Below, one piece after another: positions 1 to 64,000 of a stretch of 64,000 nt of DNA. The notes beneath the pieces are model-generated. The model was not told where the DNA came from. It worked only from the letters and a program-made list of their open reading frames with translations, and did not search any database. Each line of letters begins with the position of its first letter. Within the stretch, counting starts at the first letter, position 1. The position numbers were made by a program, and so were the translations under genes. This DNA is from Clostridia bacterium (GTDB taxonomy: Bacteria > Bacillota > Clostridia > Oscillospirales > CAG-272): contig JAFUOQ010000015.1 in the NCBI GenBank assembly GCA_017472695.1, positions 388-64,387 on the forward strand, in the 5' to 3' direction.

Positions 1-37
1 AAACGCTATCCAAATTGCGGAAGAATTAATTAAATAA
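1..37 (+). CDS. 3' end of an unidentified CDS entering from upstream (frame 2 reads ...NAIQIAEELIK-stop)
   Basis: Open frame from the window edge to TAA at 35-37, followed by an intrinsic terminator; too short to identify. Confidence 0.3.
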   Translation, partial: NAIQIAEELIK

Positions 38-40
38 TAA

Positions 41-67
41 AAAAGAACAGACGCCTGTTCTTTTTTT
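41..67 (+). terminator. Rho-independent terminator
   Basis: GAACAG(45-50)/CTGTTC(55-60) stem, ACGC loop, A-run before and T7 run after. Confidence 0.7.
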
Positions 68-71
68 AAGC

Positions 72-100
72 AAAAAAAACCACGCAAAATTGCGTGGTTT
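72..100 (-). terminator. Rho-independent terminator of the small minus-strand gene
   Basis: CCACGCA(80-86)/TGCGTGG(91-97) stem with a 4-nt loop; on the minus strand it is followed by a U8 run (A72-79). Confidence 0.75.
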
Positions 101-113
101 AATTTGCCTTTTA

Positions 114-338
114 TTAGTTGTTTGTTGTACCGCTTAAGTTGTTGAAATCGATACCAACAGAAATGTCTTGTGAACCATCTGCATTTGTTTTTGTAGTGGT
201 GTTAGCTGTATCAACAGCGCCGATTGCACCTGAGAACAAAACATTAGCAATACCCAAGCTTGTTTCCATTATATCCATGATGTCTTCTGTTTCAAGCTTT
301 ACCATTTCGCAAATTGGGGAAACGTATTTCATCATCAT
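114..338 (-). CDS. Small hypothetical protein (72-74 aa): acidic leader-like N-terminus, Gly/Ala-rich hydrophobic core, Thr/Asn-rich tail, no signal peptide
   Basis: ORF has an AAGGAG RBS (341-346). Spacing favours the 2nd or 3rd ATG (335 or 332). It has its own consensus promoter and terminator. Confidence 0.6.
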   Translation of the reverse strand: MMMKYVSPICEMVKLETEDIMDIMETSLGIANVLFSGAIGAVDTANTTTKTNADGSQDISVGIDFNNLSGTTNN

Positions 339-379
339 ATCTCCTTAAAAAAGTATATTTATAACTATGAGTTGTATTC

Positions 380-408
380 ATTATATCAAAAGAATATACA
401 TTTGTCAA
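380..408 (-). promoter_or_regulatory. Consensus sigma-A type promoter for the small gene
   Basis: On the minus strand: TTGACA (403-408), 17-nt spacer, TATAAT (380-385). Confidence 0.6.
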
Positions 409-536
409 TACTTATTTAAAATTTTTTTCATTTTTTTAAAAAATTTTAAAGTATAATTTTGACTGTTGTCTTCTGACAGCTTTGTGGACATTTGCGAGGG
501 TAAAATCGGCGGTTTTTCGATTTTACCTCGCTATTA

Positions 537-1607
537 CTATCCTACGATACCGCTTCTTTCAACACCCTCTACAATACGTCTTTGTAGGAATACATATGCA
601 ACAATAAGAGGTAGCGCGATAAGAATTGAGGCTGTACCCAAAACCATTGCACTGTAAGCAGAGGAAATGTTTTGTGTCTCATTTTTAAGCATAGCAGCTA
701 TCGATTCTGGCGTAGCTGCGATATGCTTCATAAATACAAACGCAGAGTTTTCTCTTGCAAGGAATATTGATGTATAGAAATCATCTGTCCATTGCCATGA
801 AAATGCGAATATAAATACGGTAATGAGCATTGGTATTGAAATTGGAATAATTATGCTAAAGAATGTGCGAAGAGTGCTTGAACCATCAACAAATGCAGAC
901 TCCTCAAGCTCATCTGGTACACCCTTAAAGAACTGGCGTAGCATAAATATAAATAATCCATTTTTAAAGCCTAATCCAAATATTGAAAGAACATATAGCG
1001 GAATTAAGCTATCCGAGAAGCCATATCCGTTCTCAAACATACCGAACCAATCCTGAAGTGGCTTCAATATAAAGCTTATTGGATTGAGCGTTGTTTCAAA
1101 CATTGTGATTTGTCTAAAGAATGCATCCATAGAGTTCTTTAATGCTTCCTGTGGAACCATCAAGGTAAGAATAACAAATGCGAACACTATCGAGTTGCCC
1201 TTAAATTTGAACTTTGCAAGTCCATATGCAACTAATGCACAAACTAATGTCTGGATAAGCGCAACACTGAGTGATACTAAAAACGTAGTCAAGAACGCTT
1301 GAATATAATTGTTTTCACTAAGCACGAACCAATATTGATCAATTGTTGGATTCTTTGTTATTAGTATAACTGTAGCATCCTTAACGTCGCTTATTGACAT
1401 TATAGATGATAAAATCTTTTTGATGTACGGATAAAGTATTATGAATGTAATACCTATCAAAAGTACTGTTCTAAAAATTACAAATACTACCTTATATAAG
1501 AAGTTAGCAGATAAAAACTTTTGTTTTAATCTTTCCTTGAGAGGAGCTCTTTCAAAATCAACCTTGATTTTTTTCTTGGATTCTCTTTTTACTTTAACTG
1601 TATCCAT
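537..1607 (-). CDS. Carbohydrate-type ABC transporter permease (MalG-like), second pair
   Basis: Multi-TM protein with EAA loop ...DELEESAFVDGSSTLRTFFSIIIPISIPML... Confidence 0.85.
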   Translation of the reverse strand: MDTVKVKRESKKKIKVDFERAPLKERLKQKFLSANFLYKVVFVIFRTVLLIGITFIILYPYIKKILSSIMSISDVKDATVILITKNPTIDQYWFVLSENNYIQAFLTTFLVSLSVALIQTLVCALVAYGLAKFKFKGNSIVFAFVILTLMVPQEALKNSMDAFFRQITMFETTLNPISFILKPLQDWFGMFENGYGFSDSLIPLYVLSIFGLGFKNGLFIFMLRQFFKGVPDELEESAFVDGSSTLRTFFSIIIPISIPMLITVFIFAFSWQWTDDFYTSIFLARENSAFVFMKHIAATPESIAAMLKNETQNISSAYSAMVLGTASILIALPLIVAYVFLQRRIVEGVERSGIVG

Positions 1608-1619
1608 CTTGGCACCTCC

Positions 1620-2750
1620 TTAGTCTCTTCTTTGGTAGAATACTACCGTCTTCATTAGTAATGCGACAACTACTATAACCACAAGAACTAGAAGTATGTA
1701 TACCCAAATACCTGCACTGAAGTTACCCGGGTTAGCTGATCCAAACAAGCCACCATAACCTCCAAGACCTTGCATTACACGGTTGTCTGCGGCAGTAAAG
1801 AGGTCAACGACTGTATAAATAGCATTTACAAGAATCATTGGGCTTATCATTGGCAATGTAATCTTCCAGAAGGTCTCCCAAGCGGTAGCACCCTCCATTT
1901 GACAGGACTCATAAATCGATGGTGAAATCGATTGCAAGCCTGAAAGGAAAATAAGCATTTGTACACCTGAACGGCTAACAATTTTGAAAATGTTGTTAAT
2001 AAGAGACGTTACGACCTCGACCAGACTAAACTCACCTATCTTCAGATTGACATTGGATAGTAGCATTTCAACGTCAAGTGATGAAATGAGTCCTCCGTCG
2101 CTTGCTCCTGTGTTATCGTCAATAGCTCCGCTTTCTTCCATTGAGCCTGCATCAATTTGAGCATCGATAGCATCTATAATACCTGTTGAAAGAATAACTG
2201 GTAAGAAGAATACTGCACGGAAGAATGTACGTCCTGTCATTTTTTGGTTAAGAATAATCGCCATAAAGAGTGAGAATATTACGATTGCTGGAATCTGCAA
2301 TACTAGGTCACCCATAGCATCTAATACTGTTGTTGTAAAACGTCCATCGTCGAAGAATACTAATTTATAAGCATCAAAGCTGAGATAATCATAATTACCC
2401 TTTGAGCCACGGAATGAAACCTCAATCGATTTAATTACCATAGGTAAATAAATACCTATAATACCAAGAACAAATGGCATACAGAAGAGCCAACCAGAAA
2501 GTGCTTTTTTGCCAGTCAATGACAAGCCTTTTTTCTTGCTTACATATGGTGTGTAAGCTGGTCCTTCCGCTGTTTCTTTTGTTTTTACTTGTTCAGCAAC
2601 TACCGGTGCCTCCTCAAGTGGCTCTTGTGGTTGCTTAGCCACTGGCTTTGTCACCTTTTTAGGAGTTGCTAAATACACCTTTTGCGTGCTTGCGCCCGTG
2701 GTGGAAGAACCTAGTGTAACCTTGTTTTGTGTTTCATTTGCATTTTTCAT
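1620..2750 (-). CDS. Carbohydrate-type ABC transporter permease (MalF-like), second pair, with an ~85-aa low-complexity N-terminal tail
   Basis: EAA loop ...IYESCQMEGATAWETFWKITLPMISPMIL...; 6 predicted TM segments; K/P/E/T-rich N-terminus. Confidence 0.85.
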   Translation of the reverse strand: MKNANETQNKVTLGSSTTGASTQKVYLATPKKVTKPVAKQPQEPLEEAPVVAEQVKTKETAEGPAYTPYVSKKKGLSLTGKKALSGWLFCMPFVLGIIGIYLPMVIKSIEVSFRGSKGNYDYLSFDAYKLVFFDDGRFTTTVLDAMGDLVLQIPAIVIFSLFMAIILNQKMTGRTFFRAVFFLPVILSTGIIDAIDAQIDAGSMEESGAIDDNTGASDGGLISSLDVEMLLSNVNLKIGEFSLVEVVTSLINNIFKIVSRSGVQMLIFLSGLQSISPSIYESCQMEGATAWETFWKITLPMISPMILVNAIYTVVDLFTAADNRVMQGLGGYGGLFGSANPGNFSAGIWVYILLVLVVIVVVALLMKTVVFYQRRD

Positions 2751-5629
2751 TTAACACCAGCCTCCTTTACACTATATTCTTCAAATCCAAGAGCTGGGAC
2801 TACTATTGGTTCGCCCCCAAATTCAACAATTACATCTTGGCTGTTGTAGTTGAGGATAAAGCCCTCTCCACCCTCGTAAACAACGAGAACAACCAAAGAA
2901 TTATTTGTTTTTGTGCCATCAAGATAAGTTACTGCGCAATCTTCATCCTCATCGTTTAGGAATCTATGATCTTCAATATATTTGTCCTGCTTATCCTTCA
3001 TAGCGTTGTTATAAATTGTATAGTTTTCTACTATAGAATTCTTTAAGAAATCATAGCTTACTGAATAATATTTATTGTAATCAGAGTCAAATTTGAGCTC
3101 TTCAACATTTTGCTTTGCCAATGTGTAGTAAAGTGTAGCTCCGTTTTCAATAGCCTTTAAGAGCATATAGTCCTCGTCACCCTCCATATTGAGCGCATTT
3201 CCTGCGAACTCAACAGAGCCGTGGTAAACCATACCATAGAAAGGAACGCTTTCACTTGCTTTTATGTATTTACTACTATCAAGTGGAGCACTAAGTACGC
3301 CTGAAGCATATGGAACTGAATATGCATTTCCTGTGTCAACAATCAAATCAAATCTTTCTTCACCAAGCTTTGTAGCAAGCTTCATAAACTCAACAGTTTC
3401 ATCCTTTGAATCCTCTCTTGAGAAGTAGTTATCTACATCAAAGTCGGAGTTCAAATCAGAGCCGAGTGCTCTTGTTGCAAGTGTTTTTATTTTTGTACCC
3501 TCTATTGAATCAGTAAAGCTTTCAAAGAGTGTAATAAATGATGCGCTTGATACTGCAACACCACTTGTACGCTCAAAGGTTTGAGTTGCGGCATAATATA
3601 CACGCTTTGTTGTATATCTGTCGTCAAGTGTTTTTACTGCGTGCTTGCTATTTGAATAATCGCTAAACCACTTTGTCGCATATGAATATGAAAAATCAAC
3701 ATCAATTGCTACATCGTAATTGTTTTTGTCAGCATCGTCAAGCAAATCAGAAAGACCATCCTTGCCACCGAGAACCTTTTGCCACTTAATCTCTGTTGGA
3801 TAAGTGGAAGCAAGACCACCATTATAGAAGCCCTTCAAAATGAAGGAATTATTGTAAATTCCTGCTTTAGAAAGCTCCTCTTGCATTTCAATTATATCAC
3901 TGAAGGTTGTAAGCTCCTTATCTACAGTTACTGGGAATGAGAACATTTGCTCCTTTACCTTAATAGAACCAAACACCTCAAGGAAGAGCTTTGTATTCTC
4001 TTCAACATCTGTTATCTTTTTAAGTGAGCCGTTTTCAGTCAAATAATCTCTATATAGCTTTGCCATACCGACATAGCTTGTATCATATGTATTTTCAAAG
4101 CCATATTTATCGTCTGTCAAAAGCTTATAATAAATTCTATAATCGCCTTCATAGTAGTTATCTGTAACTACTGTAATTTTAGTAGAGGATGAAGCTCCTC
4201 CTGAAAATGCATCCGCAAGGTCATAGGTATCGTACTCTGCATAGTTAAATGAAGCATATGCAGAAATGTGATATCTTTCAGCGTTTGCAGTAATGGAAGC
4301 GAGTGCATCACCATCCTCAATAATTGCAAAGTATCCTTTATCGTATTCACCACTGGTGTTTACCATTCCGAATACAGGCATTGTATATGGTTCTGTATTT
4401 TTATTTGTGATTTGATAATAAGCATAGTCTGAGCCATATAGCGAGGATGTAAGCTTACCCGTTTGCTTTTTAGCAATCAAATCCTCAAATCTAACAATTG
4501 TTCCACTTCCATCAGGAATAAAGATGTAACCATTGTCGTATTGCTTATTTCCATTCTCATCTAGGTCGGAATCCAATGCGGCTGATGCAAAATAAGGAAG
4601 AATTGTAATATTTGCAAGACAGTAAAGTGATTTATCATACTCTACAGTGCTTGCGTCAAGATTAACTATAAGACCATCGTTTGCAAGCTTATAGTCAACT
4701 GTAAACTTGAAGTTAGGATATTCCTTTTCTACATAGTTTTCTCTGTCTTTTGCTTCGTCCCATAGCTCTTCGCTGTCTATCTCGAATTGAGTCTTTTCTC
4801 CTATTGGCTTTCCGTCTTCATCTTTTTCAGAAAGAACAAAGTATTCTGGATTAGCTGCAATCAATTTTGCTTCCAAAACCTCCATACTATAGCTTGATGC
4901 ATATATACCAGGCTTTAGGAAAATGAAAGGAGTTTCAAGACAAATTGGATGTTCATTTATCATTTCTTGACGAAGTGTCAAGCTAGGATTGCTCAAAAGC
5001 TTATTTTCAATATACACTTGGTCAGGGTCGTAGATGTTAAAGTTTTCCTTTACAAGCTTCTCTATCTGTGTGCTGGATTGTCCGCCCTCGCTCATTGCTT
5101 TATAGAAATCTTCAAGAGCAATCTTTAGAGGTACTGCGTAATCACGTCTTTCCTCACCGATAGAATAATCAACCCTTATTCCTTCACTTGTTTTGCTAAT
5201 CTTACCTTGGTTGTACGCAAAGCAATCATTATAGCTATACAATGTTGACATTGCATCCTTACCAGATGTGATTTTAAAGTAATTAACGTATACCTGTGAC
5301 AAACGATAGCCTTTATCTGCTGTATTTGTTGCAGGGAAAACGTCAGATACGTTATATGGGTTTGAGAGTGTTATTTCTCCTGTTACCTTGTTTTTAATTG
5401 CCATTTCACCCGATTTGTTGTCAACGTAGAGCTGGAGAATACCATCGCCCTCGCCCTCCTTATCGGGATCATCACTAGTCATAATATATGTCATTGTTGC
5501 TAGCTTTTCTTCGGCATTTGCAAAGGTGTCAGACATATGGTCAACGGTTGATGCTCCAACCGCCATAGGAACAAGTAATGCACCCACTAATAATACGGCA
5601 AGAAGAGCCGCTAATATTCTATTTTTCAT
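2747..5629 (-). CDS. Large secreted protein of unknown function (960 aa)
   Basis: Type I signal peptide MKNRILAALLAVLLVGALLVPMAVGA/S with no further TM segments. 4-nt overlap with the downstream permease. From memory it may correspond to the DUF5696 family (unverified). Confidence 0.75.
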   Translation of the reverse strand: MKNRILAALLAVLLVGALLVPMAVGASTVDHMSDTFANAEEKLATMTYIMTSDDPDKEGEGDGILQLYVDNKSGEMAIKNKVTGEITLSNPYNVSDVFPATNTADKGYRLSQVYVNYFKITSGKDAMSTLYSYNDCFAYNQGKISKTSEGIRVDYSIGEERRDYAVPLKIALEDFYKAMSEGGQSSTQIEKLVKENFNIYDPDQVYIENKLLSNPSLTLRQEMINEHPICLETPFIFLKPGIYASSYSMEVLEAKLIAANPEYFVLSEKDEDGKPIGEKTQFEIDSEELWDEAKDRENYVEKEYPNFKFTVDYKLANDGLIVNLDASTVEYDKSLYCLANITILPYFASAALDSDLDENGNKQYDNGYIFIPDGSGTIVRFEDLIAKKQTGKLTSSLYGSDYAYYQITNKNTEPYTMPVFGMVNTSGEYDKGYFAIIEDGDALASITANAERYHISAYASFNYAEYDTYDLADAFSGGASSSTKITVVTDNYYEGDYRIYYKLLTDDKYGFENTYDTSYVGMAKLYRDYLTENGSLKKITDVEENTKLFLEVFGSIKVKEQMFSFPVTVDKELTTFSDIIEMQEELSKAGIYNNSFILKGFYNGGLASTYPTEIKWQKVLGGKDGLSDLLDDADKNNYDVAIDVDFSYSYATKWFSDYSNSKHAVKTLDDRYTTKRVYYAATQTFERTSGVAVSSASFITLFESFTDSIEGTKIKTLATRALGSDLNSDFDVDNYFSREDSKDETVEFMKLATKLGEERFDLIVDTGNAYSVPYASGVLSAPLDSSKYIKASESVPFYGMVYHGSVEFAGNALNMEGDEDYMLLKAIENGATLYYTLAKQNVEELKFDSDYNKYYSVSYDFLKNSIVENYTIYNNAMKDKQDKYIEDHRFLNDEDEDCAVTYLDGTKTNNSLVVLVVYEGGEGFILNYNSQDVIVEFGGEPIVVPALGFEEYSVKEAGVK

Positions 5630-5640
5630 ATTTGGCCCTC

Positions 5641-7920
5641 CTACCTGTAGCTTAACTCACTCGTAATAGTTGATACAAATGAGGTCATCTTTGAAATAAG
5701 TGTAATAAATAGTACAACAATAAACATGATAATAACCATACCTGCTATTGTAGCTACTACTGTTACTATGTTTTTACCCATTGAATAATCGTGTGTAACC
5801 TGCATACCGATGATGATAAGGAATGCCATCCAAATGTATGCAACGGAAATGATAAGTGTAGGAATTTGTGATTCTGTTCCTACCAATACCTGTGTTAAAA
5901 GTGTAGATACTATCACAAGAATTGGAAGTGGGAATAATGCATATGCTGTTGCAATAAAGATATCCTTAAAGCTTCCCTCTCCATCGAAAAGTGTTGTGAA
6001 GCACCAGTTTGAAATTACCCAAAGGAAGAATGGAATGAGAACTGTTGCCGCTTGTGAAATTACTGTTGCGGTAGAGCCCTGTGGCTTGTAATAGTAGCCT
6101 TGACCTATACCCTGATAGTAGAAGGCAACTACTGTTATAATAAGGAAGATAATTGCTGCTCTCATTGAGCCACGCTTTTCCTTTTTCAAATCCCAATATC
6201 CATCAAATGGATGGAATATGATATGGAAGCCGTAGGTTAACTCCTCCTTGAGTGAGCGCTTGCCACCCTTGGTAGCCGCAGCCTTATTAACCTTACCTGC
6301 GTATCCGAACACCTTAACAACTACAAAGAGCAATACTATAATTCCAATAACCAGGAATATGAAGTATCTTTCCATAATATCTGCACGGATAGCCTTAAAT
6401 ACTGTTGCATAGTTCTCTGTATCGTATGCATTTTCAAAGTACGCAAGAGCTGTATCAAGATCGTCCCTGTCCTTTGCATTACGATAAATTGCCTTACCCA
6501 TTTCAACATACGCGGTGTCGAAGTTGTTATTTCTTGCTAATACATCCTCCCACGCACCTGTCGCTTTGTCAAATTCGCCATCGTTCTGATATCCAATAGC
6601 GGTTGCCAAAACCTGGGCATATTCTGTTTGTCTATATACTATTAATGAAGCGTTTGAACGGTCAAGAACTATAATCTTTGTTGTTTCCTTATCGACAACT
6701 GCTCCGGTTTTTTCATCCATAGCCTTTTGATTATAAATCTGATATGTAATTGCCTGACCAGCGCCATTATCTGCTTTGGTGACTTGACCAAATTGCTCAC
6801 CAACATCACCAAAGATGTATAGTAGGTTACCCAAACGGTCGTAGGTATAAATCTTCGCACGCTTGTTGTCAAGGATTGACCAAACGCCATCAGGACCACT
6901 TGTTACGTCGATTATCTTTGATACACCGCTTGGTGCTCCCTCATTTGCTGCGGTAACCTTTGCGTTAAGCTCAACCGCTACCTCGCCAGCTGGAGCAAAG
7001 AAGCCTGTACGTTGCATAATGTCTGTACCACCCGCGTTAAGAAGCTTAACTGGAGAGTAGTCTGTAACCTTGGATGTAAGCTGTGTCAACTGTGAGTTCT
7101 CATCATCAGCGTTGTACATAATAGTACCATAAACAAAGTCGCCATAGGTTCTATCAAGCTCAAGGTTTGAATAAGTTGTTGGCACGTTTGTAAACTCAAG
7201 TGTTGTCCATGGGTTTACAGTTTGAATAATTGCTTGAAGCGCTGAAACACTAACCTTTGGCGCACCAATAAAGTTAATAAATTCGCCTTCGTTTGTGAGA
7301 ACTATGATACCCTCTGTTGTTCCATCGGATACAACGTACATTCTACCATGCTTATCTACTACACAGCTGATAGGAGTGTATGCACCGGTATCTGATGAGA
7401 AGTTGATTTGAGGCTCCTTAAAGGTTTTCTCAAATACATATGCACCTTCTCCATAAACTTCTTCATTTATTGTGAATTTAATAATTCTCTTATTAAGCTT
7501 ATCACAAACATAAAGTCCTTTGTAATTGCCTTCACTTACTGTAAATGTGCTTGTAGGTGTATTAAAGGTATCCTCTACTCCATCACCATTTACAAAGTTT
7601 TGAATTACAGCTTTGAAATTGTAATTTGAGTCAACTACTACAATTCTGTTGTTGTTTGAGTCAGTAATATAAACATTACCGAAATCGTCTGCTTCTACGT
7701 CTGTTGGGTTATCCATTGCAACTCCGCCAAGATTATCTAGACCGATAGTTGCAGAGTTTACTGGCGCAACTCCGTCAGGCACGTATGCATCAGGAGATTT
7801 AAGAACCTCTCCATTAATTGAATATGTATATGTGTCATAAGGAGTAGCAGCCATTGCGCAAGGAGCAAGAAGCATTATAAAAGCAAACATGAATGCAGCT
7901 ATTTTTGCTATTTTCTTCAT
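5641..7920 (-). CDS. Fusion protein: signal peptide, NHL-like beta-propeller, helical/TPR-like region, TM anchor, C-terminal Yip1-type 5-TM domain (759 aa)
   Basis: NHL-like blades (DDFGNVYITDSNNNRIVVVD, GLYVCDKLNKRIIKF, DKHGRMYVVSDG, DGVWSILDNKRAKIYTYD). C-terminal HPFDGYWDLKKEKRGS followed by a hydrophobic multi-TM region typical of Yip1/DUF1282-like proteins. Confidence 0.7.
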   Translation of the reverse strand: MKKIAKIAAFMFAFIMLLAPCAMAATPYDTYTYSINGEVLKSPDAYVPDGVAPVNSATIGLDNLGGVAMDNPTDVEADDFGNVYITDSNNNRIVVVDSNYNFKAVIQNFVNGDGVEDTFNTPTSTFTVSEGNYKGLYVCDKLNKRIIKFTINEEVYGEGAYVFEKTFKEPQINFSSDTGAYTPISCVVDKHGRMYVVSDGTTEGIIVLTNEGEFINFIGAPKVSVSALQAIIQTVNPWTTLEFTNVPTTYSNLELDRTYGDFVYGTIMYNADDENSQLTQLTSKVTDYSPVKLLNAGGTDIMQRTGFFAPAGEVAVELNAKVTAANEGAPSGVSKIIDVTSGPDGVWSILDNKRAKIYTYDRLGNLLYIFGDVGEQFGQVTKADNGAGQAITYQIYNQKAMDEKTGAVVDKETTKIIVLDRSNASLIVYRQTEYAQVLATAIGYQNDGEFDKATGAWEDVLARNNNFDTAYVEMGKAIYRNAKDRDDLDTALAYFENAYDTENYATVFKAIRADIMERYFIFLVIGIIVLLFVVVKVFGYAGKVNKAAATKGGKRSLKEELTYGFHIIFHPFDGYWDLKKEKRGSMRAAIIFLIITVVAFYYQGIGQGYYYKPQGSTATVISQAATVLIPFFLWVISNWCFTTLFDGEGSFKDIFIATAYALFPLPILVIVSTLLTQVLVGTESQIPTLIISVAYIWMAFLIIIGMQVTHDYSMGKNIVTVVATIAGMVIIMFIVVLFITLISKMTSFVSTITSELSYR

Positions 7921-7928
7921 AATACCTC

Positions 7929-8801
7929 CTAATCCTTCATACCACTAGATGCCATTGTTTCAATAATGTTACTTTGTGAAATAACAAATACCAAAATTGG
8001 CACAAGCATCATAATTACCGAACCAGCAGCGGACGCACCTGCACGGGCGATACCACCAGCAGTAATTTGTCCAATTGCATAGTTGAGTGTCTTTAGCTGT
8101 TCACTATAAATGTAAGCCGAAGCACCTGTGTTCCAAAGTCCTTGGAACGAATAAATAATAAGTGTTAACCAAGCAGGCTTAACCATTGGCATAGCAATTA
8201 CCCAGAAGGTTCTAAACTCGCTACAGCCATCAAGACGCGCACTCTCAAGCACGGAATCTGAAATTGAGGAGTCCATAAACTGCTTCATTAGGTAAAGTCC
8301 CATAGATGACCCCCATGCAGGTATAATAAGTGCAAATGGGTTATCCATAAGTCCGAGTGTTGATAGTGTTAGGAAGTTCGCTATTGCTGTTACAGTTGAT
8401 GTAAACATAAGTGAACGTTGAATAATCCAGAACACGCCACGTCTGCCGGGGAAAGGAATTTTAGAAACTGCATAAGCTGCAAGTGAGCTAAATAGCAAGT
8501 TTCCAAAGGTACCTGCGGCTGTAATAAATACTGTGTTAAATATGTATCTTGAGAAAGGTACCCAAGAATCACTTAAAAGTGTAAATAAATCGGAAAAGTT
8601 CTTTAATGTTGGGTTTACAACATAGAATCTTGGAGGGAACATCCAAAGCTCGTCAAGAGGCTTCAACGATTGCATTACAACATATACCATTGGCAAGAAC
8701 ATAAATGCTCCCATAATAGCAAGGAAGATAAATATTCCTGCGTCTCCACCTTTAGAACGGTTGAGGACAACTTGATGATTTCTAACTCTCATTTTTTGCA
8801 T
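7929..8801 (-). CDS. Carbohydrate-type ABC transporter permease (MalG-like), first pair
   Basis: EAA loop ...VLESARLDGCSEFRTFWVIAMPMVKPAW.... Start moved to the ATG at 8801 (MQKMRV...), preceded by AAGGTGGG; the longer ORF to 8849 overlaps the upstream gene. Confidence 0.85.
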   Translation of the reverse strand: MQKMRVRNHQVVLNRSKGGDAGIFIFLAIMGAFMFLPMVYVVMQSLKPLDELWMFPPRFYVVNPTLKNFSDLFTLLSDSWVPFSRYIFNTVFITAAGTFGNLLFSSLAAYAVSKIPFPGRRGVFWIIQRSLMFTSTVTAIANFLTLSTLGLMDNPFALIIPAWGSSMGLYLMKQFMDSSISDSVLESARLDGCSEFRTFWVIAMPMVKPAWLTLIIYSFQGLWNTGASAYIYSEQLKTLNYAIGQITAGGIARAGASAAGSVIMMLVPILVFVISQSNIIETMASSGMKD

Positions 8802-8802
8802 A

Positions 8803-9840
8803 TCATTGTCCCACCTTCGAAAGCATTTTATTAACCAGAACGTTTGCACCCATCATTACAAGGAAGAGTACGAACGCAATAGCGGAAGCATATCCCACTT
8901 CCCAACGTTGGTTACCGTAGTCCTCCAAGCAGTGCATAATCGTATGACACGAATAGTTAACTGATGGGAATCCACAAAGCGAGGTTACGACACCACCGAA
9001 GCCGAACGCACCAGTAATTGACATTACCGCACCGAACATTAGCTGTGGTCGCATCATTGGCAGGGTAATAAACCATAGCTCCTGCCATCTGTTTTTGATA
9101 CCGTCAACTGCGGCTGCCTCAAACAAGCTCTTATCAACCGTTTGAAGACCTGCAATAAACGATAGGAACGCTGTACCGAGTGACATCCATAGTGCAACTA
9201 CGATACAAAGTGTCATTGCGTATTTCTCGTCATAGAACCAAAGAATTGGCGCATCTATGATGTTGAGCTTCATTAGCGTACCATTAACCCAGCCCTGTCC
9301 GTCATTTGAGAAAAGTGTACCCCAAATGAGATATACTGAGCCAGAAATTGATGGTGCATAGAATATAAGTGTTACTATTGCTCTGATTCTTGGTGATAGC
9401 TCATTAATGAACCATGCAACAAGGAATGAAAGAATATAGGAAACAGGACCTGTAATTGCAGCGAACACGAGTGTGTTTTTACAAGCGAGGAGGAATATAT
9501 CGTCCTCAAAGAATAGTCTTGTATAGTTTTTAATTCCTATAAACATATCCCATTTGAATTCGAGCATATTGAAGTTTGTAAAGCTGAGTACTAGCGATAG
9601 TACAACTGGGAATACAGTAAATAGCAAGAATACAAACATGAATGGTGCTATCATTAGGTACGCAATTTTGTGCCTCTTGATCTCATGCAATGTCCATTGG
9701 AACATTGTCATATCCTTTCTTGCAACTGCCTTCTTTTTATCATTTGATTTTTGTTCTTCTAAAATACTATCGTCATGTACAGCTTCGGCTGTTTCGATAT
9801 TTTCAGCCTTGTTTTGTAAATTTTCTTTACGCTTTGCCAT
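8803..9840 (-). CDS. Carbohydrate-type ABC transporter permease (MalF-like), first pair, with a ~55-aa charged N-terminal tail
   Basis: EAA loop ...LFEAAAVDGIKNRWQELWFITLPMMRPQL...; 6 TM segments. Confidence 0.85.
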   Translation of the reverse strand: MAKRKENLQNKAENIETAEAVHDDSILEEQKSNDKKKAVARKDMTMFQWTLHEIKRHKIAYLMIAPFMFVFLLFTVFPVVLSLVLSFTNFNMLEFKWDMFIGIKNYTRLFFEDDIFLLACKNTLVFAAITGPVSYILSFLVAWFINELSPRIRAIVTLIFYAPSISGSVYLIWGTLFSNDGQGWVNGTLMKLNIIDAPILWFYDEKYAMTLCIVVALWMSLGTAFLSFIAGLQTVDKSLFEAAAVDGIKNRWQELWFITLPMMRPQLMFGAVMSITGAFGFGGVVTSLCGFPSVNYSCHTIMHCLEDYGNQRWEVGYASAIAFVLFLVMMGANVLVNKMLSKVGQ

Positions 9841-9870
9841 CTACATTTTCTCCTTCTTTAGTATTTTAGA

Positions 9871-12800
9871 TTAATTTAAAGCATTATCGGGATTTAGCTT
9901 ATCATACTCTTCTTTTGTGAGCATGCCAAATTCCTCACGTCTTCTCTCAATTTCGGCATTGATTGTTGTAACGTAGCTGAGAAGCGCATCTGATGCGTCC
10001 TCGCCATCGTTATAAGCTGCTAGGAATGCGAAGTTGACATAACGAGCTAAATAGTAGCTACCTGGGTGGTTTGGAACTGCCTCAAGGTTGTTGAACTGGT
10101 CAAGGATGTTTGATTTTTCCTTTGCTGTCCAAGGAAGCTCCTCAAGAGCAATTCTATTTGCGGTTGCAGGTCTTGCTGCAATACCCATGATAGAAACTAC
10201 ACCATTTGAATAGTCTGCTTGGAACTCATGTCCTGTGTACCATTTCATAAATTCCCATGCAGCATCGTCTTTTTTCTGTTGCTCTTTGCTGTTGCCATTA
10301 TCTATCATTACACAGCCTGTAACTGTACCAATAGCATTTCTGTTAATTTGAACATTTCCATTTTCGTCAAGTATTTCATTTCCATTTTCATCAACAACTA
10401 CCTCACCAGGAAGCTTAACAAATGTCCAAAGACCTGAAAGCTCTGATGCGAATACTGCCAATTGGTTACATGTTGTATATGGTGCAATACCGATTGGCAT
10501 TTCGCCTGTACGGAAACGGTTTGCAAAATCATATGTATAAGGAAGTGAATATTGAGTGTAGTAGTTACACATTGTTTCAAATGCGTTAAGAACGCCCTTT
10601 GAATCAAAGTTGATTGTCATACCATTGTTGGAATATGCCTCATGACCATTTTGGTATATAAATGTATATGCATCATTTTGGATACCTAGCTCCATATTAT
10701 TATATTGAAGAATAGGTAGTATTGCGAGCATATCATCCCATGTCTTTGGAACCTCAAGCTCTAGGTTAGCAAATATATCCTCACGGTAGAACATCATTGA
10801 GAATGTAAGTGTGTCTGGTAAAGCATAAAGCTCAATACCAGTATGTCCCTCGTCATTCTTCCAGTTATAGCCATATTTTGCATCATCCAAGCTACTGTTA
10901 GGATTATTTTCGTCTACGAGATAGTGTACCTCTTTAGATGTGCCGTTTGATGTATTAGTTATTGTTGTACCATCCTCTCTCCACAGATAGAGGTCCTCCT
11001 CAACCCATGTATATTCATGGTCAACGCCTTCAATATCTAAAACATTTTCATATCCAAAGTTATAGAGAGTAAGTGGCTCAATAGCAGCCTCTGGGAACTC
11101 GTCTAATATGTTTGTACCATTTTTAATATCCTCGTTAACATATTCGTTGAGAGGTTTTATTGCGTTACGGAGAGCATAGTCAATAATAGTTGTGCTTACC
11201 TCCATTAGCGAAACCTCTGGACCTACGCCAGCAATAATTGATGGAAGTAGTGTTCCTCCCGAAATGAGCTTAATGTTAACTCCGATGTTGATCTTTTCGT
11301 ACTTTGTGGGTTTTCCATTTTCATCCCACTCTACAGCGACCTCGTATTCCTCTGGAGTAAAATTATTTTCAATGAGATTTCTTATGATTTGTGCTTGGTC
11401 ACGACCTGTTACAACCCAAACCTCAATTACTTCGTCGTAATTGCCACCATCTGACTTGCTATCCATTGTATTGTAATCGCCTGCAAATGAAGCGAAGAAC
11501 AGCTTGATTTCAAACCAGATTGCTTCAAAGAAGTTTGCGTCTGCCTTTGGTAGATCATCATCTATTGATTGAACTAGATAATAGTCAACCTGTAGGGGCT
11601 GTGTCTTTGCGCTATTAATCCAGGTACCCAAGGAACCGATTTGTGATTTTAATGTTGCGAGATTTGCAGGAATTTCGGACTCGTCAGTTGCCATCTTTTC
11701 AAGAAGCTGGTAAACCTGCTTAATGGTTGCTGTCTTTTCACCCTCACCAGTACCGCCGTCCTGTGCTTGGTTCTCTGCTATCATATAATTATAAACGCTC
11801 TCAAGGTTTTGTGACTCCAAAAGCATGCTTTCAAGAACGTGTGGCATTACACGTGTGAAGCCATATGAACGGTTAGAGTCAGGGTCTGTACCTGTGAGCT
11901 TTAGAATTTCAAGGTAAGCTTCGTTTATTGCAGTAAGTGAGTTGCTTACCTGTTTAATTTGCTGACCCATTTCGCCAAGAGTTGCCTCAAGCTTTATTTC
12001 ATAGGTTTTGCCTGCTTCAAAATAAAACTCGAACTCTGTTTCGCCATCTCCAAGGAAGCAAGTTTGCCAAGAGCTTGTATATGGGAAACGGCAGTTTGCA
12101 GCCTCTGCAAACGGAACCTCTCCATCAATATATAGCTTTCTTGAAACGTACATACCACTCAATAGAGCTTGCTTATATCTAACAGCTATGGAATAGTAAC
12201 CAGATTCTGGTACTGTAATTTCATAGCTCATCCACTCACCAACGTTTTGCCACTGCTCTTTTCCTGCTGTGTTATACTTAACCGCAGACTCACTTTGTGC
12301 GCCTGTCAATCCACTTGTAATCGCGGAGGTTCTATCGTATACAGGATACATAGTAACAGCGGATACGTTTTCTGGGCCCTCTGCCTCTATTCTATCATCC
12401 TCGTCCAAATCAAGACTTACTCTGTTGTCCTCCATCTTTCCGTAGAGGTCTTCCATTTCCTTCTTGTATTGGCTATAGCTCATCAAGCTTTCTTGTGGGC
12501 GCAAGGTAATAGATTGAATAATGATGCCTTCTCTTTGACCCTCAAGTGAAATTGCATTTTCACCTGGCTTTACATAGAATTCAAATGGATACATTTCATA
12601 TCCGTTTGAATCACTGATAGCATATGTAACCCAGCTTTGGTCCTCCTTAACAGAAGGACGGATGTCGTCACCGCTACCATCTTCCTTTTCGTTCTCAAAG
12701 GTTCGGTTGTTATCATTATCATACTTATAATCGTATTTCCACACCTTTGAAAGCACTAATGAACGTGCTTCGGAAAACGGAATCTCACCGTTTAAGTAAA

Positions 12801-13611
12801 ATATACGTTCGATTGGGTTACTAGTAGGCTTGCTATCACCATCGAGAACATCGTCCTCCATTGCTTGAGCATACTTAATTTCAATTATGTAATTTCCACT
12901 CAAGTATTCAGGAACGTTGAAGGTCCAAGTAACAACACCATTAGAGCCGATGTAAACACCTGCATTGTTACCATCGTCATCCTCTGTGCAAACATTTTGC
13001 TTTACACGACCTGCGTCCTCACCAAGGATAACTACCTTGTTATCAAACTCGTATTCACCATCAAGAAGGCTAAATTGATTATCCTTGCCTGCTTGAGGAT
13101 TCATAACAAGCTCAATTGTTTCAACAAGAGTATAGGTTGTGTCAACTACCTTTTCCCCTATTGTAATTTTGGCTGTTTTTCCTTTAGAGTCTATTACAAG
13201 CTCGATATCCTCAAGATCCTTTGCTGAGCCTGTATAAGTGCCTGCAAGAGAAACATATGTGCTTTGTGAAAAGTTGTTTTTCTTCTGCTTTGCAAGGCTA
13301 TACTCTGTACCGTTATAATCTAAAACGGCAGCCTCTCCACCTGAAACAGTAATTGTACCAACCACTGCTCCTTCGTTGGAGTAGAGCGTCATCTTTCCAG
13401 CCGATGCGTGCTTATCCAAAACGTTTTCCTTGTATTCGTCATAAGACAAGGCGTTAAGAATAGCGCTTACGTCGGAAATTGACGAATTGGAAGACGAGCT
13501 TCCACTTGAGCTACTCACTTTACCGGATGCAAATGCAGACAAGCCCATAGTCGGCACGAGCATCAAAAGGCAAAGTAAAAATGCAAGTAGCTTTTTCGCT
13601 TTCTTTCTCAT
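9871..13611 (-). CDS. Giant (1246 aa) extracellular solute-binding protein fusion: signal peptide, Ser-rich linker, ~700-aa N-terminal extension with two related CBM6/35-like modules, C-terminal family-1 SBP domain
   Basis: Signal peptide ...LSAFA/SG has no lipobox Cys. The internal repeat is visible (YIIEIKYAQ...RIFYLNGEIPFSEA vs YYSIAVRYKQ...RKLYIDGEVPFAEA). The C-terminal ~550 aa has a typical sugar-SBP pattern (...PKTWDDMLAILP...). Confidence 0.8.
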   Translation of the reverse strand: MRKKAKKLLAFLLCLLMLVPTMGLSAFASGKVSSSSGSSSSNSSISDVSAILNALSYDEYKENVLDKHASAGKMTLYSNEGAVVGTITVSGGEAAVLDYNGTEYSLAKQKKNNFSQSTYVSLAGTYTGSAKDLEDIELVIDSKGKTAKITIGEKVVDTTYTLVETIELVMNPQAGKDNQFSLLDGEYEFDNKVVILGEDAGRVKQNVCTEDDDGNNAGVYIGSNGVVTWTFNVPEYLSGNYIIEIKYAQAMEDDVLDGDSKPTSNPIERIFYLNGEIPFSEARSLVLSKVWKYDYKYDNDNNRTFENEKEDGSGDDIRPSVKEDQSWVTYAISDSNGYEMYPFEFYVKPGENAISLEGQREGIIIQSITLRPQESLMSYSQYKKEMEDLYGKMEDNRVSLDLDEDDRIEAEGPENVSAVTMYPVYDRTSAITSGLTGAQSESAVKYNTAGKEQWQNVGEWMSYEITVPESGYYSIAVRYKQALLSGMYVSRKLYIDGEVPFAEAANCRFPYTSSWQTCFLGDGETEFEFYFEAGKTYEIKLEATLGEMGQQIKQVSNSLTAINEAYLEILKLTGTDPDSNRSYGFTRVMPHVLESMLLESQNLESVYNYMIAENQAQDGGTGEGEKTATIKQVYQLLEKMATDESEIPANLATLKSQIGSLGTWINSAKTQPLQVDYYLVQSIDDDLPKADANFFEAIWFEIKLFFASFAGDYNTMDSKSDGGNYDEVIEVWVVTGRDQAQIIRNLIENNFTPEEYEVAVEWDENGKPTKYEKINIGVNIKLISGGTLLPSIIAGVGPEVSLMEVSTTIIDYALRNAIKPLNEYVNEDIKNGTNILDEFPEAAIEPLTLYNFGYENVLDIEGVDHEYTWVEEDLYLWREDGTTITNTSNGTSKEVHYLVDENNPNSSLDDAKYGYNWKNDEGHTGIELYALPDTLTFSMMFYREDIFANLELEVPKTWDDMLAILPILQYNNMELGIQNDAYTFIYQNGHEAYSNNGMTINFDSKGVLNAFETMCNYYTQYSLPYTYDFANRFRTGEMPIGIAPYTTCNQLAVFASELSGLWTFVKLPGEVVVDENGNEILDENGNVQINRNAIGTVTGCVMIDNGNSKEQQKKDDAAWEFMKWYTGHEFQADYSNGVVSIMGIAARPATANRIALEELPWTAKEKSNILDQFNNLEAVPNHPGSYYLARYVNFAFLAAYNDGEDASDALLSYVTTINAEIERRREEFGMLTKEEYDKLNPDNALN

Positions 13612-13680
13612 AAGAAATCCTCCATGTTTTTTGCTGTTCTAATCACTTGCTTGGTTTAGCGCTCACCAAACAAATGCAAG

Positions 13681-13698
13681 ATATACGTGTGCGTATAT
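13681..13698. promoter_or_regulatory. Inverted repeat ATATACG-TGTG-CGTATAT in the 5' UTR of the ABC operon (candidate operator)
   Basis: Perfect 7-bp arms just downstream of the predicted -10 element. Confidence 0.35.
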
Positions 13699-13711
13699 AT
13701 TAGTATGTATA

Positions 13712-13740
13712 ATTTTAGCATACAAGTAAAATAAAGTCAA
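13712..13740 (-). promoter_or_regulatory. Sigma-A type promoter of the seven-gene ABC operon
   Basis: On the minus strand: TTGACT (13735-13740), 17 nt, TAAAAT (13712-13717). Confidence 0.5.
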
Positions 13741-13928
13741 GTTGCCATTTTTAACAATTTGCACAAGGTATCTCTTTGCCAAGCCATTTTCTCAAAATAA
13801 AGGAATTAAATTCTCCCCAAAAAAGCGTTAGAACCTTTTAAAAATTTTTAAGCTAAAAATGCTTATAAAGTCAACAATCAAGGCAACACTATACTAAAAA
13901 TAATATATTTTCTAAAATTTTCTACGTA

Positions 13929-13954
13929 TTGTGCAACTTGCACAAAAATTTGTG
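13929..13954. promoter_or_regulatory. Two overlapping perfect palindromes, TTGTGCAA-C-TTGCACAA and CACAAA-AA-TTTGTG (candidate regulator binding site)
   Basis: Read directly. A further TTGCACAA half-site lies at 13759-13766, next to the -35 of the operon promoter. Confidence 0.35.
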
Positions 13955-14030
13955 GATATTTTTGGCGTGTGCGCATTTTTCACAAAATTGCTAAAATTAT
14001 TTATTTTTTTGCCAAATTATTCAAAAAATC

Positions 14031-14059
14031 TTGACATGCCAGAGAATTAATATTATAAT
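14031..14059 (+). promoter_or_regulatory. Consensus sigma-A type promoter for glcK
   Basis: TTGACA (14031-14036), 17 nt, TATAAT (14054-14059). Confidence 0.6.
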
Positions 14060-14132
14060 TTGAAGTAGCCGATTTGTTATTACTTGACACCATCAAGCCT
14101 TTCGGTGAAAACAAGCAAAGGATGGTAGTATT

Positions 14133-15092
14133 ATGTACTATTTAGGAATCGACCTCGGTGGAACAAACATTGCCGCCGGTATCGTCGACGAAAACTACAA
14201 AATAATTAAGAAAAAGAGTGTACCTACTCTTGCACATAGAGATGGCAAAGAAATCATTAAGGATATGGCAAAGCTTTGTCTTTCACTTCTTGAGGATTGC
14301 GGACTTACCATTAACGATATCGAATACGCTGGAATTGCTTCCCCTGGTACTGCAAATTCAGAAACAGGCATCGTTGAATACGCAAACAATCTTCCTTTTA
14401 AAAACTTCCCTATTGCAGAGCTGCTTAAGGAATATACCGGCGTAAAGAAGGTTCTTATCGAAAACGATGCAAACGCTGCTGCAAAGGCTGAGGCTATTGC
14501 CGGTGTTGCGAAGGGTGCTAAATTTTCCGTTATGATTACACTTGGAACAGGTTTAGGCGGTGGAATTGTTCTTGACGGAAAGGTATATTCAGGCTTTAAC
14601 TTCGCAGGAGCCGAGCTTGGACACATTGTTATTGAAAAGGACGGCAAGCAATGTACCTGTGGCAGACGCGGCTGTTGGGAAACATATAGCTCCGCTACCG
14701 GTCTTACAAATATGACAAAGGAGCATGTTCTCAAGGCTAGAGCCGAGGGACGCAAAACCCTCATTGAGGAGCTTATCAACGGCAATGTTGATAATTGCAA
14801 CGCAAGAGTTGCATTCACCGCTATGAAGCAGGGCGATGCAGTTGGTAAGGAAATTGTTGACGAATATATTTCTTACCTCGCATGTGGAATTGCAAACATA
14901 ATCAATATATTCCAACCAAACGTTCTTTCGATCGGTGGTGGAGTATGCAATGAAAAGGACAATCTTCTCGTTCCACTAAATGAAGCTGTATTTAAGCAAA
15001 CCTACACAAAGGGTGACAAGCAAACCCAAATCAAGATTGCAGAGCTTGGCAACGACGCTGGTATCGTTGGAGCTGCAGTTCTTGGACTTTAA
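14133..15092 (+). CDS. glcK: ROK-family glucokinase
   Basis: N-terminal YLGIDLGGTNIAAG ATP-binding motif; ROK zinc signature CTCGRRGCWETYSS. Confidence 0.85.
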   Translation: MYYLGIDLGGTNIAAGIVDENYKIIKKKSVPTLAHRDGKEIIKDMAKLCLSLLEDCGLTINDIEYAGIASPGTANSETGIVEYANNLPFKNFPIAELLKEYTGVKKVLIENDANAAAKAEAIAGVAKGAKFSVMITLGTGLGGGIVLDGKVYSGFNFAGAELGHIVIEKDGKQCTCGRRGCWETYSSATGLTNMTKEHVLKARAEGRKTLIEELINGNVDNCNARVAFTAMKQGDAVGKEIVDEYISYLACGIANIINIFQPNVLSIGGGVCNEKDNLLVPLNEAVFKQTYTKGDKQTQIKIAELGNDAGIVGAAVLGL

Positions 15093-15105
15093 TCGTCTTT
15101 CACAA

Positions 15106-15138
15106 CCCGCAGAGCATTTTCCTCTGCGGGTATTTGTT
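15106..15138 (+). terminator. Intrinsic terminator or attenuator between glcK and recG
   Basis: CCCGCAGAG(15106-15114)/CTCTGCGGG(15122-15130) stem, followed by a T-rich tract. Confidence 0.55.
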
Positions 15139-15167
15139 AGTCAAAATCAGCTGAAAGGAGGAACAAA

Positions 15168-17303
15168 ATGGATTATCAAACCCCTGTCAAAAAGCTATAT
15201 GGAGTTGGCGAAAAAATAGAAAAAAGCTTACACAGTGGTGGATTTTTCACCGTTAACGACTTACTATATCATTTTCCTAGGGCATATCAAAACAGAGCCG
15301 ACGTACATCTTTTATCAGATGAAGGCGGTTATGGTGAATATCATTCATATATTTTGACAATAGCTAACGAGCCAAAGGCCGCTATGATAAAAAGAGGCAT
15401 GAATCTTTTGAAATTTCGCGCCTTTGACGAAAGTGGCTCGGTCAATATTACCTACTTTAACCAAAACTACCTAAAAGAAGTATTTCATCAAGGCTCTACA
15501 TTTAGATTTTGGGGCAAGGTTACCAAAGAAAGGCGAACCCTGTGTATGACTTCACCATCTTATGAGCCTGTTTTGCCAAGTAAGGAGCTCGATGCTTTAA
15601 TCCCAGTTTATCCTCTTTTTGCAGGTATAAATCAAAAGCTGTTATCAAAGCTACAGAGAGAAATCGTTTCCTCTCTGCCCACATTTGTGGTCGACTATTT
15701 ACCACAGGATATCAGGGAGAAAAACGGATTATCTACTCTTACTTATGCTCTCGAAAACATACACTTTCCAAAAAGTGAGGACTCGCTTGAAAGAGCGATA
15801 AAAAGATTGACCTTTGACGAGCTATTTCTTTTTGCTCTCGCAATTTCTGAAATAAAAGCTGTTCAAGAAACACAAAAAGCGCCAAGATTTGATGACACGG
15901 ACATAAGCGAGCTTTTAAGTCTGCTTTCCTACACTCCAACAAAAGCTCAGATGAAGGCTATTTGTGAAATATCCCTGGACACGTGTCCAAAAAACGACGA
16001 TTTTTATGTAAAGCCAATGAATAGAATTGTAGTCGGAGATGTTGGAAGCGGTAAAACGCTTTGCGCCGCTGCTGCTGCATATATTGCATGTAAAAATGGA
16101 TACCAATGTGCTCTTATGGCACCAACAGAAATCCTTGCTAATCAGCATTACGAATCTCTTTCTCCGCTATTTAACTCTCTCAACATTTCTTGCGAATTGC
16201 TAACAGGTAGCACATCAGTAAAAGATAAAAAAGCGACACTGGGTCGTCTAAAATCCGGAGAATGTCAGTTCATTATTGGAACTCATGCATTAATCCAAGG
16301 GAATGTGGAATTTAACAATTTAGCACTCGCTATAACCGACGAGCAGCACCGTTTCGGTGCAAATCAACGTTCCTCTCTTTCAGATAAGGGCTACTGTGCC
16401 CACACGCTAGTCATGAGCGCAACCCCTATACCAAGAACCCTGTCGTTTATGATGTATGGTGACCTTGATATTTCTCTAATTGATGAAATGCCTCCAGGAC
16501 GTGAAAGAGTTTCCACATATGTCGTTGACGAAGCATATAGATCTCGACTAAATGCTTTTATAAGAAAGCAGGTTGAGGAGGGTGGACAGGTATATATTGT
16601 TTGCCCTAGTGTTGAAGAAAAAAAGGATGATATTGATAATGCATCAGACTTCGATCCATTTTCGTTTTTATATGAGGAAAGTCAACCACCACTCAAGTCT
16701 GCTGTTGATTTTGCCAAGAAGCTATCTGAAACCGTCTTTCCAGACTTGAATATTGCCTTTATACACGGCAAGCTAAAGGGCAAGGAAAAGGACGCTATTA
16801 TGACAGAATTTTCCAAGGGTAATATTGATATTTTAGTTTCCACCACTGTTATTGAGGTTGGTGTCAACGTCCCCAATGCTTCACTAATGATTGTTGAAAA
16901 CGCGGAGCGCTTTGGTCTTTCACAATTACATCAGCTGCGTGGTCGTGTTGGTCGTGGCTCTCGCAAATCATACTGTGTTTTAGTTTCTGATTCCAAAGGC
17001 GAAAACGCAAAGGAGCGCTTGAGCATTATGAAAACTACCTATGATGGTTATACTATTGCAGAGCGAGATCTCCAAATGCGTGGTCCTGGCGACTTTTTTT
17101 CCTCAAGCACAAGTGTTCGTCAATCAGGGCAGCTTGATCTCGGCATTGCAAAATCCTGTAGCGATACTCTGCTCGTTCACTCCGCTTTTGAAAGCGCAAG
17201 AGCCTTGCTCGAACGAGATCCTGAGCTCACCTCCTCTGACAACATATACTTAAGAGAAAAGGTAGGAAAGATTTGCAGAACCAAGTCTAATACAATAAAC
17301 TAA
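15168..17303 (+). CDS. recG: ATP-dependent DNA helicase RecG
   Basis: Wedge domain followed by a superfamily-2 helicase core (GDVGSGKT, DEQHRFG, QLHQLRGRVGRG). Confidence 0.92.
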   Translation: MDYQTPVKKLYGVGEKIEKSLHSGGFFTVNDLLYHFPRAYQNRADVHLLSDEGGYGEYHSYILTIANEPKAAMIKRGMNLLKFRAFDESGSVNITYFNQNYLKEVFHQGSTFRFWGKVTKERRTLCMTSPSYEPVLPSKELDALIPVYPLFAGINQKLLSKLQREIVSSLPTFVVDYLPQDIREKNGLSTLTYALENIHFPKSEDSLERAIKRLTFDELFLFALAISEIKAVQETQKAPRFDDTDISELLSLLSYTPTKAQMKAICEISLDTCPKNDDFYVKPMNRIVVGDVGSGKTLCAAAAAYIACKNGYQCALMAPTEILANQHYESLSPLFNSLNISCELLTGSTSVKDKKATLGRLKSGECQFIIGTHALIQGNVEFNNLALAITDEQHRFGANQRSSLSDKGYCAHTLVMSATPIPRTLSFMMYGDLDISLIDEMPPGRERVSTYVVDEAYRSRLNAFIRKQVEEGGQVYIVCPSVEEKKDDIDNASDFDPFSFLYEESQPPLKSAVDFAKKLSETVFPDLNIAFIHGKLKGKEKDAIMTEFSKGNIDILVSTTVIEVGVNVPNASLMIVENAERFGLSQLHQLRGRVGRGSRKSYCVLVSDSKGENAKERLSIMKTTYDGYTIAERDLQMRGPGDFFSSSTSVRQSGQLDLGIAKSCSDTLLVHSAFESARALLERDPELTSSDNIYLREKVGKICRTKSNTIN

Positions 17304-17304
17304 T

Positions 17305-17362
17305 GAAAAATCACTAGCTAAGTGAACTAAATTGGGTTCACTTCATAAGCTGGTGGTTTTTC
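17305..17362 (+). terminator. recG terminator with an embedded GTGAAC-N8-GTTCAC palindromic element
   Basis: Outer stem CACTAGCT(17312-19)/AGCTGGTG(17348-55), inner stem GTGAAC(17322-27)/GTTCAC(17336-41), T-run after. Confidence 0.5.
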
Positions 17363-17444
17363 ATTTTTGGGCATAGCCCTCATACTAATGGCAACGCACA
17401 AGTGCGTTAAGAATTGAGCAGTCAGCCATGCATTTGTTGCGTTA

Positions 17445-17745
17445 TGCCATAAATAGCTTTATCGACTCGTCTGTTGAGGTGAACTTGTGGTGTGCCTTGT
17501 GCTGAGCTGTCAGTTTGCAACTGGTGGAGCATTGTTTCTATTTCAACTATTTTTCCATAGCTTGTGCTAAAGGATTTTTCCCATCAGCTCCTTCTGTCTC
17601 CCTATGAGTATCACCGCCGTCTCTAAAGGAGGCAAGGTTTGTGCGTTCATTTTCTACACCACCCCACTCTATACCCATTGTTTGTATATTTTTTCACCAG
17701 TTAACCTCGTTGGAGCTCACGCGACCATCGGGGGATTTTCGATAT
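17445..17745 (-). pseudogene. Possible decayed CDS fragment (weak resemblance to the C-terminus of an M15-type cell-wall peptidase), or else a structured RNA
   Basis: One minus-strand frame reads YRKSPDGRVSSNEVNW*KNIQTMGIEWGGVENERTNLASFRDGGDTHRETEGADGKNPLAQAMEK*.. with in-frame stops. The region is visibly more GC-rich than neighbouring spacers. Confidence 0.2.
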
Positions 17746-17750
17746 ACAAT

Positions 17751-17789
17751 AAAAGAACAGGATCAGCCTGTTCTTTTGTATTTTTTTTG
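17751..17789 (+). terminator. Rho-independent terminator (plus strand) with no annotated gene upstream
   Basis: AAAAGAACAGG(17751-61)/CCTGTTCTTTT(17767-77) stem, ATCAG loop, long T-run. Confidence 0.6.
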
Positions 17790-17907
17790 CATATTTTTCC
17801 ATTTTTAGTACCCTTTATACTTTTTAATATAAAATAAAACTATAAAGCGCTTTTTTTGTCGATTTTTTGTATAATATAAGCATTAATGTCTATGAGAGGT
17901 GAAATCT

Positions 17908-18183
17908 ATGAACGTTGGTGAAAAAATACGTGCAGCACGCGAGGACTTGGACTTATCACAAGAGGATGTTGCGCGTCAAATTCCCATGAGCCAATCTGGT
18001 TACTCTAAAATCGAGCGTAGTGTACAAGAGCCAAGCCTTACACAACTACGTAGAATTTGTCAAATTTTAAACATTAGCGCAGACTTTTTGCTTTCTCTTG
18101 AATATTTTAATGTACTAACTGAAAACGATCTTGCACTTCTTCACGATATAAGAAATGCAATTAAAAAGCATATGGGCAAATAA
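17908..18183 (+). CDS. XRE-family helix-turn-helix transcriptional regulator (91 aa)
   Basis: MNVGEKIRAAREDLDLSQEDVARQIPMSQSGYSKIERS... is a typical Cro/C1 HTH. The ATG at 17908 sits 6 nt after GAGAGGTG. Confidence 0.8.
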   Translation: MNVGEKIRAAREDLDLSQEDVARQIPMSQSGYSKIERSVQEPSLTQLRRICQILNISADFLLSLEYFNVLTENDLALLHDIRNAIKKHMGK

Positions 18184-18233
18184 GCTTAAATATAAGAGAA
18201 CTACATCCTCGGCTCGACTTTTTTAACAAAACA

Positions 18234-18266
18234 AAAAACGCACTTCATTTTGAGGTGCGTTTTTAG
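18234..18266. terminator. Bidirectional intrinsic terminator
   Basis: ACGCACTTC(18238-46)/GAGGTGCGT(18252-60) stem, flanked by A-run and T-run, between convergent genes. Confidence 0.65.
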
Positions 18267-18271
18267 TTTTA

Positions 18272-19756
18272 TTAACCGTGAAATAGCTTTTTTGTTTGGT
18301 ACACAGGTTCACAGGTTAGGTGAACCCCGAGCTTTCTAAATGTAGCAACATCAACTGGAGATAAAATCACCGAGGAATGTAGCTCGGCATTTTTGAGCTC
18401 CTTCAAGGCATTCATCGCGCGCTTTGCTGTTTCATCAGTTGCAGCGGTAATTGCTAGTGCAATCAATACCTCGTCAGTGTGCAATCTAGGGTTATGGTTG
18501 CCAAGATTTTCGATTTTAAGCTTTTGAACAGGCTCTAGAACCTCGTGTGAAATTATATCTATATCCTTGTCAATCCCTGCAATTTCTTTAATTGCGTTGA
18601 CGAGCACAGCACTGGAAGCACCTAGAAGCGAGGAGGTTTTTCCTGTTACTATTCTACCATCACAAAGCTCAATTGCGGCAGCCGGTGCTCCTGTTGCCTC
18701 GGCTTTATCTAATGCGGCTTGAATGCATTCTCTCTCTTTTGCGTTTATTCCACTTTGGTTCATAAGAAGCTTGATTTTATTGATTTCCTCGTCGCACGCA
18801 TTGCCCTTTCTTTGTTGGCAAAGCGCGTGATAATATCTTCTTATAATTTCATTGTTCGCACTTTCTCTTACTGCTTCGTCATCAAAAATGCAGTTTCCTG
18901 CCATATTTACGCCCATATCAGTTGGGGATTTATAAGGGCAAACGCCCATAATTCCCTCATACATAGCGCGTAAAACCGGGAAAATCTCTACATCGCGATT
19001 ATAGTTTACAGCAGTTGTGCCATAAGCCTCGAGATGGAATGGATCAATCATATTTATATCATTCAGGTCAGCTGTTGCCGCCTCATATGCCACATTTACT
19101 GGATGAGATAATGGAATATTCCATATTGGGAAGGTCTCGAATTTTGCATATCCTGCATCGACTCCCTTTTTATGGTCGTGGTAGATTTGTGAAAGACAGG
19201 TTGCCATCTTTCCGCTACCAGGGCCTGGCGCAGTAACAACAACTAGTGAACGCTCTGTTTCTATGTATTCGTTTTTACCATATCCCTCATCACTAACGAT
19301 ATAATCAACATCGTAAGGATAGTTATTTATTGCATAGTGCTTATAAACCTTTATGCCAAGTGCCTCAAGCTTGTTCTTAAAGTTCTCAACACTAGATGTA
19401 GAATCATATCTTGTAAGAACAACAGAACCAACATAAAGACCAAAGCCACGAAATGCATCAATCAAACGGAGTACATCAAGGTCATATGTAATACCAAGGT
19501 CGCCACGCACCTTGTTCTTTTCAATGTCGGCGGAGTTAACGGCAATTATAATCTCTGCCTGATCCTTTAGCTCTGCTAGCATTCTAATTTTGCTATCCGG
19601 CTCAAAGCCCGGCAAAACGCGAGAAGCATGGTAGTCATCAAAGAGCTTTCCACCAAATTCAAGATAAAGCTTACCACCAAATTGCGAAATTCTTTCCTTA
19701 ATCTTTTCAGACTGCAATTTTAGATATTTATTATTGTCAAAGCCTATTCTATACAT
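18272..19756 (-). CDS. DUF1846 / UPF0371 family protein
   Basis: N-terminus MYRIGFDNNKYLKLQSEKIKERISQFGGKLYLEFGGKLFDDYHASRVLPGF matches my memory of this conserved Firmicute family. Confidence 0.8.
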   Translation of the reverse strand: MYRIGFDNNKYLKLQSEKIKERISQFGGKLYLEFGGKLFDDYHASRVLPGFEPDSKIRMLAELKDQAEIIIAVNSADIEKNKVRGDLGITYDLDVLRLIDAFRGFGLYVGSVVLTRYDSTSSVENFKNKLEALGIKVYKHYAINNYPYDVDYIVSDEGYGKNEYIETERSLVVVTAPGPGSGKMATCLSQIYHDHKKGVDAGYAKFETFPIWNIPLSHPVNVAYEAATADLNDINMIDPFHLEAYGTTAVNYNRDVEIFPVLRAMYEGIMGVCPYKSPTDMGVNMAGNCIFDDEAVRESANNEIIRRYYHALCQQRKGNACDEEINKIKLLMNQSGINAKERECIQAALDKAEATGAPAAAIELCDGRIVTGKTSSLLGASSAVLVNAIKEIAGIDKDIDIISHEVLEPVQKLKIENLGNHNPRLHTDEVLIALAITAATDETAKRAMNALKELKNAELHSSVILSPVDVATFRKLGVHLTCEPVYQTKKLFHG

Positions 19757-19768
19757 AATCTATCCTTC

Positions 19769-21001
19769 TTATTTTAAACGAATGTGTACGGGAATACCGT
19801 TCTCGTACTTAACCTGTCTCTCGCCCTGTACAAGCGGAGACATATATTCAATACAAGCCTTGGTGACGTTGTTCTTTTCATCATTGATAAAGCTTTGTGG
19901 CACGTATTTTACCTTGTTTGCAACCATAGAAACAGGAACGCTAGATATTTCAACCTCATAGCATTCTGTATTCTTGCGAACAAAAATGAGCATTTCTCCA
20001 CTCTTTCCAGATTCTGCAAGCTTGACAGCCGATGCACCAATTTTCACACTTTCCTCAATGTCTGTATTAGAAAGGATGTGGGAGGAGCATCTTTGCAAAA
20101 GGTTAAGCTCTACCGAGCGCACCTTACATCCAATTTCTCTTTTCACAAGTGCCTCTAGATTTTTAGCAGTACCAGCAAGGTATTTGTGACCGAAAACATC
20201 AACCATTCCACTTTGGTTGCTTGCACCAACGTAGTTGCCGTTTTCATATCTTATTCCTTCACTTACTGCCACGACAACATTAGGGTGCTTTTCAAGCTCC
20301 CTTTCCAGCGCACTAATGAACTCGTTATCATAAAACGGACATTCTGGCAAATAAATCAAATCTGCCCCAAGTCCATTGTATTCCTTTGCCAAAGCGGCAG
20401 CACAGGTAAGCCAGCCAGCATCTCTTCCCATCATCTCAACAATGGTAACTGCGTTCATTGTATAAACCGAGCAGTCAGTCGCTATTTCAGAAATAGCAGT
20501 AGCAATGAATTTAGCAGCCGATCCAAAGCCTGGTGTATGGTCTGTGATTGGCAAATCGTTATCAATCGTTTTTGGAACGCCTATAATTCTAATTTCATAG
20601 TCGATGTGATTTGAGTATTCGGAAAGCTTATAAACCGTGTCCATAGAATCGTTCCCACCGATATAAAAGAAATATCTAATATCATATTTCTTAAAAAGGT
20701 CAAATATTTTTGAATAAACATCGCTAGGAGTGTCTAAATTTGGCAGCTTTTTCCTGCAAGAGCCAAGAGCACTGGCAGGAGTTGACTCAAGGAGTGAAAG
20801 CTTGTCCTCGTCATCAAAAAGATACGATAAATCAATAATCTCATCACCCAAAAAGCCCTCAATACCATTTTTCATACCATATAGCTTTGAAATGTTTTCA
20901 GAGAAAGAAGCGCCTCTTATAACGCCCGAAAGAGTCGCATTTATAGCAGAGGTAGGTCCACCTGATTGTCCAACTATTGCATTTCCCTTTAGTATAGCCA
21001 T
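19769..21001 (-). CDS. pfp: Phosphofructokinase, predicted pyrophosphate-dependent
   Basis: PFK fold (GQSGGPTSAINA, MGRDAG). The diagnostic residues are GGNDS (Asp in place of E. coli Gly104) and PKTIDND (Lys in place of Gly124). Confidence 0.8.
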   Translation of the reverse strand: MAILKGNAIVGQSGGPTSAINATLSGVIRGASFSENISKLYGMKNGIEGFLGDEIIDLSYLFDDEDKLSLLESTPASALGSCRKKLPNLDTPSDVYSKIFDLFKKYDIRYFFYIGGNDSMDTVYKLSEYSNHIDYEIRIIGVPKTIDNDLPITDHTPGFGSAAKFIATAISEIATDCSVYTMNAVTIVEMMGRDAGWLTCAAALAKEYNGLGADLIYLPECPFYDNEFISALERELEKHPNVVVAVSEGIRYENGNYVGASNQSGMVDVFGHKYLAGTAKNLEALVKREIGCKVRSVELNLLQRCSSHILSNTDIEESVKIGASAVKLAESGKSGEMLIFVRKNTECYEVEISSVPVSMVANKVKYVPQSFINDEKNNVTKACIEYMSPLVQGERQVKYENGIPVHIRLK

Positions 21002-21208
21002 CTCTCTCCTCCTGAATTTATAACATCAACATAGTTTAGTATAACATAATTATATATAAAAGTCAAACAAAAACGCTTGTTTTTATTAATATTTTTGCCC
21101 AAATTTGCGTTTTTTTAACGAATTTAGTTGAAAATACTGTTTTTTACACCATTTTTTAAATAATTAGTTATTTTTCACAAAAAATTCAGATTTTTTTCAC
21201 TATTTCTA

Positions 21209-21237
21209 TTTATTTCCACAATAAATTGTGGTATAAT
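21209..21237 (+). promoter_or_regulatory. Extended -10 promoter for hpf
   Basis: TGgTATAAT at 21229-21237; weak -35. Confidence 0.4.
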
Positions 21238-21291
21238 ATGATTACAGAACAATATTGAGTTCTGAAATCCACTAGCAAAAGAGGTGTTCAT

Positions 21292-21819
21292 ATGAAAATG
21301 AATTTTACCGCAAGACAAATGAGAGTATTTGATTCAGTTAAGGAAAACGCCGAAAAGAAGCTCGCTAAGTTTGACAAGTTTTTTAAGGACGGGGCTGAAA
21401 TGGATATCACCTTTTCAATGCCAAATGGAAGCGAAATGGTTGAAATAACAATCCGTTCTCAAGGAATAGTCTTCCGTGCAGAGGAGGCTGCCGATACCTT
21501 TGCAACCGCTATTGACTCTGCTACCGAGGCTCTCGAGCGCCAAATTAGAAAAAACAAAACACGCCTACAAAAAAAGCTAAAAAGTGATGCTTTTACTATT
21601 ATAGATGACGATTTAAACGGCGACAATGAGGAAGAGGAATATGTTCAAAATGTAAGAACAAAGACCTTCCCATTCAAACCTATGGGTGTTGAAGAAGCAA
21701 TTCTACAAATGAATATGCTTGGGCACGATTTCTTTGTATATAAGGATGCCGATACACTTGAAACCTGTGTCGTTTACAGACGTAAGCATGGCGGATACGG
21801 ACTTATAGTTCCTGAATAA
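21292..21819 (+). CDS. hpf: Ribosome hibernation promoting factor, long form
   Basis: N-terminal YfiA/HPF domain plus the C-terminal dimerisation domain ...FKPMGVEEAILQMNMLGHDFFVYKD...VVYRRKHGGYGLI. Confidence 0.9.
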   Translation: MKMNFTARQMRVFDSVKENAEKKLAKFDKFFKDGAEMDITFSMPNGSEMVEITIRSQGIVFRAEEAADTFATAIDSATEALERQIRKNKTRLQKKLKSDAFTIIDDDLNGDNEEEEYVQNVRTKTFPFKPMGVEEAILQMNMLGHDFFVYKDADTLETCVVYRRKHGGYGLIVPE

Positions 21820-21967
21820 TAAAATAGACACTGGGTGGGCTTTTTTGCTCACCCTTTCCTTTTTTTCAAACAAATTGCGCTTAAAATATGACCTTCTTTT
21901 TTGTTTTTATTGAATTTGTTTTTATATTATGGTAATATAATATTACAAGGAATGAGAGGTGAAAAAA

Positions 21968-22645
21968 ATGGATATAAAAACTATACTTTCCTACGTTGAC
22001 CACACCTATTTAAAGCAAGATGCAGTGTGGGCTGATATAAAAAGAACCTGTGATGAGGGAATAAAATACAGCACGGCTTCAGTTTGTATTCCGCCATCGT
22101 TTGTCAAGGTGGCAAAGGAGTATGTTGACGACAAAGTTAAAATCTGCACAGTAACAGGCTTTCCCAATGGCTACTCAACAAACCGGGTTAAGTGCTTTGA
22201 ATCTCAAGAGGCAGTATTAAATGGTGCCGATGAGATTGATACTGTTATAAATATTGGAGATTTAAAATCTGCAAATTACGATAAGGTATTAAACGACCTT
22301 AAGGATATAAAATCAGCCTGCGAGGGCAAAATTTTAAAGGTGATTATAGAAACCTGTCTGCTCTCCGATTATGAAAAGCAAAAGATGTGTGAGCTAGTTA
22401 GTCTTTCAGGTGCTGACTTTATAAAAACCTCAACAGGATTTTCAAGTGGCGGCGCAACACGCGAGGATATAATTCTTTTTTCTAAATATGTAGCACCTCA
22501 TGTGAAAATCAAGGCGGCGGGTGGAATTTCCTCTCTTAACGATGCCATGGACTTTATAAGCCTCGGTGCTTCTAGACTAGGCACGAGTAGAATTGTAAAA
22601 ATTGTTGAAAAGGATGGTACTAACAATGGCAACTCCTCATATTAA
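21968..22645 (+). CDS. deoC: Deoxyribose-phosphate aldolase
   Basis: DHTYLK, ICTVTGFPNG, KVIIETCLL, FIKTSTGF, KAAGGI motifs. The ATG at 21968 has better RBS spacing than the GTG at 21959. Confidence 0.9.
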   Translation: MDIKTILSYVDHTYLKQDAVWADIKRTCDEGIKYSTASVCIPPSFVKVAKEYVDDKVKICTVTGFPNGYSTNRVKCFESQEAVLNGADEIDTVINIGDLKSANYDKVLNDLKDIKSACEGKILKVIIETCLLSDYEKQKMCELVSLSGADFIKTSTGFSSGGATREDIILFSKYVAPHVKIKAAGGISSLNDAMDFISLGASRLGTSRIVKIVEKDGTNNGNSSY

Positions 22646-23345
22646 TGCAGAAATGGGCGATTTTGCAAAAACGGTTTTAATGCCAGGCGATCCCTTGCGT
22701 GCTAAATTTATCGCAGAAACCTTTTTAGAAAATGCTCGCCTTGTTAACAATGTTCGCGGTATTCAAGGATATACTGGCACATATAAGGGAGTTCCCGTTA
22801 GTGTAATGGCTAGTGGAATGGGTATGCCATCTATTGGCATATATTCATATGAGCTGTATTCCTTCTATGGAGTTGAAAATATTATAAGAGTTGGCTCGGC
22901 AGGCGGTATGCAGGAAAGCATAAAGGTGCGCGACGTCGTGATTGGAATGGGTGCTTGCACAAACTCAAGCTTTGCTTCTCAATATGCACTTGAGGGCACA
23001 TTTTCTCCTATTGCAAGCTATAAATTACTTCGTACCTGTGTCGATAAAGCCGACTTATTAGGTCTTAATTACCACGTTGGCAATCTTCTCTCTAGTGACA
23101 CATTTTATAGTGATTTAGATATGTCAAGACAGGGAGAATCCCCTTGGCACAAAATGGGAGTAATGGCGGTTGAAATGGAGGCGGCGGCTTTATATATGAC
23201 AGCTGCTAGGCTCAACAAAAACGCACTTGCTATCTGCACAATTTCCGACCATTTATTAACTGGTGAGGCAACAAGCAGCGAGGAAAGACAAAAGACCTTT
23301 ACTGATATGATGACACTAGCGCTTGAGGTAGCAATAGAATTATGA
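22626..23345 (+). CDS. deoD: Purine nucleoside phosphorylase, DeoD type
   Basis: MATPHINAEMGDFAKTVLMPGDPLRAKFIAE...MASGMGMPS...VEMEAAALY. Confidence 0.9.
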   Translation: MATPHINAEMGDFAKTVLMPGDPLRAKFIAETFLENARLVNNVRGIQGYTGTYKGVPVSVMASGMGMPSIGIYSYELYSFYGVENIIRVGSAGGMQESIKVRDVVIGMGACTNSSFASQYALEGTFSPIASYKLLRTCVDKADLLGLNYHVGNLLSSDTFYSDLDMSRQGESPWHKMGVMAVEMEAAALYMTAARLNKNALAICTISDHLLTGEATSSEERQKTFTDMMTLALEVAIEL

Positions 23346-24496
23346 AAAGAGTGTTTTTAATTGTGCTTGATAGCTTTGGCATTGGAGAATTGCCTGATGC
23401 CGCACTTTTTGGCGATATGGGTGCTAACACCTTGAAAAGTGTATCGAAATCAAGATTTTTGAAAATTCCTAACCTTATTAAATGCGGTCTTGGTAATATT
23501 GATGGTGTTAATTGCATCGAAAAAACAGACACTCCTCTTGGCATTTTTGGAAAATGTGCCGAGCTTTCAATGGGTAAGGATACGACAGTTGGGCATTGGG
23601 AAATTGCCGGATTGGTATCGAAAAATCCTATGCCTACCTACCCCAACGGATTTGATAAGGAAATAATTGAAGAATTTCAGCAAAGGACTGGCAGACGGGT
23701 TATTTGTAACAAGCCCTACTCTGGCACTGATGTAATAAGAGATTACGGCAAGGAGCATATAGAAACTGGTGCTTTGATTGTATATACCTCTGCTGATAGT
23801 GTTTTTCAAATAGCAGCACACGAGGACTATGTTTCTATTGATGAATTGTACAAATATTGTGAGATTGCAAGAGAAATGTTAACCGGCAAATGGGGCGTTG
23901 GAAGAGTTATTGCTCGCCCATTTGTTGGTGAATACCCTAATTTTACACGCACCTCATCCAGACGCGACTACTCACTTGAGCCGAATGGTATAACCATACT
24001 CGATGCATTAAAGGAAAATAACTACGATGTAATTTCTATTGGCAAAATCAATGATATTTTTGCAGGAAAAGGAATTACAGAAAAATATAAAACCCATTCA
24101 AATTTAGAGGGAATAAAAGCTACTCTATCAATTATGGATAAGGATTTTTGTGGTCTTTGCTTTACAAATCTAGTTGATTTCGATATGGTTTATGGTCACA
24201 GAAACGACATAGATGGTTATGCTAAAGCATTATCTGAATTTGATAGCTACTTGCCACAGCTCATTGAAAAGCTAGACAAGGACGACTTATTAATTATAAC
24301 TGCAGATCACGGCTGTGACCCAGGTGATGCAAGCACCGACCACACAAGAGAATATGTACCTCTTATTGTGCTCGCTAGAGAGTGTAAGAGCAAAAATTTA
24401 GGCACTATCAAATCATACAGTATAGTTGCAAAAATCATTAAGGATTATTTCAATTTAGATTACACCTCTGAAGCATTTTCATTTTTACAATACTAA
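23342..24496 (+). CDS. deoB: Phosphopentomutase
   Basis: MKRVFLIVLDSFGIGELPDA...TADHGCDP... Confidence 0.9.
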   Translation: MKRVFLIVLDSFGIGELPDAALFGDMGANTLKSVSKSRFLKIPNLIKCGLGNIDGVNCIEKTDTPLGIFGKCAELSMGKDTTVGHWEIAGLVSKNPMPTYPNGFDKEIIEEFQQRTGRRVICNKPYSGTDVIRDYGKEHIETGALIVYTSADSVFQIAAHEDYVSIDELYKYCEIAREMLTGKWGVGRVIARPFVGEYPNFTRTSSRRDYSLEPNGITILDALKENNYDVISIGKINDIFAGKGITEKYKTHSNLEGIKATLSIMDKDFCGLCFTNLVDFDMVYGHRNDIDGYAKALSEFDSYLPQLIEKLDKDDLLIITADHGCDPGDASTDHTREYVPLIVLARECKSKNLGTIKSYSIVAKIIKDYFNLDYTSEAFSFLQY

Positions 24497-24548
24497 AATT
24501 TCCCGATAAGTGTCGATAATTTGGCAAAATCGGTATATAGGAGGCAGA

Positions 24549-24968
24549 ATGGACAATCAAATTTATCTTGACCTAATTGAAAAGGCTAAATATGCAAGAG
24601 TTAATGCATATGCGCCATACTCAAACTACAAGGTAGGTGCGGCGCTCCTTTGTAGTGACGGCTCAATCTACAAGGGTGCAAATATAGAAAATAGCGCATA
24701 TTCCGAAACTGTTTGTGCCGAGCGAGTTGCGTTTTATAACGCGATTAGCAAGGAAGGAGATAGGCGCGACTTCAAGGCTATTGCAATCGTTGGTGGTAAA
24801 GGAACTAAAATTTCCGACTTTGCTTTTCCTTGTGGCGCTTGCAGACAGGTTATGAGTGAGTTTTGCTCTGAAAAATTTGAAATCATTCTTTATAACGGCA
24901 ATGATATCGAGGTCTATGCTCTTAAGGATTTATTGCCCAATGTTTTCAGTGCTAAAAACATAAAATAA
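24549..24968 (+). CDS. cdd: Cytidine deaminase
   Basis: Zinc motifs CAERVA and PCGACRQ. The ATG at 24549 is preceded by AGGAGG. Confidence 0.9.
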   Translation: MDNQIYLDLIEKAKYARVNAYAPYSNYKVGAALLCSDGSIYKGANIENSAYSETVCAERVAFYNAISKEGDRRDFKAIAIVGGKGTKISDFAFPCGACRQVMSEFCSEKFEIILYNGNDIEVYALKDLLPNVFSAKNIK

Positions 24969-25000
24969 GCTTTAAATTTCACACACAGGGTGAGGTTTTT

Positions 25001-26302
25001 ATGAGAATTTATGATATTATTGATAAGAAGCGTCACGCAAAAGAGCTATCTAAAGAGGAAATAGAATTTGTAATTTCATCCTATATGAAGGACGAGATTA
25101 AGGATTATCAAATTTCGGCTCTTTTAATGGCAATTTGCATAAACTCAATGAGCGAGGCTGAAACAAGCTATTTGACTAACGCTATTTTAAATTCTGGTGA
25201 TGTTCTTGATTTGTCATCATTAAACGGATATACAGTTGACAAGCACAGCACTGGTGGAATTGGCGATAAAACCACATTGATTGTTGCGCCAATTGTTGCT
25301 TCTCTTGGTTGTACAGTTGCAAAAATGTCAGGCAGAGGTCTTGGATTTACCGGTGGAACTGTCGACAAGCTTGAATCCATAGAAGGATTTAAAACAGAGC
25401 TATCCCCAGCCGACTTTCTTTCACAAGCTAAAGATATTGGAATTGTTGTAGTTGGGCAAAGCGCTGATTTAGCCCCCGCTGACAAAAAGCTCTATGCTTT
25501 GCGTGATGTTACTGCCACTATTGATTCAATCCCACTAATTGCGTCAAGTATTATGTCAAAAAAATTAGCCTCGGGCTCAAAATCCATTGTGCTTGATGTT
25601 AAGGTTGGCTCGGGTGCTTTTATGAAAACAGTTGACGATGCAGAGAAATTAGCTAATGCTATGGTTAAATTAGGCAAAGGCTTTGACCGTAATGTAACGG
25701 CTGTTTTAACAAATATGAATGCTCCTCTAGGCTTGGCTGTTGGAAACAGCGTTGAGCTTTGGGAGGCTATGGAGGTTCTTTCCGGTAGAGGCGAACAAAA
25801 TCTAAAAGCACTTTGTCTTACTGTTAGCTCTTGTATGGTATCATCTGCTCTTTCATTAGAGCTTGACGTCGCAAGGGATATGGTAGAAAATGCAATTAGC
25901 ACAGGAAAAGCACTTGCAAAATTCTATGAATGGATTGAATATCAAGGTGGTAATACCTCTAAAATCAGGGACTCCTCTGCTCTTTTAGGCGCTAAATATA
26001 AAAAATCAATATTGGCAGAGCGTGAGGGATATATCTCAAGTCTTGACGCGCAGGCCGTAGGTACAGCCTCTATGATGCTCGGTGCAGGCAGAATAAAAAA
26101 GGAAGACAAAATTGACCATTCAGCAGGAATAATTCTAAATAAGCGCGTGGGCGATTTTGTAACGAAAAGTGAGCCTATTGCAATGATGTACACATCAAAC
26201 GAAGCACTTTTTGATAGTGCAAGTAACCTGTTTTTAGGGGGTGTTTCATATAGCAACAAAATGCCAACGCAAAACCCACTAATTTATAAGATTATAAAAT
26301 AA
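25001..26302 (+). CDS. pdp: Pyrimidine-nucleoside (thymidine) phosphorylase
   Basis: ...DKHSTGGIGDKTTL...KMSGRGLGFTGGTVDKLE... Confidence 0.9.
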   Translation: MRIYDIIDKKRHAKELSKEEIEFVISSYMKDEIKDYQISALLMAICINSMSEAETSYLTNAILNSGDVLDLSSLNGYTVDKHSTGGIGDKTTLIVAPIVASLGCTVAKMSGRGLGFTGGTVDKLESIEGFKTELSPADFLSQAKDIGIVVVGQSADLAPADKKLYALRDVTATIDSIPLIASSIMSKKLASGSKSIVLDVKVGSGAFMKTVDDAEKLANAMVKLGKGFDRNVTAVLTNMNAPLGLAVGNSVELWEAMEVLSGRGEQNLKALCLTVSSCMVSSALSLELDVARDMVENAISTGKALAKFYEWIEYQGGNTSKIRDSSALLGAKYKKSILAEREGYISSLDAQAVGTASMMLGAGRIKKEDKIDHSAGIILNKRVGDFVTKSEPIAMMYTSNEALFDSASNLFLGGVSYSNKMPTQNPLIYKIIK

Positions 26303-26353
26303 CAAAAAATCATTTTCCCTCATAAGATAATACAAAGGAAGGGAGAATTACAA

Positions 26354-26428
26354 ATGAAAATTGTTGTTTTTAAATCACCGCGTTTTTTCGTTCCGTTCTT
26401 GAAAAAAATATTCAAGCTTTCTAATTAA
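26354..26428 (+). CDS. spoVM: Stage V sporulation protein M-like peptide (24 aa; not in the supplied ORF track)
   Basis: ATG at 26354 is preceded by AAGGAAGGGAGAA. The peptide MKIVVFKSPRFFVPFLKKIFKLSN resembles clostridial SpoVM amphipathic helices (B. subtilis MKFYTIKLPKFLGGIVRAMLGSFRKD). A terminator follows. Confidence 0.65.
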   Translation: MKIVVFKSPRFFVPFLKKIFKLSN

Positions 26429-26435
26429 GAATAAA

Positions 26436-26463
26436 ACAAAAGAGGGGATAATCCCCTCTTTTT
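26436..26463. terminator. Bidirectional intrinsic terminator
   Basis: AGAGGGGA(26441-48)/TCCCCTCT(26452-59) stem, flanked by A-rich and T-rich runs, between convergent genes. Confidence 0.7.
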
Positions 26464-28183
26464 AATTTATTTTGACCATGCCACCGTCAGCTATCTCAAG
26501 CTTTACAACTCCTTGGTTAAGCTTACCATCGCGAATTTTTCCTCCACATATATCAAAGATTTGGTATTTTGCCTCTCCGTTTAATTCAAGGTAAATATAA
26601 TCCTTGCCTGTTGCGTTGAAAATATAGTTGGTTTTATCCTTTAAGGGTGTAGCAACAACCCCTTGATATAACACAGAAACCACCTCGTCCTTGCCTATCG
26701 CTCTTGCTTTGGTGAAATTTGCATCAACATCAAAGTATTCCATCTCACCCTTTAAAATGGTATCCTTGTGAGCTCGCCAAAACGAAATGTACCACTTTAA
26801 TATTTTCTTGTGCTCACTTGATATATCATCAAAGCGAATGGAAATTTGAGGAACTGCAAACATTGTAGAAAGCAGCTGCTGCATCAAGGCTTCAGGGCGT
26901 TCATTTTTGTTCCACATCATCATATCGCTGTGAACACAGCCCTGCTGTGTCATTCGCATAGAAAGTGAGTGAATACGATTAACAAGTGGATCATTTGGGC
27001 AATCCGCTACTCTAAACATATTTCCATATTGGCTTATAACAGGCCCTATGTAGGATTGTCGAAACTCTATCAAAAATTCTGGGTTTATCTTTTTCACCCT
27101 TTGAGAAATTTCCGCAAGAAGCATTTCAACCGCATCCTCAACAGATACAGTATCCATTTTATCGTACTCCTCGGAGCTTTCCTCATCTAGTATAAAGCTA
27201 TCTATAAAATCAAGCTTTAAGCCATCAATTCCGTAATCAAGAACAAATCGCTCATAGATGTCGACTAAAAACTCTCTAACCTCCTTGAAGCGAGGGTCGA
27301 GAACCTTTGCATTCATATGGTCTCTTGTTCTTAAGCACATTTCTTTAAAGCGTTCATAATTTTTGCTATAAAAACCGAGAAAAGGAACGGAAAACCAAAG
27401 CATAAACTTCATATCAAGCTTATGTATTTCGTCAACAAAGGCTTTCATATCTGGGATTTTCTTTTCGCAAACCTCCCAGTCTCCACAATATCCATAGCCA
27501 CGAGAGTTATCATCTGTTTGCCAACCATCGTCAACAATTACAGTATCCATGCCGTATTCCTTGGCGATTTTACATTCGTATATTATATCCGCAGGTATTG
27601 TTTTTTGGTGGAAGCTATACCAAGCGGAATAAAGAGGCGCGCTTGCGTGCTCTGGCTCGTATGCTTTTTTAAAGCCAAGCTCACTCCACCACCTTTTTGT
27701 TTCCTCAACAGCTTTATAAAATGGAATTTTGCGAGTATCTAGACGAATTGTAATTTCATATTCGCTCATTTTTGACACCTTTTCGCAAAATAGCCTTATT
27801 TCATAGCCTATTTTTCCTGTTTCCTCAATTACGCCAGCCATTATACTAATTGGCGTTTTAGGGTCAGAAAGAGAAATTGTCATACGGTTTTCATTTGATT
27901 TACTATAAAGAGACACAACTGGTGCGCCCTGTGTCATTTTACTTACCGATGTGCGCTTTTCCCAATCAGGCGTAATATTGGAGTCGAAATGATGTCTTGG
28001 CGACCAAAATCCGATGGTGTCAATTTGCTCTGTTTCCCACGAAATTACATATTCTGAAGGAGAAATGAAGTCAGAAAAAATAAGCTTTACCTTATATTCG
28101 CTTATTTCTCCAACCTTAATTTTTTCTATTTTTTCTTGCTTCAAGCTATTTTCAGTTTTTGTTACAAAGGTTACCTCTGACAT
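26462..28183 (-). CDS. Clan GH-D (GH36-like) glycosidase, putative alpha-galactosidase-like enzyme
   Basis: TIM-barrel signature ...TVIVDDGWQTDDNSRGYGYCGDWEV...KFMLWFSVPF...GIDGLKLDFID... Confidence 0.55.
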   Translation of the reverse strand: MSEVTFVTKTENSLKQEKIEKIKVGEISEYKVKLIFSDFISPSEYVISWETEQIDTIGFWSPRHHFDSNITPDWEKRTSVSKMTQGAPVVSLYSKSNENRMTISLSDPKTPISIMAGVIEETGKIGYEIRLFCEKVSKMSEYEITIRLDTRKIPFYKAVEETKRWWSELGFKKAYEPEHASAPLYSAWYSFHQKTIPADIIYECKIAKEYGMDTVIVDDGWQTDDNSRGYGYCGDWEVCEKKIPDMKAFVDEIHKLDMKFMLWFSVPFLGFYSKNYERFKEMCLRTRDHMNAKVLDPRFKEVREFLVDIYERFVLDYGIDGLKLDFIDSFILDEESSEEYDKMDTVSVEDAVEMLLAEISQRVKKINPEFLIEFRQSYIGPVISQYGNMFRVADCPNDPLVNRIHSLSMRMTQQGCVHSDMMMWNKNERPEALMQQLLSTMFAVPQISIRFDDISSEHKKILKWYISFWRAHKDTILKGEMEYFDVDANFTKARAIGKDEVVSVLYQGVVATPLKDKTNYIFNATGKDYIYLELNGEAKYQIFDICGGKIRDGKLNQGVVKLEIADGGMVKIN

Positions 28184-28207
28184 TTAATTCCTCCAAATAG
28201 AAAACAA

Positions 28208-28870
28208 TTATCCCTTTATAAGCTCGTATTTTCCACTTTTTAAGGTTTGTACTAACGTATCCATATTCTTTATTTCAAAATCGGTCAAAATGCCTGCATT
28301 TGCTGGAACATGGTTATAATGAAAATCAGTACCAGAGGTTTTGATAAGATTGAATTTATCAGCCCAAGCATCGGCAATTTCATTTCTTGAATCGTGCCCC
28401 ATATGTCCATTAAAAACCTCTACACCATCTAGTAAATATGGTGGGGTTATAGTCATCGAATTTCTAAATGGATGCGCCTGTATAAACAAAAGTCCATTTT
28501 CTCTAGCCAGCTTGCTAAATGAATCAGGATTCATTAGGTAAAGCTCATCGTGATTTCTTAAAAATTCTTCAGTTATACCAAAAACAAGATAATCATTTAC
28601 GTTTTGGGTAAATCGAAGCTCCATACCGAGCAAGATATTCAGCTTGCCCTTGGCATCGTTTTTCAAATCCTCGTAGCCCTTTAAATAAACAGTTACAAAA
28701 TCTTGATAATGCTCACATTTATGGAATCTTTGAGTTCCGAGATTAAAATGATTTGCTAAAACGAGAGAGGTATATCCTGCCTCTGTATACTTTTCGATAA
28801 TTTCCTCGTTTGAAACTCTTGCGCATTCACTTATACTTTTTGAATGACAATGAAGCTCTGTCTTGAACAT
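28208..28870 (-). CDS. PHP-domain metal-dependent phosphoesterase
   Basis: N-terminal ELHCHSKSISECA and later HPF / DFH metal-ligand motifs. Confidence 0.6.
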   Translation of the reverse strand: MFKTELHCHSKSISECARVSNEEIIEKYTEAGYTSLVLANHFNLGTQRFHKCEHYQDFVTVYLKGYEDLKNDAKGKLNILLGMELRFTQNVNDYLVFGITEEFLRNHDELYLMNPDSFSKLARENGLLFIQAHPFRNSMTITPPYLLDGVEVFNGHMGHDSRNEIADAWADKFNLIKTSGTDFHYNHVPANAGILTDFEIKNMDTLVQTLKSGKYELIKG

Positions 28871-28906
28871 AATTTCTCCTATTTCCTGCCAGACACTGGG
28901 GCGGTT

Positions 28907-29839
28907 TTATTTCCATTTTGGTTTGTTTTTTAATGTTGTATATAGCTCAACATAGCTATCGTGGCGTGACTTTTGTATTTCCTTGTTTCGAACTCGCTCA
29001 ATGACATCACAGCCATCCTCTTTTGTATGCGAGCATTTGGTATACTTGCATTTACCAACAGAATCCTTAAAATCTCTAAAGGTGTCGAACAAATCCTCTA
29101 GTGAAAAGAAATCAAATCTTTCAAAATCAAGAAGTGAAAAGCCAGGTGTATCTGCCAAATACCCACTAAATTCCTCTCCTAAAAGTGACGAAAGCTCAAA
29201 AAGCTCCGTGTGACGAGTAGTATTTTTGCCACGCTCAATTTTTTCACTCAAATCGCCTGTTTTTAATGATAGTTCTGGAAAAAGTGCATTCATTAGTGTG
29301 CTTTTGCCTGCGCCTGACGCACCAGCAAAGGCACAAATTGGCGAATTATCTTTAGTGATTTTTTTAAGATAGTTAAGAACATTGCTAACGCCCTCATTTT
29401 CATATGACGAGGTTAAAAATGTACTAAATCCACTTTTTTTATAGATTGAATAAAGCTCCTCTGCGTAATCGCTATCAAGGTCAGCTTTTGATATTACAAT
29501 AACAGGCTCTATTTTATTATATTCCGCTATTGCTATCATCTTGTCGACTATAAACAACGATGGCGTGGGCTTTTTTGATGAAATAACGACAAAAATGTAG
29601 TCTAGATTTGCAAGTGGGGGTCTTATCAGAGAATTTTTTCTTTCAAGTATTTTTTTGCAAAAAAACTCGCCCTCTCCTACGCATTCAATTTCAACTCTGT
29701 CACCTGCCAAAAGGAGCATCTTTTCATAGCGAAACGAGCCACGTCCCCTGACATTTATTATTTTTTCACCATTATATTCCGAGTCGAGCATGACCGTATA
29801 AAGTCCACCAACTCCTTTTATAACTGTACCTAAAATCAT
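28907..29839 (-). CDS. rsgA: Ribosome small-subunit-dependent GTPase A
   Basis: OB domain, circularly permuted GTPase (GASGAGKSTLMNAL), C-terminal zinc finger CKYTKCSHTKEDGC. Confidence 0.9.
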   Translation of the reverse strand: MILGTVIKGVGGLYTVMLDSEYNGEKIINVRGRGSFRYEKMLLLAGDRVEIECVGEGEFFCKKILERKNSLIRPPLANLDYIFVVISSKKPTPSLFIVDKMIAIAEYNKIEPVIVISKADLDSDYAEELYSIYKKSGFSTFLTSSYENEGVSNVLNYLKKITKDNSPICAFAGASGAGKSTLMNALFPELSLKTGDLSEKIERGKNTTRHTELFELSSLLGEEFSGYLADTPGFSLLDFERFDFFSLEDLFDTFRDFKDSVGKCKYTKCSHTKEDGCDVIERVRNKEIQKSRHDSYVELYTTLKNKPKWK

Positions 29840-29842
29840 CTA

Positions 29843-30814
29843 TTATTTCTTCTCTTTTTTGAATATTCTCTTAATTCTTCCGATTAAGTTTTTGAAAAAT
29901 GAATTTGAAGGAAGCTCATCAAATTTCATCTTCTTATTAGCTTGAAGCTGTTTTATATATCCAAGCATCTCCTCTGCGCTTTGGAATCTGTTTGCTGGGT
30001 CCTTGCTCATTGCACAAAGGATTATTTGCTCAAGTCCAACAGGGATTGATGAGTTTAACTGTCTTGGTGGCACAGGGTCATCGTGCATATGCTTAACCAA
30101 AACCGCAATAGGTGTTTCTCCCTTGAATGGTGTTTGTCCTGTTGCAAGCTCGTACATCACAGCGCCAAGTGAATAAATATCGCTTCGTGCATCGATATCT
30201 CTTCTGCCTCCTGCCTGTTCTGGGCTCATATAGTAAACAGTTCCTACTGCCTTACCTGTGGCTGTCAAGGATGTGCCAACATCCGCAACCTTGGCAACGC
30301 CAAAGTCCATCACCTTAATTCTTCCATTTTCAAGGAGCATAATATTTTGAGGCTTAATGTCTCTATGAATTATATGATTTCTGTGTGCCTCGGCAAGAGC
30401 ACGCAAAATCTGTGCAGTATAGCTAACTATCTCCTCAAAATCAAGAGGTCTTCCCTTGGCAACTAAATATTTTTTAAGAGTCAAGCCATATAGGTATTCC
30501 ATTACCATATACTTAACCCTACCCTTTATTGAATAGCCGTGAACGGCAACTATATTATTATGTCTTAACTCTTGAGCAATTCTGACCTCTGTTTTGAATC
30601 TTTTTAAAACTGTTTCGTCATTTGCTACATCGTCCTTCAAAACCTTAATGGCAACTGTCATAGAATTCAAATCCCTATCGCGGGCTTTATAAACAACCGA
30701 CATGCCACCAACACCAATGATTCTATCAATGATATATCTATTGTCGAGAATCTTGTTTAGATAGTCTTTGTACTTATCAACTTCTTCTCTTTGATTAGAA
30801 ACATTATTTTCCAT
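29843..30814 (-). CDS. Hanks-type Ser/Thr protein kinase, kinase domain only (323 aa, no TM segment or PASTA repeats)
   Basis: GVGGMSVVYKA, HRDIKPQNIML, DFGVAK, YMSPEQ motifs; ends in a basic amphipathic tail FFKNLIGRIKRIFKKEKK. Confidence 0.85.
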   Translation of the reverse strand: MENNVSNQREEVDKYKDYLNKILDNRYIIDRIIGVGGMSVVYKARDRDLNSMTVAIKVLKDDVANDETVLKRFKTEVRIAQELRHNNIVAVHGYSIKGRVKYMVMEYLYGLTLKKYLVAKGRPLDFEEIVSYTAQILRALAEAHRNHIIHRDIKPQNIMLLENGRIKVMDFGVAKVADVGTSLTATGKAVGTVYYMSPEQAGGRRDIDARSDIYSLGAVMYELATGQTPFKGETPIAVLVKHMHDDPVPPRQLNSSIPVGLEQIILCAMSKDPANRFQSAEEMLGYIKQLQANKKMKFDELPSNSFFKNLIGRIKRIFKKEKK

Positions 30815-30825
30815 CGAGGTCCTCC

Positions 30826-31605
30826 TTATATTCTTACTAAAATTGCTGTGATATTGTCATGTCCGCCGTTTTGATTTGCGGTATCTATTAGCTTTCTTAC
30901 CTTTAAATCAAGCTCCACCTGATCGAGGTTTATTAAGGAGTGACGATCCTTTGATACAATATCACATATAGTGGAGTTGTCCACCATATTGGTCAAGCCA
31001 TCAGTACAGAAAAGAAGGAATGTGCCGTCCTCTACCTTGGTAGTATAAAGATCTCCTTCAACAAGCGCCTCTGTTCCAACAGCCTTTGTAATTATGTTTT
31101 TATGAGAGGAGGTTTCTGCCTCCTCTGCTGTCATAGCACCCATATCAACCAAATATTGAACGTATGAATGATCCTTTGTTATTTGCTTTATTGTGCCACC
31201 CTTGAGAGTATATAGGCGACTATCTCCAACATTAATAGCGAAGATGTTTTTATCAATTATAAGCGCGCCTACAAGTGTTGTGCCCATGCCCTTATGGTCC
31301 TTGCTATTCTTCGCCGCTGTATAAACCTTTTCGTTAGCAATATCAACGCCCTTTGCAAGTGCTCTTTTGATATCACTCGTGCTAACCTGCTTATCTCTAT
31401 TTTTAAGGTAAGGTATAATGAATTGGTCAACGGTATAAACGAACGCCTCGGCTGCAAGCCTTGAAGCCTCCTCGCCTCCCTTGGCTCCGCCCATTCCGTC
31501 GCAAACTACACAAAGAGTTGTTTTTTCAGTATATTTACGAAGCATGAAATTATCTTGATTATTTGAGCGCTTCATACCTGTATTTGTACTTGCAGAACAA
31601 ATCAT
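30826..31605 (-). CDS. PP2C-family Ser/Thr phosphatase
   Basis: RSNNQDNF, VCDGMGG, GGHDNIT motifs. The ATG at 31605 is preceded by GGAGG and forms an ATGA overlap with the rlmN stop. Confidence 0.85.
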   Translation of the reverse strand: MICSASTNTGMKRSNNQDNFMLRKYTEKTTLCVVCDGMGGAKGGEEASRLAAEAFVYTVDQFIIPYLKNRDKQVSTSDIKRALAKGVDIANEKVYTAAKNSKDHKGMGTTLVGALIIDKNIFAINVGDSRLYTLKGGTIKQITKDHSYVQYLVDMGAMTAEEAETSSHKNIITKAVGTEALVEGDLYTTKVEDGTFLLFCTDGLTNMVDNSTICDIVSKDRHSLINLDQVELDLKVRKLIDTANQNGGHDNITAILVRI

Positions 31606-32651
31606 TCTCTTTCCTCCTTTGCTTGTCTTCTCAGCTGTCCGCACGATGCGTTAATATCAGATCCTAAACGGCGTCTGACTGTCGCGTTTATTCCTAAAGA
31701 CAACAGTTTGTTTTTAAAATTATTTACGTTTTTAGATGTTCCCAGCCCGGTTTCCTTTACCTCATTTAGAGGGATTAAGTTCACATGGCATGGAGAGTGA
31801 ATATACTTTTTGAGAATTGAGGCTAGGCGCACAGCACCCTCCTCAGTGTCATTTTTTCCTTCAATAAGAGTGTATTCAAAAGAAATACGTCTAGAGGTTT
31901 TCTCAAAATAGCTTTGGCAAGAAGACAAAAGCTCCTCTATTGAATACTTATTATTTATAGGCATAATTTTGCTTCTTGTTTCGTTGTCATATGCGTGCAA
32001 GGAGATTGACAGGGTAATTGGCAATTCCTCCTTTGCCAGCTTGTTTATTTTATCAACGAGTCCACAGGTTGAAACAGATATGTGGCGCAAACCTATATTT
32101 AGTCCATTTTCATCTCTTACAAGGCGTAAGAATTTTATTGTATTATCGTAGTTGTCAAGTGGCTCACCTATTCCCATCATAACAACATTTGAAACTCTTT
32201 CACCAGTGTCCTTTTCGGCAGCGATAATTTGTCCAAGCATTTCAGATGAAAATAGATTTCTAACTCTACCAAGTAGGGTTGAGGCGCAGAACTTGCAGCC
32301 CATACGACAGCCCACCTGTGAAGAGATACAAAGTGTATTTCCATGCTCGTATCTCATAAATACAGACTCGATAAATTCGCCATCATAAAGCTCAAATAAA
32401 TACTTTATTGTGCCATCAATTTTAGACACAAGCTTCTTTTCAATTTTAGGTAAGGTGAATATAAATTTCTCGTTAAGCTTTTGGCGAAGTGATAATGGAA
32501 TATTCTTCATTTCCTCGCCCCATTTACCCTTGATAATCCATGAGTAAATTTGCTTTGCACGAAATTTTGGCTCACCTATATTTATAATTTCCTTTTCAAG
32601 CTCCTCTAGCGAGAGCGATAGAATATCAATTTTTTCAAAGGAGTTAGTCAT
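31602..32651 (-). CDS. rlmN: 23S rRNA/tRNA adenine-C2 methyltransferase (radical SAM)
   Basis: CRMGCKFCAST radical-SAM cluster motif; conserved position after rsmB. Confidence 0.9.
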   Translation of the reverse strand: MTNSFEKIDILSLSLEELEKEIINIGEPKFRAKQIYSWIIKGKWGEEMKNIPLSLRQKLNEKFIFTLPKIEKKLVSKIDGTIKYLFELYDGEFIESVFMRYEHGNTLCISSQVGCRMGCKFCASTLLGRVRNLFSSEMLGQIIAAEKDTGERVSNVVMMGIGEPLDNYDNTIKFLRLVRDENGLNIGLRHISVSTCGLVDKINKLAKEELPITLSISLHAYDNETRSKIMPINNKYSIEELLSSCQSYFEKTSRRISFEYTLIEGKNDTEEGAVRLASILKKYIHSPCHVNLIPLNEVKETGLGTSKNVNNFKNKLLSLGINATVRRRLGSDINASCGQLRRQAKEERE

Positions 32652-33948
32652 CTTTTCTTCTCATTTTTGCGACAAAAAAGCCGTCAGTCGCTATTTTGCA
32701 TGGCAAAAATGTATATCCTCCTTTGTTTGATTTAATTTCACCAATTTCAAAATCGACCGCCTCAAACGATGGATTTTCTAGCAAAAATTTCTCTATGTTT
32801 TTCTCATTTTCAAGAGAGTTTATAGTACAGGTGGAATAGACTAAAATGCCACCTTTTTTTACATATTTTGCGCAATTTATCAAAATGTCATATTGGACAC
32901 TTGGTAGAGCGTTTATATTATCAATCGGCTTATATTTTATATCAGGCTTTTTAAAAATAACACCAAGACCGGAGCAAGGTACATCACAAAGAACCCTGTC
33001 AAATTTTTCAAGATATTCGGGAACTAGCTCCTTTGCGTTTTGTGCCCTTGTGTTGATAATATCAACGCCTAATCTTTTCGCACCCTTTTCAATCAACGAG
33101 AGTTTATTTTGGTGCAAATCGGAGGAATACAGCTCTCCCTTATTTTGCATATCCAATGCAATACTAAAGCTTTTACCACCTGGGCACGCACATACATCGG
33201 CGACAACCTCACCTGCTTGCGCACCAAAAACTTCAGATGCGATTCTTGATGACTCATCCTGTACAAAGGCATAGCCATTGTCTAGGATATCTTCCAAAGC
33301 GGATATAGGCGCATTGGTAATTACAATATCTCTTGCAAGTGATGATTTTTCAGCTATGTAGTCCTTTTTCAAAAGGATTGCTATAACCTCGTCAACGCTT
33401 GTCCTTAAGGTATTAATTCGTAATGAAATATGTGATTTTTGCGGGGGGAGTGTGCATAATTCGGTGGCGATATCGTCACCATATGAGCTTCGAAATATAT
33501 TAATTATATCCATAGGAATTGAATTTTCCAGACTAATTCTTTCCCATTTTTCGTTTGGTAAGGAATATTTCTTACCCGCGCGAATAAAACTCCTCAAAAC
33601 TGCGTTTACAAAGCCCTTTGAACGCTTGTTTGCTAAATTTACACTTTCTGAAACTGCGCTATATTCAGGAATTTTGTCTGTAAACAAAAGCTGATATATG
33701 CCAAGTCTTAATATATTTTTTGTTTGGATTTCAATTTTGGATGGTGGAATTTGAGAATACTCGTCTATTATAGAGTCGAGTAGCATTTTCTTTTCAATCA
33801 CACCAAGGAAAAGGAGAGTATAAAGAGAATTGTCATTTTTTTCGGCTTTTTGGCGCGAAATGACTGTGTTTAATTCAATATTGGAAAAGGATGCACTGCT
33901 ATCCCATTTTACAAGTGAATTTAGTGCTGCTTCTCTTGGATTAAACAT
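32644..33948 (-). CDS. rsmB: 16S rRNA (cytosine967-C5)-methyltransferase
   Basis: NusB-like N-domain, then CACPGGKS and DVPCSGLG motifs. Confidence 0.85.
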   Translation of the reverse strand: MFNPREAALNSLVKWDSSASFSNIELNTVISRQKAEKNDNSLYTLLFLGVIEKKMLLDSIIDEYSQIPPSKIEIQTKNILRLGIYQLLFTDKIPEYSAVSESVNLANKRSKGFVNAVLRSFIRAGKKYSLPNEKWERISLENSIPMDIINIFRSSYGDDIATELCTLPPQKSHISLRINTLRTSVDEVIAILLKKDYIAEKSSLARDIVITNAPISALEDILDNGYAFVQDESSRIASEVFGAQAGEVVADVCACPGGKSFSIALDMQNKGELYSSDLHQNKLSLIEKGAKRLGVDIINTRAQNAKELVPEYLEKFDRVLCDVPCSGLGVIFKKPDIKYKPIDNINALPSVQYDILINCAKYVKKGGILVYSTCTINSLENEKNIEKFLLENPSFEAVDFEIGEIKSNKGGYTFLPCKIATDGFFVAKMRRKDD

Positions 33949-33967
33949 ATTTCTCTCCCTTCGTAAA

Positions 33968-34897
33968 TTATCCTAAAATGTCACCCACCTTTATTTTTCT
34001 GCCATTTATAAATGCGGTGGCACTCATTTTACCCTTGCCCTCTGGCACAACCTCGTCAAAAACGATAACACCATCTCGGCATTTTACAAAAATTCCGCCA
34101 TCTAGTGAAACAACCTCACCACACTCACCCTTAAAAATATTGGGGGATGTATGCGATTTTGTCACCTTTAATACTTTCCCATCAGGTGTTTTTGTAAATG
34201 CAACTGGTATTGGGGATAACCCCCTTATTTTGTTGTGCACATCTTTTTGAGTGTCGTTAAAATCAATCAAGCAATCAGCTTTAGTAATCTTTTCTGCATA
34301 TGTGAAATTATCATCTTGCTTTGTAAAGGTAGCCTTACCATTATCAAAAAGCTCAATAGCCTTTAAAAGTCCTTTACTGCCTGCTTCAATTAATTTATCG
34401 TGAACCACTTCAAAGTTGTCATTTTCCTCAATTTTTACCTCTTCGACCAAAATAACATCGCCTGTATCAAGACCAATGTCCATTTTCATAATGCTCACAC
34501 CTGTTTTTTCTTCACCGTCCATAATGGCACGTTGAATTGGTGCAGCACCACGATATTTAGGAAGAATTGATGCGTGTGCATTTATACACGCATATTTAGG
34601 AAAATCAAGCACGTATGATGGCAAAAGCTTTCCATATGCTACAACTATAATAAGCTCCGGCTGAAGCTCGTTTAAGGTTTCTAAAAACGCACCATCCTTT
34701 AGTGTTTCGGGCTGATAAACCTTTAAGCCGTTTTCCATTGCATATTGCTTAACCGGGCTTGGAGTTAATACCATCCCTCTGCCCTTGGGCTTGTCCGGAG
34801 TTGTAACAACGCCAACTATTTCGTTGCTTGTATTTTGATGTATCGCCTTCAAATTGCACATAGCAAATTCGGGTGTACCCATAAACATTATTCTCAT
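33968..34897 (-). CDS. fmt: Methionyl-tRNA formyltransferase
   Basis: MRIMFMGTPEFA..., HASILPKYRGAAPIQ. Confidence 0.92.
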   Translation of the reverse strand: MRIMFMGTPEFAMCNLKAIHQNTSNEIVGVVTTPDKPKGRGMVLTPSPVKQYAMENGLKVYQPETLKDGAFLETLNELQPELIIVVAYGKLLPSYVLDFPKYACINAHASILPKYRGAAPIQRAIMDGEEKTGVSIMKMDIGLDTGDVILVEEVKIEENDNFEVVHDKLIEAGSKGLLKAIELFDNGKATFTKQDDNFTYAEKITKADCLIDFNDTQKDVHNKIRGLSPIPVAFTKTPDGKVLKVTKSHTSPNIFKGECGEVVSLDGGIFVKCRDGVIVFDEVVPEGKGKMSATAFINGRKIKVGDILG

Positions 34898-35364
34898 TCT
34901 ACCTCATCAGCTCCCAGCATTCTTATTGCCTTGTCTGTGTAAATTATTCCGTCAAGATGGTCTATTTCATGGCACATTGCCTTTGCAAGAAGGTCATAGC
35001 CTGTAACCTCTATTTCATTACCATTTCTGTCAAGGGCTCTTACTGTAACACACTTTGGGCGTTTAGTTATTCCCCATTTGCCTGGTAGTGAAAGACAGCC
35101 CTCTGTGCCCTCTTGCGTTCCTGTTTTTCTAACAATAACAGGGTTTATAAACTCAAAAAGTCCTTCCTCTGTTTCTATTACAACGATTCTTCTCAAAACT
35201 CCAACCTGAACAGCGGCAAGTCCACAGCCGTTAGCCGCCCTCATTGTTTCTACCATATCGTCAAGAAGTGTTGTGATTCTTGGAGTTATTTCAGTAACCT
35301 CACGGCTCTTTTTTCTTAAAAACTCCTCGTTGTCCTTCTCTGTAACTATTTTTAAAACTGCCAT
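34894..35364 (-). CDS. def: Peptide deformylase
   Basis: GCGLAAVQVG, EGCLSLPG, HEIDHLDG motifs. The ATG at 35364 follows AAGGAG. Confidence 0.92.
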   Translation of the reverse strand: MAVLKIVTEKDNEEFLRKKSREVTEITPRITTLLDDMVETMRAANGCGLAAVQVGVLRRIVVIETEEGLFEFINPVIVRKTGTQEGTEGCLSLPGKWGITKRPKCVTVRALDRNGNEIEVTGYDLLAKAMCHEIDHLDGIIYTDKAIRMLGADEVE

Positions 35365-35374
35365 TTTTTCTCCT

Positions 35375-37879
35375 TTATAAGCTGGAGGGGTTGAAGTCAA
35401 TAGAGATAAAGCATTTCTCTATTCCCCTTGAGCTTTCTTTATATATCCTTGAAAATAGTTCACGCAAGGCATTATTTAGCTTGCATTTTATAATAATACG
35501 CTTTCTGTATCTGCCCTGCGTTTTGTAAATCGGTGCTTCAAATGGTCCATATGCAATAGCCGGTAAGCCGAGCGACTTCATTTCCTTTTCAAGGGTGGTT
35601 ATTATATTTTTGGAAAAGCTATCTAAAACACTCTCGCTAGCTGATGTCATAGTGATAAGAGCTATATCGCAGAACGGTGGGAATTGATAAGCCTTTCTTA
35701 CTTGAATTTCGTTTTCATAAAAGGATTCATAATCCTGTCTTTTAGCAAGCTGTATTGTTTGGTCATTAGGTGAGCTTGTCTGAATGATAGCAACACCCTT
35801 ATCCTTGGCTCTACCTGCACGCCCTACAACTTGTGTGAGCATAGAAAAGGTGCGCTCTGCTGCGCGAAAATCACTTGTATAAAGCATAGTGTCAGCAGAA
35901 AGAACTCCAACCAAGGTAACAAGTGGGAAGTTGTGTCCCTTTGTGACCATTTGTGTGCCAATCAATGTATCTGCTTTTTTACTTCTAAAATCCCCTAAAA
36001 TTTGCTCATACGAGGATTTAGAGGTTGTGGTATCGGCATCAAGACGCAAGGTGGTTACGTTTGGAATAAGCTTAAAGAGCTCCTCCTCAACCTTTTGCGT
36101 TCCGTAGCCAACATAATTAAAATTACTCTCACCACATTTGCATTTTTGAGGAACTCTTGTCCTATATCCACAATAGTGACAACGCAAGGTTCCGCTTCTT
36201 TCAATTATCTCGTGTGCATTTTCAGGAGTTAATTCCTCGTCAATTTTCTTATATGAATGATAGGTTAAGGCGACAGAGCAATTTGGGCACTCCAAAGCCT
36301 CGCCACAGCTTTGGCAAGAAATTGAAGAGTGGTATCCACGTCTATTCAAAAACAGGATGGATTGCTTTTTGTCCTCTTTCGTTCTTAATAAATATTCTGC
36401 AAGCTTAATGCTATAAGGACTTGCGTTTCCTCTAGCCCTCTCCTTGCGCATATCTGTGATTATTACATCAGGCAAGGTTGCCTCACCATATCTTGACATC
36501 ATTTTTACAAGAGTATATGTGCCCTCCTTTGCCTTATAAAAGGATTCAAGTGAGGGAGTGGCTGATGCCAAAAGCATAAGTGCGTTAGATTTTGCACATC
36601 TGAACCTTGCAATATCGTGTGTGCTATATTTAGGGTTTGTGTCCGATTTATATGTATGCTCCTGTTCCTCGTCAATAACTATCATGCCAAGATTCTTGAC
36701 AGGTGCAAAGACGGCAGAGCGCGTGCCTATTACAATACTAGCCTCTCCATCTGCAATCCTTTTATAGGTGTCAAAGCGCTCACCCGCTGAAAGAGATGAA
36801 TGGATTACTGCAACGCGATCCTTATAATATGAGCAAAAAACAGACACAGTCTGTGGGGTAAGTGAAATTTCAGGCACAAGGATTATTACACCTCTGCCGT
36901 CATTTATCACCTCATCTATCATTTTTTTGATTACGCTTGTTTTTCCGCTTCCTGTGACGCCAAACAAAAGCGCAGCCCTTGGCTCCTTTGTAAAATAAAG
37001 CTCCTTTAAGGTGTTAAATGCTTCCATCTGACCTTTATTTAATTCTATTGGTGCTTCCTCTTTTGATTCGCCCTTCAATAAAGCATATGGGTCACGATAA
37101 AGCTCTACCTTATAGGTATTTACAAGCTCTTTTTTAATTAGCGCGTTGATGTGGCTCTTTTGAGCATCGCACGTTTCGTAAATTTGCTTATCAGAAAGCT
37201 CGTCGTACTCACATAGCAAGCGCAAAATATCTGCATGCTTTTTACTTCTTAATTTTATTTGTGAGCCGCCATCGGCAATCAATAGCGCCTCGTCCTTTGA
37301 AACTGCTAAATTAACACGAACCTCGTACTTATTTTTGTCCTTTTCCTCAACAAAGGTTTCCTTCCTTATCAAGCCTTCTCTTATAAGCCTTGTTAGATAT
37401 TGTTGAGAATCACCAAAGCTTTCGCTAATTTTTTTATAGTTAACACCATTTTTATCGGCTATAAAATCATATAGCTCCTTTAGGTATTCCTCAACTTTTT
37501 TGTTTTGGTCTGTTACAAAAAAGCGCTCCTCTGTTTTTGCCATAATAGCAGACGGAATAATACATTTAACCGCCTCGCCAATTGTACACAGGGTGCGATT
37601 TTTCATAAAAAAGCATAACTGAAGCATTTCAGCATCTAGCTTTAAATATGAAGATAGAACTGACTTTATTGGCTTGATTCGTGAGCTTTTTGGTGCTTCG
37701 CTTAAATCTGCTTCGCAAACAATAGCACTCTTGTGTCTATCCGATTTTCCAAATGGAACGACAACCATACTGCCGATTTCAATATCAGCTCTAAAATCAA
37801 GGGGGACATAATAGGTATACTCGCAGTCGGCGTTATATGGTACGTCGAGGATATGAACCTTAATATATTCGCCACACAT
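35375..37879 (-). CDS. priA: Primosomal protein N' (replication restart helicase)
   Basis: GVTGSGKT, DEEQEHTYK, Cys-rich zinc region CQSCGEALECPNC. Confidence 0.9.
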   Translation of the reverse strand: MCGEYIKVHILDVPYNADCEYTYYVPLDFRADIEIGSMVVVPFGKSDRHKSAIVCEADLSEAPKSSRIKPIKSVLSSYLKLDAEMLQLCFFMKNRTLCTIGEAVKCIIPSAIMAKTEERFFVTDQNKKVEEYLKELYDFIADKNGVNYKKISESFGDSQQYLTRLIREGLIRKETFVEEKDKNKYEVRVNLAVSKDEALLIADGGSQIKLRSKKHADILRLLCEYDELSDKQIYETCDAQKSHINALIKKELVNTYKVELYRDPYALLKGESKEEAPIELNKGQMEAFNTLKELYFTKEPRAALLFGVTGSGKTSVIKKMIDEVINDGRGVIILVPEISLTPQTVSVFCSYYKDRVAVIHSSLSAGERFDTYKRIADGEASIVIGTRSAVFAPVKNLGMIVIDEEQEHTYKSDTNPKYSTHDIARFRCAKSNALMLLASATPSLESFYKAKEGTYTLVKMMSRYGEATLPDVIITDMRKERARGNASPYSIKLAEYLLRTKEDKKQSILFLNRRGYHSSISCQSCGEALECPNCSVALTYHSYKKIDEELTPENAHEIIERSGTLRCHYCGYRTRVPQKCKCGESNFNYVGYGTQKVEEELFKLIPNVTTLRLDADTTTSKSSYEQILGDFRSKKADTLIGTQMVTKGHNFPLVTLVGVLSADTMLYTSDFRAAERTFSMLTQVVGRAGRAKDKGVAIIQTSSPNDQTIQLAKRQDYESFYENEIQVRKAYQFPPFCDIALITMTSASESVLDSFSKNIITTLEKEMKSLGLPAIAYGPFEAPIYKTQGRYRKRIIIKCKLNNALRELFSRIYKESSRGIEKCFISIDFNPSSL

Positions 37880-37942
37880 AATTACGCCTCCTCTAATCTA
37901 GTTACCCATTTCCAAAAGGTGGGTTCGCTTTGAATTTTAAGC

Positions 37943-38440
37943 TTATTCAGCGTCCTCTACGCTAAAGCCCTCGTCGTTTTCAAAAACGTCTGTAGCTCCC
38001 ATTAATTCCTCGGTTGAAGCATCGTCCTCGTCAAATTCCTCATCATCGAAATCGTCAAAGTCCTCTTCCTCGTTCTCGTTCTTTTCAACCTCTAGTCTTA
38101 CAGGCTTGAAGTAAACAGGCTCCTCCTTTGGCTCAACATAGTTCTCAATTTCTACCATTGAGTCCTCATAGCCCTCTTCACCAGGAAGGTAGATTTCAAA
38201 TTCTCCGTCCTTCATCTCGCGAAGAGCATTTTTAACACTCTTTTCGTCCCTGTATTCCTTCTTTACTAGACCCTCGCCTTCCTTGCCCTTTTTGTTGGCA
38301 TAGTAGCTTTGCTCCGCGTACTCGTTTGTAATTACGCGAGCGCATTTGGCGGTTGCCATAGTGATAGAATATTTGTTAAGTCTTTCCTCACCGTCTTTTT
38401 CGGTAGCCTTTAATAATTCTTGAATTGATGGATAAAGCAT
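37943..38440 (-). CDS. rpoZ: RNA polymerase omega subunit with a long acidic C-terminal extension (165 aa)
   Basis: MLYPSIQELL...NKYSITMATAKCARVI resembles the omega N-terminus. It sits in the conserved gmk-rpoZ position. The tail is rich in D/E (EEEDFDDFDDEEFDEDD). Confidence 0.6.
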   Translation of the reverse strand: MLYPSIQELLKATEKDGEERLNKYSITMATAKCARVITNEYAEQSYYANKKGKEGEGLVKKEYRDEKSVKNALREMKDGEFEIYLPGEEGYEDSMVEIENYVEPKEEPVYFKPVRLEVEKNENEEEDFDDFDDEEFDEDDASTEELMGATDVFENDEGFSVEDAE

Positions 38441-38455
38441 TGTTTTTCTCCTAAC

Positions 38456-39061
38456 TTATATAAATTTTTCAATAATTGATCTTGTGTAAATTGTTTTTTT
38501 GTGCTCTGCTCTGATAATGCCATAAATATCCTCGGCACACTTGTTAGCGCCACCGTCCTCGTTTATTACAGCATAGTCATATTCAGGCATTAATTTAATT
38601 TCTTCCTTGGCTCTCTCTAGTCGCCAGCTGATAACATCCTCGGTTTCTGTACCTCTTCCACGAAGTCTGTTTTCAAGCACCTCGGCATTTGGTGGAGTTA
38701 GCATAATAGCAACCGCACCATTGATTTTTTTCTTTATCTGCATAGCGCCGTCAACCTCAATTTCAAGGATAACATCATATCCCTGTGCCATAGCCTCCTC
38801 AACCTCCTTTAGAGGTGTGCCATAGTAATTTGAGCCGTATGTTGTATATTCAAGCATTTTACCGCTTGATATTCTATCTTCAAATTCCTCTTTTGTGATG
38901 AAGTAATAATGAACCCCATCGCTCTCACCTGGGCGAGGAGACCTTGTTGTTGCGGATATGGAGAGCTTTAATTCTGGATGAGCATGTAAAAGCTCATTTA
39001 CAACCGTGCCCTTGCCACTACCGGCGGGACCAGATATGATAAATAAAAGTCCTTTTTTCAT
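38456..39061 (-). CDS. gmk: Guanylate kinase
   Basis: GPAGSGKGT P-loop, ...SATTRSPRPGE..GVHYYF. Confidence 0.92.
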   Translation of the reverse strand: MKKGLLFIISGPAGSGKGTVVNELLHAHPELKLSISATTRSPRPGESDGVHYYFITKEEFEDRISSGKMLEYTTYGSNYYGTPLKEVEEAMAQGYDVILEIEVDGAMQIKKKINGAVAIMLTPPNAEVLENRLRGRGTETEDVISWRLERAKEEIKLMPEYDYAVINEDGGANKCAEDIYGIIRAEHKKTIYTRSIIEKFI

Positions 39062-39321
39062 TTCTCTTCTCCATTATTGTCATTTTTATTGTCGTTTAGT
39101 CTACTTGCCAAGACTTCAGCCGAGAGAGCGCATAAAACAACATGGTCAGAATCAGTAATAATGACACATTTAGTACGTCTACCACCTGTACAGTCGATTA
39201 TACGCATATTTTCCTTTGCCTCAGCTACTATTCTTTTGGCAGGAGCTGAATCTGGGGAAACCACTGCGACTATCCTTTGGTCAAGGAGCATATTGTTAAA
39301 TCCTATATTTACAAATTTCAT
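39058..39321 (-). CDS. remA: RemA/DUF370 family regulator
   Basis: MKFVNIGFNNMLLDQRIVAVVSPDSAPAKRIV...GGRRTKCVIITDSDHVVL. Confidence 0.85.
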   Translation of the reverse strand: MKFVNIGFNNMLLDQRIVAVVSPDSAPAKRIVAEAKENMRIIDCTGGRRTKCVIITDSDHVVLCALSAEVLASRLNDNKNDNNGEEK

Positions 39322-39326
39322 AGCGT

Positions 39327-40214
39327 TTACTCGATATTTTGGATTTGTTCTCTGATTTTTTCGAGCTCGTTTTTAATATTAACAACCAAATGAGCTGTGC
39401 TAGTGTTTGAAGCCTTTGAGCCGATTGTATTAGTTTCTCTATTCATTTCCTGAAGCAAGAAATCAAGCTTTCTGCCCGCTGGCTCATTTGATTTAACAAT
39501 TTCGTTAAATGCATCAAAATGGCTATTAAGTCTTACAAGCTCCTCATCGATTGCAACCTTATCCGCAAAAATCGCAACCTCTGTAAGAATTCTTTGTTCG
39601 TCTATTTGTACGGAATTATCGTTTAAGAATTTAAGTATTCTTTCCTCAAGCTTTGATGCGTAGCCCTTTATATCGCTTTCGGAATTCTTTTCAATAACCT
39701 TTAGGTATTCCTTGATATTCTCAATTTTTTCAACTATATTTGCGTGTAGATTTTCGCCCTCCGCCTCGCGCCTTTCAAGGAAGGTTTCAAGTGCCTTATC
39801 TAAAACAGCCTTAATGTCTGCCCAGTCCTTTTCGATATCGTCATCTGGCTTTTTAACAGTGAAAATATCCTTGTTTGCCGCAACTCGGGAAACTGTAATA
39901 TCGTCCTTTAAATCAAAAGTGTCGCGAAGCTTACAGAGTGCATCGATATAAGATTTTGCATAAGCAGTATCGAGATTGATTTCTACTCCGTCCTGCTCCA
40001 AAAGATCAATTGATACATAAACCTCAACCTTTCCGCGAGAGATGCCCTTTGCCTGAAGGTATTGTTTAATTTTGTCCTCCAAAAAGCTATAAAGCTTAGT
40101 GATCTTAACCGAGCAATCATAGTATCTGTTGTTTACGGATTTAATTTCGGCAACTATATCCTTGCCATTCACCGTTTCTCTTGCTCTGCCAAAGGCAGTC
40201 ATACTTCTAAACAT
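39327..40214 (-). CDS. YicC-family stress-induced protein (putative endoribonuclease)
   Basis: MFRSMTAFGRA start and C-terminal ...GRKLDFLLQEMNRETNTIGSK motif. Start taken at 40214 rather than 40247. Confidence 0.85.
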   Translation of the reverse strand: MFRSMTAFGRARETVNGKDIVAEIKSVNNRYYDCSVKITKLYSFLEDKIKQYLQAKGISRGKVEVYVSIDLLEQDGVEINLDTAYAKSYIDALCKLRDTFDLKDDITVSRVAANKDIFTVKKPDDDIEKDWADIKAVLDKALETFLERREAEGENLHANIVEKIENIKEYLKVIEKNSESDIKGYASKLEERILKFLNDNSVQIDEQRILTEVAIFADKVAIDEELVRLNSHFDAFNEIVKSNEPAGRKLDFLLQEMNRETNTIGSKASNTSTAHLVVNIKNELEKIREQIQNIE

Positions 40215-40383
40215 ATTTTCCGTCCTTATCCATTTTATATTATACATAAATATTTATACATATTAATTGTACATTATGTAGAGAAAGTTTGTCAACTTTT
40301 TTGATATATTATCGTATAAATAAACAAAATCACGACTAAAAAGTCGTGATTTTTGTGCATTTTCACATATAATATAGTGCGCA

Positions 40384-40905
40384 TTATTTAAAAAATCTAT
40401 CGATTTTGAGCATATGACGCAGCTTGAACTGATAGTAGCGCTTGAATCTCAAAAGCGTCATATCAAATAGAACTATTATCACAATAAACAAAGCAAGGTA
40501 AACAAGGAAGAAATAAGGCTCTGTTAGTGGTGTGATAAAGAAGTACATAAGAAGAACCGTACCACAGCTTGCAACAACCGTGTAAACAGATTTTAAAAGA
40601 TAAGATATAACCTTTGGCGCTTTTTCGATAAGTGGTTTAATGATTGGATAAAGTGCAAACACTGCATATTCAATTGCTGGTAAAAGGCTACCGAACGATA
40701 CAAAAAGAACAGAAATTATAACTGTTGCAAAATACACCATCAAGGATTTTGCCTTCAATTCCTCGTTTGCAATAAAAAGTAGCAATGAGGCAATTATTGC
40801 AGATGTAATATCGAAGACCTCGATTATTGAGCCAAGCATCAAAAACACGACACTCAATGCGCAAATCATACCAAGAAAAGCAACTTCTCTAGTTTTTTTC
40901 ATCAT
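40384..40905 (-). CDS. Polytopic membrane protein of unknown function (173 aa)
   Basis: About 5 hydrophobic segments. Its start overlaps the stop of the J-domain gene, suggesting translational coupling. Confidence 0.6.
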   Translation of the reverse strand: MMKKTREVAFLGMICALSVVFLMLGSIIEVFDITSAIIASLLLFIANEELKAKSLMVYFATVIISVLFVSFGSLLPAIEYAVFALYPIIKPLIEKAPKVISYLLKSVYTVVASCGTVLLMYFFITPLTEPYFFLVYLALFIVIIVLFDMTLLRFKRYYQFKLRHMLKIDRFFK

Positions 40906-41483
40906 TATCTACACATACAATCAAGACAGATAAGGAATGAACAAATATCACAAAGCGAGCATCCGCCTGACTCTCTTGAGCTGGGGTTTCCGTAGGCATT
41001 TGATTGAGCGCGTAAATTATCGCGCAGGGTTGTGTATTCTTGATTGTTAGGGTCAAGCTCGCATGCGCGATTGATATATCTGATAGCATCGAAATGGTAT
41101 CCGCTATGAAGAAGCACACAGCCCTTCAAAAAGAACCATTCCGCATCTCTTTTATATTGCTCAATTTCATTGAGCATTTGTTCAGCTGCTCTAAAGTCAT
41201 TAGCGTTGATCGCTTGCCTAATTTTTACATATTCCTCACGCCATGTACCGCTGTTCTGTTGAGATGAACCAGTCTTTTGACCATTCTTCTCCTCGGCTCT
41301 TTGGCGAAGAATCTCGTCGTAGGCTGCGTTAATCTCCTTCATTTTTTCCTCTGCCATATCAGCTAAAGGACTATCGGCATAGTTGTCAGGATGATATTTT
41401 TTTGCAAGTGCTCTGTAAGCATCTCTAATCTCTTCATTAGTAGCACTTGGTGAAATGCCAAGCACATCATAAGGATTTTTCAT
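40905..41483 (-). CDS. J-domain protein with a helical/TPR-like middle region and a Cys-rich hydrophobic C-terminus
   Basis: [30 protein letters not shown] contains the HPD motif. The C-terminus is [20 protein letters not shown]. Confidence 0.8.
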
Positions 41484-41589
41484 TTAAATTCCTCCAAATG
41501 AACATTTTTACTATTGTAACATAATTTTTAATTAAAGTAAAGTAAAAAGCAAAAGTTCTTAAAATTTTCAGCTGTCTATCAAATTGTTA

Positions 41590-42435
41590 TCAAATTTTGA
41601 GTATTTTCTCAATTTGATCGGGCATACCTATGTAGGTGATATTTTTAAGTATTCTTTCGACATCCTTGTAGCCTGAAAAATCCAAAAGCTCGACACTCCT
41701 CGACATTTTTTCAAGCTCTAGAGTCATTGAGCAATGTAAAATTTCCTTTGTTTCGTCGGTAATATTATTGCCAAACGCATTTTTTATAACATTAAAAGAA
41801 TCAGTTTTTTTATCACTCTCAAAATCGTCACAAGCATCAATAATATAGATAAGCTTTCCAAGGTGAAAGGCAATATCATAAACAATTCTTGAGGTTGGAC
41901 CTTCAATTCCAAAGGAAGCTAAATAGCCAAGCAAATCTCCAAAGGTGTTTGCAGTTTTATCAAGCGAGTCGGAGTTTTCCTTTTCAAGCATAGTTAATTC
42001 GTCAATGCAAGCATTGATTTTTTCTTGTAATGGAATAAGATTTTTAGGTGCTTTTTTTAAAAAAACAGACACTAGTCCCACTATTTTCGCCTTTATACGT
42101 GCCAAGCCTCTTGAGTCATTTATATTATCCTTGAGCTTAGATTTTGTCAAAATTACACCTGCTCTTGCACTAAATTTAAGTGATTCATTCGGCTCAAGCA
42201 TAGGTCTTTTTTTGAAAGGATGAACAAGGCATCGGCGCATTTTAACTTCTGCCTTTTCACCCATTGAAGCCATTCTTAAAAGAGCAAGAAACACAAAATC
42301 ATAGCTCAATGTAAATTTTGATACACAACCGGTATTCTTACCCATTGTGCGACACAGCCCACAATAGGTAGCTTTATAAAGCTCGTGGTCGCGAACCTTT
42401 AGCTCTGGTACGCACGGCTTGACATATCCAAACAT
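41590..42435 (-). CDS. Hypothetical protein, probably DUF5685 family
   Basis: N-terminus MFGYVKPCVPELKVRDHELYKATYCGLCRTMGK...LSYDFVFLALL matches my memory of DUF5685 (unverified). Confidence 0.55.
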   Translation of the reverse strand: MFGYVKPCVPELKVRDHELYKATYCGLCRTMGKNTGCVSKFTLSYDFVFLALLRMASMGEKAEVKMRRCLVHPFKKRPMLEPNESLKFSARAGVILTKSKLKDNINDSRGLARIKAKIVGLVSVFLKKAPKNLIPLQEKINACIDELTMLEKENSDSLDKTANTFGDLLGYLASFGIEGPTSRIVYDIAFHLGKLIYIIDACDDFESDKKTDSFNVIKNAFGNNITDETKEILHCSMTLELEKMSRSVELLDFSGYKDVERILKNITYIGMPDQIEKILKI

Positions 42436-42594
42436 ATTTCCTGCCTCCTTTAATTATACATACACTGTATATTTTACTACTTTCGCTTTATTTTTTCAAG
42501 CATATTACAATTTTTTTACAAATCAAAAGACACAGGTATAGCGTTTTTCGTTTTTTAGCCACCCTGTGTCTAATTTTTAATTATTTTTAAGGAG

Positions 42595-43194
42595 CTAGTA
42601 TTCAACACCAAATGCGTCTGCTGCAACCTCTAAAATTTTGAACTTGATTTTGTATTTTCCTGTGCTTTGAGTTATCAAGCTATATTGATCCTTGGTAAGT
42701 CCTACATCAATATATGCCTCATCATCATATTTTATGGCTGAGGAGGTGCATAATGGTGGATATAAAACACACCACCAATTTTCTCCCGCTCCCTCACCTA
42801 TCAAAACTCTTACAGAGGTGTAGCTGCCAGCGGGCAAGGAAAAATCCTCGTAATATCTTGTTGGATAGTCCTCAACGCCAATTTCGATGTTTACATCGTA
42901 ATCAAAACCGTTTTCCTCCAAGGTGGTTTTGGCTATCTCAATTAGCTCATCCTTGTCTTCTTCAATTTTTAAAAGTGCCTTCTCCTTACTTTCTGCCTCA
43001 TATGTGGATATTTTTTCTAGCATTTTATCTCTAACCTTGAGCTTTACCTCTTGGTCGCTTTCACTATTTGAATTTGCTAGAATATGAAGCCTAACACAAG
43101 AATCATAAATTTCACATTCCTCACTTGTGGGAATTATCGCATTTAATGTAAAAAAGGTTGCCACTGAAATAAGTATTGTCGCTATTATTTTCAT
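42595..43194 (-). CDS. spoIIR: Stage II sporulation protein R
   Basis: Signal anchor, then VRLHILANSNSESDQEVKLKVRD and NWWCVLYPPLC motifs. Confidence 0.88.
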   Translation of the reverse strand: MKIIATILISVATFFTLNAIIPTSEECEIYDSCVRLHILANSNSESDQEVKLKVRDKMLEKISTYEAESKEKALLKIEEDKDELIEIAKTTLEENGFDYDVNIEIGVEDYPTRYYEDFSLPAGSYTSVRVLIGEGAGENWWCVLYPPLCTSSAIKYDDEAYIDVGLTKDQYSLITQSTGKYKIKFKILEVAADAFGVEY

Positions 43195-43294
43195 TTTAAT
43201 TCCTCCAATTTGAATTATTATTTACCAAACAGCACAATACTATTCAAAAATGCAATATTAATCGTTTTTTAGTTTGTAAATTTTTCCAAAGGTA

Positions 43295-43323
43295 TTGATT
43301 TTATATATATATTGTGATAAAAT
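43295..43323 (+). promoter_or_regulatory. Sigma-A type promoter for pfkA
   Basis: TTGATT (43295-43300), 17 nt, TAAAAT (43318-43323), with TG at -15/-14. Confidence 0.5.
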
Positions 43324-43359
43324 AACTAGGATTTAAAGTTCTTTATAAAGGAGTTTAAA

Positions 43360-44427
43360 ATGGAAAACAAATTTAGAAAAATTGGTATATTAACTTCAGG
43401 CGGAGATGCACCCGGAATGAACGCTGTAATCAAAAGCGTTACCTGCGCAGCTATAAACAAAGGCGTCGAGGTTGTTGGAATTTTAGGTGGCTATTCTGGT
43501 CTTATAAACGATAAAATCCGTCCACTTACAAAAAATGATGTTGCTGGCATAGTTTCACTTGGTGGCACATTCCTCTACTCTGACCGTTGCGACGAGTTCA
43601 AGACCGAGGAGGGTATGCAAAAAGCAATCGCAACTTGTAAAAAACACAACATAGACGGCATTATCGCTATCGGTGGTGATGGAACATTCAGAGGTGCTAC
43701 TGACCTTAGCATTCGTGGTATTCCTTGCATCGGTGTTTCTGGCACTATTGACAACGATATTACTGCATCAGACATCACTGTTGGCTATGACACTGCTATG
43801 AACACTGTTATGAAGCTTGGTGACGCTCTTCGCGATACATGTGAGTCACATGCTCGTTGCAATGTTATTGAGGTTATGGGACGCAATGCTGGTTATATTG
43901 CTATTGAAACAGGTCTCGCTCTTAATGCAATCGGTGTTGCAGTTCAAGAAATTGAATTTGACAAGGAGGCTCTTTATAAGAGAATGCGCGATGCACGTGA
44001 TAACGGAAAGCGTAGCTTCATTGTAGTAGTTGCTGAAGGTCTCGGCGCTGAATTTAGTGAGAGTCTTGTAAATGAAATCAAGGAGAATACTGGAATCGAA
44101 ACTAGATTTGTTCGCCCTGCTCACATTGTTCGTGGTGGAATCCCAACACTTGCTGACAGAAACTTTGCTGCAAAATGCGGTTATAAGGCTGTTGACTTGC
44201 TCCTCGATGGTGTAAGCGATGTTGTTATCGTTTCACGCCATGACAATATAACCTCTATGGAAATCAAGTTTGCTCTTATCCTCGACAGAATGTATAAGAA
44301 TAAATTAAAGGATGACGACCTCGAAGGCTTCACAACCGAGCAAATCAAGGAAATGAAAGCAATTTGCAAGGAAAGACATGACTATTTCGTAAATATGTAC
44401 GAGGTTGTTAACGCAATTGGTTATTAA
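43360..44427 (+). CDS. pfkA: ATP-dependent 6-phosphofructokinase
   Basis: GILTSGGDAPGMNA, IGGDGT (Gly at the E. coli 104 position), SGTIDND (Gly at the 124 position), MGRNAG. Confidence 0.9.
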   Translation: MENKFRKIGILTSGGDAPGMNAVIKSVTCAAINKGVEVVGILGGYSGLINDKIRPLTKNDVAGIVSLGGTFLYSDRCDEFKTEEGMQKAIATCKKHNIDGIIAIGGDGTFRGATDLSIRGIPCIGVSGTIDNDITASDITVGYDTAMNTVMKLGDALRDTCESHARCNVIEVMGRNAGYIAIETGLALNAIGVAVQEIEFDKEALYKRMRDARDNGKRSFIVVVAEGLGAEFSESLVNEIKENTGIETRFVRPAHIVRGGIPTLADRNFAAKCGYKAVDLLLDGVSDVVIVSRHDNITSMEIKFALILDRMYKNKLKDDDLEGFTTEQIKEMKAICKERHDYFVNMYEVVNAIGY

Positions 44428-44431
44428 ATTT

Positions 44432-44487
44432 AAAGCCCTCATTGAAGTGAACCCATTTAGTTCACATTTGAGGGCTTTTTATTTTTT
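44432..44487 (+). terminator. pfkA terminator with a second copy of the GTGAAC palindromic element (inverted orientation)
   Basis: Outer stem AAAGCCCTCA(44432-41)/TGAGGGCTTT(44469-78), inner stem GTGAAC(44447-52)/GTTCAC(44460-65), T-run after. Confidence 0.6.
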
Positions 44488-44494
44488 AGAGAAA

Positions 44495-44528
44495 GAAAAA
44501 ACTGCAACAAAATTGTTGCAGCTTTTTT
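44495..44528. terminator. Bidirectional intrinsic terminator
   Basis: CTGCAACA(44502-09)/TGTTGCAG(44514-21) stem, flanked by A6 and T6 runs. Confidence 0.65.
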
Positions 44529-44546
44529 GAAATTTGTTATGTAACC

Positions 44547-44744
44547 TTATGCCTTCTTTGGAAGGAAGAACATGAAAATTCCGCCGAGTAGGCTGCAGAA
44601 GAGGAGTGTCAAAACTGCCCAAACAACTGTAACCTCGCCTCTCTTGATCTTGCCAAGAGCGATAAAGCCGAATACGAGTGGGAGAATCATCCAGAAACCA
44701 CAAATCATACCAATGATAATAAAGATTTTTGCTGCTAATTCCAT
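44547..44744 (-). CDS. Small two-TM membrane protein (65 aa)
   Basis: Two hydrophobic helices, an AGGA RBS 7 nt upstream, its own promoter and terminator. Preferred over the overlapping 44479-44763 frame. Confidence 0.55.
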   Translation of the reverse strand: MELAAKIFIIIGMICGFWMILPLVFGFIALGKIKRGEVTVVWAVLTLLFCSLLGGIFMFFLPKKA

Positions 44745-44803
44745 AACTATTTCCTTTCTTCAAAATAAAATTTGGTTAAATACATTCATAATTAACCATT
44801 TAT

Positions 44804-44832
44804 AGTATATCACTATCAATTCAATTTGTCAA
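44804..44832 (-). promoter_or_regulatory. Sigma-A type promoter for the small membrane protein gene
   Basis: On the minus strand: TTGACA (44827-32), 17 nt, TATACT (44804-09). Confidence 0.5.
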
Positions 44833-44995
44833 TGCTTTTTGGTGATTTTTATAGACCTATAGCTTATAAAGACAATTTTTTGTATTATTTTCGTTGATTT
44901 TTAACCATAACCTTTATATAACGTGAATTTTTGTCAACGCTTTAAAAATTATAATAATTATGTTATGCTCATATGTTCATATATGTATGAAAGAT

Positions 44996-45023
44996 AAAAG
45001 GCGCTACGTAAGTAGCGCCTTTT
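44996..45023 (-). terminator. Terminator of the ribosomal alpha operon
   Basis: GGCGCTAC(45000-07)/GTAGCGCC(45012-19) stem with a GTAA loop, flanked by A and T runs, 10 nt after the rplQ stop. Confidence 0.7.
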
Positions 45024-45032
45024 TCAGCCTGA

Positions 45033-45377
45033 TTAGTCAGCAAGCTTAATGAGAGCCATTTCAGCGGCATCTCCACGTCTCGGACCGAGCTTATATACTT
45101 GAGTGTAACCACCTACACGATCAGCATATTTGGGAGCGATTACGTCAAAGAGCTTCTTAACTACATCTTCCTTTGTGATGTAAGCAAGAGCCTCTCTGCG
45201 AGCAGCAAGTGTATTCTTCTTACCGAGTGTTATCATTTTATCAGCAACACAACGAAGCTCCTTTGCTCTTGAAAGTGTTGTCTCAATTGAGCCTTTTTCA
45301 AGAAGCAATGTTACCATACCACGAAGCATAGCTGTTCTGTGGTCTGTTGTTCTGCCGAGTTTTCTTGTTCCTGGCAT
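45033..45377 (-). CDS. rplQ: 50S ribosomal protein L17
   Basis: Translation matches bL17; conserved position after rpoA. Confidence 0.95.
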
Positions 45378-45448
45378 TGATTTGTCCTCCTTTGCCGATT
45401 TTACCTTGCCATTATAAATGGCATATATGAGCTATTAGCTCTTAATTC

Positions 45449-46420
45449 TTAGTCCTCTTCTTTTCTCAAAGAAAGGCCAAGTGATTCAAGTTTGTTCTTA
45501 ACTTCATCGAGGGATTTCTTACCGAGATTCTTAAACTTCATCATATCGTCTTCTGTACGATTGATAAGATCCTCTACGGTGTCTATGCTTGCACGCTTCA
45601 AGCAATTGAAGCTACGCACAGACAAGTCAAGCTCCTCAATGGTCATCTCAAGATATTTTTCTTTCTTGGTTTCTTCACGTTCAACCATTGTTTCAGCATT
45701 TCTTGCCTCGTCAGAGAGGTCAACAAACAATGTGAAATGATCGTTGAGTATCTTGGCTGCAAGTGAAATTGCATCTGTTGCCCTGATGGTGCCGTTTGTC
45801 TCTACTTCTACTGTCAATTTATCATAATCGGCAATGCTACCTACTCTTGTGTTTTCCACATTGTAGCTTACATTATACACAGGTGTGTAGATTGAATCTG
45901 TAAAGATTGTTCCAATAGCAAATGGAATTTGGCTCTTTACATGGTCGTTCTTGTTCTTTTCTTGTGAAACATATCCACGACCGCGCTCAAATGTAAGCTC
46001 CATATAGAAACGAGTACCCTCGCTTAATGTAGCGATGTGAAGATCGGGGTTAAAAATTTCAAGATCTGCATCAGGTGTGATATCACCAGCAGTAACCTCG
46101 CATGGACCTACCTTGTCAATACACACTGTTTTTACAGTTTCTGTACCGTGAATTTTTGATACGATACCCTTTACATTAAGTACGATTTCAGTAATATCCT
46201 CGGTTACACCCTCAAGGCTGGACATTTCGTGAAGTACACCATCAATCTTGATTGATGATACTGCATATCCAGGAAGTGAGCTCAAAAGCACACGACGAAG
46301 TGAGTTACCAAGAGTTGTACCAAAGCCTCTTTCAAGAGGTTCTACAACAAATTTTCCTTTTTTACCATCTTCGCTTTCGCCAACTATTGTAATGTTCGGC
46401 TTTTCTATTTCTATCATCAT
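45449..46420 (-). CDS. rpoA: DNA-directed RNA polymerase alpha subunit
   Basis: N-terminal and C-terminal alpha domains (..[13 protein letters not shown].., ..[14 protein letters not shown]..). Confidence 0.95.
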
Positions 46421-46571
46421 AATAAATAACCCTCCTATATTTCAATATATGCATTGGTCTTTTCCCGCCGTGGGAACATTGTTACATAACATTGATGCCA
46501 ACTGTACGATAATCCACCTTGGGCGAACTGCAACCTCCATATAAAGGAGGTGTACAGTCGACAAAGAGTTA

Positions 46572-47192
46572 TTATTTTGAGTAAAGCTCGATGATGAGCT
46601 GTTCGTTGAATTCGAAATCGATATCGTCACGCTCTGGCATAGCGATTACCTTTGCAACGCCTGCGTTCTTATCAATTTCAAGCCACTTTGGTGCGATCTT
46701 ATCGCCCATAGCTTCAACGAGTTCCTTGATTTTTGTTGATTCTGTTTCCTTAACAGCAACAACATCACCAACTTTAACGAGTATTGATGGAATGTTAGCC
46801 TTGTGGCCATTCAATGTGAAGTGACCATGGAGTACGAGTTGACGTGCTTCCTTATGGCTAGCAGCGAGTCCCATTCTGTATACAACGTTATCAAGTCTTC
46901 TTTCAAGTAAACGGAGAAGGTTTTCACCAGCGATTCCGTCTTGATTGTCGGCCTTTACATAGTAGTTCTTGAATTGTTTCTCAAGAACACCATAATATCT
47001 TTTTGCCTTCTGTTTTTCACGAAGCTGCATACCGTATTCGGTCATCTTCTTCTTTGCAGCACCATGTTGTCCAGGAGCAGAAGTTCTTCTGTTAATTGCA
47101 CACTTGTCGGATAGGCAACGCTCACCCTTGAGGTAAAGCTTTGTGCCTTCTCTACGGCAAAGCTTGCATGAAGGTCCTGTATATCTTGCCAT
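46572..47192 (-). CDS. rpsD: 30S ribosomal protein S4
   Basis: [16 protein letters not shown]...; the ATG at 47192 is preceded by GGAGG. Confidence 0.95.
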
Positions 47193-47212
47193 TTTTGGTT
47201 TCCTCCTATAGA

Positions 47213-47602
47213 TTAAACGCGTCTGCGTTTTGGTGGTCTGCAACCATTGTGTGGGATTGGAGTTACATCTTTAATCATAGTAACTGTTAATCCTGCTGTA
47301 GAAAGTGCACGGATTGCAGATTCACGACCCTGACCTGGGCCTTTTACATATACTTCTACGGTTTTCATACCGTGTTCCATTGCGGCTTTAGCTGCAGCTT
47401 CAGCAGCCATTTGTGCAGCAAATGGTGTGGATTTTCTTGAACCCTTATAACCAAGCTCACCAGCAGATGCCCAAGAAACTGCGTTTCCGGCAACGTCTGT
47501 GATGGTAACTATTGTGTTATTAAAGGTTGCGCAGATGTGTGCAGCGCCTTTTTCAATATTTTTGCGCTCACGACGTTTTTTAGTTACTCTCTTTTCTGCC
47601 AT
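47213..47602 (-). CDS. rpsK: 30S ribosomal protein S11
   Basis: Translation matches uS11. Confidence 0.95.
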
Positions 47603-47615
47603 TTAGCTACACTCC

Positions 47616-47984
47616 TTATTTCTTCTTGTTAGCTATTGTCTTTGCAGGACCCTTGCGAGTTCTTGCATTTGTCTTTGTTCTTTGTCCTCTTACAGGAAGA
47701 CCTTTTCTATGTCTAGTACCGCGGTAGCAGTTGATTTCTACTAGACGCTTAATGTTAAGGGCAACCTCGCGACGAAGTTCGCCTTCTACATGATAATTTG
47801 TTTCGATTTCGTCACGAAGCTTCGCGATTTCATCTTCAGTCAAATCTTTTGCGCGTGTATCAGGGTTGATTCCTGTCTTTGCAAGAATGTCCTGTGCGCT
47901 CTTTAATCCGATACCGTAAATATATGTTAAAGCAATTTCAACACGTTTTGCGTTCGGAATGTCAACACCAGCTATACGAGCCAT
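47616..47984 (-). CDS. rpsM: 30S ribosomal protein S13
   Basis: [10 protein letters not shown]... Confidence 0.95.
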
Positions 47985-48013
47985 TTGTTTTCTCCTTTTC
48001 GGTTTGGTTAGAA

Positions 48014-48127
48014 TTAGCCCTGTCTCTGTTTGTGCTTTGGATTTTCGCAGATAACCATTACGTTACCTTTTCTCTTAATAATCTTGCACTTATCACAGAT
48101 TTTCTTTACGGAAGGCTTTACTTTCAT
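48014..48127 (-). CDS. rpmJ: 50S ribosomal protein L36 (zinc-binding form)
   Basis: [37 protein letters not shown]; the ATG at 48127 follows AAGGTGG. Confidence 0.95.
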
Positions 48128-48143
48128 TATAAAACCACCTTTC

Positions 48144-48362
48144 TTATTTAGCACGCCATGTGATACGTCCCTTTGTGAGGTCATATACTGAAACCTCAAC
48201 TGTTACCTTATCACCTGGCAATATTCTTATATAATTTAATCTTAATTTGCCTGAAATATGAGCAGTAATTATGTGCCCATTAGGCAATTTCACCTTGAAG
48301 GTCGCGTTAGGAAGTGCTTCGGTAACTACGCCCTCAAATTCCATTACGTTTTCTTTTCCCAT
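48144..48362 (-). CDS. infA: Translation initiation factor IF-1
   Basis: 72-aa S1-like OB protein ...[20 protein letters not shown]... Confidence 0.95.
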
Positions 48363-48484
48363 AAGTTCCTCTCAATATTTTCTAGGGTATTTTGGTTCAG
48401 TCCGCTTATCGAAGTAACGAGCGAATCAGCGGTATACTTAATCCTTCAAATCAGCCGCTAGGAAGGATTATTTATTTGGGTTTG

Positions 48485-49243
48485 TTAATCAACCTTTGTC
48501 AAAAGAATGATGCCGTTATTTGTAACAGCTATGCTATGCTCATAGTGAGCAGAAAGCTTACCATCGGCGGTTACAACAGTCCACTTGTCATTTAAGACTC
48601 TTACGTGTCGTGTACCCTCATTAATCATTGGCTCAACAGCCAAGGTCATACCTGGGTAAATTCTAACTCCACGGCCTTGTGTACCATAGTTTGGCACATT
48701 TGGGTCCTCGTGAAGCTCTGCGCCAACGCCGTGACCTGTGTATTCCTCAACAACTGAAAAGCCGTTGCTTCTTGCATGGTTTGCTATTGCATAGCCTAAA
48801 TCTCCGATACGGGGATTTTCTGCCTTTTCAATAGCCTCAATGCCCTTAAAGAAGCTCTCTTCAGTTACCTTGACGAGCTTTTTTGCGTCCTCGGAGATTT
48901 CTCCAACACCAAAGGTTGCAGCACTGTCTCCTGTGAAGCCCTTGTAAAATGCACCAACGTCAATTTTGACAATGTCGCCATTTTTTAGCACCTTATCATG
49001 TGAAGGAATACCATGTATTACTTCACTGTTAATGCTTATGCAAGCACTACCAGGGAATCCGCCGTAGCCAAGAAATGTTGGTTTTGCACCACATTTCTTG
49101 ATATACGTGCGTATTTTATCATCGATTTGTTTGGTTGTTACACCTTCCCTAATCATTTCCTTTGCAACGAGTAATGCTTCGCCTGTAATTCTACCTGCGA
49201 CCTTCATTATCTCGATTTGCTCGGGGGTCTTTAACTGAATCAT
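48485..49243 (-). CDS. map: Methionine aminopeptidase type I
   Basis: Pita-bread fold metal-ligand pattern (D..D..H..E..E). Confidence 0.92.
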   Translation of the reverse strand: MIQLKTPEQIEIMKVAGRITGEALLVAKEMIREGVTTKQIDDKIRTYIKKCGAKPTFLGYGGFPGSACISINSEVIHGIPSHDKVLKNGDIVKIDVGAFYKGFTGDSAATFGVGEISEDAKKLVKVTEESFFKGIEAIEKAENPRIGDLGYAIANHARSNGFSVVEEYTGHGVGAELHEDPNVPNYGTQGRGVRIYPGMTLAVEPMINEGTRHVRVLNDKWTVVTADGKLSAHYEHSIAVTNNGIILLTKVD

Positions 49244-49245
49244 AA

Positions 49246-49899
49246 TTATTTAATTGCGTTTTCGATAGCTGCAAGAGTAAGACGGGTTGTATCCTTAACT
49301 TCCTCTTGTCCTTCAACTAACACTAAAACGCCCTTTTTCCCGTAGAAATCCTTTAGAGGCTCTGTTTGGTCGTGATAAACATTAAGTCTATCAAGAACAA
49401 CCTCGGGAGCATCATCCTTACGAATTGAAAGTGCTTCGCCGCATTTATCGCAGTTAGTACCATTCTCGGAAGGATTGTATAGAATGTGGTAAGAAGCACC
49501 GCACTTTGCGCAGACACGTCTGCCACTCATACGTTCAACAATCTTTTCGTCCGCAACCTCAAGACTAACAACGCAGTTGATACCAACTCCCATTTTGTCG
49601 AGTGCTTCAGCTTGTGGAACAGTTCTTGGGAAGCCATCAAGAATGAAGCCGTTTTGGCAATCATCCTTTAAAAGCCTTTCACTGATAATTCCGATTACAA
49701 CCTCGTCAGGAACGAGTGCGCCCTTTTCAGTGTAAGCCTTTGCAGCAAGACCCATTTCTGTATTGTTTTTAATTGCTTCTCTTATCATAACGCCAGTGGA
49801 GATGGTAGGAATACCATACTTCTCGGCAACTATGTCTGATTGTGTTCCCTTGCCAGCCCCTGGTGCCCCAAGGAAAATCATTTTAAGATTCTTTGTCAT
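49246..49899 (-). CDS. adk: Adenylate kinase (Cys4 zinc lid)
   Basis: GAPGAGKGTQ P-loop; lid CAKCGASYH...CDKCG; the ATG at 49899 follows AAGGAG. Confidence 0.93.
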   Translation of the reverse strand: MTKNLKMIFLGAPGAGKGTQSDIVAEKYGIPTISTGVMIREAIKNNTEMGLAAKAYTEKGALVPDEVVIGIISERLLKDDCQNGFILDGFPRTVPQAEALDKMGVGINCVVSLEVADEKIVERMSGRRVCAKCGASYHILYNPSENGTNCDKCGEALSIRKDDAPEVVLDRLNVYHDQTEPLKDFYGKKGVLVLVEGQEEVKDTTRLTLAAIENAIK

Positions 49900-49914
49900 A
49901 ATAACTCCTTATTA

Positions 49915-51414
49915 TTAACCAAGGAAGCCCTTATAGTGACGCATTGTCATTTGTGCTTCCATTTCTCTTACGATTTCAAGTACAACTCCGACAACGATTA
50001 TGATTGATGTACCAATTGTTGCAAGCTCTGCTACATATGAGAATGACCATAGTGGAAGAGCAACTGCACCTGGCAAGCCGTCGATGTGTCTTACTGCATC
50101 CAAAATAATGTGAACGAGCAATGGCACGATGGAGATTACTGAAAGTGCAAGAGCACCAATAAAGGTAATCTTTGAAAGAACCTTTTGTATAAAGGTAGAT
50201 GTTGCCTTACCAGGACGAATACCTGGGATAGCACCACCTTGCTTTTGTAGGTTACCAGCAACTTCTGTTGGATTGAATGAAATTGCTACGTAGAAATATG
50301 CAAATGCCAAAATTAATACAAATGTTAGCACGCAGTAGAACCATGATGTATCAGAGAAGAAATTAACAATCTGATACCAAGGAGTTACCGCTACAACGTC
50401 GCCGTTTGCATTCTCTTTTGTTACAGGAATGAATTGTGCGATCATTGATGGGATTGTAATAATTGCGTTTGCAAAGATGATAGGCATAACGCCTGCCATA
50501 TTGAGCTTTAATGGAATGTTGGAGTTTTGTCCTCCATACATTTTTCTACCAACTACTCTCTTAGCGTATTGAACAGGAATTTTACGTTCACTATCAGAGA
50601 TGAAGATTATAAACCACATCATAGCGAGCAAGCCTGCAAGCACAAGCACTGTGAAGATTATCGAGCCTACTGGGAATTGACCATCATAGTTAACGTTTGG
50701 CAAATATGAAATTACGCCGTCGTCACCTACAACTGTATCAAAGCCTTGGCTATTAGAAGCTGTGTAGCCGTTAATCTCTTGCTTGAACATTTCAATAAAT
50801 CTCAAGAGAAGTGGGAACGCACGAGATACGATATTAGCAAACAAAATTACTGAAATACCATTACCGATACCGTAGTCGTTAATTCTTTCTGCAAGCCACA
50901 TAACGATTGATGAGCCTGCACAGAAGCAAGCTACAATTACAATAGCAAGGAATATTTCAAAGAAAGTATTCAAGCCGTCGTTATCTGTTGTAATAGTAAC
51001 AAGTGCATTATTACCATAATACTTAAGCATAAAGTAATAGCCTGTACCTGTGATTACTGAAATAGCGATTGTAATGTATCTTGTAATTTGTGTGATTTTC
51101 TTCTTTCCCTCTTCACCTTGCTTTGCAAGTCTTTCAAGAGGTGGAAGCGCAACTGTCAAAAGCTGAATAACGATTGACGCTGTGATGTATGGAGATACAC
51201 CAAGAGCAAACAATGAAGCCTGCTCCATTGCACCACCAGACAAGGCATTAAGGAATTGGAAGGTTGAACCGCTCGCAAATTCCAATGCGCCAGCCTGTAC
51301 AAATGGTACAGGGATTGACGCGCCTAATCTATAAAGAAGTATTATTAATATTGTGAATAGAAGCTTTTTTCTTAAATCTTCTACCTTCCAAGCGTTAGCT
51401 AAGGTTTTAAACAT
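49915..51414 (-). CDS. secY: Preprotein translocase subunit SecY (499 aa, longer than usual)
   Basis: 10-TM SecY pattern; conserved position between rplO and adk. Confidence 0.93.
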   Translation of the reverse strand: MFKTLANAWKVEDLRKKLLFTILIILLYRLGASIPVPFVQAGALEFASGSTFQFLNALSGGAMEQASLFALGVSPYITASIVIQLLTVALPPLERLAKQGEEGKKKITQITRYITIAISVITGTGYYFMLKYYGNNALVTITTDNDGLNTFFEIFLAIVIVACFCAGSSIVMWLAERINDYGIGNGISVILFANIVSRAFPLLLRFIEMFKQEINGYTASNSQGFDTVVGDDGVISYLPNVNYDGQFPVGSIIFTVLVLAGLLAMMWFIIFISDSERKIPVQYAKRVVGRKMYGGQNSNIPLKLNMAGVMPIIFANAIITIPSMIAQFIPVTKENANGDVVAVTPWYQIVNFFSDTSWFYCVLTFVLILAFAYFYVAISFNPTEVAGNLQKQGGAIPGIRPGKATSTFIQKVLSKITFIGALALSVISIVPLLVHIILDAVRHIDGLPGAVALPLWSFSYVAELATIGTSIIIVVGVVLEIVREMEAQMTMRHYKGFLG

Positions 51415-51416
51415 AA

Positions 51417-51857
51417 TTATTTCACCTCGGCTTTTCCGCCTGCTGCTTCGATCTTCTCTTTAGCTGTTGCTGAGAAAACCTTAGCCTCAACGGTAAGAGC
51501 CTTTGTTAGCTCGCCGTTACCAAGCACTTTAAGTCCGTCGTATTCCTTGCGTACGATACCGCAGTCAAGAAGTGACTCAAGAGTTACTGTTGCGCCGTTT
51601 TCAAATTTGTTAAGATCGCTAACGTTGATAGTTGCATAAACCTTTGCAAATTTATTATTAAATCCTCTTTTAGGAAGTTTTCTGTAAAGTGGAAGTTGAC
51701 CGCCTTCAAAGCCTGGTCTTACGCCTCCGCCTGAACGTGCATTTTGACCTTTGTGTCCTTTACCTGCTGTTTTACCGTTACCAGAACCCGGACCTCTACC
51801 TTTGCGCCAAGCTGCTTTAGCTGAGCCTGCAGCTGGAGAAAGTTCGTGGAGCTTCAT
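51417..51857 (-). CDS. rplO: 50S ribosomal protein L15
   Basis: [12 protein letters not shown]... Confidence 0.95.
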
Positions 51858-51933
51858 ATTTTTTCCTCCTTTTGAAATTGATTTTTAGGATTGATTGTTT
51901 TCCAACCAATTTCTGCCCTTTGGCAGCTTTAAG

Positions 51934-52113
51934 TTATACGTTTTCTACCTTTACAAGGTGGGAAATAACTTTGATTTTGCCTGCCAAAACCTGATCGTTA
52001 TTACAAACGATGCTGTTACCAATCTTGGTAAGGCCAAGAGATTGTGCAGTTGCAACTTGATTAGGCTTGCAAGCTATAAGACTCTTAATAAGTGTAACCT
52101 TTACTTTTTCCAT
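51934..52113 (-). CDS. rpmD: 50S ribosomal protein L30 (59 aa; below the ORF-track length cut-off)
   Basis: Hand translation gives MEKVKVTLIKSLIACKPNQVATAQSLGLTKIGNSIVCNNDQVLAGKIKVISHLVKVENV. AAGGAGG lies upstream. It sits in the conserved slot between rpsE and rplO. Confidence 0.9.
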   Translation of the reverse strand: MEKVKVTLIKSLIACKPNQVATAQSLGLTKIGNSIVCNNDQVLAGKIKVISHLVKVENV

Positions 52114-52126
52114 CTTATAGTCCTCC

Positions 52127-52630
52127 TTAACCTAATACTTTCTCTGCAGCAATGCCACGAGTTTTTGCAACTTCTTCTACGCTACGGAGCTGCTTCAAGC
52201 CTTCAAATGTAGCCTTAACTACGTTTGTCTTGTTGTTTGAACGGAGGCTCTTAGCTCTGATATTCTTAATTCCTGCAAGCTCAAGAACAGCACGAACTGT
52301 TTGGCCTGCGATAATTCCTGTACCGAGTGAAGCTGGCTTTAGAAGTACAGTACCTGCACCAAACTTACCAATAACCTCGTGAGGAATTGTTGTATCCTTA
52401 ATTGATACTGTTATCATGTTTTTCTTTGCATCTTCGATACCCTTGCGGATTGCGTCAGGAACCTCAGCTGCTTTACCAAGACCGTATCCTACGTGTCCGT
52501 TACCGTCGCCAACAACCATAAGAGCTGTGAAACGAGCGATACGACCACCCTTTACTGTCTTTGAAACACGGTTGAGTGCAACCATCTTCTCTTGAAGATC
52601 AAGAGTGGATGCGTCGATTTTAATTGACAT
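52127..52630 (-). CDS. rpsE: 30S ribosomal protein S5
   Basis: Translation matches uS5. Confidence 0.95.
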
Positions 52631-52697
52631 TTTAATTTCTCCTCTATTTGTTTAATTAACTTAAACAGTGTACAAACCAGAAGCTTGTGAAGCTCGA

Positions 52698-53057
52698 TTA
52701 GAACTTCAAGCCGCCTTCTCTTGCGCCTTCTGCAAGCTCTGATACACGTCCGTGATATACATAACCGCCACGGTCAAATACAACTGTGTCGATTCCCTTT
52801 GCGAGTGCTTTTTCAGCAATCATAAGGCCAACCTTCTTAGCTGCCTCCTTGTTGCTACCAATACCTTCAAATCCGGCCTCCATTGTAGAAGCGGAAACGA
52901 GGGTTACACCTGCCTCATCATCGATGATTTGGCAAGAGATATTCTTGTTTGAACGATAAACGCATAGACGTGGACGGCTAGCTGTTCCGGAAATCTTACC
53001 ACGAACTCTTGCATGTCTCTTAAGTCTTTGAGCGTTACTATCTTTTCTTGATACCAT
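52698..53057 (-). CDS. rplR: 50S ribosomal protein L18
   Basis: Translation matches uL18. Confidence 0.95.
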
Positions 53058-53075
53058 CTTTTTCCTCTCCTTTCA

Positions 53076-53618
53076 TTATTTGCCGGTCTTACCGGATTTA
53101 CGGCGAATCTTTTCGCCTTCATATTTAATACCCTTACCCTTGTATGGTTCAGGAGCTCTTCTTGAACGAACGAATGCTGCTGTTTCACCAACAACTTGCT
53201 TGTTGATACCCTTGATGATAATTGTGTTAGCATCTGGAGTTTCAAAAGTGATTCCGTCAGGAGCTTCTACGATTACTGGATGTGAGTAACCAAGAGTCAA
53301 GTTAAGTGACTTACCTTGCATTGCTACTCTGTAACCAACACCGTTAACCTCGAGCTTCTTTGAGTAGCCCTGAGTTACGCCTACTACCATGTTGCTGATA
53401 AGTGTTCTTGTAAGACCATGAAGTGCACGGTCTTCCTTTTCGTCGCTTGGACGAGCAACAGTTACAACATTGTTTTCACAAACAACGCTCATTCTGTTGT
53501 GATAGTTTTGTGTTAATGTACCCTTTGGACCCTTTACGGTTACAACGCAGTTTTCTGCATCAACAGTAACAGTTACGCCAGCAGGAACATTGATTGGAGC
53601 TCTTCCTATTCTTGACAT
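53076..53618 (-). CDS. rplF: 50S ribosomal protein L6
   Basis: MSRIGRAPINVPAGV...; the ATG at 53618 follows GGGAGG. Confidence 0.95.
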   Translation of the reverse strand: MSRIGRAPINVPAGVTVTVDAENCVVTVKGPKGTLTQNYHNRMSVVCENNVVTVARPSDEKEDRALHGLTRTLISNMVVGVTQGYSKKLEVNGVGYRVAMQGKSLNLTLGYSHPVIVEAPDGITFETPDANTIIIKGINKQVVGETAAFVRSRRAPEPYKGKGIKYEGEKIRRKSGKTGK

Positions 53619-53635
53619 ATTCGTTACCTCCCGTA

Positions 53636-54031
53636 TTACCAAACAAATGCGAGTACTTCGCCGCCAACGTTTTCACGTCTAGCCTTTTTGTCTGTCATAA
53701 TGCCCTTTGAAGTAGAGATAATAGCAATACCAAGGCCATTCATAACCTTTGGCATGTCCTCACAGTTGGAGTAGATTCTAAGACCTGGCTTTGAAACTCT
53801 CTTAATACCATGAATAACCTTTGCTTTACCATCATACTTAAGTGTAATTCTGATTACGCCTTGTTTGCCGTCTTCGATAACGGAAACTGCCTTAATGTAT
53901 CCCTCTTCGAGAAGGATGTCAGCGATTGCCTTCTTCATGTTTGAAGCAGGAACATCTACTGTTTCGTGTTTTGCATTGCTTGCATTTCTAATTCTTGTAA
54001 GCATATCTGCAATTACGTCTGAAATTTGCAT
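53636..54031 (-). CDS. rpsH: 30S ribosomal protein S8
   Basis: [17 protein letters not shown]... Confidence 0.95.
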
Positions 54032-54167
54032 TTTATTTTCCTCCTAATTATGCAAGGCACCAAGCTTTGCTGCCGAGTATTTCATCGGCCGCTTACCGAT
54101 GGTTAAACATTTCGTTTCCTTTCGGTTAGATTGGAGTGAATACTCTTTGTATTCGTTATTTTTTAAA

Positions 54168-54353
54168 TTACCAGCTTGCTTTTCTTACGCCTGGGATTTC
54201 GCCAGCATAAGCAAGTTCACGGAAGCAGATACGGCAAACGCCATATTTGCGGAGATAACCGTGAGGTCTGCCGCAGATTTTGCAACGGTTGTATTCTCTT
54301 GTTGAATACTTTTGTGTTTTTTGCTGTTTAAGCACCATAGCTTTCTTAGCCAT
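54168..54353 (-). CDS. rpsN: 30S ribosomal protein S14, type Z (zinc-binding, 61 aa)
   Basis: [12 protein letters not shown]...[23 protein letters not shown]. Confidence 0.95.
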
Positions 54354-54372
54354 CTTTGTCAAACCCTCCTAA

Positions 54373-54912
54373 TTATTTCGCAAATGGAGCGCCCATAAGT
54401 GTGAGCAACTCTTTTGCTTCTTCGTCTGTTGTAGCTGTTGTTACGAATGTGATGTCCATACCGCGGATCTTGTCAACCTTATCATATTCAATTTCTGGGA
54501 ATATGAGTTGCTCCTTAAGACCCATTGAGTAGTTACCACGTCCGTCAAAGCCGTTTGGATTGATACCCTTAAAGTCACGTACTCTTGGAAGAGCAAATGT
54601 AAAGAGTCTGTCCATGAATTCGTACATTCTCTCGCCACGGAGTGTTACCTTCGCACCGATCTTAACGCCCTCACGGAGCTTGAAGTTCGCTACTGACTTT
54701 CTTGCATAAGTAGGAACTGCCTTTTGTCCTGAAATCAATGAGATTTCTTCGATAATCTTATCAATTACCTTTGAGTTGTCTTTTGCATCGCCAGCGCCAA
54801 CGTTGATAACAATCTTGTCGAAGCGTGGAATTTGCATTGAGCTCTTGTATGCGAACTTTGTCATAAGAGCAGGAGCAACTTCATTCATATATATGTCTTT
54901 CATTCTAGCCAT
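54373..54912 (-). CDS. rplE: 50S ribosomal protein L5
   Basis: Translation matches uL5. Confidence 0.95.
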
Positions 54913-54927
54913 CTTCAGTTACCTCCA

Positions 54928-55257
54928 TTAAAGCTCTTTACCGCATTTTGCGCAAACGCGTACTTTTTTACCGTCAACAACGGCGTGCTTAACTCTTGTG
55001 CCCTTGTTGTACTTTTCGCATTTTGAATTTTGGCAAACTAATTGTACCTTTGATGCGTACATAGCGCCTTCAACCTTTAGAATACCGCCAGTCTCGCCTT
55101 GTCTTCTTGGCTTTTGGTGCTTGGAAACAATGTTTGCTCCCTCAACAATAACCTTGCCTTCCTCTGGGCTAACTGCGATTACCTTACCCTTAACACCCTT
55201 ATCGTCACCGGAGATAACAATAACTGTGTCATCACGTCTAATGTGCATTTTCTTCAT
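54928..55257 (-). CDS. rplX: 50S ribosomal protein L24 with four Cys in the C-terminal part
   Basis: KOW motif at the N-terminus; C75-x4-C80 ... C102-x2-C105. Confidence 0.95.
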   Translation of the reverse strand: MKKMHIRRDDTVIVISGDDKGVKGKVIAVSPEEGKVIVEGANIVSKHQKPRRQGETGGILKVEGAMYASKVQLVCQNSKCEKYNKGTRVKHAVVDGKKVRVCAKCGKEL

Positions 55258-55273
55258 TATTATCTACCTCCAA

Positions 55274-55642
55274 TTAAAGTACTTCTGGTGCAAGAGAAAG
55301 AATCTTTGTGTATTCCTTTTCACGTAGCTCTCTTGCCACTGGGCCAAAGATACGTGTTCCTCTTGGTGTTTTGTCTTCTTTTATAATAACTGCTGCGTTC
55401 TCATCGAACTTAATGTAAGAACCGTCTGCACGACGTACGCCCTTAGCGCTTCTTACGATAACAGCCTTAACTACGTCGCCTTTTTTAACAATACCGCCTG
55501 GTGTAGCTTTCTTAACAGAGCAAACTACAACGTCACCGATATTTGCATATCTTCTACCAGTACCGCCAAGTACTCTGATGCAAAGAAGCTCTTTAGCGCC
55601 TGTATTGTCGGCAACCTTCATTCTGCTTTCTTGCTGAATCAT
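55274..55642 (-). CDS. rplN: 50S ribosomal protein L14
   Basis: [18 protein letters not shown]... Confidence 0.95.
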
Positions 55643-55720
55643 TTTCTTTATCCTCCTAATAAGGTTTCCCTAAACTTCGGCACATTCTATTTTTCTAATG
55701 TACCCTCATAAAGGATGAGA

Positions 55721-55981
55721 TTATTTTGCTTTTTCTATGATTTGAACAAGGCGCCATCTCTTTGTCTTTGAAAGAGGTCTGGTCTCCATTACTTCTACCT
55801 TGTCGCCGATGCCACACTCATTCTTTTCGTCGTGAGCATGAATCTTTGTTGTTCTTTTAATAATTTTGTTGTATACAGGATGCTTAACATTGTCCTTAAT
55901 AGCAACAACGATTGTTTTATCCATCTTGTCGCTAACAACAATGCCAACTCTTGTTTTTCTGAGGTTACGTGTTTCTGTCAT
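55721..55981 (-). CDS. rpsQ: 30S ribosomal protein S17
   Basis: Translation matches uS17. Confidence 0.95.
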
Positions 55982-55997
55982 AACTCATTTTCCTCCA

Positions 55998-56186
55998 TTA
56001 CGCATTCTTCTCGTTGAGAATGGTTTTTACACGAGCGATGTCTTTCTTAACATCTGCAATCTTGTGAGGATTTTCGAGCTGGTTGATTGCATGTTGGAAA
56101 CGAAGATTAAAGAGTTCTTCTTTGAGTTCTTTAAGTTTCTTTTCAAGCTCTTGTACACTCAAATTTCTAATTTCAGTTGTTTTCAC
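55998..56186 (-). CDS. rpmC: 50S ribosomal protein L29
   Basis: Translation matches uL29. Confidence 0.95.
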
Positions 56187-56190
56187 AGCC

Positions 56191-56619
56191 TTATTCCTCC
56201 TCTGCCTCGTTTTGCTCTTTTGTTATAAATTTGCACTTAATTGGAAGCTTGTGCATAGCAAGACGCATAGCTTCTCTTGCAATTTCCTCGGAAACGCCGT
56301 CCATCTCGAACAATACTCTGCCCGGTTTAACAACGGCTACCCAATACTCAGGAGAACCTTTACCTGAACCCATACGAGTTTCAGCTGGCTTTTCTGTGAT
56401 TGGTTTGTCAGGGAATATCTTAATCCAAACCTGACCGCCACGACGAATGTATCTTGTCATAGCAATACGTGCTGCTTCAATTTGGTTTGCTGTGATCCAA
56501 GCTGGCTCAGTAGCAACGAGACCATATTGTCCGCTTGTAACCTTATTTCCGCGTGAAGCTTTACCCTTAAGGCGGCCTCTTTGTACACGTCTGTATTTTA
56601 CTCTTTTAGGCATTAACAT
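56191..56619 (-). CDS. rplP: 50S ribosomal protein L16
   Basis: [15 protein letters not shown]... Confidence 0.95.
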
Positions 56620-57380
56620 TAGTGCTCGCCTCCTTCGGTATTCTTAGGAGCACGTGGTGCTCTGCGTGCATTGTTACGGCCTTCTTTAGCATCCTTGTTG
56701 AACTTTCTTCTTGGTCTGTCCTTCTTTTCTTCAGTTGTCTTGTTAACCTCAGAAAGAACCTCACCCTTATAAATCCAAACCTTAACGCCTATCTTACCGT
56801 AAGTTGTGTTAGCCTCCCAAAAACCATAGTCAATGTCAGCTCTGATTGTTTGTAGAGGAATTGTACCTTCATGGTAGTGCTCTGTACGAGCGATTTCAGC
56901 GCCTGCAAGACGACCGCTACAAGCGATCTTAATACCCTTAGCGCCAAGACGCATTGTTCTGCCGATTGCTTGCTTCATTGCACGACGGAATGCGATACGT
57001 CTTTCAAGTTGGCTACAAATGCTTTCTGCAACGAGTTGCGCGTCAAGATCGATTGGCTTAACTTCAACTACATTTACAACTGCCTTCTTGCCTGTGAGCT
57101 TTTCAACATCTTCTCTAATCTTGTCGATTTCAGAGCCACCCTTACCGATAATCATACCAGGCTTTGCACAGTGAATAAATACCTTAACTGTTTCTTTTGC
57201 GTCTCTTTCAATTTCGATCTTTGAGATACCAGCTGATAAAAGCTTATTTTTGAGATGTTCTCTCAAGTTATAGTCAGATACAAGGATATCGCCGAACTTT
57301 TCGTCAGATGCGTACCATCTTGAATCCCAATTTTTAATTACGCCAACGCGCAATCCATGAGGATTAACTTTTTGTCCCAT
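56619..57380 (-). CDS. rpsC: 30S ribosomal protein S3
   Basis: [13 protein letters not shown]...; basic C-terminal tail. Confidence 0.95.
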
Positions 57381-57393
57381 AGTCGACTCTCCT

Positions 57394-57732
57394 TTACTCT
57401 TTCTCTGCCACTACTACTGTAATGTGGCTTGTTCTCTTTAATATTCTGTTTGCGCTTCCCTTACCTCTAGGCATTACTCTTTTGAGCATATGGCTACCTG
57501 GTGTTACGAAGCAACTTGAAACATAAAGTTTCGATTTGTCCATGTTATGATTGTTCTCAGCATTCGCTACTGCGCTAGCAAGAACCTTCTCAAGAATTTC
57601 AGCACCTCTTTTTGGTGTGTTCTTAAGAATAGCTGCTGCCATTTCAACATCCTTGCCACGAATAAGGTCAAGAACTATTTGAACTTTGCGAGGAGCGATG
57701 CGAACATCATATAGATATGCTTTAGCTTCCAT
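57394..57732 (-). CDS. rplV: 50S ribosomal protein L22
   Basis: Translation matches uL22. Confidence 0.95.
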
Positions 57733-57746
57733 GTGATGTTATCTCC

Positions 57747-58031
57747 TTATTTCTTACCGTTATTAGATGTTTTTGATCCTGCGTGACCCTTGAATGTTCT
57801 TGTAAGAGCAAACTCACCGAGCTTGTGTCCTACCATATCTTCGGTTACATATACTGGAACATGCTTTCTGCCGTCATGAACAGCAATTGTATGTCCAACA
57901 AACTCTGGGAAAATTGTTGAAGAACGTGACCAGGTCTTCAAAACTTTCTTTTCGCCTTTTTCGTTCATAGCTACTACACGATTGAAGAGCTTTTCTTCTA
58001 CGTAAGGCATCTTTTTCGAACTTCTGCTCAT
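57747..58031 (-). CDS. rpsS: 30S ribosomal protein S19
   Basis: [15 protein letters not shown]... Confidence 0.95.
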
Positions 58032-58045
58032 TATTTCTTCCTCCC

Positions 58046-58873
58046 TTATCTACCGTTTCTTCTCTTAACGATGTATTTGTTGGTTCTTGCCTTTTTATTT
58101 CTTGTCTTGTAACCAAGAGCAGGTTTACCCCAAGGAGTTACAGGGCCTGGTCTACCAACTGGAGACTTACCTTCACCACCACCGTGAGGGTGATCGCATG
58201 GGTTCATTACAGAACCACGTACTGTTGGGCGGATACCCATGTGACGTGTCTTACCTGCTTTACCGATCTTAACAGTATCATGCTCGATGTTACCGATTTG
58301 ACCGATTGTAGCCTTGCAATCAAGTCTTACAAGTCTTACCTCACCTGAAGGAAGACGAACTTGTGCCATGCCGTTTTCTTTAGCCATAAGCTGTGCTTGA
58401 GCACCAGCTGTACGAACAAGCTGACCGCCCTTACCAGGATAAAGCTCAATATTGTGAATGATTGTACCTACTGGAATGTTTTCAATAGGAAGTGTGTTAC
58501 CTGGCTTAATGTCTGCATCAGCACCGGAGTAAAGAACGTCGCCGTCTGTTACGCCGAGAGGAGCGATTACATAGCTCTTCTTGCCTTCCTCATTTTGGAG
58601 AAGTGCAATGTAAGAAGTTCTATTTGGGTCGTATTCAACACCGATAACAGTGTTCTTACCTTCTTCTCTCTTGAAGTCGATAATTCTGTACTTTTGCTTG
58701 TTTCCGCCGCCTTGGTGACGAACTGTAATCTTACCATAGCTATTACGTCCTGCGTGCTTTTTCTTTGTCTCGATCAAGCTCTTTTCAGGAGTAAACTTTG
58801 TAACCTCATCAAATGAAGCCACTGACATGTGTCTTCTTGAAGGTGTCGTGGGTTTATATTTCATTGTTGCCAT
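58046..58873 (-). CDS. rplB: 50S ribosomal protein L2
   Basis: ...[14 protein letters not shown]... Confidence 0.95.
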
Positions 58874-58891
58874 TTGACTTTACCTCCCACA

Positions 58892-59185
58892 TTAGTTCAA
58901 GCCGTTAAAGAACTCGATTTCCTTTGAAGAAGCTGTAAGTGTTACAATTGCTTTCTTCCATTCGGATGTGTAACCGAAGTGGTATCCAAGTCTCTTTGGC
59001 TTTTTCTTCATATTTATTGTATTAACCTTTGCAACCTCTACACCGAAGAGCTCTTCAACTGCTTTTGCAATCTCTGGCTTTGTAGCGTCTGTTGCAACTT
59101 GGAATGTATATTTCTTGCTTGAAATACCATCCATTGATTTTTCTGTAATAATTGGTTTGAGGATTATGTCCTGAGCAAATTTCAT
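58892..59185 (-). CDS. rplW: 50S ribosomal protein L23
   Basis: Translation matches uL23. Confidence 0.95.
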   Translation of the reverse strand: MKFAQDIILKPIITEKSMDGISSKKYTFQVATDATKPEIAKAVEELFGVEVAKVNTINMKKKPKRLGYHFGYTSEWKKAIVTLTASSKEIEFFNGLN

Positions 59186-59808
59186 TACGCATATACCTCC
59201 TCTAATTTTTGTACTGCAGCTTGTGCAAATACGATGGTGTTGCAGTTAAGGATATCATAAACATTAAGTGTGTTTGTGTAAGCAACCTTAACACCTGGGA
59301 TGTTTGCGAGGCTCTTTACAACCATTTCGTTTTTAGCATCAAGAACTACGAGAGCCTTTTTGCCAGCGCCGATAGCTGAAAGCATACCTGCCATAACCTT
59401 TGTCTTGTAGTTTTCTGCAACGATTGCATCAACTACTACCATTTCATTGTTAGCAACCTTGGAGCTCAAAGCGCTGAACAATGCGATTTGCTTAACCTTC
59501 TTATTAAGCTTCTTTGTATAAGAACGTGGCTTTGGACCAAGAGCGATTCCACCGTGTGTCCATTGTGGTGAACGTGTTGATCCTTGTCTTGCTCTACCTG
59601 TTCCCTTTTGTTTCCATGGCTTCTTACCGCCACCAGAAACCTCACTTCTTGTAAGTGTTGACTGTGTACCTTGTCTTTGGTTGAGAAGATATGTTCTCAC
59701 TGCAGCGTGGAGGACAGCCTTGTTAACATCAGCGCCGAAAATAACGTCGGACAAAGTGATTTCTCCAACCTCTGCGCCAGTCATATTTACAACTTTAATA
59801 CTTGGCAT
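59185..59808 (-). CDS. rplD: 50S ribosomal protein L4
   Basis: Translation matches uL4. Confidence 0.95.
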   Translation of the reverse strand: MPSIKVVNMTGAEVGEITLSDVIFGADVNKAVLHAAVRTYLLNQRQGTQSTLTRSEVSGGGKKPWKQKGTGRARQGSTRSPQWTHGGIALGPKPRSYTKKLNKKVKQIALFSALSSKVANNEMVVVDAIVAENYKTKVMAGMLSAIGAGKKALVVLDAKNEMVVKSLANIPGVKVAYTNTLNVYDILNCNTIVFAQAAVQKLEEVYA

Positions 59809-59826
59809 TGTTTATTCCTCCTTTGA

Positions 59827-60459
59827 TTATGCTTTTACGCTGTTGCGAAGAACCACGATGCTGTTCTTAGCACCTGGAACAGCGCCCTTAACAGCGATAA
59901 GATTCTTCTCTGCGTCGATTTTTACGATTTCAAGGTTAAGTACTGTAACTTGCTCGTTACCGTATTGACCTGCCATTTTCTTGTTTTTGAACACTCTTGA
60001 TGGTGTTGAGTTAGCACCCATTGAACCAACTTGACGGTGGATTGGACCTGTACCGTGAGTTGCTTGAAGCATATGGTGACCCCATCTCTTAACTGCGCCT
60101 GAATAACCATGGCCCTTTGTAATGCCTGTAATGTCGACCTTTTCGCCTTGTGCGAAGGTATCGGCTGCTATTACGTCGCCTACGTTGTAGTCAGCTGCAT
60201 TCTCAAGTCTGAATTCCTTAAGATGCTTCTTTGCTTGAACACCTGCTTTTTCAAAGTGTCCCTTAGCTGGTTTGTTTACGTGCTTTGCGGATACGTCTTC
60301 ATATCCTACTTGGATAGCATTGTAGCCATCTGTTTCTGTGGTCTTCTTTTGTGTAACCACACAAGGACCGGCCTCGATAACTGTAACAGGGATTACTGCG
60401 CCGTTTTCAGCGAAGATCTGTGTCATACCGAGCTTCTTACCGATAATTCCTTTTTTCAT
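59827..60459 (-). CDS. rplC: 50S ribosomal protein L3
   Basis: [16 protein letters not shown]...; the ATG at 60459 lies 8 nt after GGAGG, which falls inside the longer ORF version. Confidence 0.95.
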
Positions 60460-60618
60460 TTTGCTTTCCTCCATATTATTTGGTTATTGGTTGACGTTTA
60501 TTTTCGTCGTAGCCTTCGACACGTCAACTTGACCTGACCGTCATCATAGACTTACGCTTGCGAGTAACTGTAAGCTGCTACTGCTCGGTGGGGTTTGGCT
60601 TTTCATCTTTAGCGAGAA

Positions 60619-60930
60619 TTAAAGCTTAACTTCAATTTCAACGCCTGCAGACAATTCAAGACTCATTATAGCATCGAGAGCCTTCTTTGATGGCTTAACG
60701 ATCTCGATAAGTCTTTTGTGTGTGCGTTGCTCAAATTGCTCACGACTGTCCTTGTACTTGTGTACCGCACGGAGAATTGTTACAATCTCTTTTTCGGTTG
60801 GGAGTGGAATAGGACCCGATACTGTCGCGCCATTTCTTTTAGCCGCATCAACGATCTTTTCAGCAGCAGAGTCTACGAGCTTGTGGTCGTAACCCTTAAT
60901 TCTTACTCTGATCTTTTCATTTACTGCCAT
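60619..60930 (-). CDS. rpsJ: 30S ribosomal protein S10
   Basis: [20 protein letters not shown]... Confidence 0.95.
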
Positions 60931-61190
60931 TTTGCTTTCCTCCTTAATTAGAAATTTGACGGGGACTTTCGCTCTTACACCGTCCCGTGTGTTTCCCTCA
61001 CCTGCTTAACAAATCCGAACCTCACGGTTCGGTACAAATGCAAGCGGGTGCGTGTCAGACCTGTGCTGACAGGAGATACACTTTGCTGCATTTAGCTGCT
61101 TTGTGAATCGAACGCGCTCCACGAAAATTCCCTCCAAATGCCATAGCAGTAGCACATTTGAAGCAACCTTTCGTTTCTCCACACGTTAAG
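60931..61190 (-). promoter_or_regulatory. Long GC-rich structured 5' leader of the S10 operon
   Basis: It lies between the predicted promoter and the rpsJ RBS. Hairpins are at 60999-61050 (apical CCGAACC-GUGA-GGUUCGG) and 60961-60988; no ORF. Confidence 0.5.
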
Positions 61191-61197
61191 CCTTGTT

Positions 61198-61226
61198 ATT
61201 TTATCATATATATGGAAATTTGTCAA
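61198..61226 (-). promoter_or_regulatory. Sigma-A type promoter of the S10-spc-alpha superoperon
   Basis: On the minus strand: TTGACA (61221-26), 17 nt, TAAAAT (61198-61203). Confidence 0.6.
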
Positions 61227-61513
61227 TTATTTTTTAAAAAATTTCACAATTTATATTTTAGCCAAATGTAAAAAACACGGTCGTTTTTGTACAAATTGAC
61301 GAAAATATTTATAATTTCACCTCTAAAAAGTCATTTTTGACTCTGAAAATCGCCATTTTCTATTAAAAGTTTATTAAAATTTCGTATGATTGCACAAAAT
61401 GTCATTTTTGAAAATTTGGATTTTTTCTTCCTTATTTATATATAAGTTACTATTATATAAGGTATTTTTGATAATTACTTGAATTTTCAATTTCTCTCCA
61501 AGGGCAAAAGAAA

Positions 61514-61575
61514 AACGGATTTTCAAGTGATTTTTTCTCAATTTCACACAAAAAATCCGTTGTTTTTGCTCTTTT
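61514..61575 (-). terminator. Possible araD terminator (long-loop hairpin)
   Basis: AACGGATTTT(61514-23)/AAAATCCGTT(61552-61) stem with a 28-nt loop; a U-rich tract follows on the minus strand. Confidence 0.4.
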
Positions 61576-61579
61576 TTAA

Positions 61580-62284
61580 TTATTTTTTCTGTCCATAATA
61601 TGCGTTTGGACCATGCTTTCTATCATAATGCTTGCGCAAAAGAACCTCTTGCATTCTTTCCACATTTCCATTTGCTTGATACATCAGCATTTCGGTATTA
61701 TAAGACATCATAGCAACCTGCTCAAGAACAACCGCCGCTTCAACAGAGGCCTTTGCGTTGTCACCCCATGTAAATGGGCCATGAGAATAAACAAGTGCCG
61801 CGTGCATCTGTTGTACACCCGTTTCCTTTAGTGCCTCAAGTATGACTGTTCCGGTTTCTTTTTCATACTCTCCCTTAATTTCCGCATCTGTCATCTTTCT
61901 TGTGCAAGGGATTGTTGTGCCGAAGTAATCAGCGTGAGTTGTGCCATATGGAGTTATTCCTCTGCCAACCTGTGCATAGATAGTTGCCCAAGGGGAGTGT
62001 GTATGAGTTACTCCACCAATTTCGGGATAAGCCTTATATAGCTCTAGGTGAGTTGGTGTATCAGAGGAAGGCTTTAGATTGCCCTCTACAACATTGCCGT
62101 CAAGGTCAACAACAGGTAGCATATCGGGAGTTAAGTCATCATACTCAACGCCAGATGGTTTAATAACGACCAAGCCCTTTTCTCTATCTATTCCACTAAC
62201 ATTTCCCCAAGTAAAGGTGATGAGATTGTATTTAACAAGCATCATATTCGCTTCATAAACTTCTTTTTTTAGTTCTTCTAACAT
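61580..62284 (-). CDS. araD: L-ribulose-5-phosphate 4-epimerase (class II aldolase/adducin family)
   Basis: ...[27 protein letters not shown]...[12 protein letters not shown]...[12 protein letters not shown]... Confidence 0.8.
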
Positions 62285-62320
62285 ATTATCCTCCGTGTAG
62301 GTCTTTATTTTTACATTTTA

Positions 62321-62349
62321 ATAGTATCAAATAATTTAGATTTAGTCAA
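62321..62349 (-). promoter_or_regulatory. Sigma-A type promoter for araD, with an overlapping palindrome
   Basis: On the minus strand: TTGACT (62344-49), 17 nt, TACTAT (62321-26). The palindrome TTTAGT-CAAT-ACTAAA at 62341-62356 covers the -35. Confidence 0.45.
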
Positions 62350-62450
62350 TACTAAATTTGAATTTATAATTATATTTTACTTCAAATGCTTGATTTTCAG
62401 TTTTTTATATGATAAACTCAAAATATCAATTTTTGTGAAAGGATATTCAA

Positions 62451-63335
62451 ATGAAAAAAACCAATTCATTGTTTAATATTTTTCTTTCAATTACTCTATT
62501 TTCATCAGTAATTGCGCTAATCTTTGCATCCTTATCACTTTCATTAAGATATAGCGAGGTGATTGCCAACATCAAGGTTAACTCACCCATTTCAATAGTA
62601 TTTATAATCTTCATGACACTTTCCGTGCTATTACCAGTTGTTCAAGCATTTGTTATTAAGGACTATAAAATAACAAGGATAAAGAATGACACCATATTTT
62701 CAAAGATTTCATCTATTTTAGTTTCTTGCCTGCTTTTTGCCTTGTCAATTGCTGATTTAGTATCAATTGGAAAAGGTGCTTCAAGCAACCCCTATTACTC
62801 ATTAGAAATATGGAAGCTTTTGAGAGCATTTATTGCCGTGCCATTCATTTTAAGCTTGATATTTAATTCTTTTTTAAGAAACGCAAGAATCCCTGCGTTT
62901 GTAAGATATGCATGCTCGATTTCTCCCATTGCTTGGACCTTGTTTTCTGTTTTGGCAATATACTTTCATAAAGGTCCAGCTCCAATGCCGGAATTCTTTA
63001 GAATAATGTTTTCACTGGTATACATTTTTAGTGCATTATTCTTCTTATATGATTTCAAGTGGAACTACTTAACCAGTAACACAAAATTTTATGTGGCAAT
63101 ATCCACTATATTCACCTCATTCTCGTTTATCGTTTCGATTTCCTCATTAGTCGGCTTAATTTTCGGTCTTTCGAGCAACCACATAGTAATCAGTGCTGTG
63201 GAAATGATAGCATCATTCTCGCTTGGAATTTACAGTCTTGCAAGATTGCTTTCAATAAAGCGCGCGGTTTCCATCACAGCAAAGCAAGAAAACGCAAAAA
63301 TTGAACACTGCCTCAAGCAAAATGAGAAAAAATAA
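62451..63335 (+). CDS. Polytopic membrane protein of unknown function (294 aa)
   Basis: About 8 hydrophobic segments; no recognisable motif. Confidence 0.6.
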   Translation: MKKTNSLFNIFLSITLFSSVIALIFASLSLSLRYSEVIANIKVNSPISIVFIIFMTLSVLLPVVQAFVIKDYKITRIKNDTIFSKISSILVSCLLFALSIADLVSIGKGASSNPYYSLEIWKLLRAFIAVPFILSLIFNSFLRNARIPAFVRYACSISPIAWTLFSVLAIYFHKGPAPMPEFFRIMFSLVYIFSALFFLYDFKWNYLTSNTKFYVAISTIFTSFSFIVSISSLVGLIFGLSSNHIVISAVEMIASFSLGIYSLARLLSIKRAVSITAKQENAKIEHCLKQNEKK

Positions 63336-63415
63336 ACCAATTTGATAACAAAAAACAACATTTATTGCAGCCAAGCAAAGCATCAAATTTAGACACTCCC
63401 TAGGCAAAAATCAAA

Positions 63416-63458
63416 TAAAAACAACGGTCTGTTGCAAATTGCAACAGACCGTTTTCTT
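63416..63458. terminator. Bidirectional intrinsic terminator
   Basis: AACGGTCTGTTGCA(63423-36)/TGCAACAGACCGTT(63440-53) stem, flanked by A and T runs. Confidence 0.75.
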
Positions 63459-63490
63459 TGAAAAGCGGCGTAGAGTGTTTGTTTTTGGCT

Positions 63491-64000
63491 TTACGCCATT
63501 TTTTCGAACTTCTCTTGTGTAATTTCATATTGAGTTTGCTTGTCAGCCAAAACACGCTCAAATTCATCAATCATATATTCTGCCATTCTGCCAACCTCAT
63601 TTGCTTGGCTACCAGCTATATGAGGTGTTAAGAAGATATTATCAAGCTTGTAAAAATCGCTTCCCTCCACAGGCGGCTCATCTATTGTTACATCGAGGAG
63701 TGCGCAAATGTCACGTCTATCACGAAGTGTCTTTAGCATACCAGGCTCGTCAACCTGCGCACCACGACCTGTGTTAATAAATACAGTATTTGGCTTCATA
63801 AGTCTAAAGTGCTCTTCCTTTATAATTCCTACAGTTGCAGGAACGTTTGCAAGGTGGTTTGAAATCACATCACATTCAGAGAAAATCTCCTCAAGAGTTG
63901 CCTTTTTAGCACCTAAAGCCTTTATTGCACTCTTTGGCAAGAACTCATCATAAACATAAAATTGAAGTGAGAACTTTTTAAGAAGCTGTATTACTTTTCT
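63491..64000 (-). CDS. D-isomer-specific 2-hydroxyacid dehydrogenase family protein, C-terminal part (the gene continues past the window end)
   Basis: ...FINTGRGAQVDE...LDVTIDEPP...LTPHIAGS... The frame stays open upstream of the ORF-track TTG start, to position 64000. Confidence 0.75.
   Translation of the reverse strand, partial: RKVIQLLKKFSLQFYVYDEFLPKSAIKALGAKKATLEEIFSECDVISNHLANVPATVGIIKEEHFRLMKPNTVFINTGRGAQVDEPGMLKTLRDRRDICALLDVTIDEPPVEGSDFYKLDNIFLTPHIAGSQANEVGRMAEYMIDEFERVLADKQTQYEITQEKFEKMA

Follow-up and report, generated by a model that had tools for sequence, protein, structure and literature searches.

A conserved seven-gene operon of uncultured Clostridia as a candidate glycan capture, cleavage and import system

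Seven adjoining genes in a 64-kb stretch of DNA that was analysed as a whole (the window) probably encode a core system for glycan capture, cleavage, and import, in which a candidate new glycoside hydrolase (GH) family is combined with two distinct translocators and a Yip1-NHL scaffold; we assign this reading a probability of roughly 55%. The first-pass annotation of the window had proposed a multi-component machine that captures and imports a large or polymeric substrate at the cell surface. The capture-and-import part of that interpretation fits both the CBM-like modules of the binding protein and the indivisible, conserved seven-gene unit, but its premise of an operon free of hydrolases is undermined by a structural model of the fifth gene product, which is of the GH129/GH101 type.

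Results

Organization of the operon

An open reading frame (ORF) check of the window showed seven close-packed minus-strand genes (G1 to G7) at positions 537-13611, and the ORF list agreed with the first-pass annotation for all seven (Table 1). The spacing between consecutive genes, from G1 to G7, is 30, 1, 8, 11, −4 (an overlap), and 12 nt. The true start of G3 is most likely the ATG given in Table 1 rather than that of the listed ORF, because the orthologues are 290 aa long and start 1-2 nt past the preceding stop codon.

The single promoter proposed earlier was recovered by a consensus scan. When the window was aligned with five orthologous loci (L001-L005), the −35 box and the extended −10 were unchanged in all of them, which argues against a chance match to the consensus. 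The 5' leader RNA has a folding energy of −20.5 kcal/mol (z −2.1), and compensatory changes in the stems of its predicted hairpins were seen in L002 and L005; because a covariance model found matches among the closest relatives only, the leader is a lineage-restricted element. The inverted repeat that follows G7 is a possible transcript end; it has no T-run and was not flagged by the terminator scan.

Table 1. Genes and features of the operon region, with positions in the window.
Feature	Position	Strand	Remarks
G1	9871..13611	-	ORF, 1246 aa
G2	8803..9840	-	ORF, 345 aa
G3	7929..8801	-	290 aa from ATG at 8801 (listed ORF 7929-8849)
G4	5641..7920	-	ORF, 759 aa
G5	2747..5629	-	ORF, 960 aa
G6	1620..2750	-	ORF, 376 aa
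G7	537..1607	-	ORF, 356 aa
Operon promoter	13712..13740	-	TTGACT, 17 nt, TAAAAT, TG ahead of −10; consensus scan
5' leader, two predicted hairpins	13644..13698	-	Loop of hairpin 2, GCGCUA
GC-rich inverted repeat	494..531	-	Read off the sequence; directly 3' of G7 stop codon
G1 β-sandwich 1, CBM-like	12499..12960	-	Residues ~218-371; AF2 strand pattern
G1 β-sandwich 2, CBM35/CBM6-like	11980..12276	-	Residues ~446-544
G1 long helical bundle	11482..11970	-	Residues ~548-710, from CBMs to SBP domain; AF2, high pLDDT
G1 solute-binding domain	9874..11439	-	Residues ~725-1246; variable insertion ~855-928
G4 extracellular NHL-type propeller region	6631..7833	-	Residues ~30-430; extent inferred
G4 membrane domain including Yip1	5686..6363	-	Residues ~520-745; Pfam and hydropathy
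G5 predicted (β/α)8 barrel	3050..3997	-	Residues ~545-860; model secondary structure
Divergent ROK-family sugar kinase, glucokinase-like	14133..15092	+	Pfam ROK 2.7e-60; conserved neighbour

One conserved block of seven genes

Gene order was compared at 80 genome loci that span DUF5696 (G5) identities of 33-70%. The order and orientation of G1 to G7 is the same in every locus that reaches far enough, and six additional loci, picked via distant DUF5696 proteins or G7 homologues, have the identical seven-gene order, so that the total of 86 loci shows one gene order down to 33% DUF5696 identity. Loci reached through G7 homologues carry the full block. The first-pass annotation had considered that the two permease pairs might be separately conserved, but no locus with one half alone was found. 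Wherever gene calls exist, the intergenic gaps in the orthologous loci are mostly a few to ~25 nt. We conclude that the seven genes are inherited as a single indivisible block. The first-pass annotation was correct in stating that neighbourhoods of this kind, with DUF5696, YIP1, and ABC permeases, have no assigned function; a search of the available literature returned no publication mentioning DUF5696 and no paper describing the seven-gene operon.

In none of the 86 loci is the block flanked by a regulator, an ATPase, or an intracellular glycosidase or phosphorylase, and the earlier claim that a regulator is absent is borne out in that no DNA-binding or two-component gene recurs there in any locus. 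The recurring flanking genes are all housekeeping genes, namely recG, the ROK kinase, aspartate-pathway genes, and the gene for SecA, together with a cysteine desulfurase/NifU pair, ScpA/B, and a PBP5-type carboxypeptidase. The ROK kinase lies upstream and divergent in 26 loci and scored 239.8 bits against the ROK glucokinase model TIGR00744, slightly under the cut-off of 260.35. This gene (glcK) had been taken as a hint of glucose-containing cargo; the conserved synteny behind the hint is real, but it is weak as functional evidence.

The flanks bear on the possibility that the operon serves to turn over, remodel, or recycle a surface glycopolymer made by the cell itself, such that G5 would trim wall-associated or capsular polysaccharide and the solute-binding protein (SBP) and importers would recover the fragments as part of constitutive envelope maintenance. 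Such a role would be consistent with the housekeeping flanks seen throughout the sampled lineages, with the lack of a regulator, with vertical inheritance in an unchanging gene order, and with a conserved promoter close to consensus, and ROK kinases comprise amino-sugar kinases besides glucokinases. However, the block shows no consistent linkage to a glycosyltransferase, flippase, or wall-synthesis gene, foraging systems are where CBM35 modules and family-1 SBPs are typically found, and the best NCBIfam match of the neighbouring kinase is a glucokinase, not an amino-sugar kinase. We consider this explanation unlikely.

Two diverged permease pairs and one binding protein

All four permeases (G2, G3, G6, and G7) match BPD_transp_1 in Pfam. 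The first pair consists of G2, which is MalF/UgpA-like (NCBIfam PotB, 2.1e-17; UgpA, 1.5e-16; MalF, 4.8e-11), and G3, which is MalG/UgpE-like (UgpE, 3.2e-18). The second consists of G6, which is MalF-like by Pfam and NCBIfam and has an N-terminal cytoplasmic extension of ~85 aa, and G7, which is MalG-like (UgpE, 2.6e-16). The EAA loop, through which an ABC ATPase docks, had been reported as intact in all four, and the strings were found verbatim in the translations (EAAAVDGIKNRWQELWFITLPMMRP in G2, ESARLDGCSEFRTFWVIAMPMVKP in G3, ESCQMEGATAWETFWKITLPMISP in G6, and ESAFVDGSSTLRTFFSIIIPISIP in G7). The two EAA-bearing BPD_transp_1 permeases of a CUT1 importer are present here twice.

The identity of G2 across the loci is 54-95%, and G3, the best-conserved gene of the block, is 98% identical where DUF5696 is at 70%. 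G6 is 33% identical to G2, over just 58 residues, and G7 is 22% identical to G3; the two pairs are anciently diverged CUT1-type heterodimers and not recent duplicates. The rule of one heterodimer per SBP does not hold in this operon, since every locus has two pairs and one SBP. We know of no characterised precedent for one binding protein serving two translocators.

A canonical importer requires one pair only, and one could envisage two independent ABC importers lying side by side, of which G1-G3 would be complete and G6/G7 would rely on an SBP encoded elsewhere, G4 and G5 being unrelated accessories. The distant relationship of the pairs would fit such an arrangement, as would their different rates, pair 1 retaining ~54-69% identity at the largest distances and pair 2 ~41-45%. 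Nevertheless, the order is kept with mostly short gaps in every locus that reaches far enough, no locus has only one half, those reached via G7 always have G1-G5, and the flanks contain no second SBP gene. Two independent importers are, in our judgement, improbable.

A signature scan confirmed the claim that no ATPase is encoded in the operon and extended it to the 64-kb window, in which LSGGQ is absent and only three Walker A motifs occur, in non-ABC genes such as recG. No ABC ATPase was found in the flanks of the 86 loci.

G1 combines CBM-like modules with a solute-binding domain

G1 is predicted to be exported and has a single, N-terminal hydrophobic segment. The signal peptide is followed by a Ser-rich linker, a β-rich N-module, two CBM-like β-sandwiches, a helical bundle, and a family-1 SBP domain; residues 48-730 were modelled by AF2 with a pLDDT of 86.7. 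The Foldseek matches of the first sandwich are multi-CBM enzymes. For the second sandwich, the window protein alone gave sub-threshold Pfam matches (CBM_6, E 7.7e-4, 20.2 bits against 28.9; CBM_35, E 4.8e-3). PF16990 CBM_35 is precomputed for some G1 orthologues, and the orthologue profile matched Paenibacillus CITase (5x7g, CBM35 region, residues 403-519) with an E-value of 3.3e-8. Foldseek aligned the second sandwich with the CBM35 of CsxA (2vzr; TM 0.68, rmsd 3.3, 142 columns), and CBM6E and the CITase CBM35 were matched as well. Judged by both profile similarity and the predicted β-sandwich fold, G1 carries CBM35/CBM6-like modules.

The helical bundle has no family match in Pfam. Matches to SBP_bac_8 (E 2.5e-14) and SBP_bac_1 (E 1.2e-12) are confined to residues 897-1136, and the domain is a family-1 (cluster B-like) SBP, the type used by CUT1 importers. 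Its closest solved relative, by orthologue profile, is Lin1841 (E 2.6e-12), the Listeria β-1,2-glucooligosaccharide binder (Listeria innocua Lin1841-1843). The tblastn alignments are interrupted at residues 855-928 in most loci.

G5 has a predicted glycosidase-like fold

G5, which is predicted to be exported, belongs to DUF5696 (PF18952; E 3.5e-127, 425.9 bits against a cut-off of 25.6, model positions 8-602 of 612). The family includes 5,396 clusters at 50% identity, 3,221 of these at E≤1e-30, occurs in at least 558 GTDB species, and is confined almost wholly to uncultured gut and digester Clostridia. The best Foldseek match of the AF2 model (pLDDT 87.2, pTM 0.84) was ZgGH129 (5opq; E 7.4e-27, target-normalised TM 0.69); NagBb (5wzr; target-normalised TM 0.72) and GH101 (~1e-14) were also matched, and beyond these GH36, GH31, and GH97. 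The model shows the three-domain fold with a central (β/α)8 barrel that characterises GH129 and GH101, the catalytic domains of which are already known to be alike (PMC8106489). G5 is therefore predicted to be a GH129/GH101-like glycosidase by fold.

Sequence searches gave a different picture. A phmmer search of the PDB with G5 matched nothing, no GH family appeared among the Pfam and NCBIfam matches, and G5 lacks the sequence similarity by which CAZy defines GH129 and GH101. The first-pass statement that the operon contains no glycoside hydrolase holds for Pfam names, but not for the predicted fold (Foldseek E 7e-27). Its proviso that the unassigned proteins might match known enzymes came true in part, through the fold of G5; the best GH sequence match, of a 40-sequence profile to NagBb in the PDB, had an E-value of only 0.14, which is not significant, with short barrel segments aligning weakly. 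G5 and DUF5696 are put forward as a candidate new GH family.

Conservation of acidic residues was counted over 40 G5 orthologues with identity down to 34%. D729, E551, D669, and E828 are invariant (40/40), the D725 column has 39 D and 1 E, and the D784 column 36 D and 4 E. The conserved acidic residues are located a few positions past predicted barrel strands; D725 and D729 come after predicted strand 4, and D784 after strand 6, as in clan GH-D. Based on secondary structure, we propose that the catalytic pair is D725 or D729 together with D784. GH129 and GH101 are retaining glycosidases that use an Asp nucleophile and a Glu acid/base. D765, which by spacing fits the acid/base position of GH129/GH101, varies among the orthologues (31 D, 5 N, 2 E, 1 G, 1 S). 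Other polar residues of the barrel region, N768, H803, N814, and R738 among them, are invariant too.

The variation of D765 could be taken to mean that G5 is a non-catalytic glycan-binding or scaffold protein with a GH129-like fold, in which case the locus would import pre-existing oligosaccharides with no depolymerisation; the lack of a significant sequence match to any GH family and the retention of the family as a DUF by Pfam agree with this view. Yet six acidic residues (E551, D669, D725, D729, D784, and E828) are invariant or D/E-only in 40 sequences to 34% identity, and together with the invariant N768, H803, N814, and R738 they form a pattern typical of an active site, arguing that a non-catalytic G5 is distinctly unlikely.

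G4 is a Yip1-NHL membrane protein, and G1 and G5 have no anchor

G4 consists of a signal peptide, an NHL β-propeller, TPR-like helices, and one TM plus a five-TM Yip1 domain (Pfam Yip1, 6.9e-18; NHL, 1.5e-5). The Yip1 assignment (PF04893) covers the full-length model at residues 566-735, with 65.5 bits against 28.6, and hydropathy showed six C-terminal hydrophobic segments, five at 588-739 and one preceding TM. The blade formed by residues 68-106 had matches to NHL, Pizza, and PknD propellers in Pfam and a PDB sequence search, and the latter also gave weak TPR matches. G4 was found in every locus; in one (L083) it is split into two adjoining gene calls.

The match to the extracellular sensor propeller of PknD raises the possibility that the operon serves sensing or signalling, or another membrane process that uses the importer as a chassis, with the NHL propeller and the CBM-SBP protein detecting an external glycan and the permeases relaying the signal instead of carrying bulk nutrient. 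The absence of linked catabolic enzymes would fit such a device, and Yip1 proteins are assembly or organisation factors, not transporters. It is very improbable, however: no locus has a linked gene for a kinase, a response regulator, a sigma/anti-sigma pair, or a DNA-binding protein, the four intact EAA loops suggest ATP-driven transport, and an enzyme-like G5 would be superfluous for sensing.

The exported proteins of the window have neither a lipobox nor LPXTG, and G1 and G5 have an N-terminal signal sequence only, with no C-terminal TM. The lack of a lipobox, first pointed out for the window, is nearly family-wide, as a lipobox-like pattern was detected in 6 of the 266 DUF5696 orthologues and in 1 of 120 for the binding protein; LPXTG and a C-terminal TM are likewise missing across the families. 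The G1 family thus departs from the lipid-anchored SBPs of Gram-positive bacteria.

Discussion

According to the capture, cleavage, and import reading that we favour, the CBMs of G1 would hold a polymeric glycan at the cell surface, where G5 would cut it, and the SBP domain of G1 would pass the oligosaccharides to one or both translocators. G2/G3 and G6/G7 may take different products or size classes, and both would be powered by a shared MsmK/MsmX-type ATPase encoded elsewhere. Since G1 and G5 have no lipid or wall anchor, G4 could be a membrane scaffold that retains them and organises both translocators, by analogy with YknW, a Yip1 protein reported to modulate how the YknXYZ ABC transporter is assembled (PMC4887032). 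Its setting among housekeeping genes, with no regulator nearby, suggests that the operon is a core nutrient system of uncultured gut Clostridia and is largely constitutive. Against this reading, the operon has no linked cytoplasmic enzyme that would process the imported product, which is odd for a catabolic locus.

There are weak hints that the substrate is a glucan, in that Lin1841 is the closest SBP, the closest CBM35 is from an α-1,6-glucan enzyme, and the neighbouring ROK kinase is glucokinase-like. CBM35 modules and family-1 SBPs bind a wide range of sugars. A more far-reaching version of our reading, which we offer tentatively and regard as possible but doubtful, is that all seven proteins assemble into one obligate complex at the cell surface, as a Gram-positive equivalent of the Bacteroidota utilisome, in which the Yip1-NHL scaffold physically couples an anchor-less glycosidase of a new family and a CBM-bearing SBP to two different translocators sharing that SBP; the complex would be the core route of carbohydrate acquisition in a large uncultured clade of gut Clostridia.

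DUF5696, a large family for which no literature was found, is a concrete candidate for a new GH family with defined residues to mutate, and the invariant seven-gene context supplies testable partners for a bacterial Yip1 protein. For ABC importers, the operon raises the question of how one binding protein could serve two unrelated translocators. As a block of the core genome, it may handle a substrate central to ecology in ruminant, bird, rodent, and human guts.

The closest transport systems are CUT1 type I importers with a borrowed ATPase (the MalEFGK2 model, the MsmX/MsmK-dependent systems of Firmicutes, and Lin1841-1843), which likewise combine a family-1 SBP with a MalF/MalG-like, EAA-bearing heterodimer and have no ATPase gene in the operon. 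The present operon differs in having two unrelated permease pairs for one SBP, an SBP that is 1246 aa long, not a lipoprotein, and extended by CBMs and a helical bundle, and, between the pairs, a Yip1-NHL protein and a large exported enzyme-like protein; the whole arrangement is conserved as a unit.

The fold relatives of G5 are GH129, represented by the α-N-acetylgalactosaminidase NagBb of Bifidobacterium bifidum and the 3,6-anhydro-D-galactosidase ZgGH129 of Zobellia, and the endo-α-N-acetylgalactosaminidases of GH101. G5 is predicted to share their N-terminal β-sandwich, (β/α)8 barrel, and C-terminal β-sandwich, but it has ~10-13% identity to them with no significant sequence match, the residue that fits the acid/base position by spacing is not conserved, ~300 extra residues are present at the N terminus, and many DUF5696 relatives have 300-1500 extra residues at the C terminus.

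Gram-positive polysaccharide utilization loci (gpPULs) are commonly defined by a CAZyme, a transporter, and a regulator. Like the gpPULs of gut Firmicutes, the operon groups an extracellular CAZyme-like protein with CBMs and an ABC importer; in contrast to them, it lacks a transcriptional regulator as well as a cytoplasmic GH or phosphorylase, and whereas gpPULs are variable and strain-specific, it resides in core housekeeping synteny and is invariant over at least hundreds of species. The fold of G5 makes the operon more PUL-like, yet it is no ordinary PUL, because it lacks sequence-level GH membership and a linked regulator, ATPase, or intracellular enzyme, and its flanks are housekeeping genes.

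In the four-component transporter YknWXYZ of Bacillus, too, the genes for an ABC transporter are accompanied by one for a membrane protein of the Yip1 family. However, YknYZ, which works with a membrane fusion protein, is an exporter of the MacB type, whereas the operon described here is of the importer type (BPD_transp_1), and YknW is small and lacks the NHL propeller of G4. The Sus-like utilisomes of Bacteroidota (SusCD, surface glycan-binding proteins, and glycosidases) have no homology to the operon and are built of outer-membrane, TonB-dependent, and lipoprotein components, but the two may work in a similar way, with enzyme, binding protein, and transporter acting on a polymeric glycan as one assembly at the surface.

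Organization of the operon

An ORF scan recovered, nucleotide for nucleotide, the seven minus-strand reading frames proposed in the first-pass annotation. They are numbered here in the order of transcription: G1 encodes the binding protein (SBP), G2/G3 and G6/G7 encode two permease pairs, G4 encodes an NHL-propeller/Yip1 membrane protein and G5 a DUF5696 (PF18952) protein. The intergenic gaps from G1 to G7 are 30, 1, 8, 11, −4 and 12 nt, leaving too little space for any internal promoter. G3 almost certainly starts with the ATG at 8801, because the orthologues are 290 aa long and begin 1–2 nt past the stop codon of the preceding gene. A consensus scan also found the promoter that the same annotation had placed ahead of G1, with a 10/12 match and an extended −10 element. 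Consensus matches occur in this region at the chance rate (47 found versus 43.3 ± 6.4 expected); despite this, we accept the site as the operon promoter, because its −35 and −10 elements are invariant in five orthologous loci whose neighbouring sequence has diverged. An Rfam search of window positions 1–18000 gave no credible match.

Features of the operon and of other genes discussed
Feature	Position	Strand	Length	Basis or remark
G1, binding protein	9871-13611	minus	1246 aa	ORF scan
G2, permease pair 1	8803-9840	minus	345 aa	ORF scan
G3, permease pair 1	7929-8849 as listed	minus	306 aa listed, 290 aa likely	ORF scan
G4, NHL-propeller/Yip1 protein	5641-7920	minus	759 aa	ORF scan
G5, DUF5696 protein	2747-5629	minus	960 aa	ORF scan
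G6, permease pair 2	1620-2750	minus	376 aa	ORF scan
G7, permease pair 2	537-1607	minus	356 aa	ORF scan
Operon promoter	13740-13712	minus		consensus scan
Operon leader	13644-13698	minus		two predicted hairpins
Small ORF	117-335	minus	73 aa	directly downstream of G7
Promoter of small ORF	408-380			sigma-70 consensus
Terminator of small ORF	100-77			strong
GH-like gene	26462-28183	minus	573 aa	weak Pfam matches
DUF1846 gene	18272-19756	minus		Pfam E 3e-183
Phosphofructokinase-family gene	19769-21001	minus		co-directional with DUF1846 gene

The two hairpins predicted in the leader have a z score of −2.1; the second has an invariant GCGCUA loop, and its stem changes are compensatory in two related loci (L002 and L005). 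A palindrome right after the −10 element recurs in 13 loci with differing sequences. These elements could serve as a 5' stabiliser or an operator. A general cis-regulatory role for the hairpins was rejected, as a covariance model recovered only the five training loci, which are the closest ones, and a marginal match in L010; RNAalifold applied to a broader MAFFT alignment of leaders gave no meaningful consensus. A cre-like CcpA site, matched by eye at ~9 of 14 positions in the leader, was unconvincing.

The small ORF downstream of G7 (MMKYVSPICEMVKLETEDIMDIM...) has its own promoter with a perfect 12/12 match. Homologues with the consensus MKYVSPxxE..LE.EDIM...DG..SV occupy the same position in L001–L005, L008, L010, L085 and L086, and no family was found for it in Pfam or NCBIfam. 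It was rejected as an eighth operon member, being kept in the closer clade only and missing from more distant loci. In L085 (11768-14905) and L086 (11477-14779) the small ORF is followed by a ~1,050–1,100-aa protein with LRR_5 repeats that does not occur in the window.

Conservation and genomic setting

The seven-gene synteny, whose conservation the first-pass annotation had put forward as a matter for comparison, held in the loci examined. When the seven window proteins were mapped by tblastn onto 80 fetched loci, G1–G7 appeared in the same order and orientation in every sufficiently long locus, at G5 identities down to 33%. Six further loci carry the same block, four picked through distant G5 proteins and two through G7 homologues on contigs outside the earlier locus set, and in none of these 80 plus six loci was one half of the block found without the other. 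At 70% G5 identity, G3 and G2 are 98% and 95% identical (tblastn); at the greatest distances sampled, permease pair 1 is ~54–69% identical, pair 2 ~41–45%, and G1, G4 and G5 ~33–40%.

Every ORF flanking the block in the 80 loci was included in a clustering, whose recurrent clusters were then scanned against Pfam. The genes that recur are housekeeping genes without exception: a divergent ROK kinase (26 loci), recG (17 loci), cysteine desulfurase and NifU, the group of aspartate kinase, aspartate-semialdehyde dehydrogenase, homoserine dehydrogenase and threonine synthase, and RNase H and carbamoyl-phosphate synthase. In loci inspected one by one, SecA, ScpA/B and ribonucleotide reductase are present as well. 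Neither an ABC ATPase nor a transcriptional regulator or cytoplasmic glycosidase is among the recurrent flanking genes, and the block therefore behaves as a vertically inherited core-genome module rather than a mobile or strain-variable catabolic island. Such a setting would also suit the recycling of a self glycopolymer, an explanation we consider unlikely.

Two other genes of the window deserve mention. The 573-aa product encoded 13 kb from the operon has weak Pfam matches to Melibiase, GH31 and GHL10 (E 1.5e-12 to 2.4e-5) but matches none of the NCBIfam models; this is a second poorly classified GH-like gene. The DUF1846 protein, conserved and uncharacterised, is encoded directly downstream of the phosphofructokinase-family gene, in a glycolytic setting.

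G5 is predicted to resemble glycoside hydrolases

G5 matches DUF5696 in Pfam (E 3.5e-127). An AlphaFold2 model built from a 40-sequence alignment (mean pLDDT 87.2, pTM 0.84) predicts an N-terminal beta-sandwich, a (beta/alpha)8 barrel and a C-terminal beta-sandwich. In a Foldseek search of the PDB with this model, GH129 ranked first, with the Zobellia 3,6-anhydro-D-galactosidase 5opq (E 7.4e-27) and Bifidobacterium NagBb 5wzr (TM 0.72, target-normalised), followed by GH101 endo-alpha-N-acetylgalactosaminidases (~1e-14) and then GH36, GH31 and GH97; the likeness of the GH129 and GH101 catalytic domains has been reported previously (PMC8106489). The G5 sequence itself found no match in the PDB, the family profile gave only a marginal match to NagBb (E 0.14, two barrel segments aligned), and NCBIfam has no model for G5 or G1.

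In the predicted barrel (~545–860), E551, D669, D725, D729, D784 and E828 are invariant or D/E-only over the 40 sequences, and polar residues such as R738, N768, H803 and N814 are likewise invariant. D725 and D729 come after predicted strand 4, the place of the nucleophile in GH129, GH101, GH13 and clan GH-D, and D784 comes after predicted strand 6, the place of the acid/base in clan GH-D; from these positions we infer the catalytic residues. D765, the equivalent by spacing of the GH129/GH101 acid/base, is not invariant, as might be expected of a non-catalytic G5; with the other acidic residues so well kept, we regard that alternative as quite unlikely. We conclude that G5 is, very probably, a catalytically active enzyme that processes carbohydrates and belongs to a family not yet described.

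Relatives of G5 are often extended at the C-terminus, to whole lengths of 1.3–2.5 kaa (e.g., P0273–P0369; L053 8794-13155). Pfam gave no match to the 900–1500-aa extensions, which therefore offer no clue to the substrate; they could be binding or anchoring modules. Across GTDB, with one genome scanned per species, at least 558 species carry a relative of G5, and nearly all of these genomes are MAGs recovered from anaerobic digesters or from the guts of goat, sheep, deer, yak, chicken, rabbit, mouse and human. When 1.84 billion representative proteins were searched exhaustively with a profile, 5,396 clusters (50% identity) matched at E≤1e-3, and 3,221 of them reached E≤1e-30. Literature searches found no paper on DUF5696 or PF18952, and nothing relevant on the combination of Yip1, ABC, SBP and GH. 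The family is large, ecologically coherent and, as far as these searches show, unstudied.

G1 combines carbohydrate-binding modules with an SBP domain

The Pfam matches of G1 to SBP_bac_1 and SBP_bac_8 cover residues 897–1136 only, and its SBP part amounts to the last ~520 residues. Residues 48–730, modelled with 40 orthologues (pLDDT 86.7), form an N-terminal beta-rich module, found in closer relatives only, then two beta-sandwiches and a long helical bundle. Foldseek matched the model to CBM35 and CBM6 modules, including the CsxA CBM35 2vzr (TM 0.68, rmsd 3.3), the CITase CBM35 (20–21% identity) and the multi-CBM Paenibacillus alpha-1,6-glucosyltransferase 5x7o (E 8e-9). The window G1 sequence is below threshold for CBM_6 and CBM_35; PF16990 is precomputed in several orthologues, and the orthologue profile matches the CITase CBM35 region (E 3.3e-8). 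By that profile, the SBP domain lies closest to Lin1841 (E 2.6e-12), the Listeria beta-1,2-glucooligosaccharide binder. The Lin1841-like SBP, the CITase-like CBM35 and the neighbouring ROK kinase (with 239.8 bits, narrowly missing the 260.35 cut-off of the glucokinase subfamily model) hint weakly and indirectly at a glucan as the substrate.

Two distinct permease pairs without an ATPase gene

G2, G3, G6 and G7 each contain BPD_transp_1 (Pfam), and their nearest NCBIfam models are UgpA/UgpE, MalF/MalG and PotB, all with scores far under the equivalog cut-offs. Identity between G2 and G6 is 33%, over 58 residues only, and that between G3 and G7 is 22%; on these values a recent duplication is rejected as the source of the second pair, and the pairs are anciently distinct translocators. 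Two such pairs might be read as independent importers that are merely juxtaposed, which we hold to be very unlikely for genes that travel as one block in every sufficiently long locus examined. The four EAA-loop strings quoted in the first-pass annotation are present verbatim in the translations. This loop docks the ABC ATPase, and its glycine is kept in all four permeases; therefore, both pairs should dock ATPase subunits. No LSGGQ motif was found in any frame of the window. Firmicutes CUT1 systems commonly share an MsmK/MsmX ATPase, so that an operon without an ATPase gene is not odd in itself.

The N-terminal cytoplasmic extension of G6 is of low complexity and highly variable in length between loci, the L085 counterpart (8249-9988) having 579 aa and an Extensin_1-type Pfam match. 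The length of G2 varies too, reaching 372 aa in L085 and 418 aa in L086.

G4 and the retention of G1 and G5

G4 begins with a cleavable-looking signal peptide; its Pfam matches are Yip1 (E 6.9e-18) and a single NHL repeat. For the NHL blade (residues 68–106) the matches are the designed Pizza propellers and the sensor propeller of PknD, residues 408–504 give weak TPR-like matches, and six hydrophobic segments follow, the last five forming the Yip1 domain. The PknD match might bring to mind a sensing device, which we regard as very improbable. In the distant locus L083 (6231-8426), the gene calls split the NHL propeller (548 aa) and Yip1 (161 aa) between two neighbouring genes, which fits two modules working together.

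G1 and G5 each have a single hydrophobic segment, at the N-terminus, with an AxA-type site behind it, and neither has a lipobox, an LPXTG motif or a C-terminal TM segment. Lipobox-like patterns occur in 6 of 266 DUF5696 proteins and 1 of 120 SBP orthologues, and C-terminal sortase motifs or TM segments in none of either set. The two proteins may be held by uncleaved signal sequences acting as anchors or by protein-protein contacts, for which G4 is the obvious candidate partner. The Bacillus Yip1 protein YknW reportedly modulates assembly of the YknXYZ ABC transporter (PMC4887032), which provides a precedent.

A putative glycan capture, cleavage and import system

The best-supported reading, to which we give a probability of roughly 0.55, is that G1–G7 form a system for glycan capture, cleavage and import. 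The polymer would be held by the CBMs of G1 and cleaved by G5, and the products would be passed by the G1 SBP domain to one or both translocators, between which labour may be divided; an ATPase encoded elsewhere would power them, and G4 would scaffold the complex. Of this picture, the analysis shows the domain and fold identities, the missing anchors and the unvarying co-inheritance of the genes; catalysis, hand-off, the sharing of labour between the pairs and the scaffold role of G4 are inferred. In its working, such a system would resemble a Gram-positive PUL, or else a CUT1 importer to which an extracellular enzyme has been added. Unlike members of the GH families, however, G5 has no sequence-level GH membership, and unlike a Gram-positive PUL, the block contains no regulator. 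It differs from a CUT1 importer in having two translocators for one SBP, which is not a lipoprotein, and from described importers in the additional Yip1-NHL subunit, G4, which has no counterpart in them.

Follow-up and report, generated by a model that had tools for sequence, protein, structure and literature searches.

In Bacillus subtilis and B. amyloliquefaciens the YknWXYZ ABC exporter has a Yip1-family accessory protein, YknW, which is reported to modulate assembly of the complex (PMC4887032, citing Yamada et al., 2012), and Yip1 genes are found repeatedly alongside ABC triads in bacteriocin clusters (PMC10707071). YknW is a polytopic membrane protein encoded in the ABC transporter operon and needed there as an accessory component; it stands alone without an ectodomain, and its partner, a MacB-type exporter that works with a membrane fusion protein, gives protection against a peptide toxin. 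The eukaryotic Yip1/YIPF proteins of the Golgi (PF04893) have five transmembrane (TM) helices and a cytoplasmic N-terminal region (PMC6682643) but function in Rab-linked vesicle traffic, and with no Rab GTPases here their context is entirely different. CUT1-family ABC sugar importers occur in the polysaccharide utilisation loci of Gram-positives (gpPULs; Sheridan et al., 2016; PMC5320581). A canonical importer of this family contains a single pair of permeases and lacks additional membrane subunits. In Caldicellulosiruptor saccharolyticus, ABC genes whose transcripts respond to xylan-rich biomass (Csac_2412-2414 and Csac_2417-2419) lie in the xylan degradation locus, on either side of Csac_2415 and Csac_2416, two genes that are neither listed nor discussed (PMC5658599).

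The window analysed here, a 64,000-nucleotide stretch of the genome of a Clostridia bacterium, contains a tightly spaced, co-directional row of genes in which an NHL-Yip1 gene lies between two permease pairs:

537..1607, minus strand: permease B2 (MalG-like), part of the minimal unit (Pfam; synteny)
1620..2750, minus strand: permease A2 (MalF-like), part of the minimal unit (Pfam BPD_transp_1; always after DUF5696)
2747..5629, minus strand: DUF5696 gene, 960 aa, with an N-terminal signal/anchor helix and a predicted GH129/GH101-like fold (Pfam E 3.5e-127; AlphaFold2; Foldseek; synteny)
5641..7920, minus strand: NHL-TPR-TM-Yip1 gene (P0001), 759 aa (open reading frame and translation; Pfam; full-length homologues)
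7929..8849, minus strand: permease B1 (MalG-like) (Pfam; synteny)
8803..9840, minus strand: permease A1 (MalF-like) (Pfam; synteny)
9871..13611, minus strand: giant binding protein (SBP), 1246 aa, with an N-terminal extension of ~690 aa and an SBP core (Pfam; conserved first gene of the cassette)

All four flanking permeases are assigned to BPD_transp_1 by Pfam, in agreement with an earlier, sequence-only reading which had placed the gene between ABC permease pairs, and EAA-like loops are readable in their translations. The true start of permease B1 is probably the ATG at 8801. In the 1246-aa binding protein Pfam identifies SBP_bac_8 together with SBP_bac_1 at residues 897-1136, the CBM35 match being weak. 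A scan for promoters and terminators returned counts equal to the shuffled expectation, so the operon call is based only on spacing and synteny. The window copy has neither a CAZyme neighbour nor a second SBP.

As for YknW, a Yip1 protein is here found in an operon with ABC membrane components, and given the accessory role that PMC4887032 reports for YknW, the earlier view that no function is assigned to the Yip1 domains of bacteria went too far. The MacB-type exporter partner of YknW is not found, however: Pfam detected no MFP or MacB-type gene in the window cassette, where the partners are BPD_transp_1 permeases and an SBP, corresponding to a sugar importer of type I (MalF/MalG-type). In contrast to YknW, the Yip1 domain is accompanied by a propeller-TPR ectodomain, encoded in the same gene or in the one next to it. 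The likeness to gpPUL importers lies in the SBP, the MalF/MalG-type permeases with EAA loops, the absence of an ATPase from the locus and the CAZymes beside many copies, whereas the cassette adds the propeller-Yip1 protein and a GH129-like protein and, usually, the second permease pair and giant SBP. The C. saccharolyticus locus presents the same 3+2+3 layout (SBP and two permeases, the two unlisted genes, two permeases and an SBP) beside GH10 and GH43 xylanases, and a Caldicellulosiruptor genome (L122) carries the order giantSBP-perm-perm-NHLYip1-DUF5696-perm-perm-SBP-SBP-GH43. The Csac_2412-2419 region is thus probably the same cassette, in which case Csac_2415 and Csac_2416 would be the DUF5696 and NHL-Yip1 orthologues. 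Literature searches on DUF5696, and on Yip1, NHL, ABC transporter, Paenibacillus, Caldicellulosiruptor and polysaccharide utilisation, found no description of the cassette. As the sequence-only reading had supposed, the papers searched hold no characterised example of the exact architecture, the precedent for a Yip1 protein serving an ABC transporter being YknW as presented in PMC4887032.

The NHL-Yip1 protein is made up of the following parts:

7849..7920, minus strand: type I signal peptide, residues 1-24 (…CAMA/ATPY) (hydropathy; conservation)
6628..7842, minus strand: six-bladed NHL beta-propeller ectodomain, residues ~27-431 (Pfam; PDB profile; AlphaFold2; Foldseek)
6421..6627, minus strand: ~2 TPR-like helical hairpins near the membrane, residues 432-500 (profile; model; conservation)
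6307..6372, minus strand: single TM anchor helix, residues ~517-538 (hydropathy; ends of split forms)
6226..6306, minus strand: basic linker, predicted to be cytoplasmic, residues 539-565, the point at which the gene is split in other lineages (K/R count; split genes)
5644..6225, minus strand: Yip1 domain with five predicted TM helices, residues 566-759 (Pfam; conservation; hydropathy)

Several lines of evidence confirm that the gene encodes a genuine surface propeller joined to a membrane domain of the Yip1 family. The match to Yip1 (PF04893) covers residues 566-735 and profile positions 2-171 of 173 with an E-value of 6.9e-18 and 65.5 bits (68.9 bits in the search of the genome to which the window belongs) against a Pfam cut-off of 28.6 bits, and full-length homologues are annotated 'YIP1 family protein'. 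One NHL repeat (PF01436) is recognized by Pfam in the window protein at residues 71-95 with 25.3 bits (cut-off 20 bits), and a profile of 30 homologues matches NHL propellers in the PDB, including Pizza6, PknD and TRIM71. The AlphaFold2 model of the 759-aa protein (pLDDT 74.8, pTM 0.65) presents a beta-propeller over residues ~30-431, followed by four helices of TPR type (433-498), one long helix (501-550) and further helices (557-758), of which those spanning 586-758 make up the Yip1 bundle, the Yip1 part being of modest confidence (pLDDT 50-80); the best Foldseek matches are six-bladed NHL domains (E 1e-11, TM ~0.7 on the target). Hydropathy gives a signal peptide and six TM segments, of which the five in the Yip1 part fall at 588-739. 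The signal peptide, propeller, TM helix with its basic linker and C-terminal five-helix Yip1 domain proposed from the sequence are therefore all upheld. The segment that had been called a helical repeat is indeed helical, and it probably consists of about two TPR hairpins: positions 410-469 of the 30-homologue profile match consensus TPR proteins in the PDB with E-values down to 2.4e-18, and TPR Pfam families are recorded for many homologues, although the window protein has no Pfam TPR match at E ≤ 0.1.

Many homologues carry a precomputed SGL/gluconolactonase-type Pfam assignment (PF08450) and the name 'gluconolactonase', and virginiamycin B lyase, a propeller lyase, is among the weaker Foldseek matches. 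Both observations would fit a propeller that is itself catalytic, as a lyase, lactonase or esterase acting on glycan, with Yip1 as a mere anchor. We give this reading little credence. The conserved propeller positions across 111 sequences are the structural D/G/Y/N/R residues of NHL blades, and no conserved His/Cys/Glu cluster, nor any metal or acid/base cluster, is found among them; a conserved bundle of five helices that bears conserved cytoplasmic motifs is more than a simple anchor would require; and cassette copies adjoin varied CAZymes (GH10, GH3, GH43, apiosidase-like and PcRGLX-like), so a single chemical step is unlikely.

The topology proposed for the protein derives from hydropathy and the positive-inside rule only. 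Residues 539-587 contain 11 K/R and are accordingly predicted to be cytoplasmic, while the ectodomain would follow a signal peptide whose AxA/A cleavage site is conserved, A24, P27 and Y28 being invariant in 30 homologues. W457, N464, N466 and A470 are conserved in the TPR region (111 sequences). In the Yip1 part (99 sequences) the motifs HPxDxxWDL (570-578) and NW..T..GEG (638-649) and residue H710 are conserved and map to the side predicted to face the cytoplasm, as the best conserved Yip1 positions do; at the C terminus E755 and R759 are likewise conserved. Conservation within the cassette ranks permeases A1 and B1 above Yip1, followed by permeases A2 and B2 and the TPR region, and then by NHL, SBP and DUF5696. 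In this ranking the membrane part goes with the permeases, and the ectodomain with the remaining surface components.

The architecture is common: its sequences form 966 clusters when grouped at 50% identity, and no fewer than 583 species genomes contain it. Its carriers are gut and soil Gram-positives, among them Clostridia of the rumen and gut, Paenibacillus and Caldicellulosiruptor. The sequence-only reading had allowed that a common architecture might occur mostly away from transporters, yet it was always found beside them (111 loci). Its synteny is obligate. DUF5696 and a MalF/MalG-type permease pair adjoin the gene in 111/111 loci as far as contigs reach, and the order SBP-permA1-permB1-NHLYip1-DUF5696-permA2-permB2 is kept, to the same extent, in 80/80 related loci of 40-84% identity. 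The same cassette surrounds all 20 of the DUF5696 genes taken from diverse families of the phylum. Eleven extra paralogues from two multi-copy genomes all retain NHLYip1-DUF5696-permA2-permB2, while the giant SBP and first permease pair are missing from eight of them; an ordinary SBP directly follows the four genes in each of the four paralogue loci checked. Among 401 genomes sampled, the presence of this Yip1 subfamily and that of DUF5696 coincide (32/32 genomes), and copy number reaches at least 7 in some gut Clostridia genomes. The link to the neighbouring permeases that had been proposed thus has strong support from comparative genomics. The closest partners, DUF5696 and specifically the second permease pair, were not picked out by the earlier reading. 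As read from gene order, the minimal unit consists of NHL-TPR-Yip1, DUF5696 and one pair of MalF/MalG-type permeases, as a rule accompanied by a binding protein, and the full form adds the giant binding protein and a second permease pair.

Gene fission and fusion are seen within the family. Two neighbouring genes encode the propeller-TPR-anchor and the Yip1 part in 8 of 20 diverse loci (Paenibacillus and others), the break falling within the cytoplasmic linker, and the split-form propeller-TPR protein terminates in the anchor and a short basic tail. The existence of split and fused genes suggests two modules working together.

A tally of 124 flanking genes revealed no conserved regulator or enzyme in the cassette flanks, where ROK genes (13/124) and ordinary SBPs (10/124) are accompanied by housekeeping genes. 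With no regulator conserved beside the cassette, control may be built in, and the propeller-TPR part could sense glycan, loaded SBP or DUF5696 while the Yip1 bundle switches the permeases or ATPase, making the protein a regulatory subunit and not a scaffold. PknD, the kinase among the PDB matches, uses its NHL propeller as an extracellular sensor domain, the predicted cytoplasmic placement of the most conserved Yip1 residues would suit such a gate, and the modulation of transporter assembly attributed to YknW in PMC4887032 is compatible with it. Nevertheless NHL-Yip1 has no recognizable output domain, trans-membrane signalling through a Yip1 bundle has no known precedent, and the propeller evolves as fast as SBP and DUF5696, which would equally fit a substrate-facing scaffold. 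We consider a role in sensing or gating unlikely.

CUT1 importers of gpPULs commonly share an unlinked MsmK/MsmX-type ATPase. An ATPase in or beside the cassette is absent from 99 of 100 loci, and five other cassette genomes each contain one unlinked MalK-type ATPase. No MalK/MsmK-type ATPase was found in the 90.65%-complete assembly to which the window belongs, and since those five carriers each have one MalK-type gene, this absence probably stems from the missing 9% of the assembly. The cassette is thus probably powered by an unlinked MsmK-type ATPase. The only candidate in the same genome was a PotA-like gene with its own PotB/C. The cassette permeases are the only CUT1-like permeases found in this small genome, suggesting that the cassette may be the main sugar gateway of the organism.

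The AlphaFold2 model of DUF5696 (pLDDT 86.3) presents an N-terminal beta-sandwich and a (beta/alpha)8 barrel, a predicted fold that is GH129/GH101-like; its Foldseek matches are 5opq/8rzk (E 1e-25) and 5wzn (E 1e-20), followed by GH101, GH36 and GH31. Candidate catalytic residues are D729 and E828, present in 91% and 99% of 92 sequences respectively, and no acid is conserved 30-45 residues past D729 in the same set. Sequence searches of the PDB with DUF5696 returned nothing or only 5wzn at an E-value of 0.01, and when DUF5696 was compared with three Pfam-GH129 proteins in hhalign, the alignment was confined to 40 columns at the C terminus. The GH129 proteins taken from genomes themselves barely match the PDB entries. 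Among the weak DUF5696 matches to proteins of 590 aa, the one that was read was a GH13-type amylase by motif and so uninformative.

Our preferred reading, to which we would give an even chance of being correct, is that NHL-Yip1 serves a conserved cassette for glycan uptake in Gram-positives as a fixed accessory subunit, most likely a membrane adaptor or organizer which keeps the GH129-like protein at the ABC translocon. Its Yip1 bundle of five helices, with the anchor packed on it as a sixth, would sit in the membrane beside the permeases, and its conserved cytoplasmic face would touch the cytoplasmic side of the transporter, either permease loops and tails or the ATPase. Just outside the membrane the TPR hairpins and propeller would keep the GH129-like protein, and perhaps the SBP, at the mouth of the translocon, so that fragments of captured glycan could be handed directly to uptake. 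Synteny argues for shared function and not for contact, and a tether is perhaps unnecessary because the hydrophobic helix found at the N terminus of DUF5696, and likewise of the giant SBP, may stay uncleaved and act as an anchor. That the YknW precedent of PMC4887032 concerns a MacB-type exporter and not a type I importer counts against the analogy with an adaptor.

The description of YknW in that source as modulating complex assembly would also be in keeping with an assembly factor outside the working complex, in which Yip1 helps to insert, stabilize or pair the unusual long-tailed permeases, or to export and anchor DUF5696. Stand-alone Yip1 genes of the phylum lie directly after sppA in 6/6 sampled loci, a position which in B. 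subtilis is that of the SppA-binding inhibitor SppI (PMC7568657), and bacterial Yip1 proteins may therefore be general partners of membrane complexes. SppI (YteJ) itself was rejected as a Yip1 precedent, as it belongs to the RDD family according to PMC7568657. A large conserved ectodomain would however be superfluous for a chaperone, and close gene spacing with one copy per cassette suggests a stoichiometric subunit; such an assembly role seems to us quite improbable.

A bolder reading, which we advance tentatively and with some doubt, is that the cassette specifies a novel type of import machine for processing glycans at the Gram-positive surface. One or two ABC translocons would be bound in a stable supercomplex with the Yip1 bundle, the propeller-TPR part and the GH129-like protein, as a cytoplasmic-membrane counterpart of the SusCD utilisome of Bacteroidota, with Yip1 as a general docking module for bacterial membrane machines (ABC exporters, importers and perhaps SppA). 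The likeness to Sus-like utilisomes, in which SusC/D work with surface glycan-binding proteins and a surface hydrolase, is a functional analogy only. It lies in the multi-copy occurrence and in the grouping of surface glycan binding, a protein of glycosidase fold, a protein of helical repeats and a transporter, whereas the components are unrelated and the Sus-like system has an outer-membrane TonB-dependent transporter in place of ABC importers of the cytoplasmic membrane.

Descriptions of the ABC sugar importers of Gram-positive fibre degraders usually name two permeases, a binding protein and an ATPase shared between systems, and hundreds of species carry a version of this importer with two extra fixed parts that is apparently unstudied. 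If these parts do form a complex with the permeases, this would alter the view of glycan capture and uptake in Firmicutes, provide a second defined role for bacterial Yip1 domains and account for the two genes that published work on the xylan locus of Caldicellulosiruptor passes over.

The gene under study is an ORF of 759 codons (window 5641-7920, minus strand) whose product, NHLYip1, joins a propeller, a TPR-like segment and a membrane anchor to a Yip1 domain. Pfam places a nearly full-profile Yip1 domain at residues 566-735 (65.5 bits against a cut-off of 28.6) and a single NHL repeat at residues 71-95, while a profile of 30 homologues matches, in the PDB, the NHL propellers Pizza6, PknD and TRIM71 together with consensus TPR proteins. 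The AlphaFold2 model (pLDDT 74.8, pTM 0.65) presents a signal helix, a propeller at about residues 30-431, four helices (433-498), a long helix (501-550) and a helical bundle (557-758); Foldseek matches it best to six-bladed NHL domains (E 1e-11; TM on the target about 0.7). Hydropathy analysis predicts six TM segments after a signal peptide, with 11 Lys/Arg within the 49-residue stretch separating TM segments 1 and 2. The propeller and TPR segment would therefore lie outside, with one helix crossing inward, a basic cytoplasmic linker and a Yip1 bundle running from inside to outside. This domain, model, Foldseek and hydropathy evidence bears out the sequence-only reading of an NHL propeller fused to a Yip1 domain. 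The gene belongs to a cassette of seven co-directional genes, with spacings of 8-30 nt or small overlaps:

9871-13611, same strand as NHLYip1: giant binding protein (SBP), 1246 aa; Pfam SBP_bac_1/8, in the C-terminal part only
8803-9840, minus strand: permease A1 (permA1); Pfam BPD_transp_1
7929-8849, minus strand: permease B1 (permB1); Pfam BPD_transp_1
5641-7920, minus strand: NHLYip1 gene; ORF, Pfam Yip1 and NHL
2747-5629, minus strand: DUF5696 protein, 960 aa; Pfam DUF5696, E 3.5e-127
1620-2750, minus strand: permease A2 (permA2); Pfam BPD_transp_1
537-1607, minus strand: permease B2 (permB2); Pfam BPD_transp_1

The listed start of permease B1, a GTG at 8849, creates a 47-nt overlap with the upstream permease; the ATG at 8801 (Met17, MQKMRV...) is more likely the real start. 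Directly 3' of the cassette lies a 74-codon ORF (114-338, minus strand) encoding no signal peptide, with a perfect TTGACA-17-TATAAT promoter with TG (380-408) and a terminator with a 10 bp stem (77-100). Upstream and divergent is the gene for a ROK-family protein of 319 aa (14133-15092, plus strand), of glucokinase size, in which Pfam finds no DNA-binding domain.

Homologues of NHLYip1 form at least 1447 clusters at 90% identity in a word-indexed search, all full length and many annotated 'YIP1 family protein' from Clostridia MAGs, and 966 clusters at 50% identity in an exhaustive search (E <= 1e-30), mostly of 690-780 aa and aligned end to end; a genome scan found at least 583 carriers among species-representative genomes. 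Across the 80 loci retained from that scan (40-84% identity), the order SBP-permA1-permB1-NHLYip1-DUF5696-permA2-permB2 is kept wherever the contig reaches. Of 401 genomes sampled from the phylum, 35 carry DUF5696 above the cut-off, and the cassette is present around it in 20 of 20 regions from diverse families, with a permuted order in three and the second half only in two. When the Yip1 part alone was searched in the 401 genomes, strong matches fell in exactly the DUF5696-bearing genomes (32/32). The architecture is common but fixed beside permeases, rather than occurring mostly away from transporters; comparative genomics strongly supports the proposed link to the neighbouring permeases. 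The literature search found no paper describing the cassette.

In each of five genomes (G054, G236, G044, G088 and G172) the NHLYip1-DUF5696-permA2-permB2 unit occurs at least seven times. All 11 further copies fetched from two of them (L137-L147, from G054 and G236) keep NHLYip1, DUF5696, permA2 and permB2 together; eight have neither the giant SBP nor the first permease pair, and an ordinary SBP of 440-465 aa directly follows the four genes in each of the four loci checked. At its smallest, the cassette thus comprises the propeller-Yip1 protein and DUF5696 together with a single permease pair and a binding protein. The multi-copy carriers are some gut Clostridia of 2-3 Mb, where the expansion of the unit looks PUL-like. 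In eight of the 20 diverse loci NHLYip1 occurs as two adjacent genes, one for a propeller-TPR-anchor protein of about 500-540 aa, the other for a Yip1 protein of about 210-230 aa. This split form, found in Paenibacillus, Cohnella and Gorillibacterium and annotated 'NHL repeat-containing protein' or 'gluconolactonase', is divided within the cytoplasmic linker, which supports two cooperating modules, one an ectodomain with its anchor and the other a membrane bundle.

For the partner DUF5696 the literature search found no paper, and a PDB sequence search gave no match. Its model (pLDDT 86.3, pTM 0.83) resembles the GH129 enzymes ZgGH129 (E 1e-25) and NagBb (E 1e-20), then GH101, GH36 and GH31, so that the predicted fold is GH129/GH101-like. 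Conserved residues in 92 sequences are D373, D401, D729 (91%), H803, E828 (99%) and H888; D729 and E828 are candidate catalytic residues, although these sequences show no conserved acid as far beyond D729 as would be expected. The C-terminus of the DUF5696 profile is weakly matched by Pfam-GH129 proteins from other genomes (E 2.3e-8).

A MalK-type ATPase lies close to the cassette in only one of 100 loci; a single MalK-type gene, unlinked to the cassette, is present in each of five other carrier genomes. In the assembly to which the window belongs (1.78 Mb, 90.65% complete) no MalK/MsmK-type ATPase was found, the sole related ATPase being a PotA-like gene (C30:95243-96532) with its own PotB/C permeases; at this completeness, neither an ordinary CUT1 SBP nor any CUT1-like permease beyond the four in the cassette was found.

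Conservation relative to the window sequence in close, middle and far loci is 87/66/48% for permA1/B1, 72/53/32% for the Yip1 part and 57-60/39-40/26-29% for NHL, SBP and DUF5696, with permA2/B2 and TPR ranking between the last two. In 99 sequences the Yip1 part conserves three features predicted to face the cytoplasm, namely HPxDxxWDL (directly ahead of TM1), NW..T..GEG (where TM2 ends) and H710 (following TM4), as well as the C-terminal E755/R759. Conserved ectodomain positions are those of the NHL blades and TPR helices, with no catalysis-suggestive residue cluster among them, and a catalytic propeller appears improbable. Flanking genes vary (of 124, 13 are ROK genes and 10 encode ordinary SBPs, the remainder being mostly housekeeping) and some copies adjoin GH10, GH3, GH43, apiosidase-like or PcRGLX-like genes, so that a function shared across many substrates is likelier than a single specific chemical step.

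The Yip1-family protein YknW serves the YknXYZ ABC exporter as an accessory component and is reported to modulate its assembly (PMC4887032), and in bacteriocin clusters Yip1 genes accompany ABC triads (PMC10707071). Stand-alone Yip1 genes of the phylum (185-245 aa) lie immediately downstream of sppA (Peptidase_S49) in six of six sampled loci (L148-L153), where B. subtilis has SppI, a member of the RDD family that both binds SppA and inhibits it (PMC7568657). Judged by these three cases, bacterial Yip1 proteins seem to partner other membrane machines. That NHLYip1 is an assembly factor, as YknW may be, seems a slim prospect. The earlier proposal of a surface receptor docking onto, gating or organising the permeases is partly supported, in that synteny and co-occurrence establish the fixed gene link; a sensor or gate as such is rather unlikely. 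There is about an even chance that NHLYip1 is a membrane adaptor subunit, through which the GH129-like DUF5696 protein, and perhaps also the binding protein, would be linked to the ABC translocon.

Caldicellulosiruptor bescii, C. owensensis and C. danielii have the fused form, and one Caldicellulosiruptor genome (L122) carries giant SBP-permease-permease-NHLYip1-DUF5696-permease-permease-SBP-SBP, followed by a GH43/CBM enzyme. In the 'xylan degradation locus' of C. saccharolyticus, Csac_2412-2414 and Csac_2417-2419 are CUT1 genes responding to xylan-rich biomass, and Csac_2415 and Csac_2416 are omitted from the locus listing (PMC5658599). The layout of ABC genes around these two skipped genes matches that of the cassette, which suggests that they are the DUF5696 and NHL-Yip1 orthologues; because of this match, the published C. 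saccharolyticus transcriptomes probably already cover an orthologue of the cassette.
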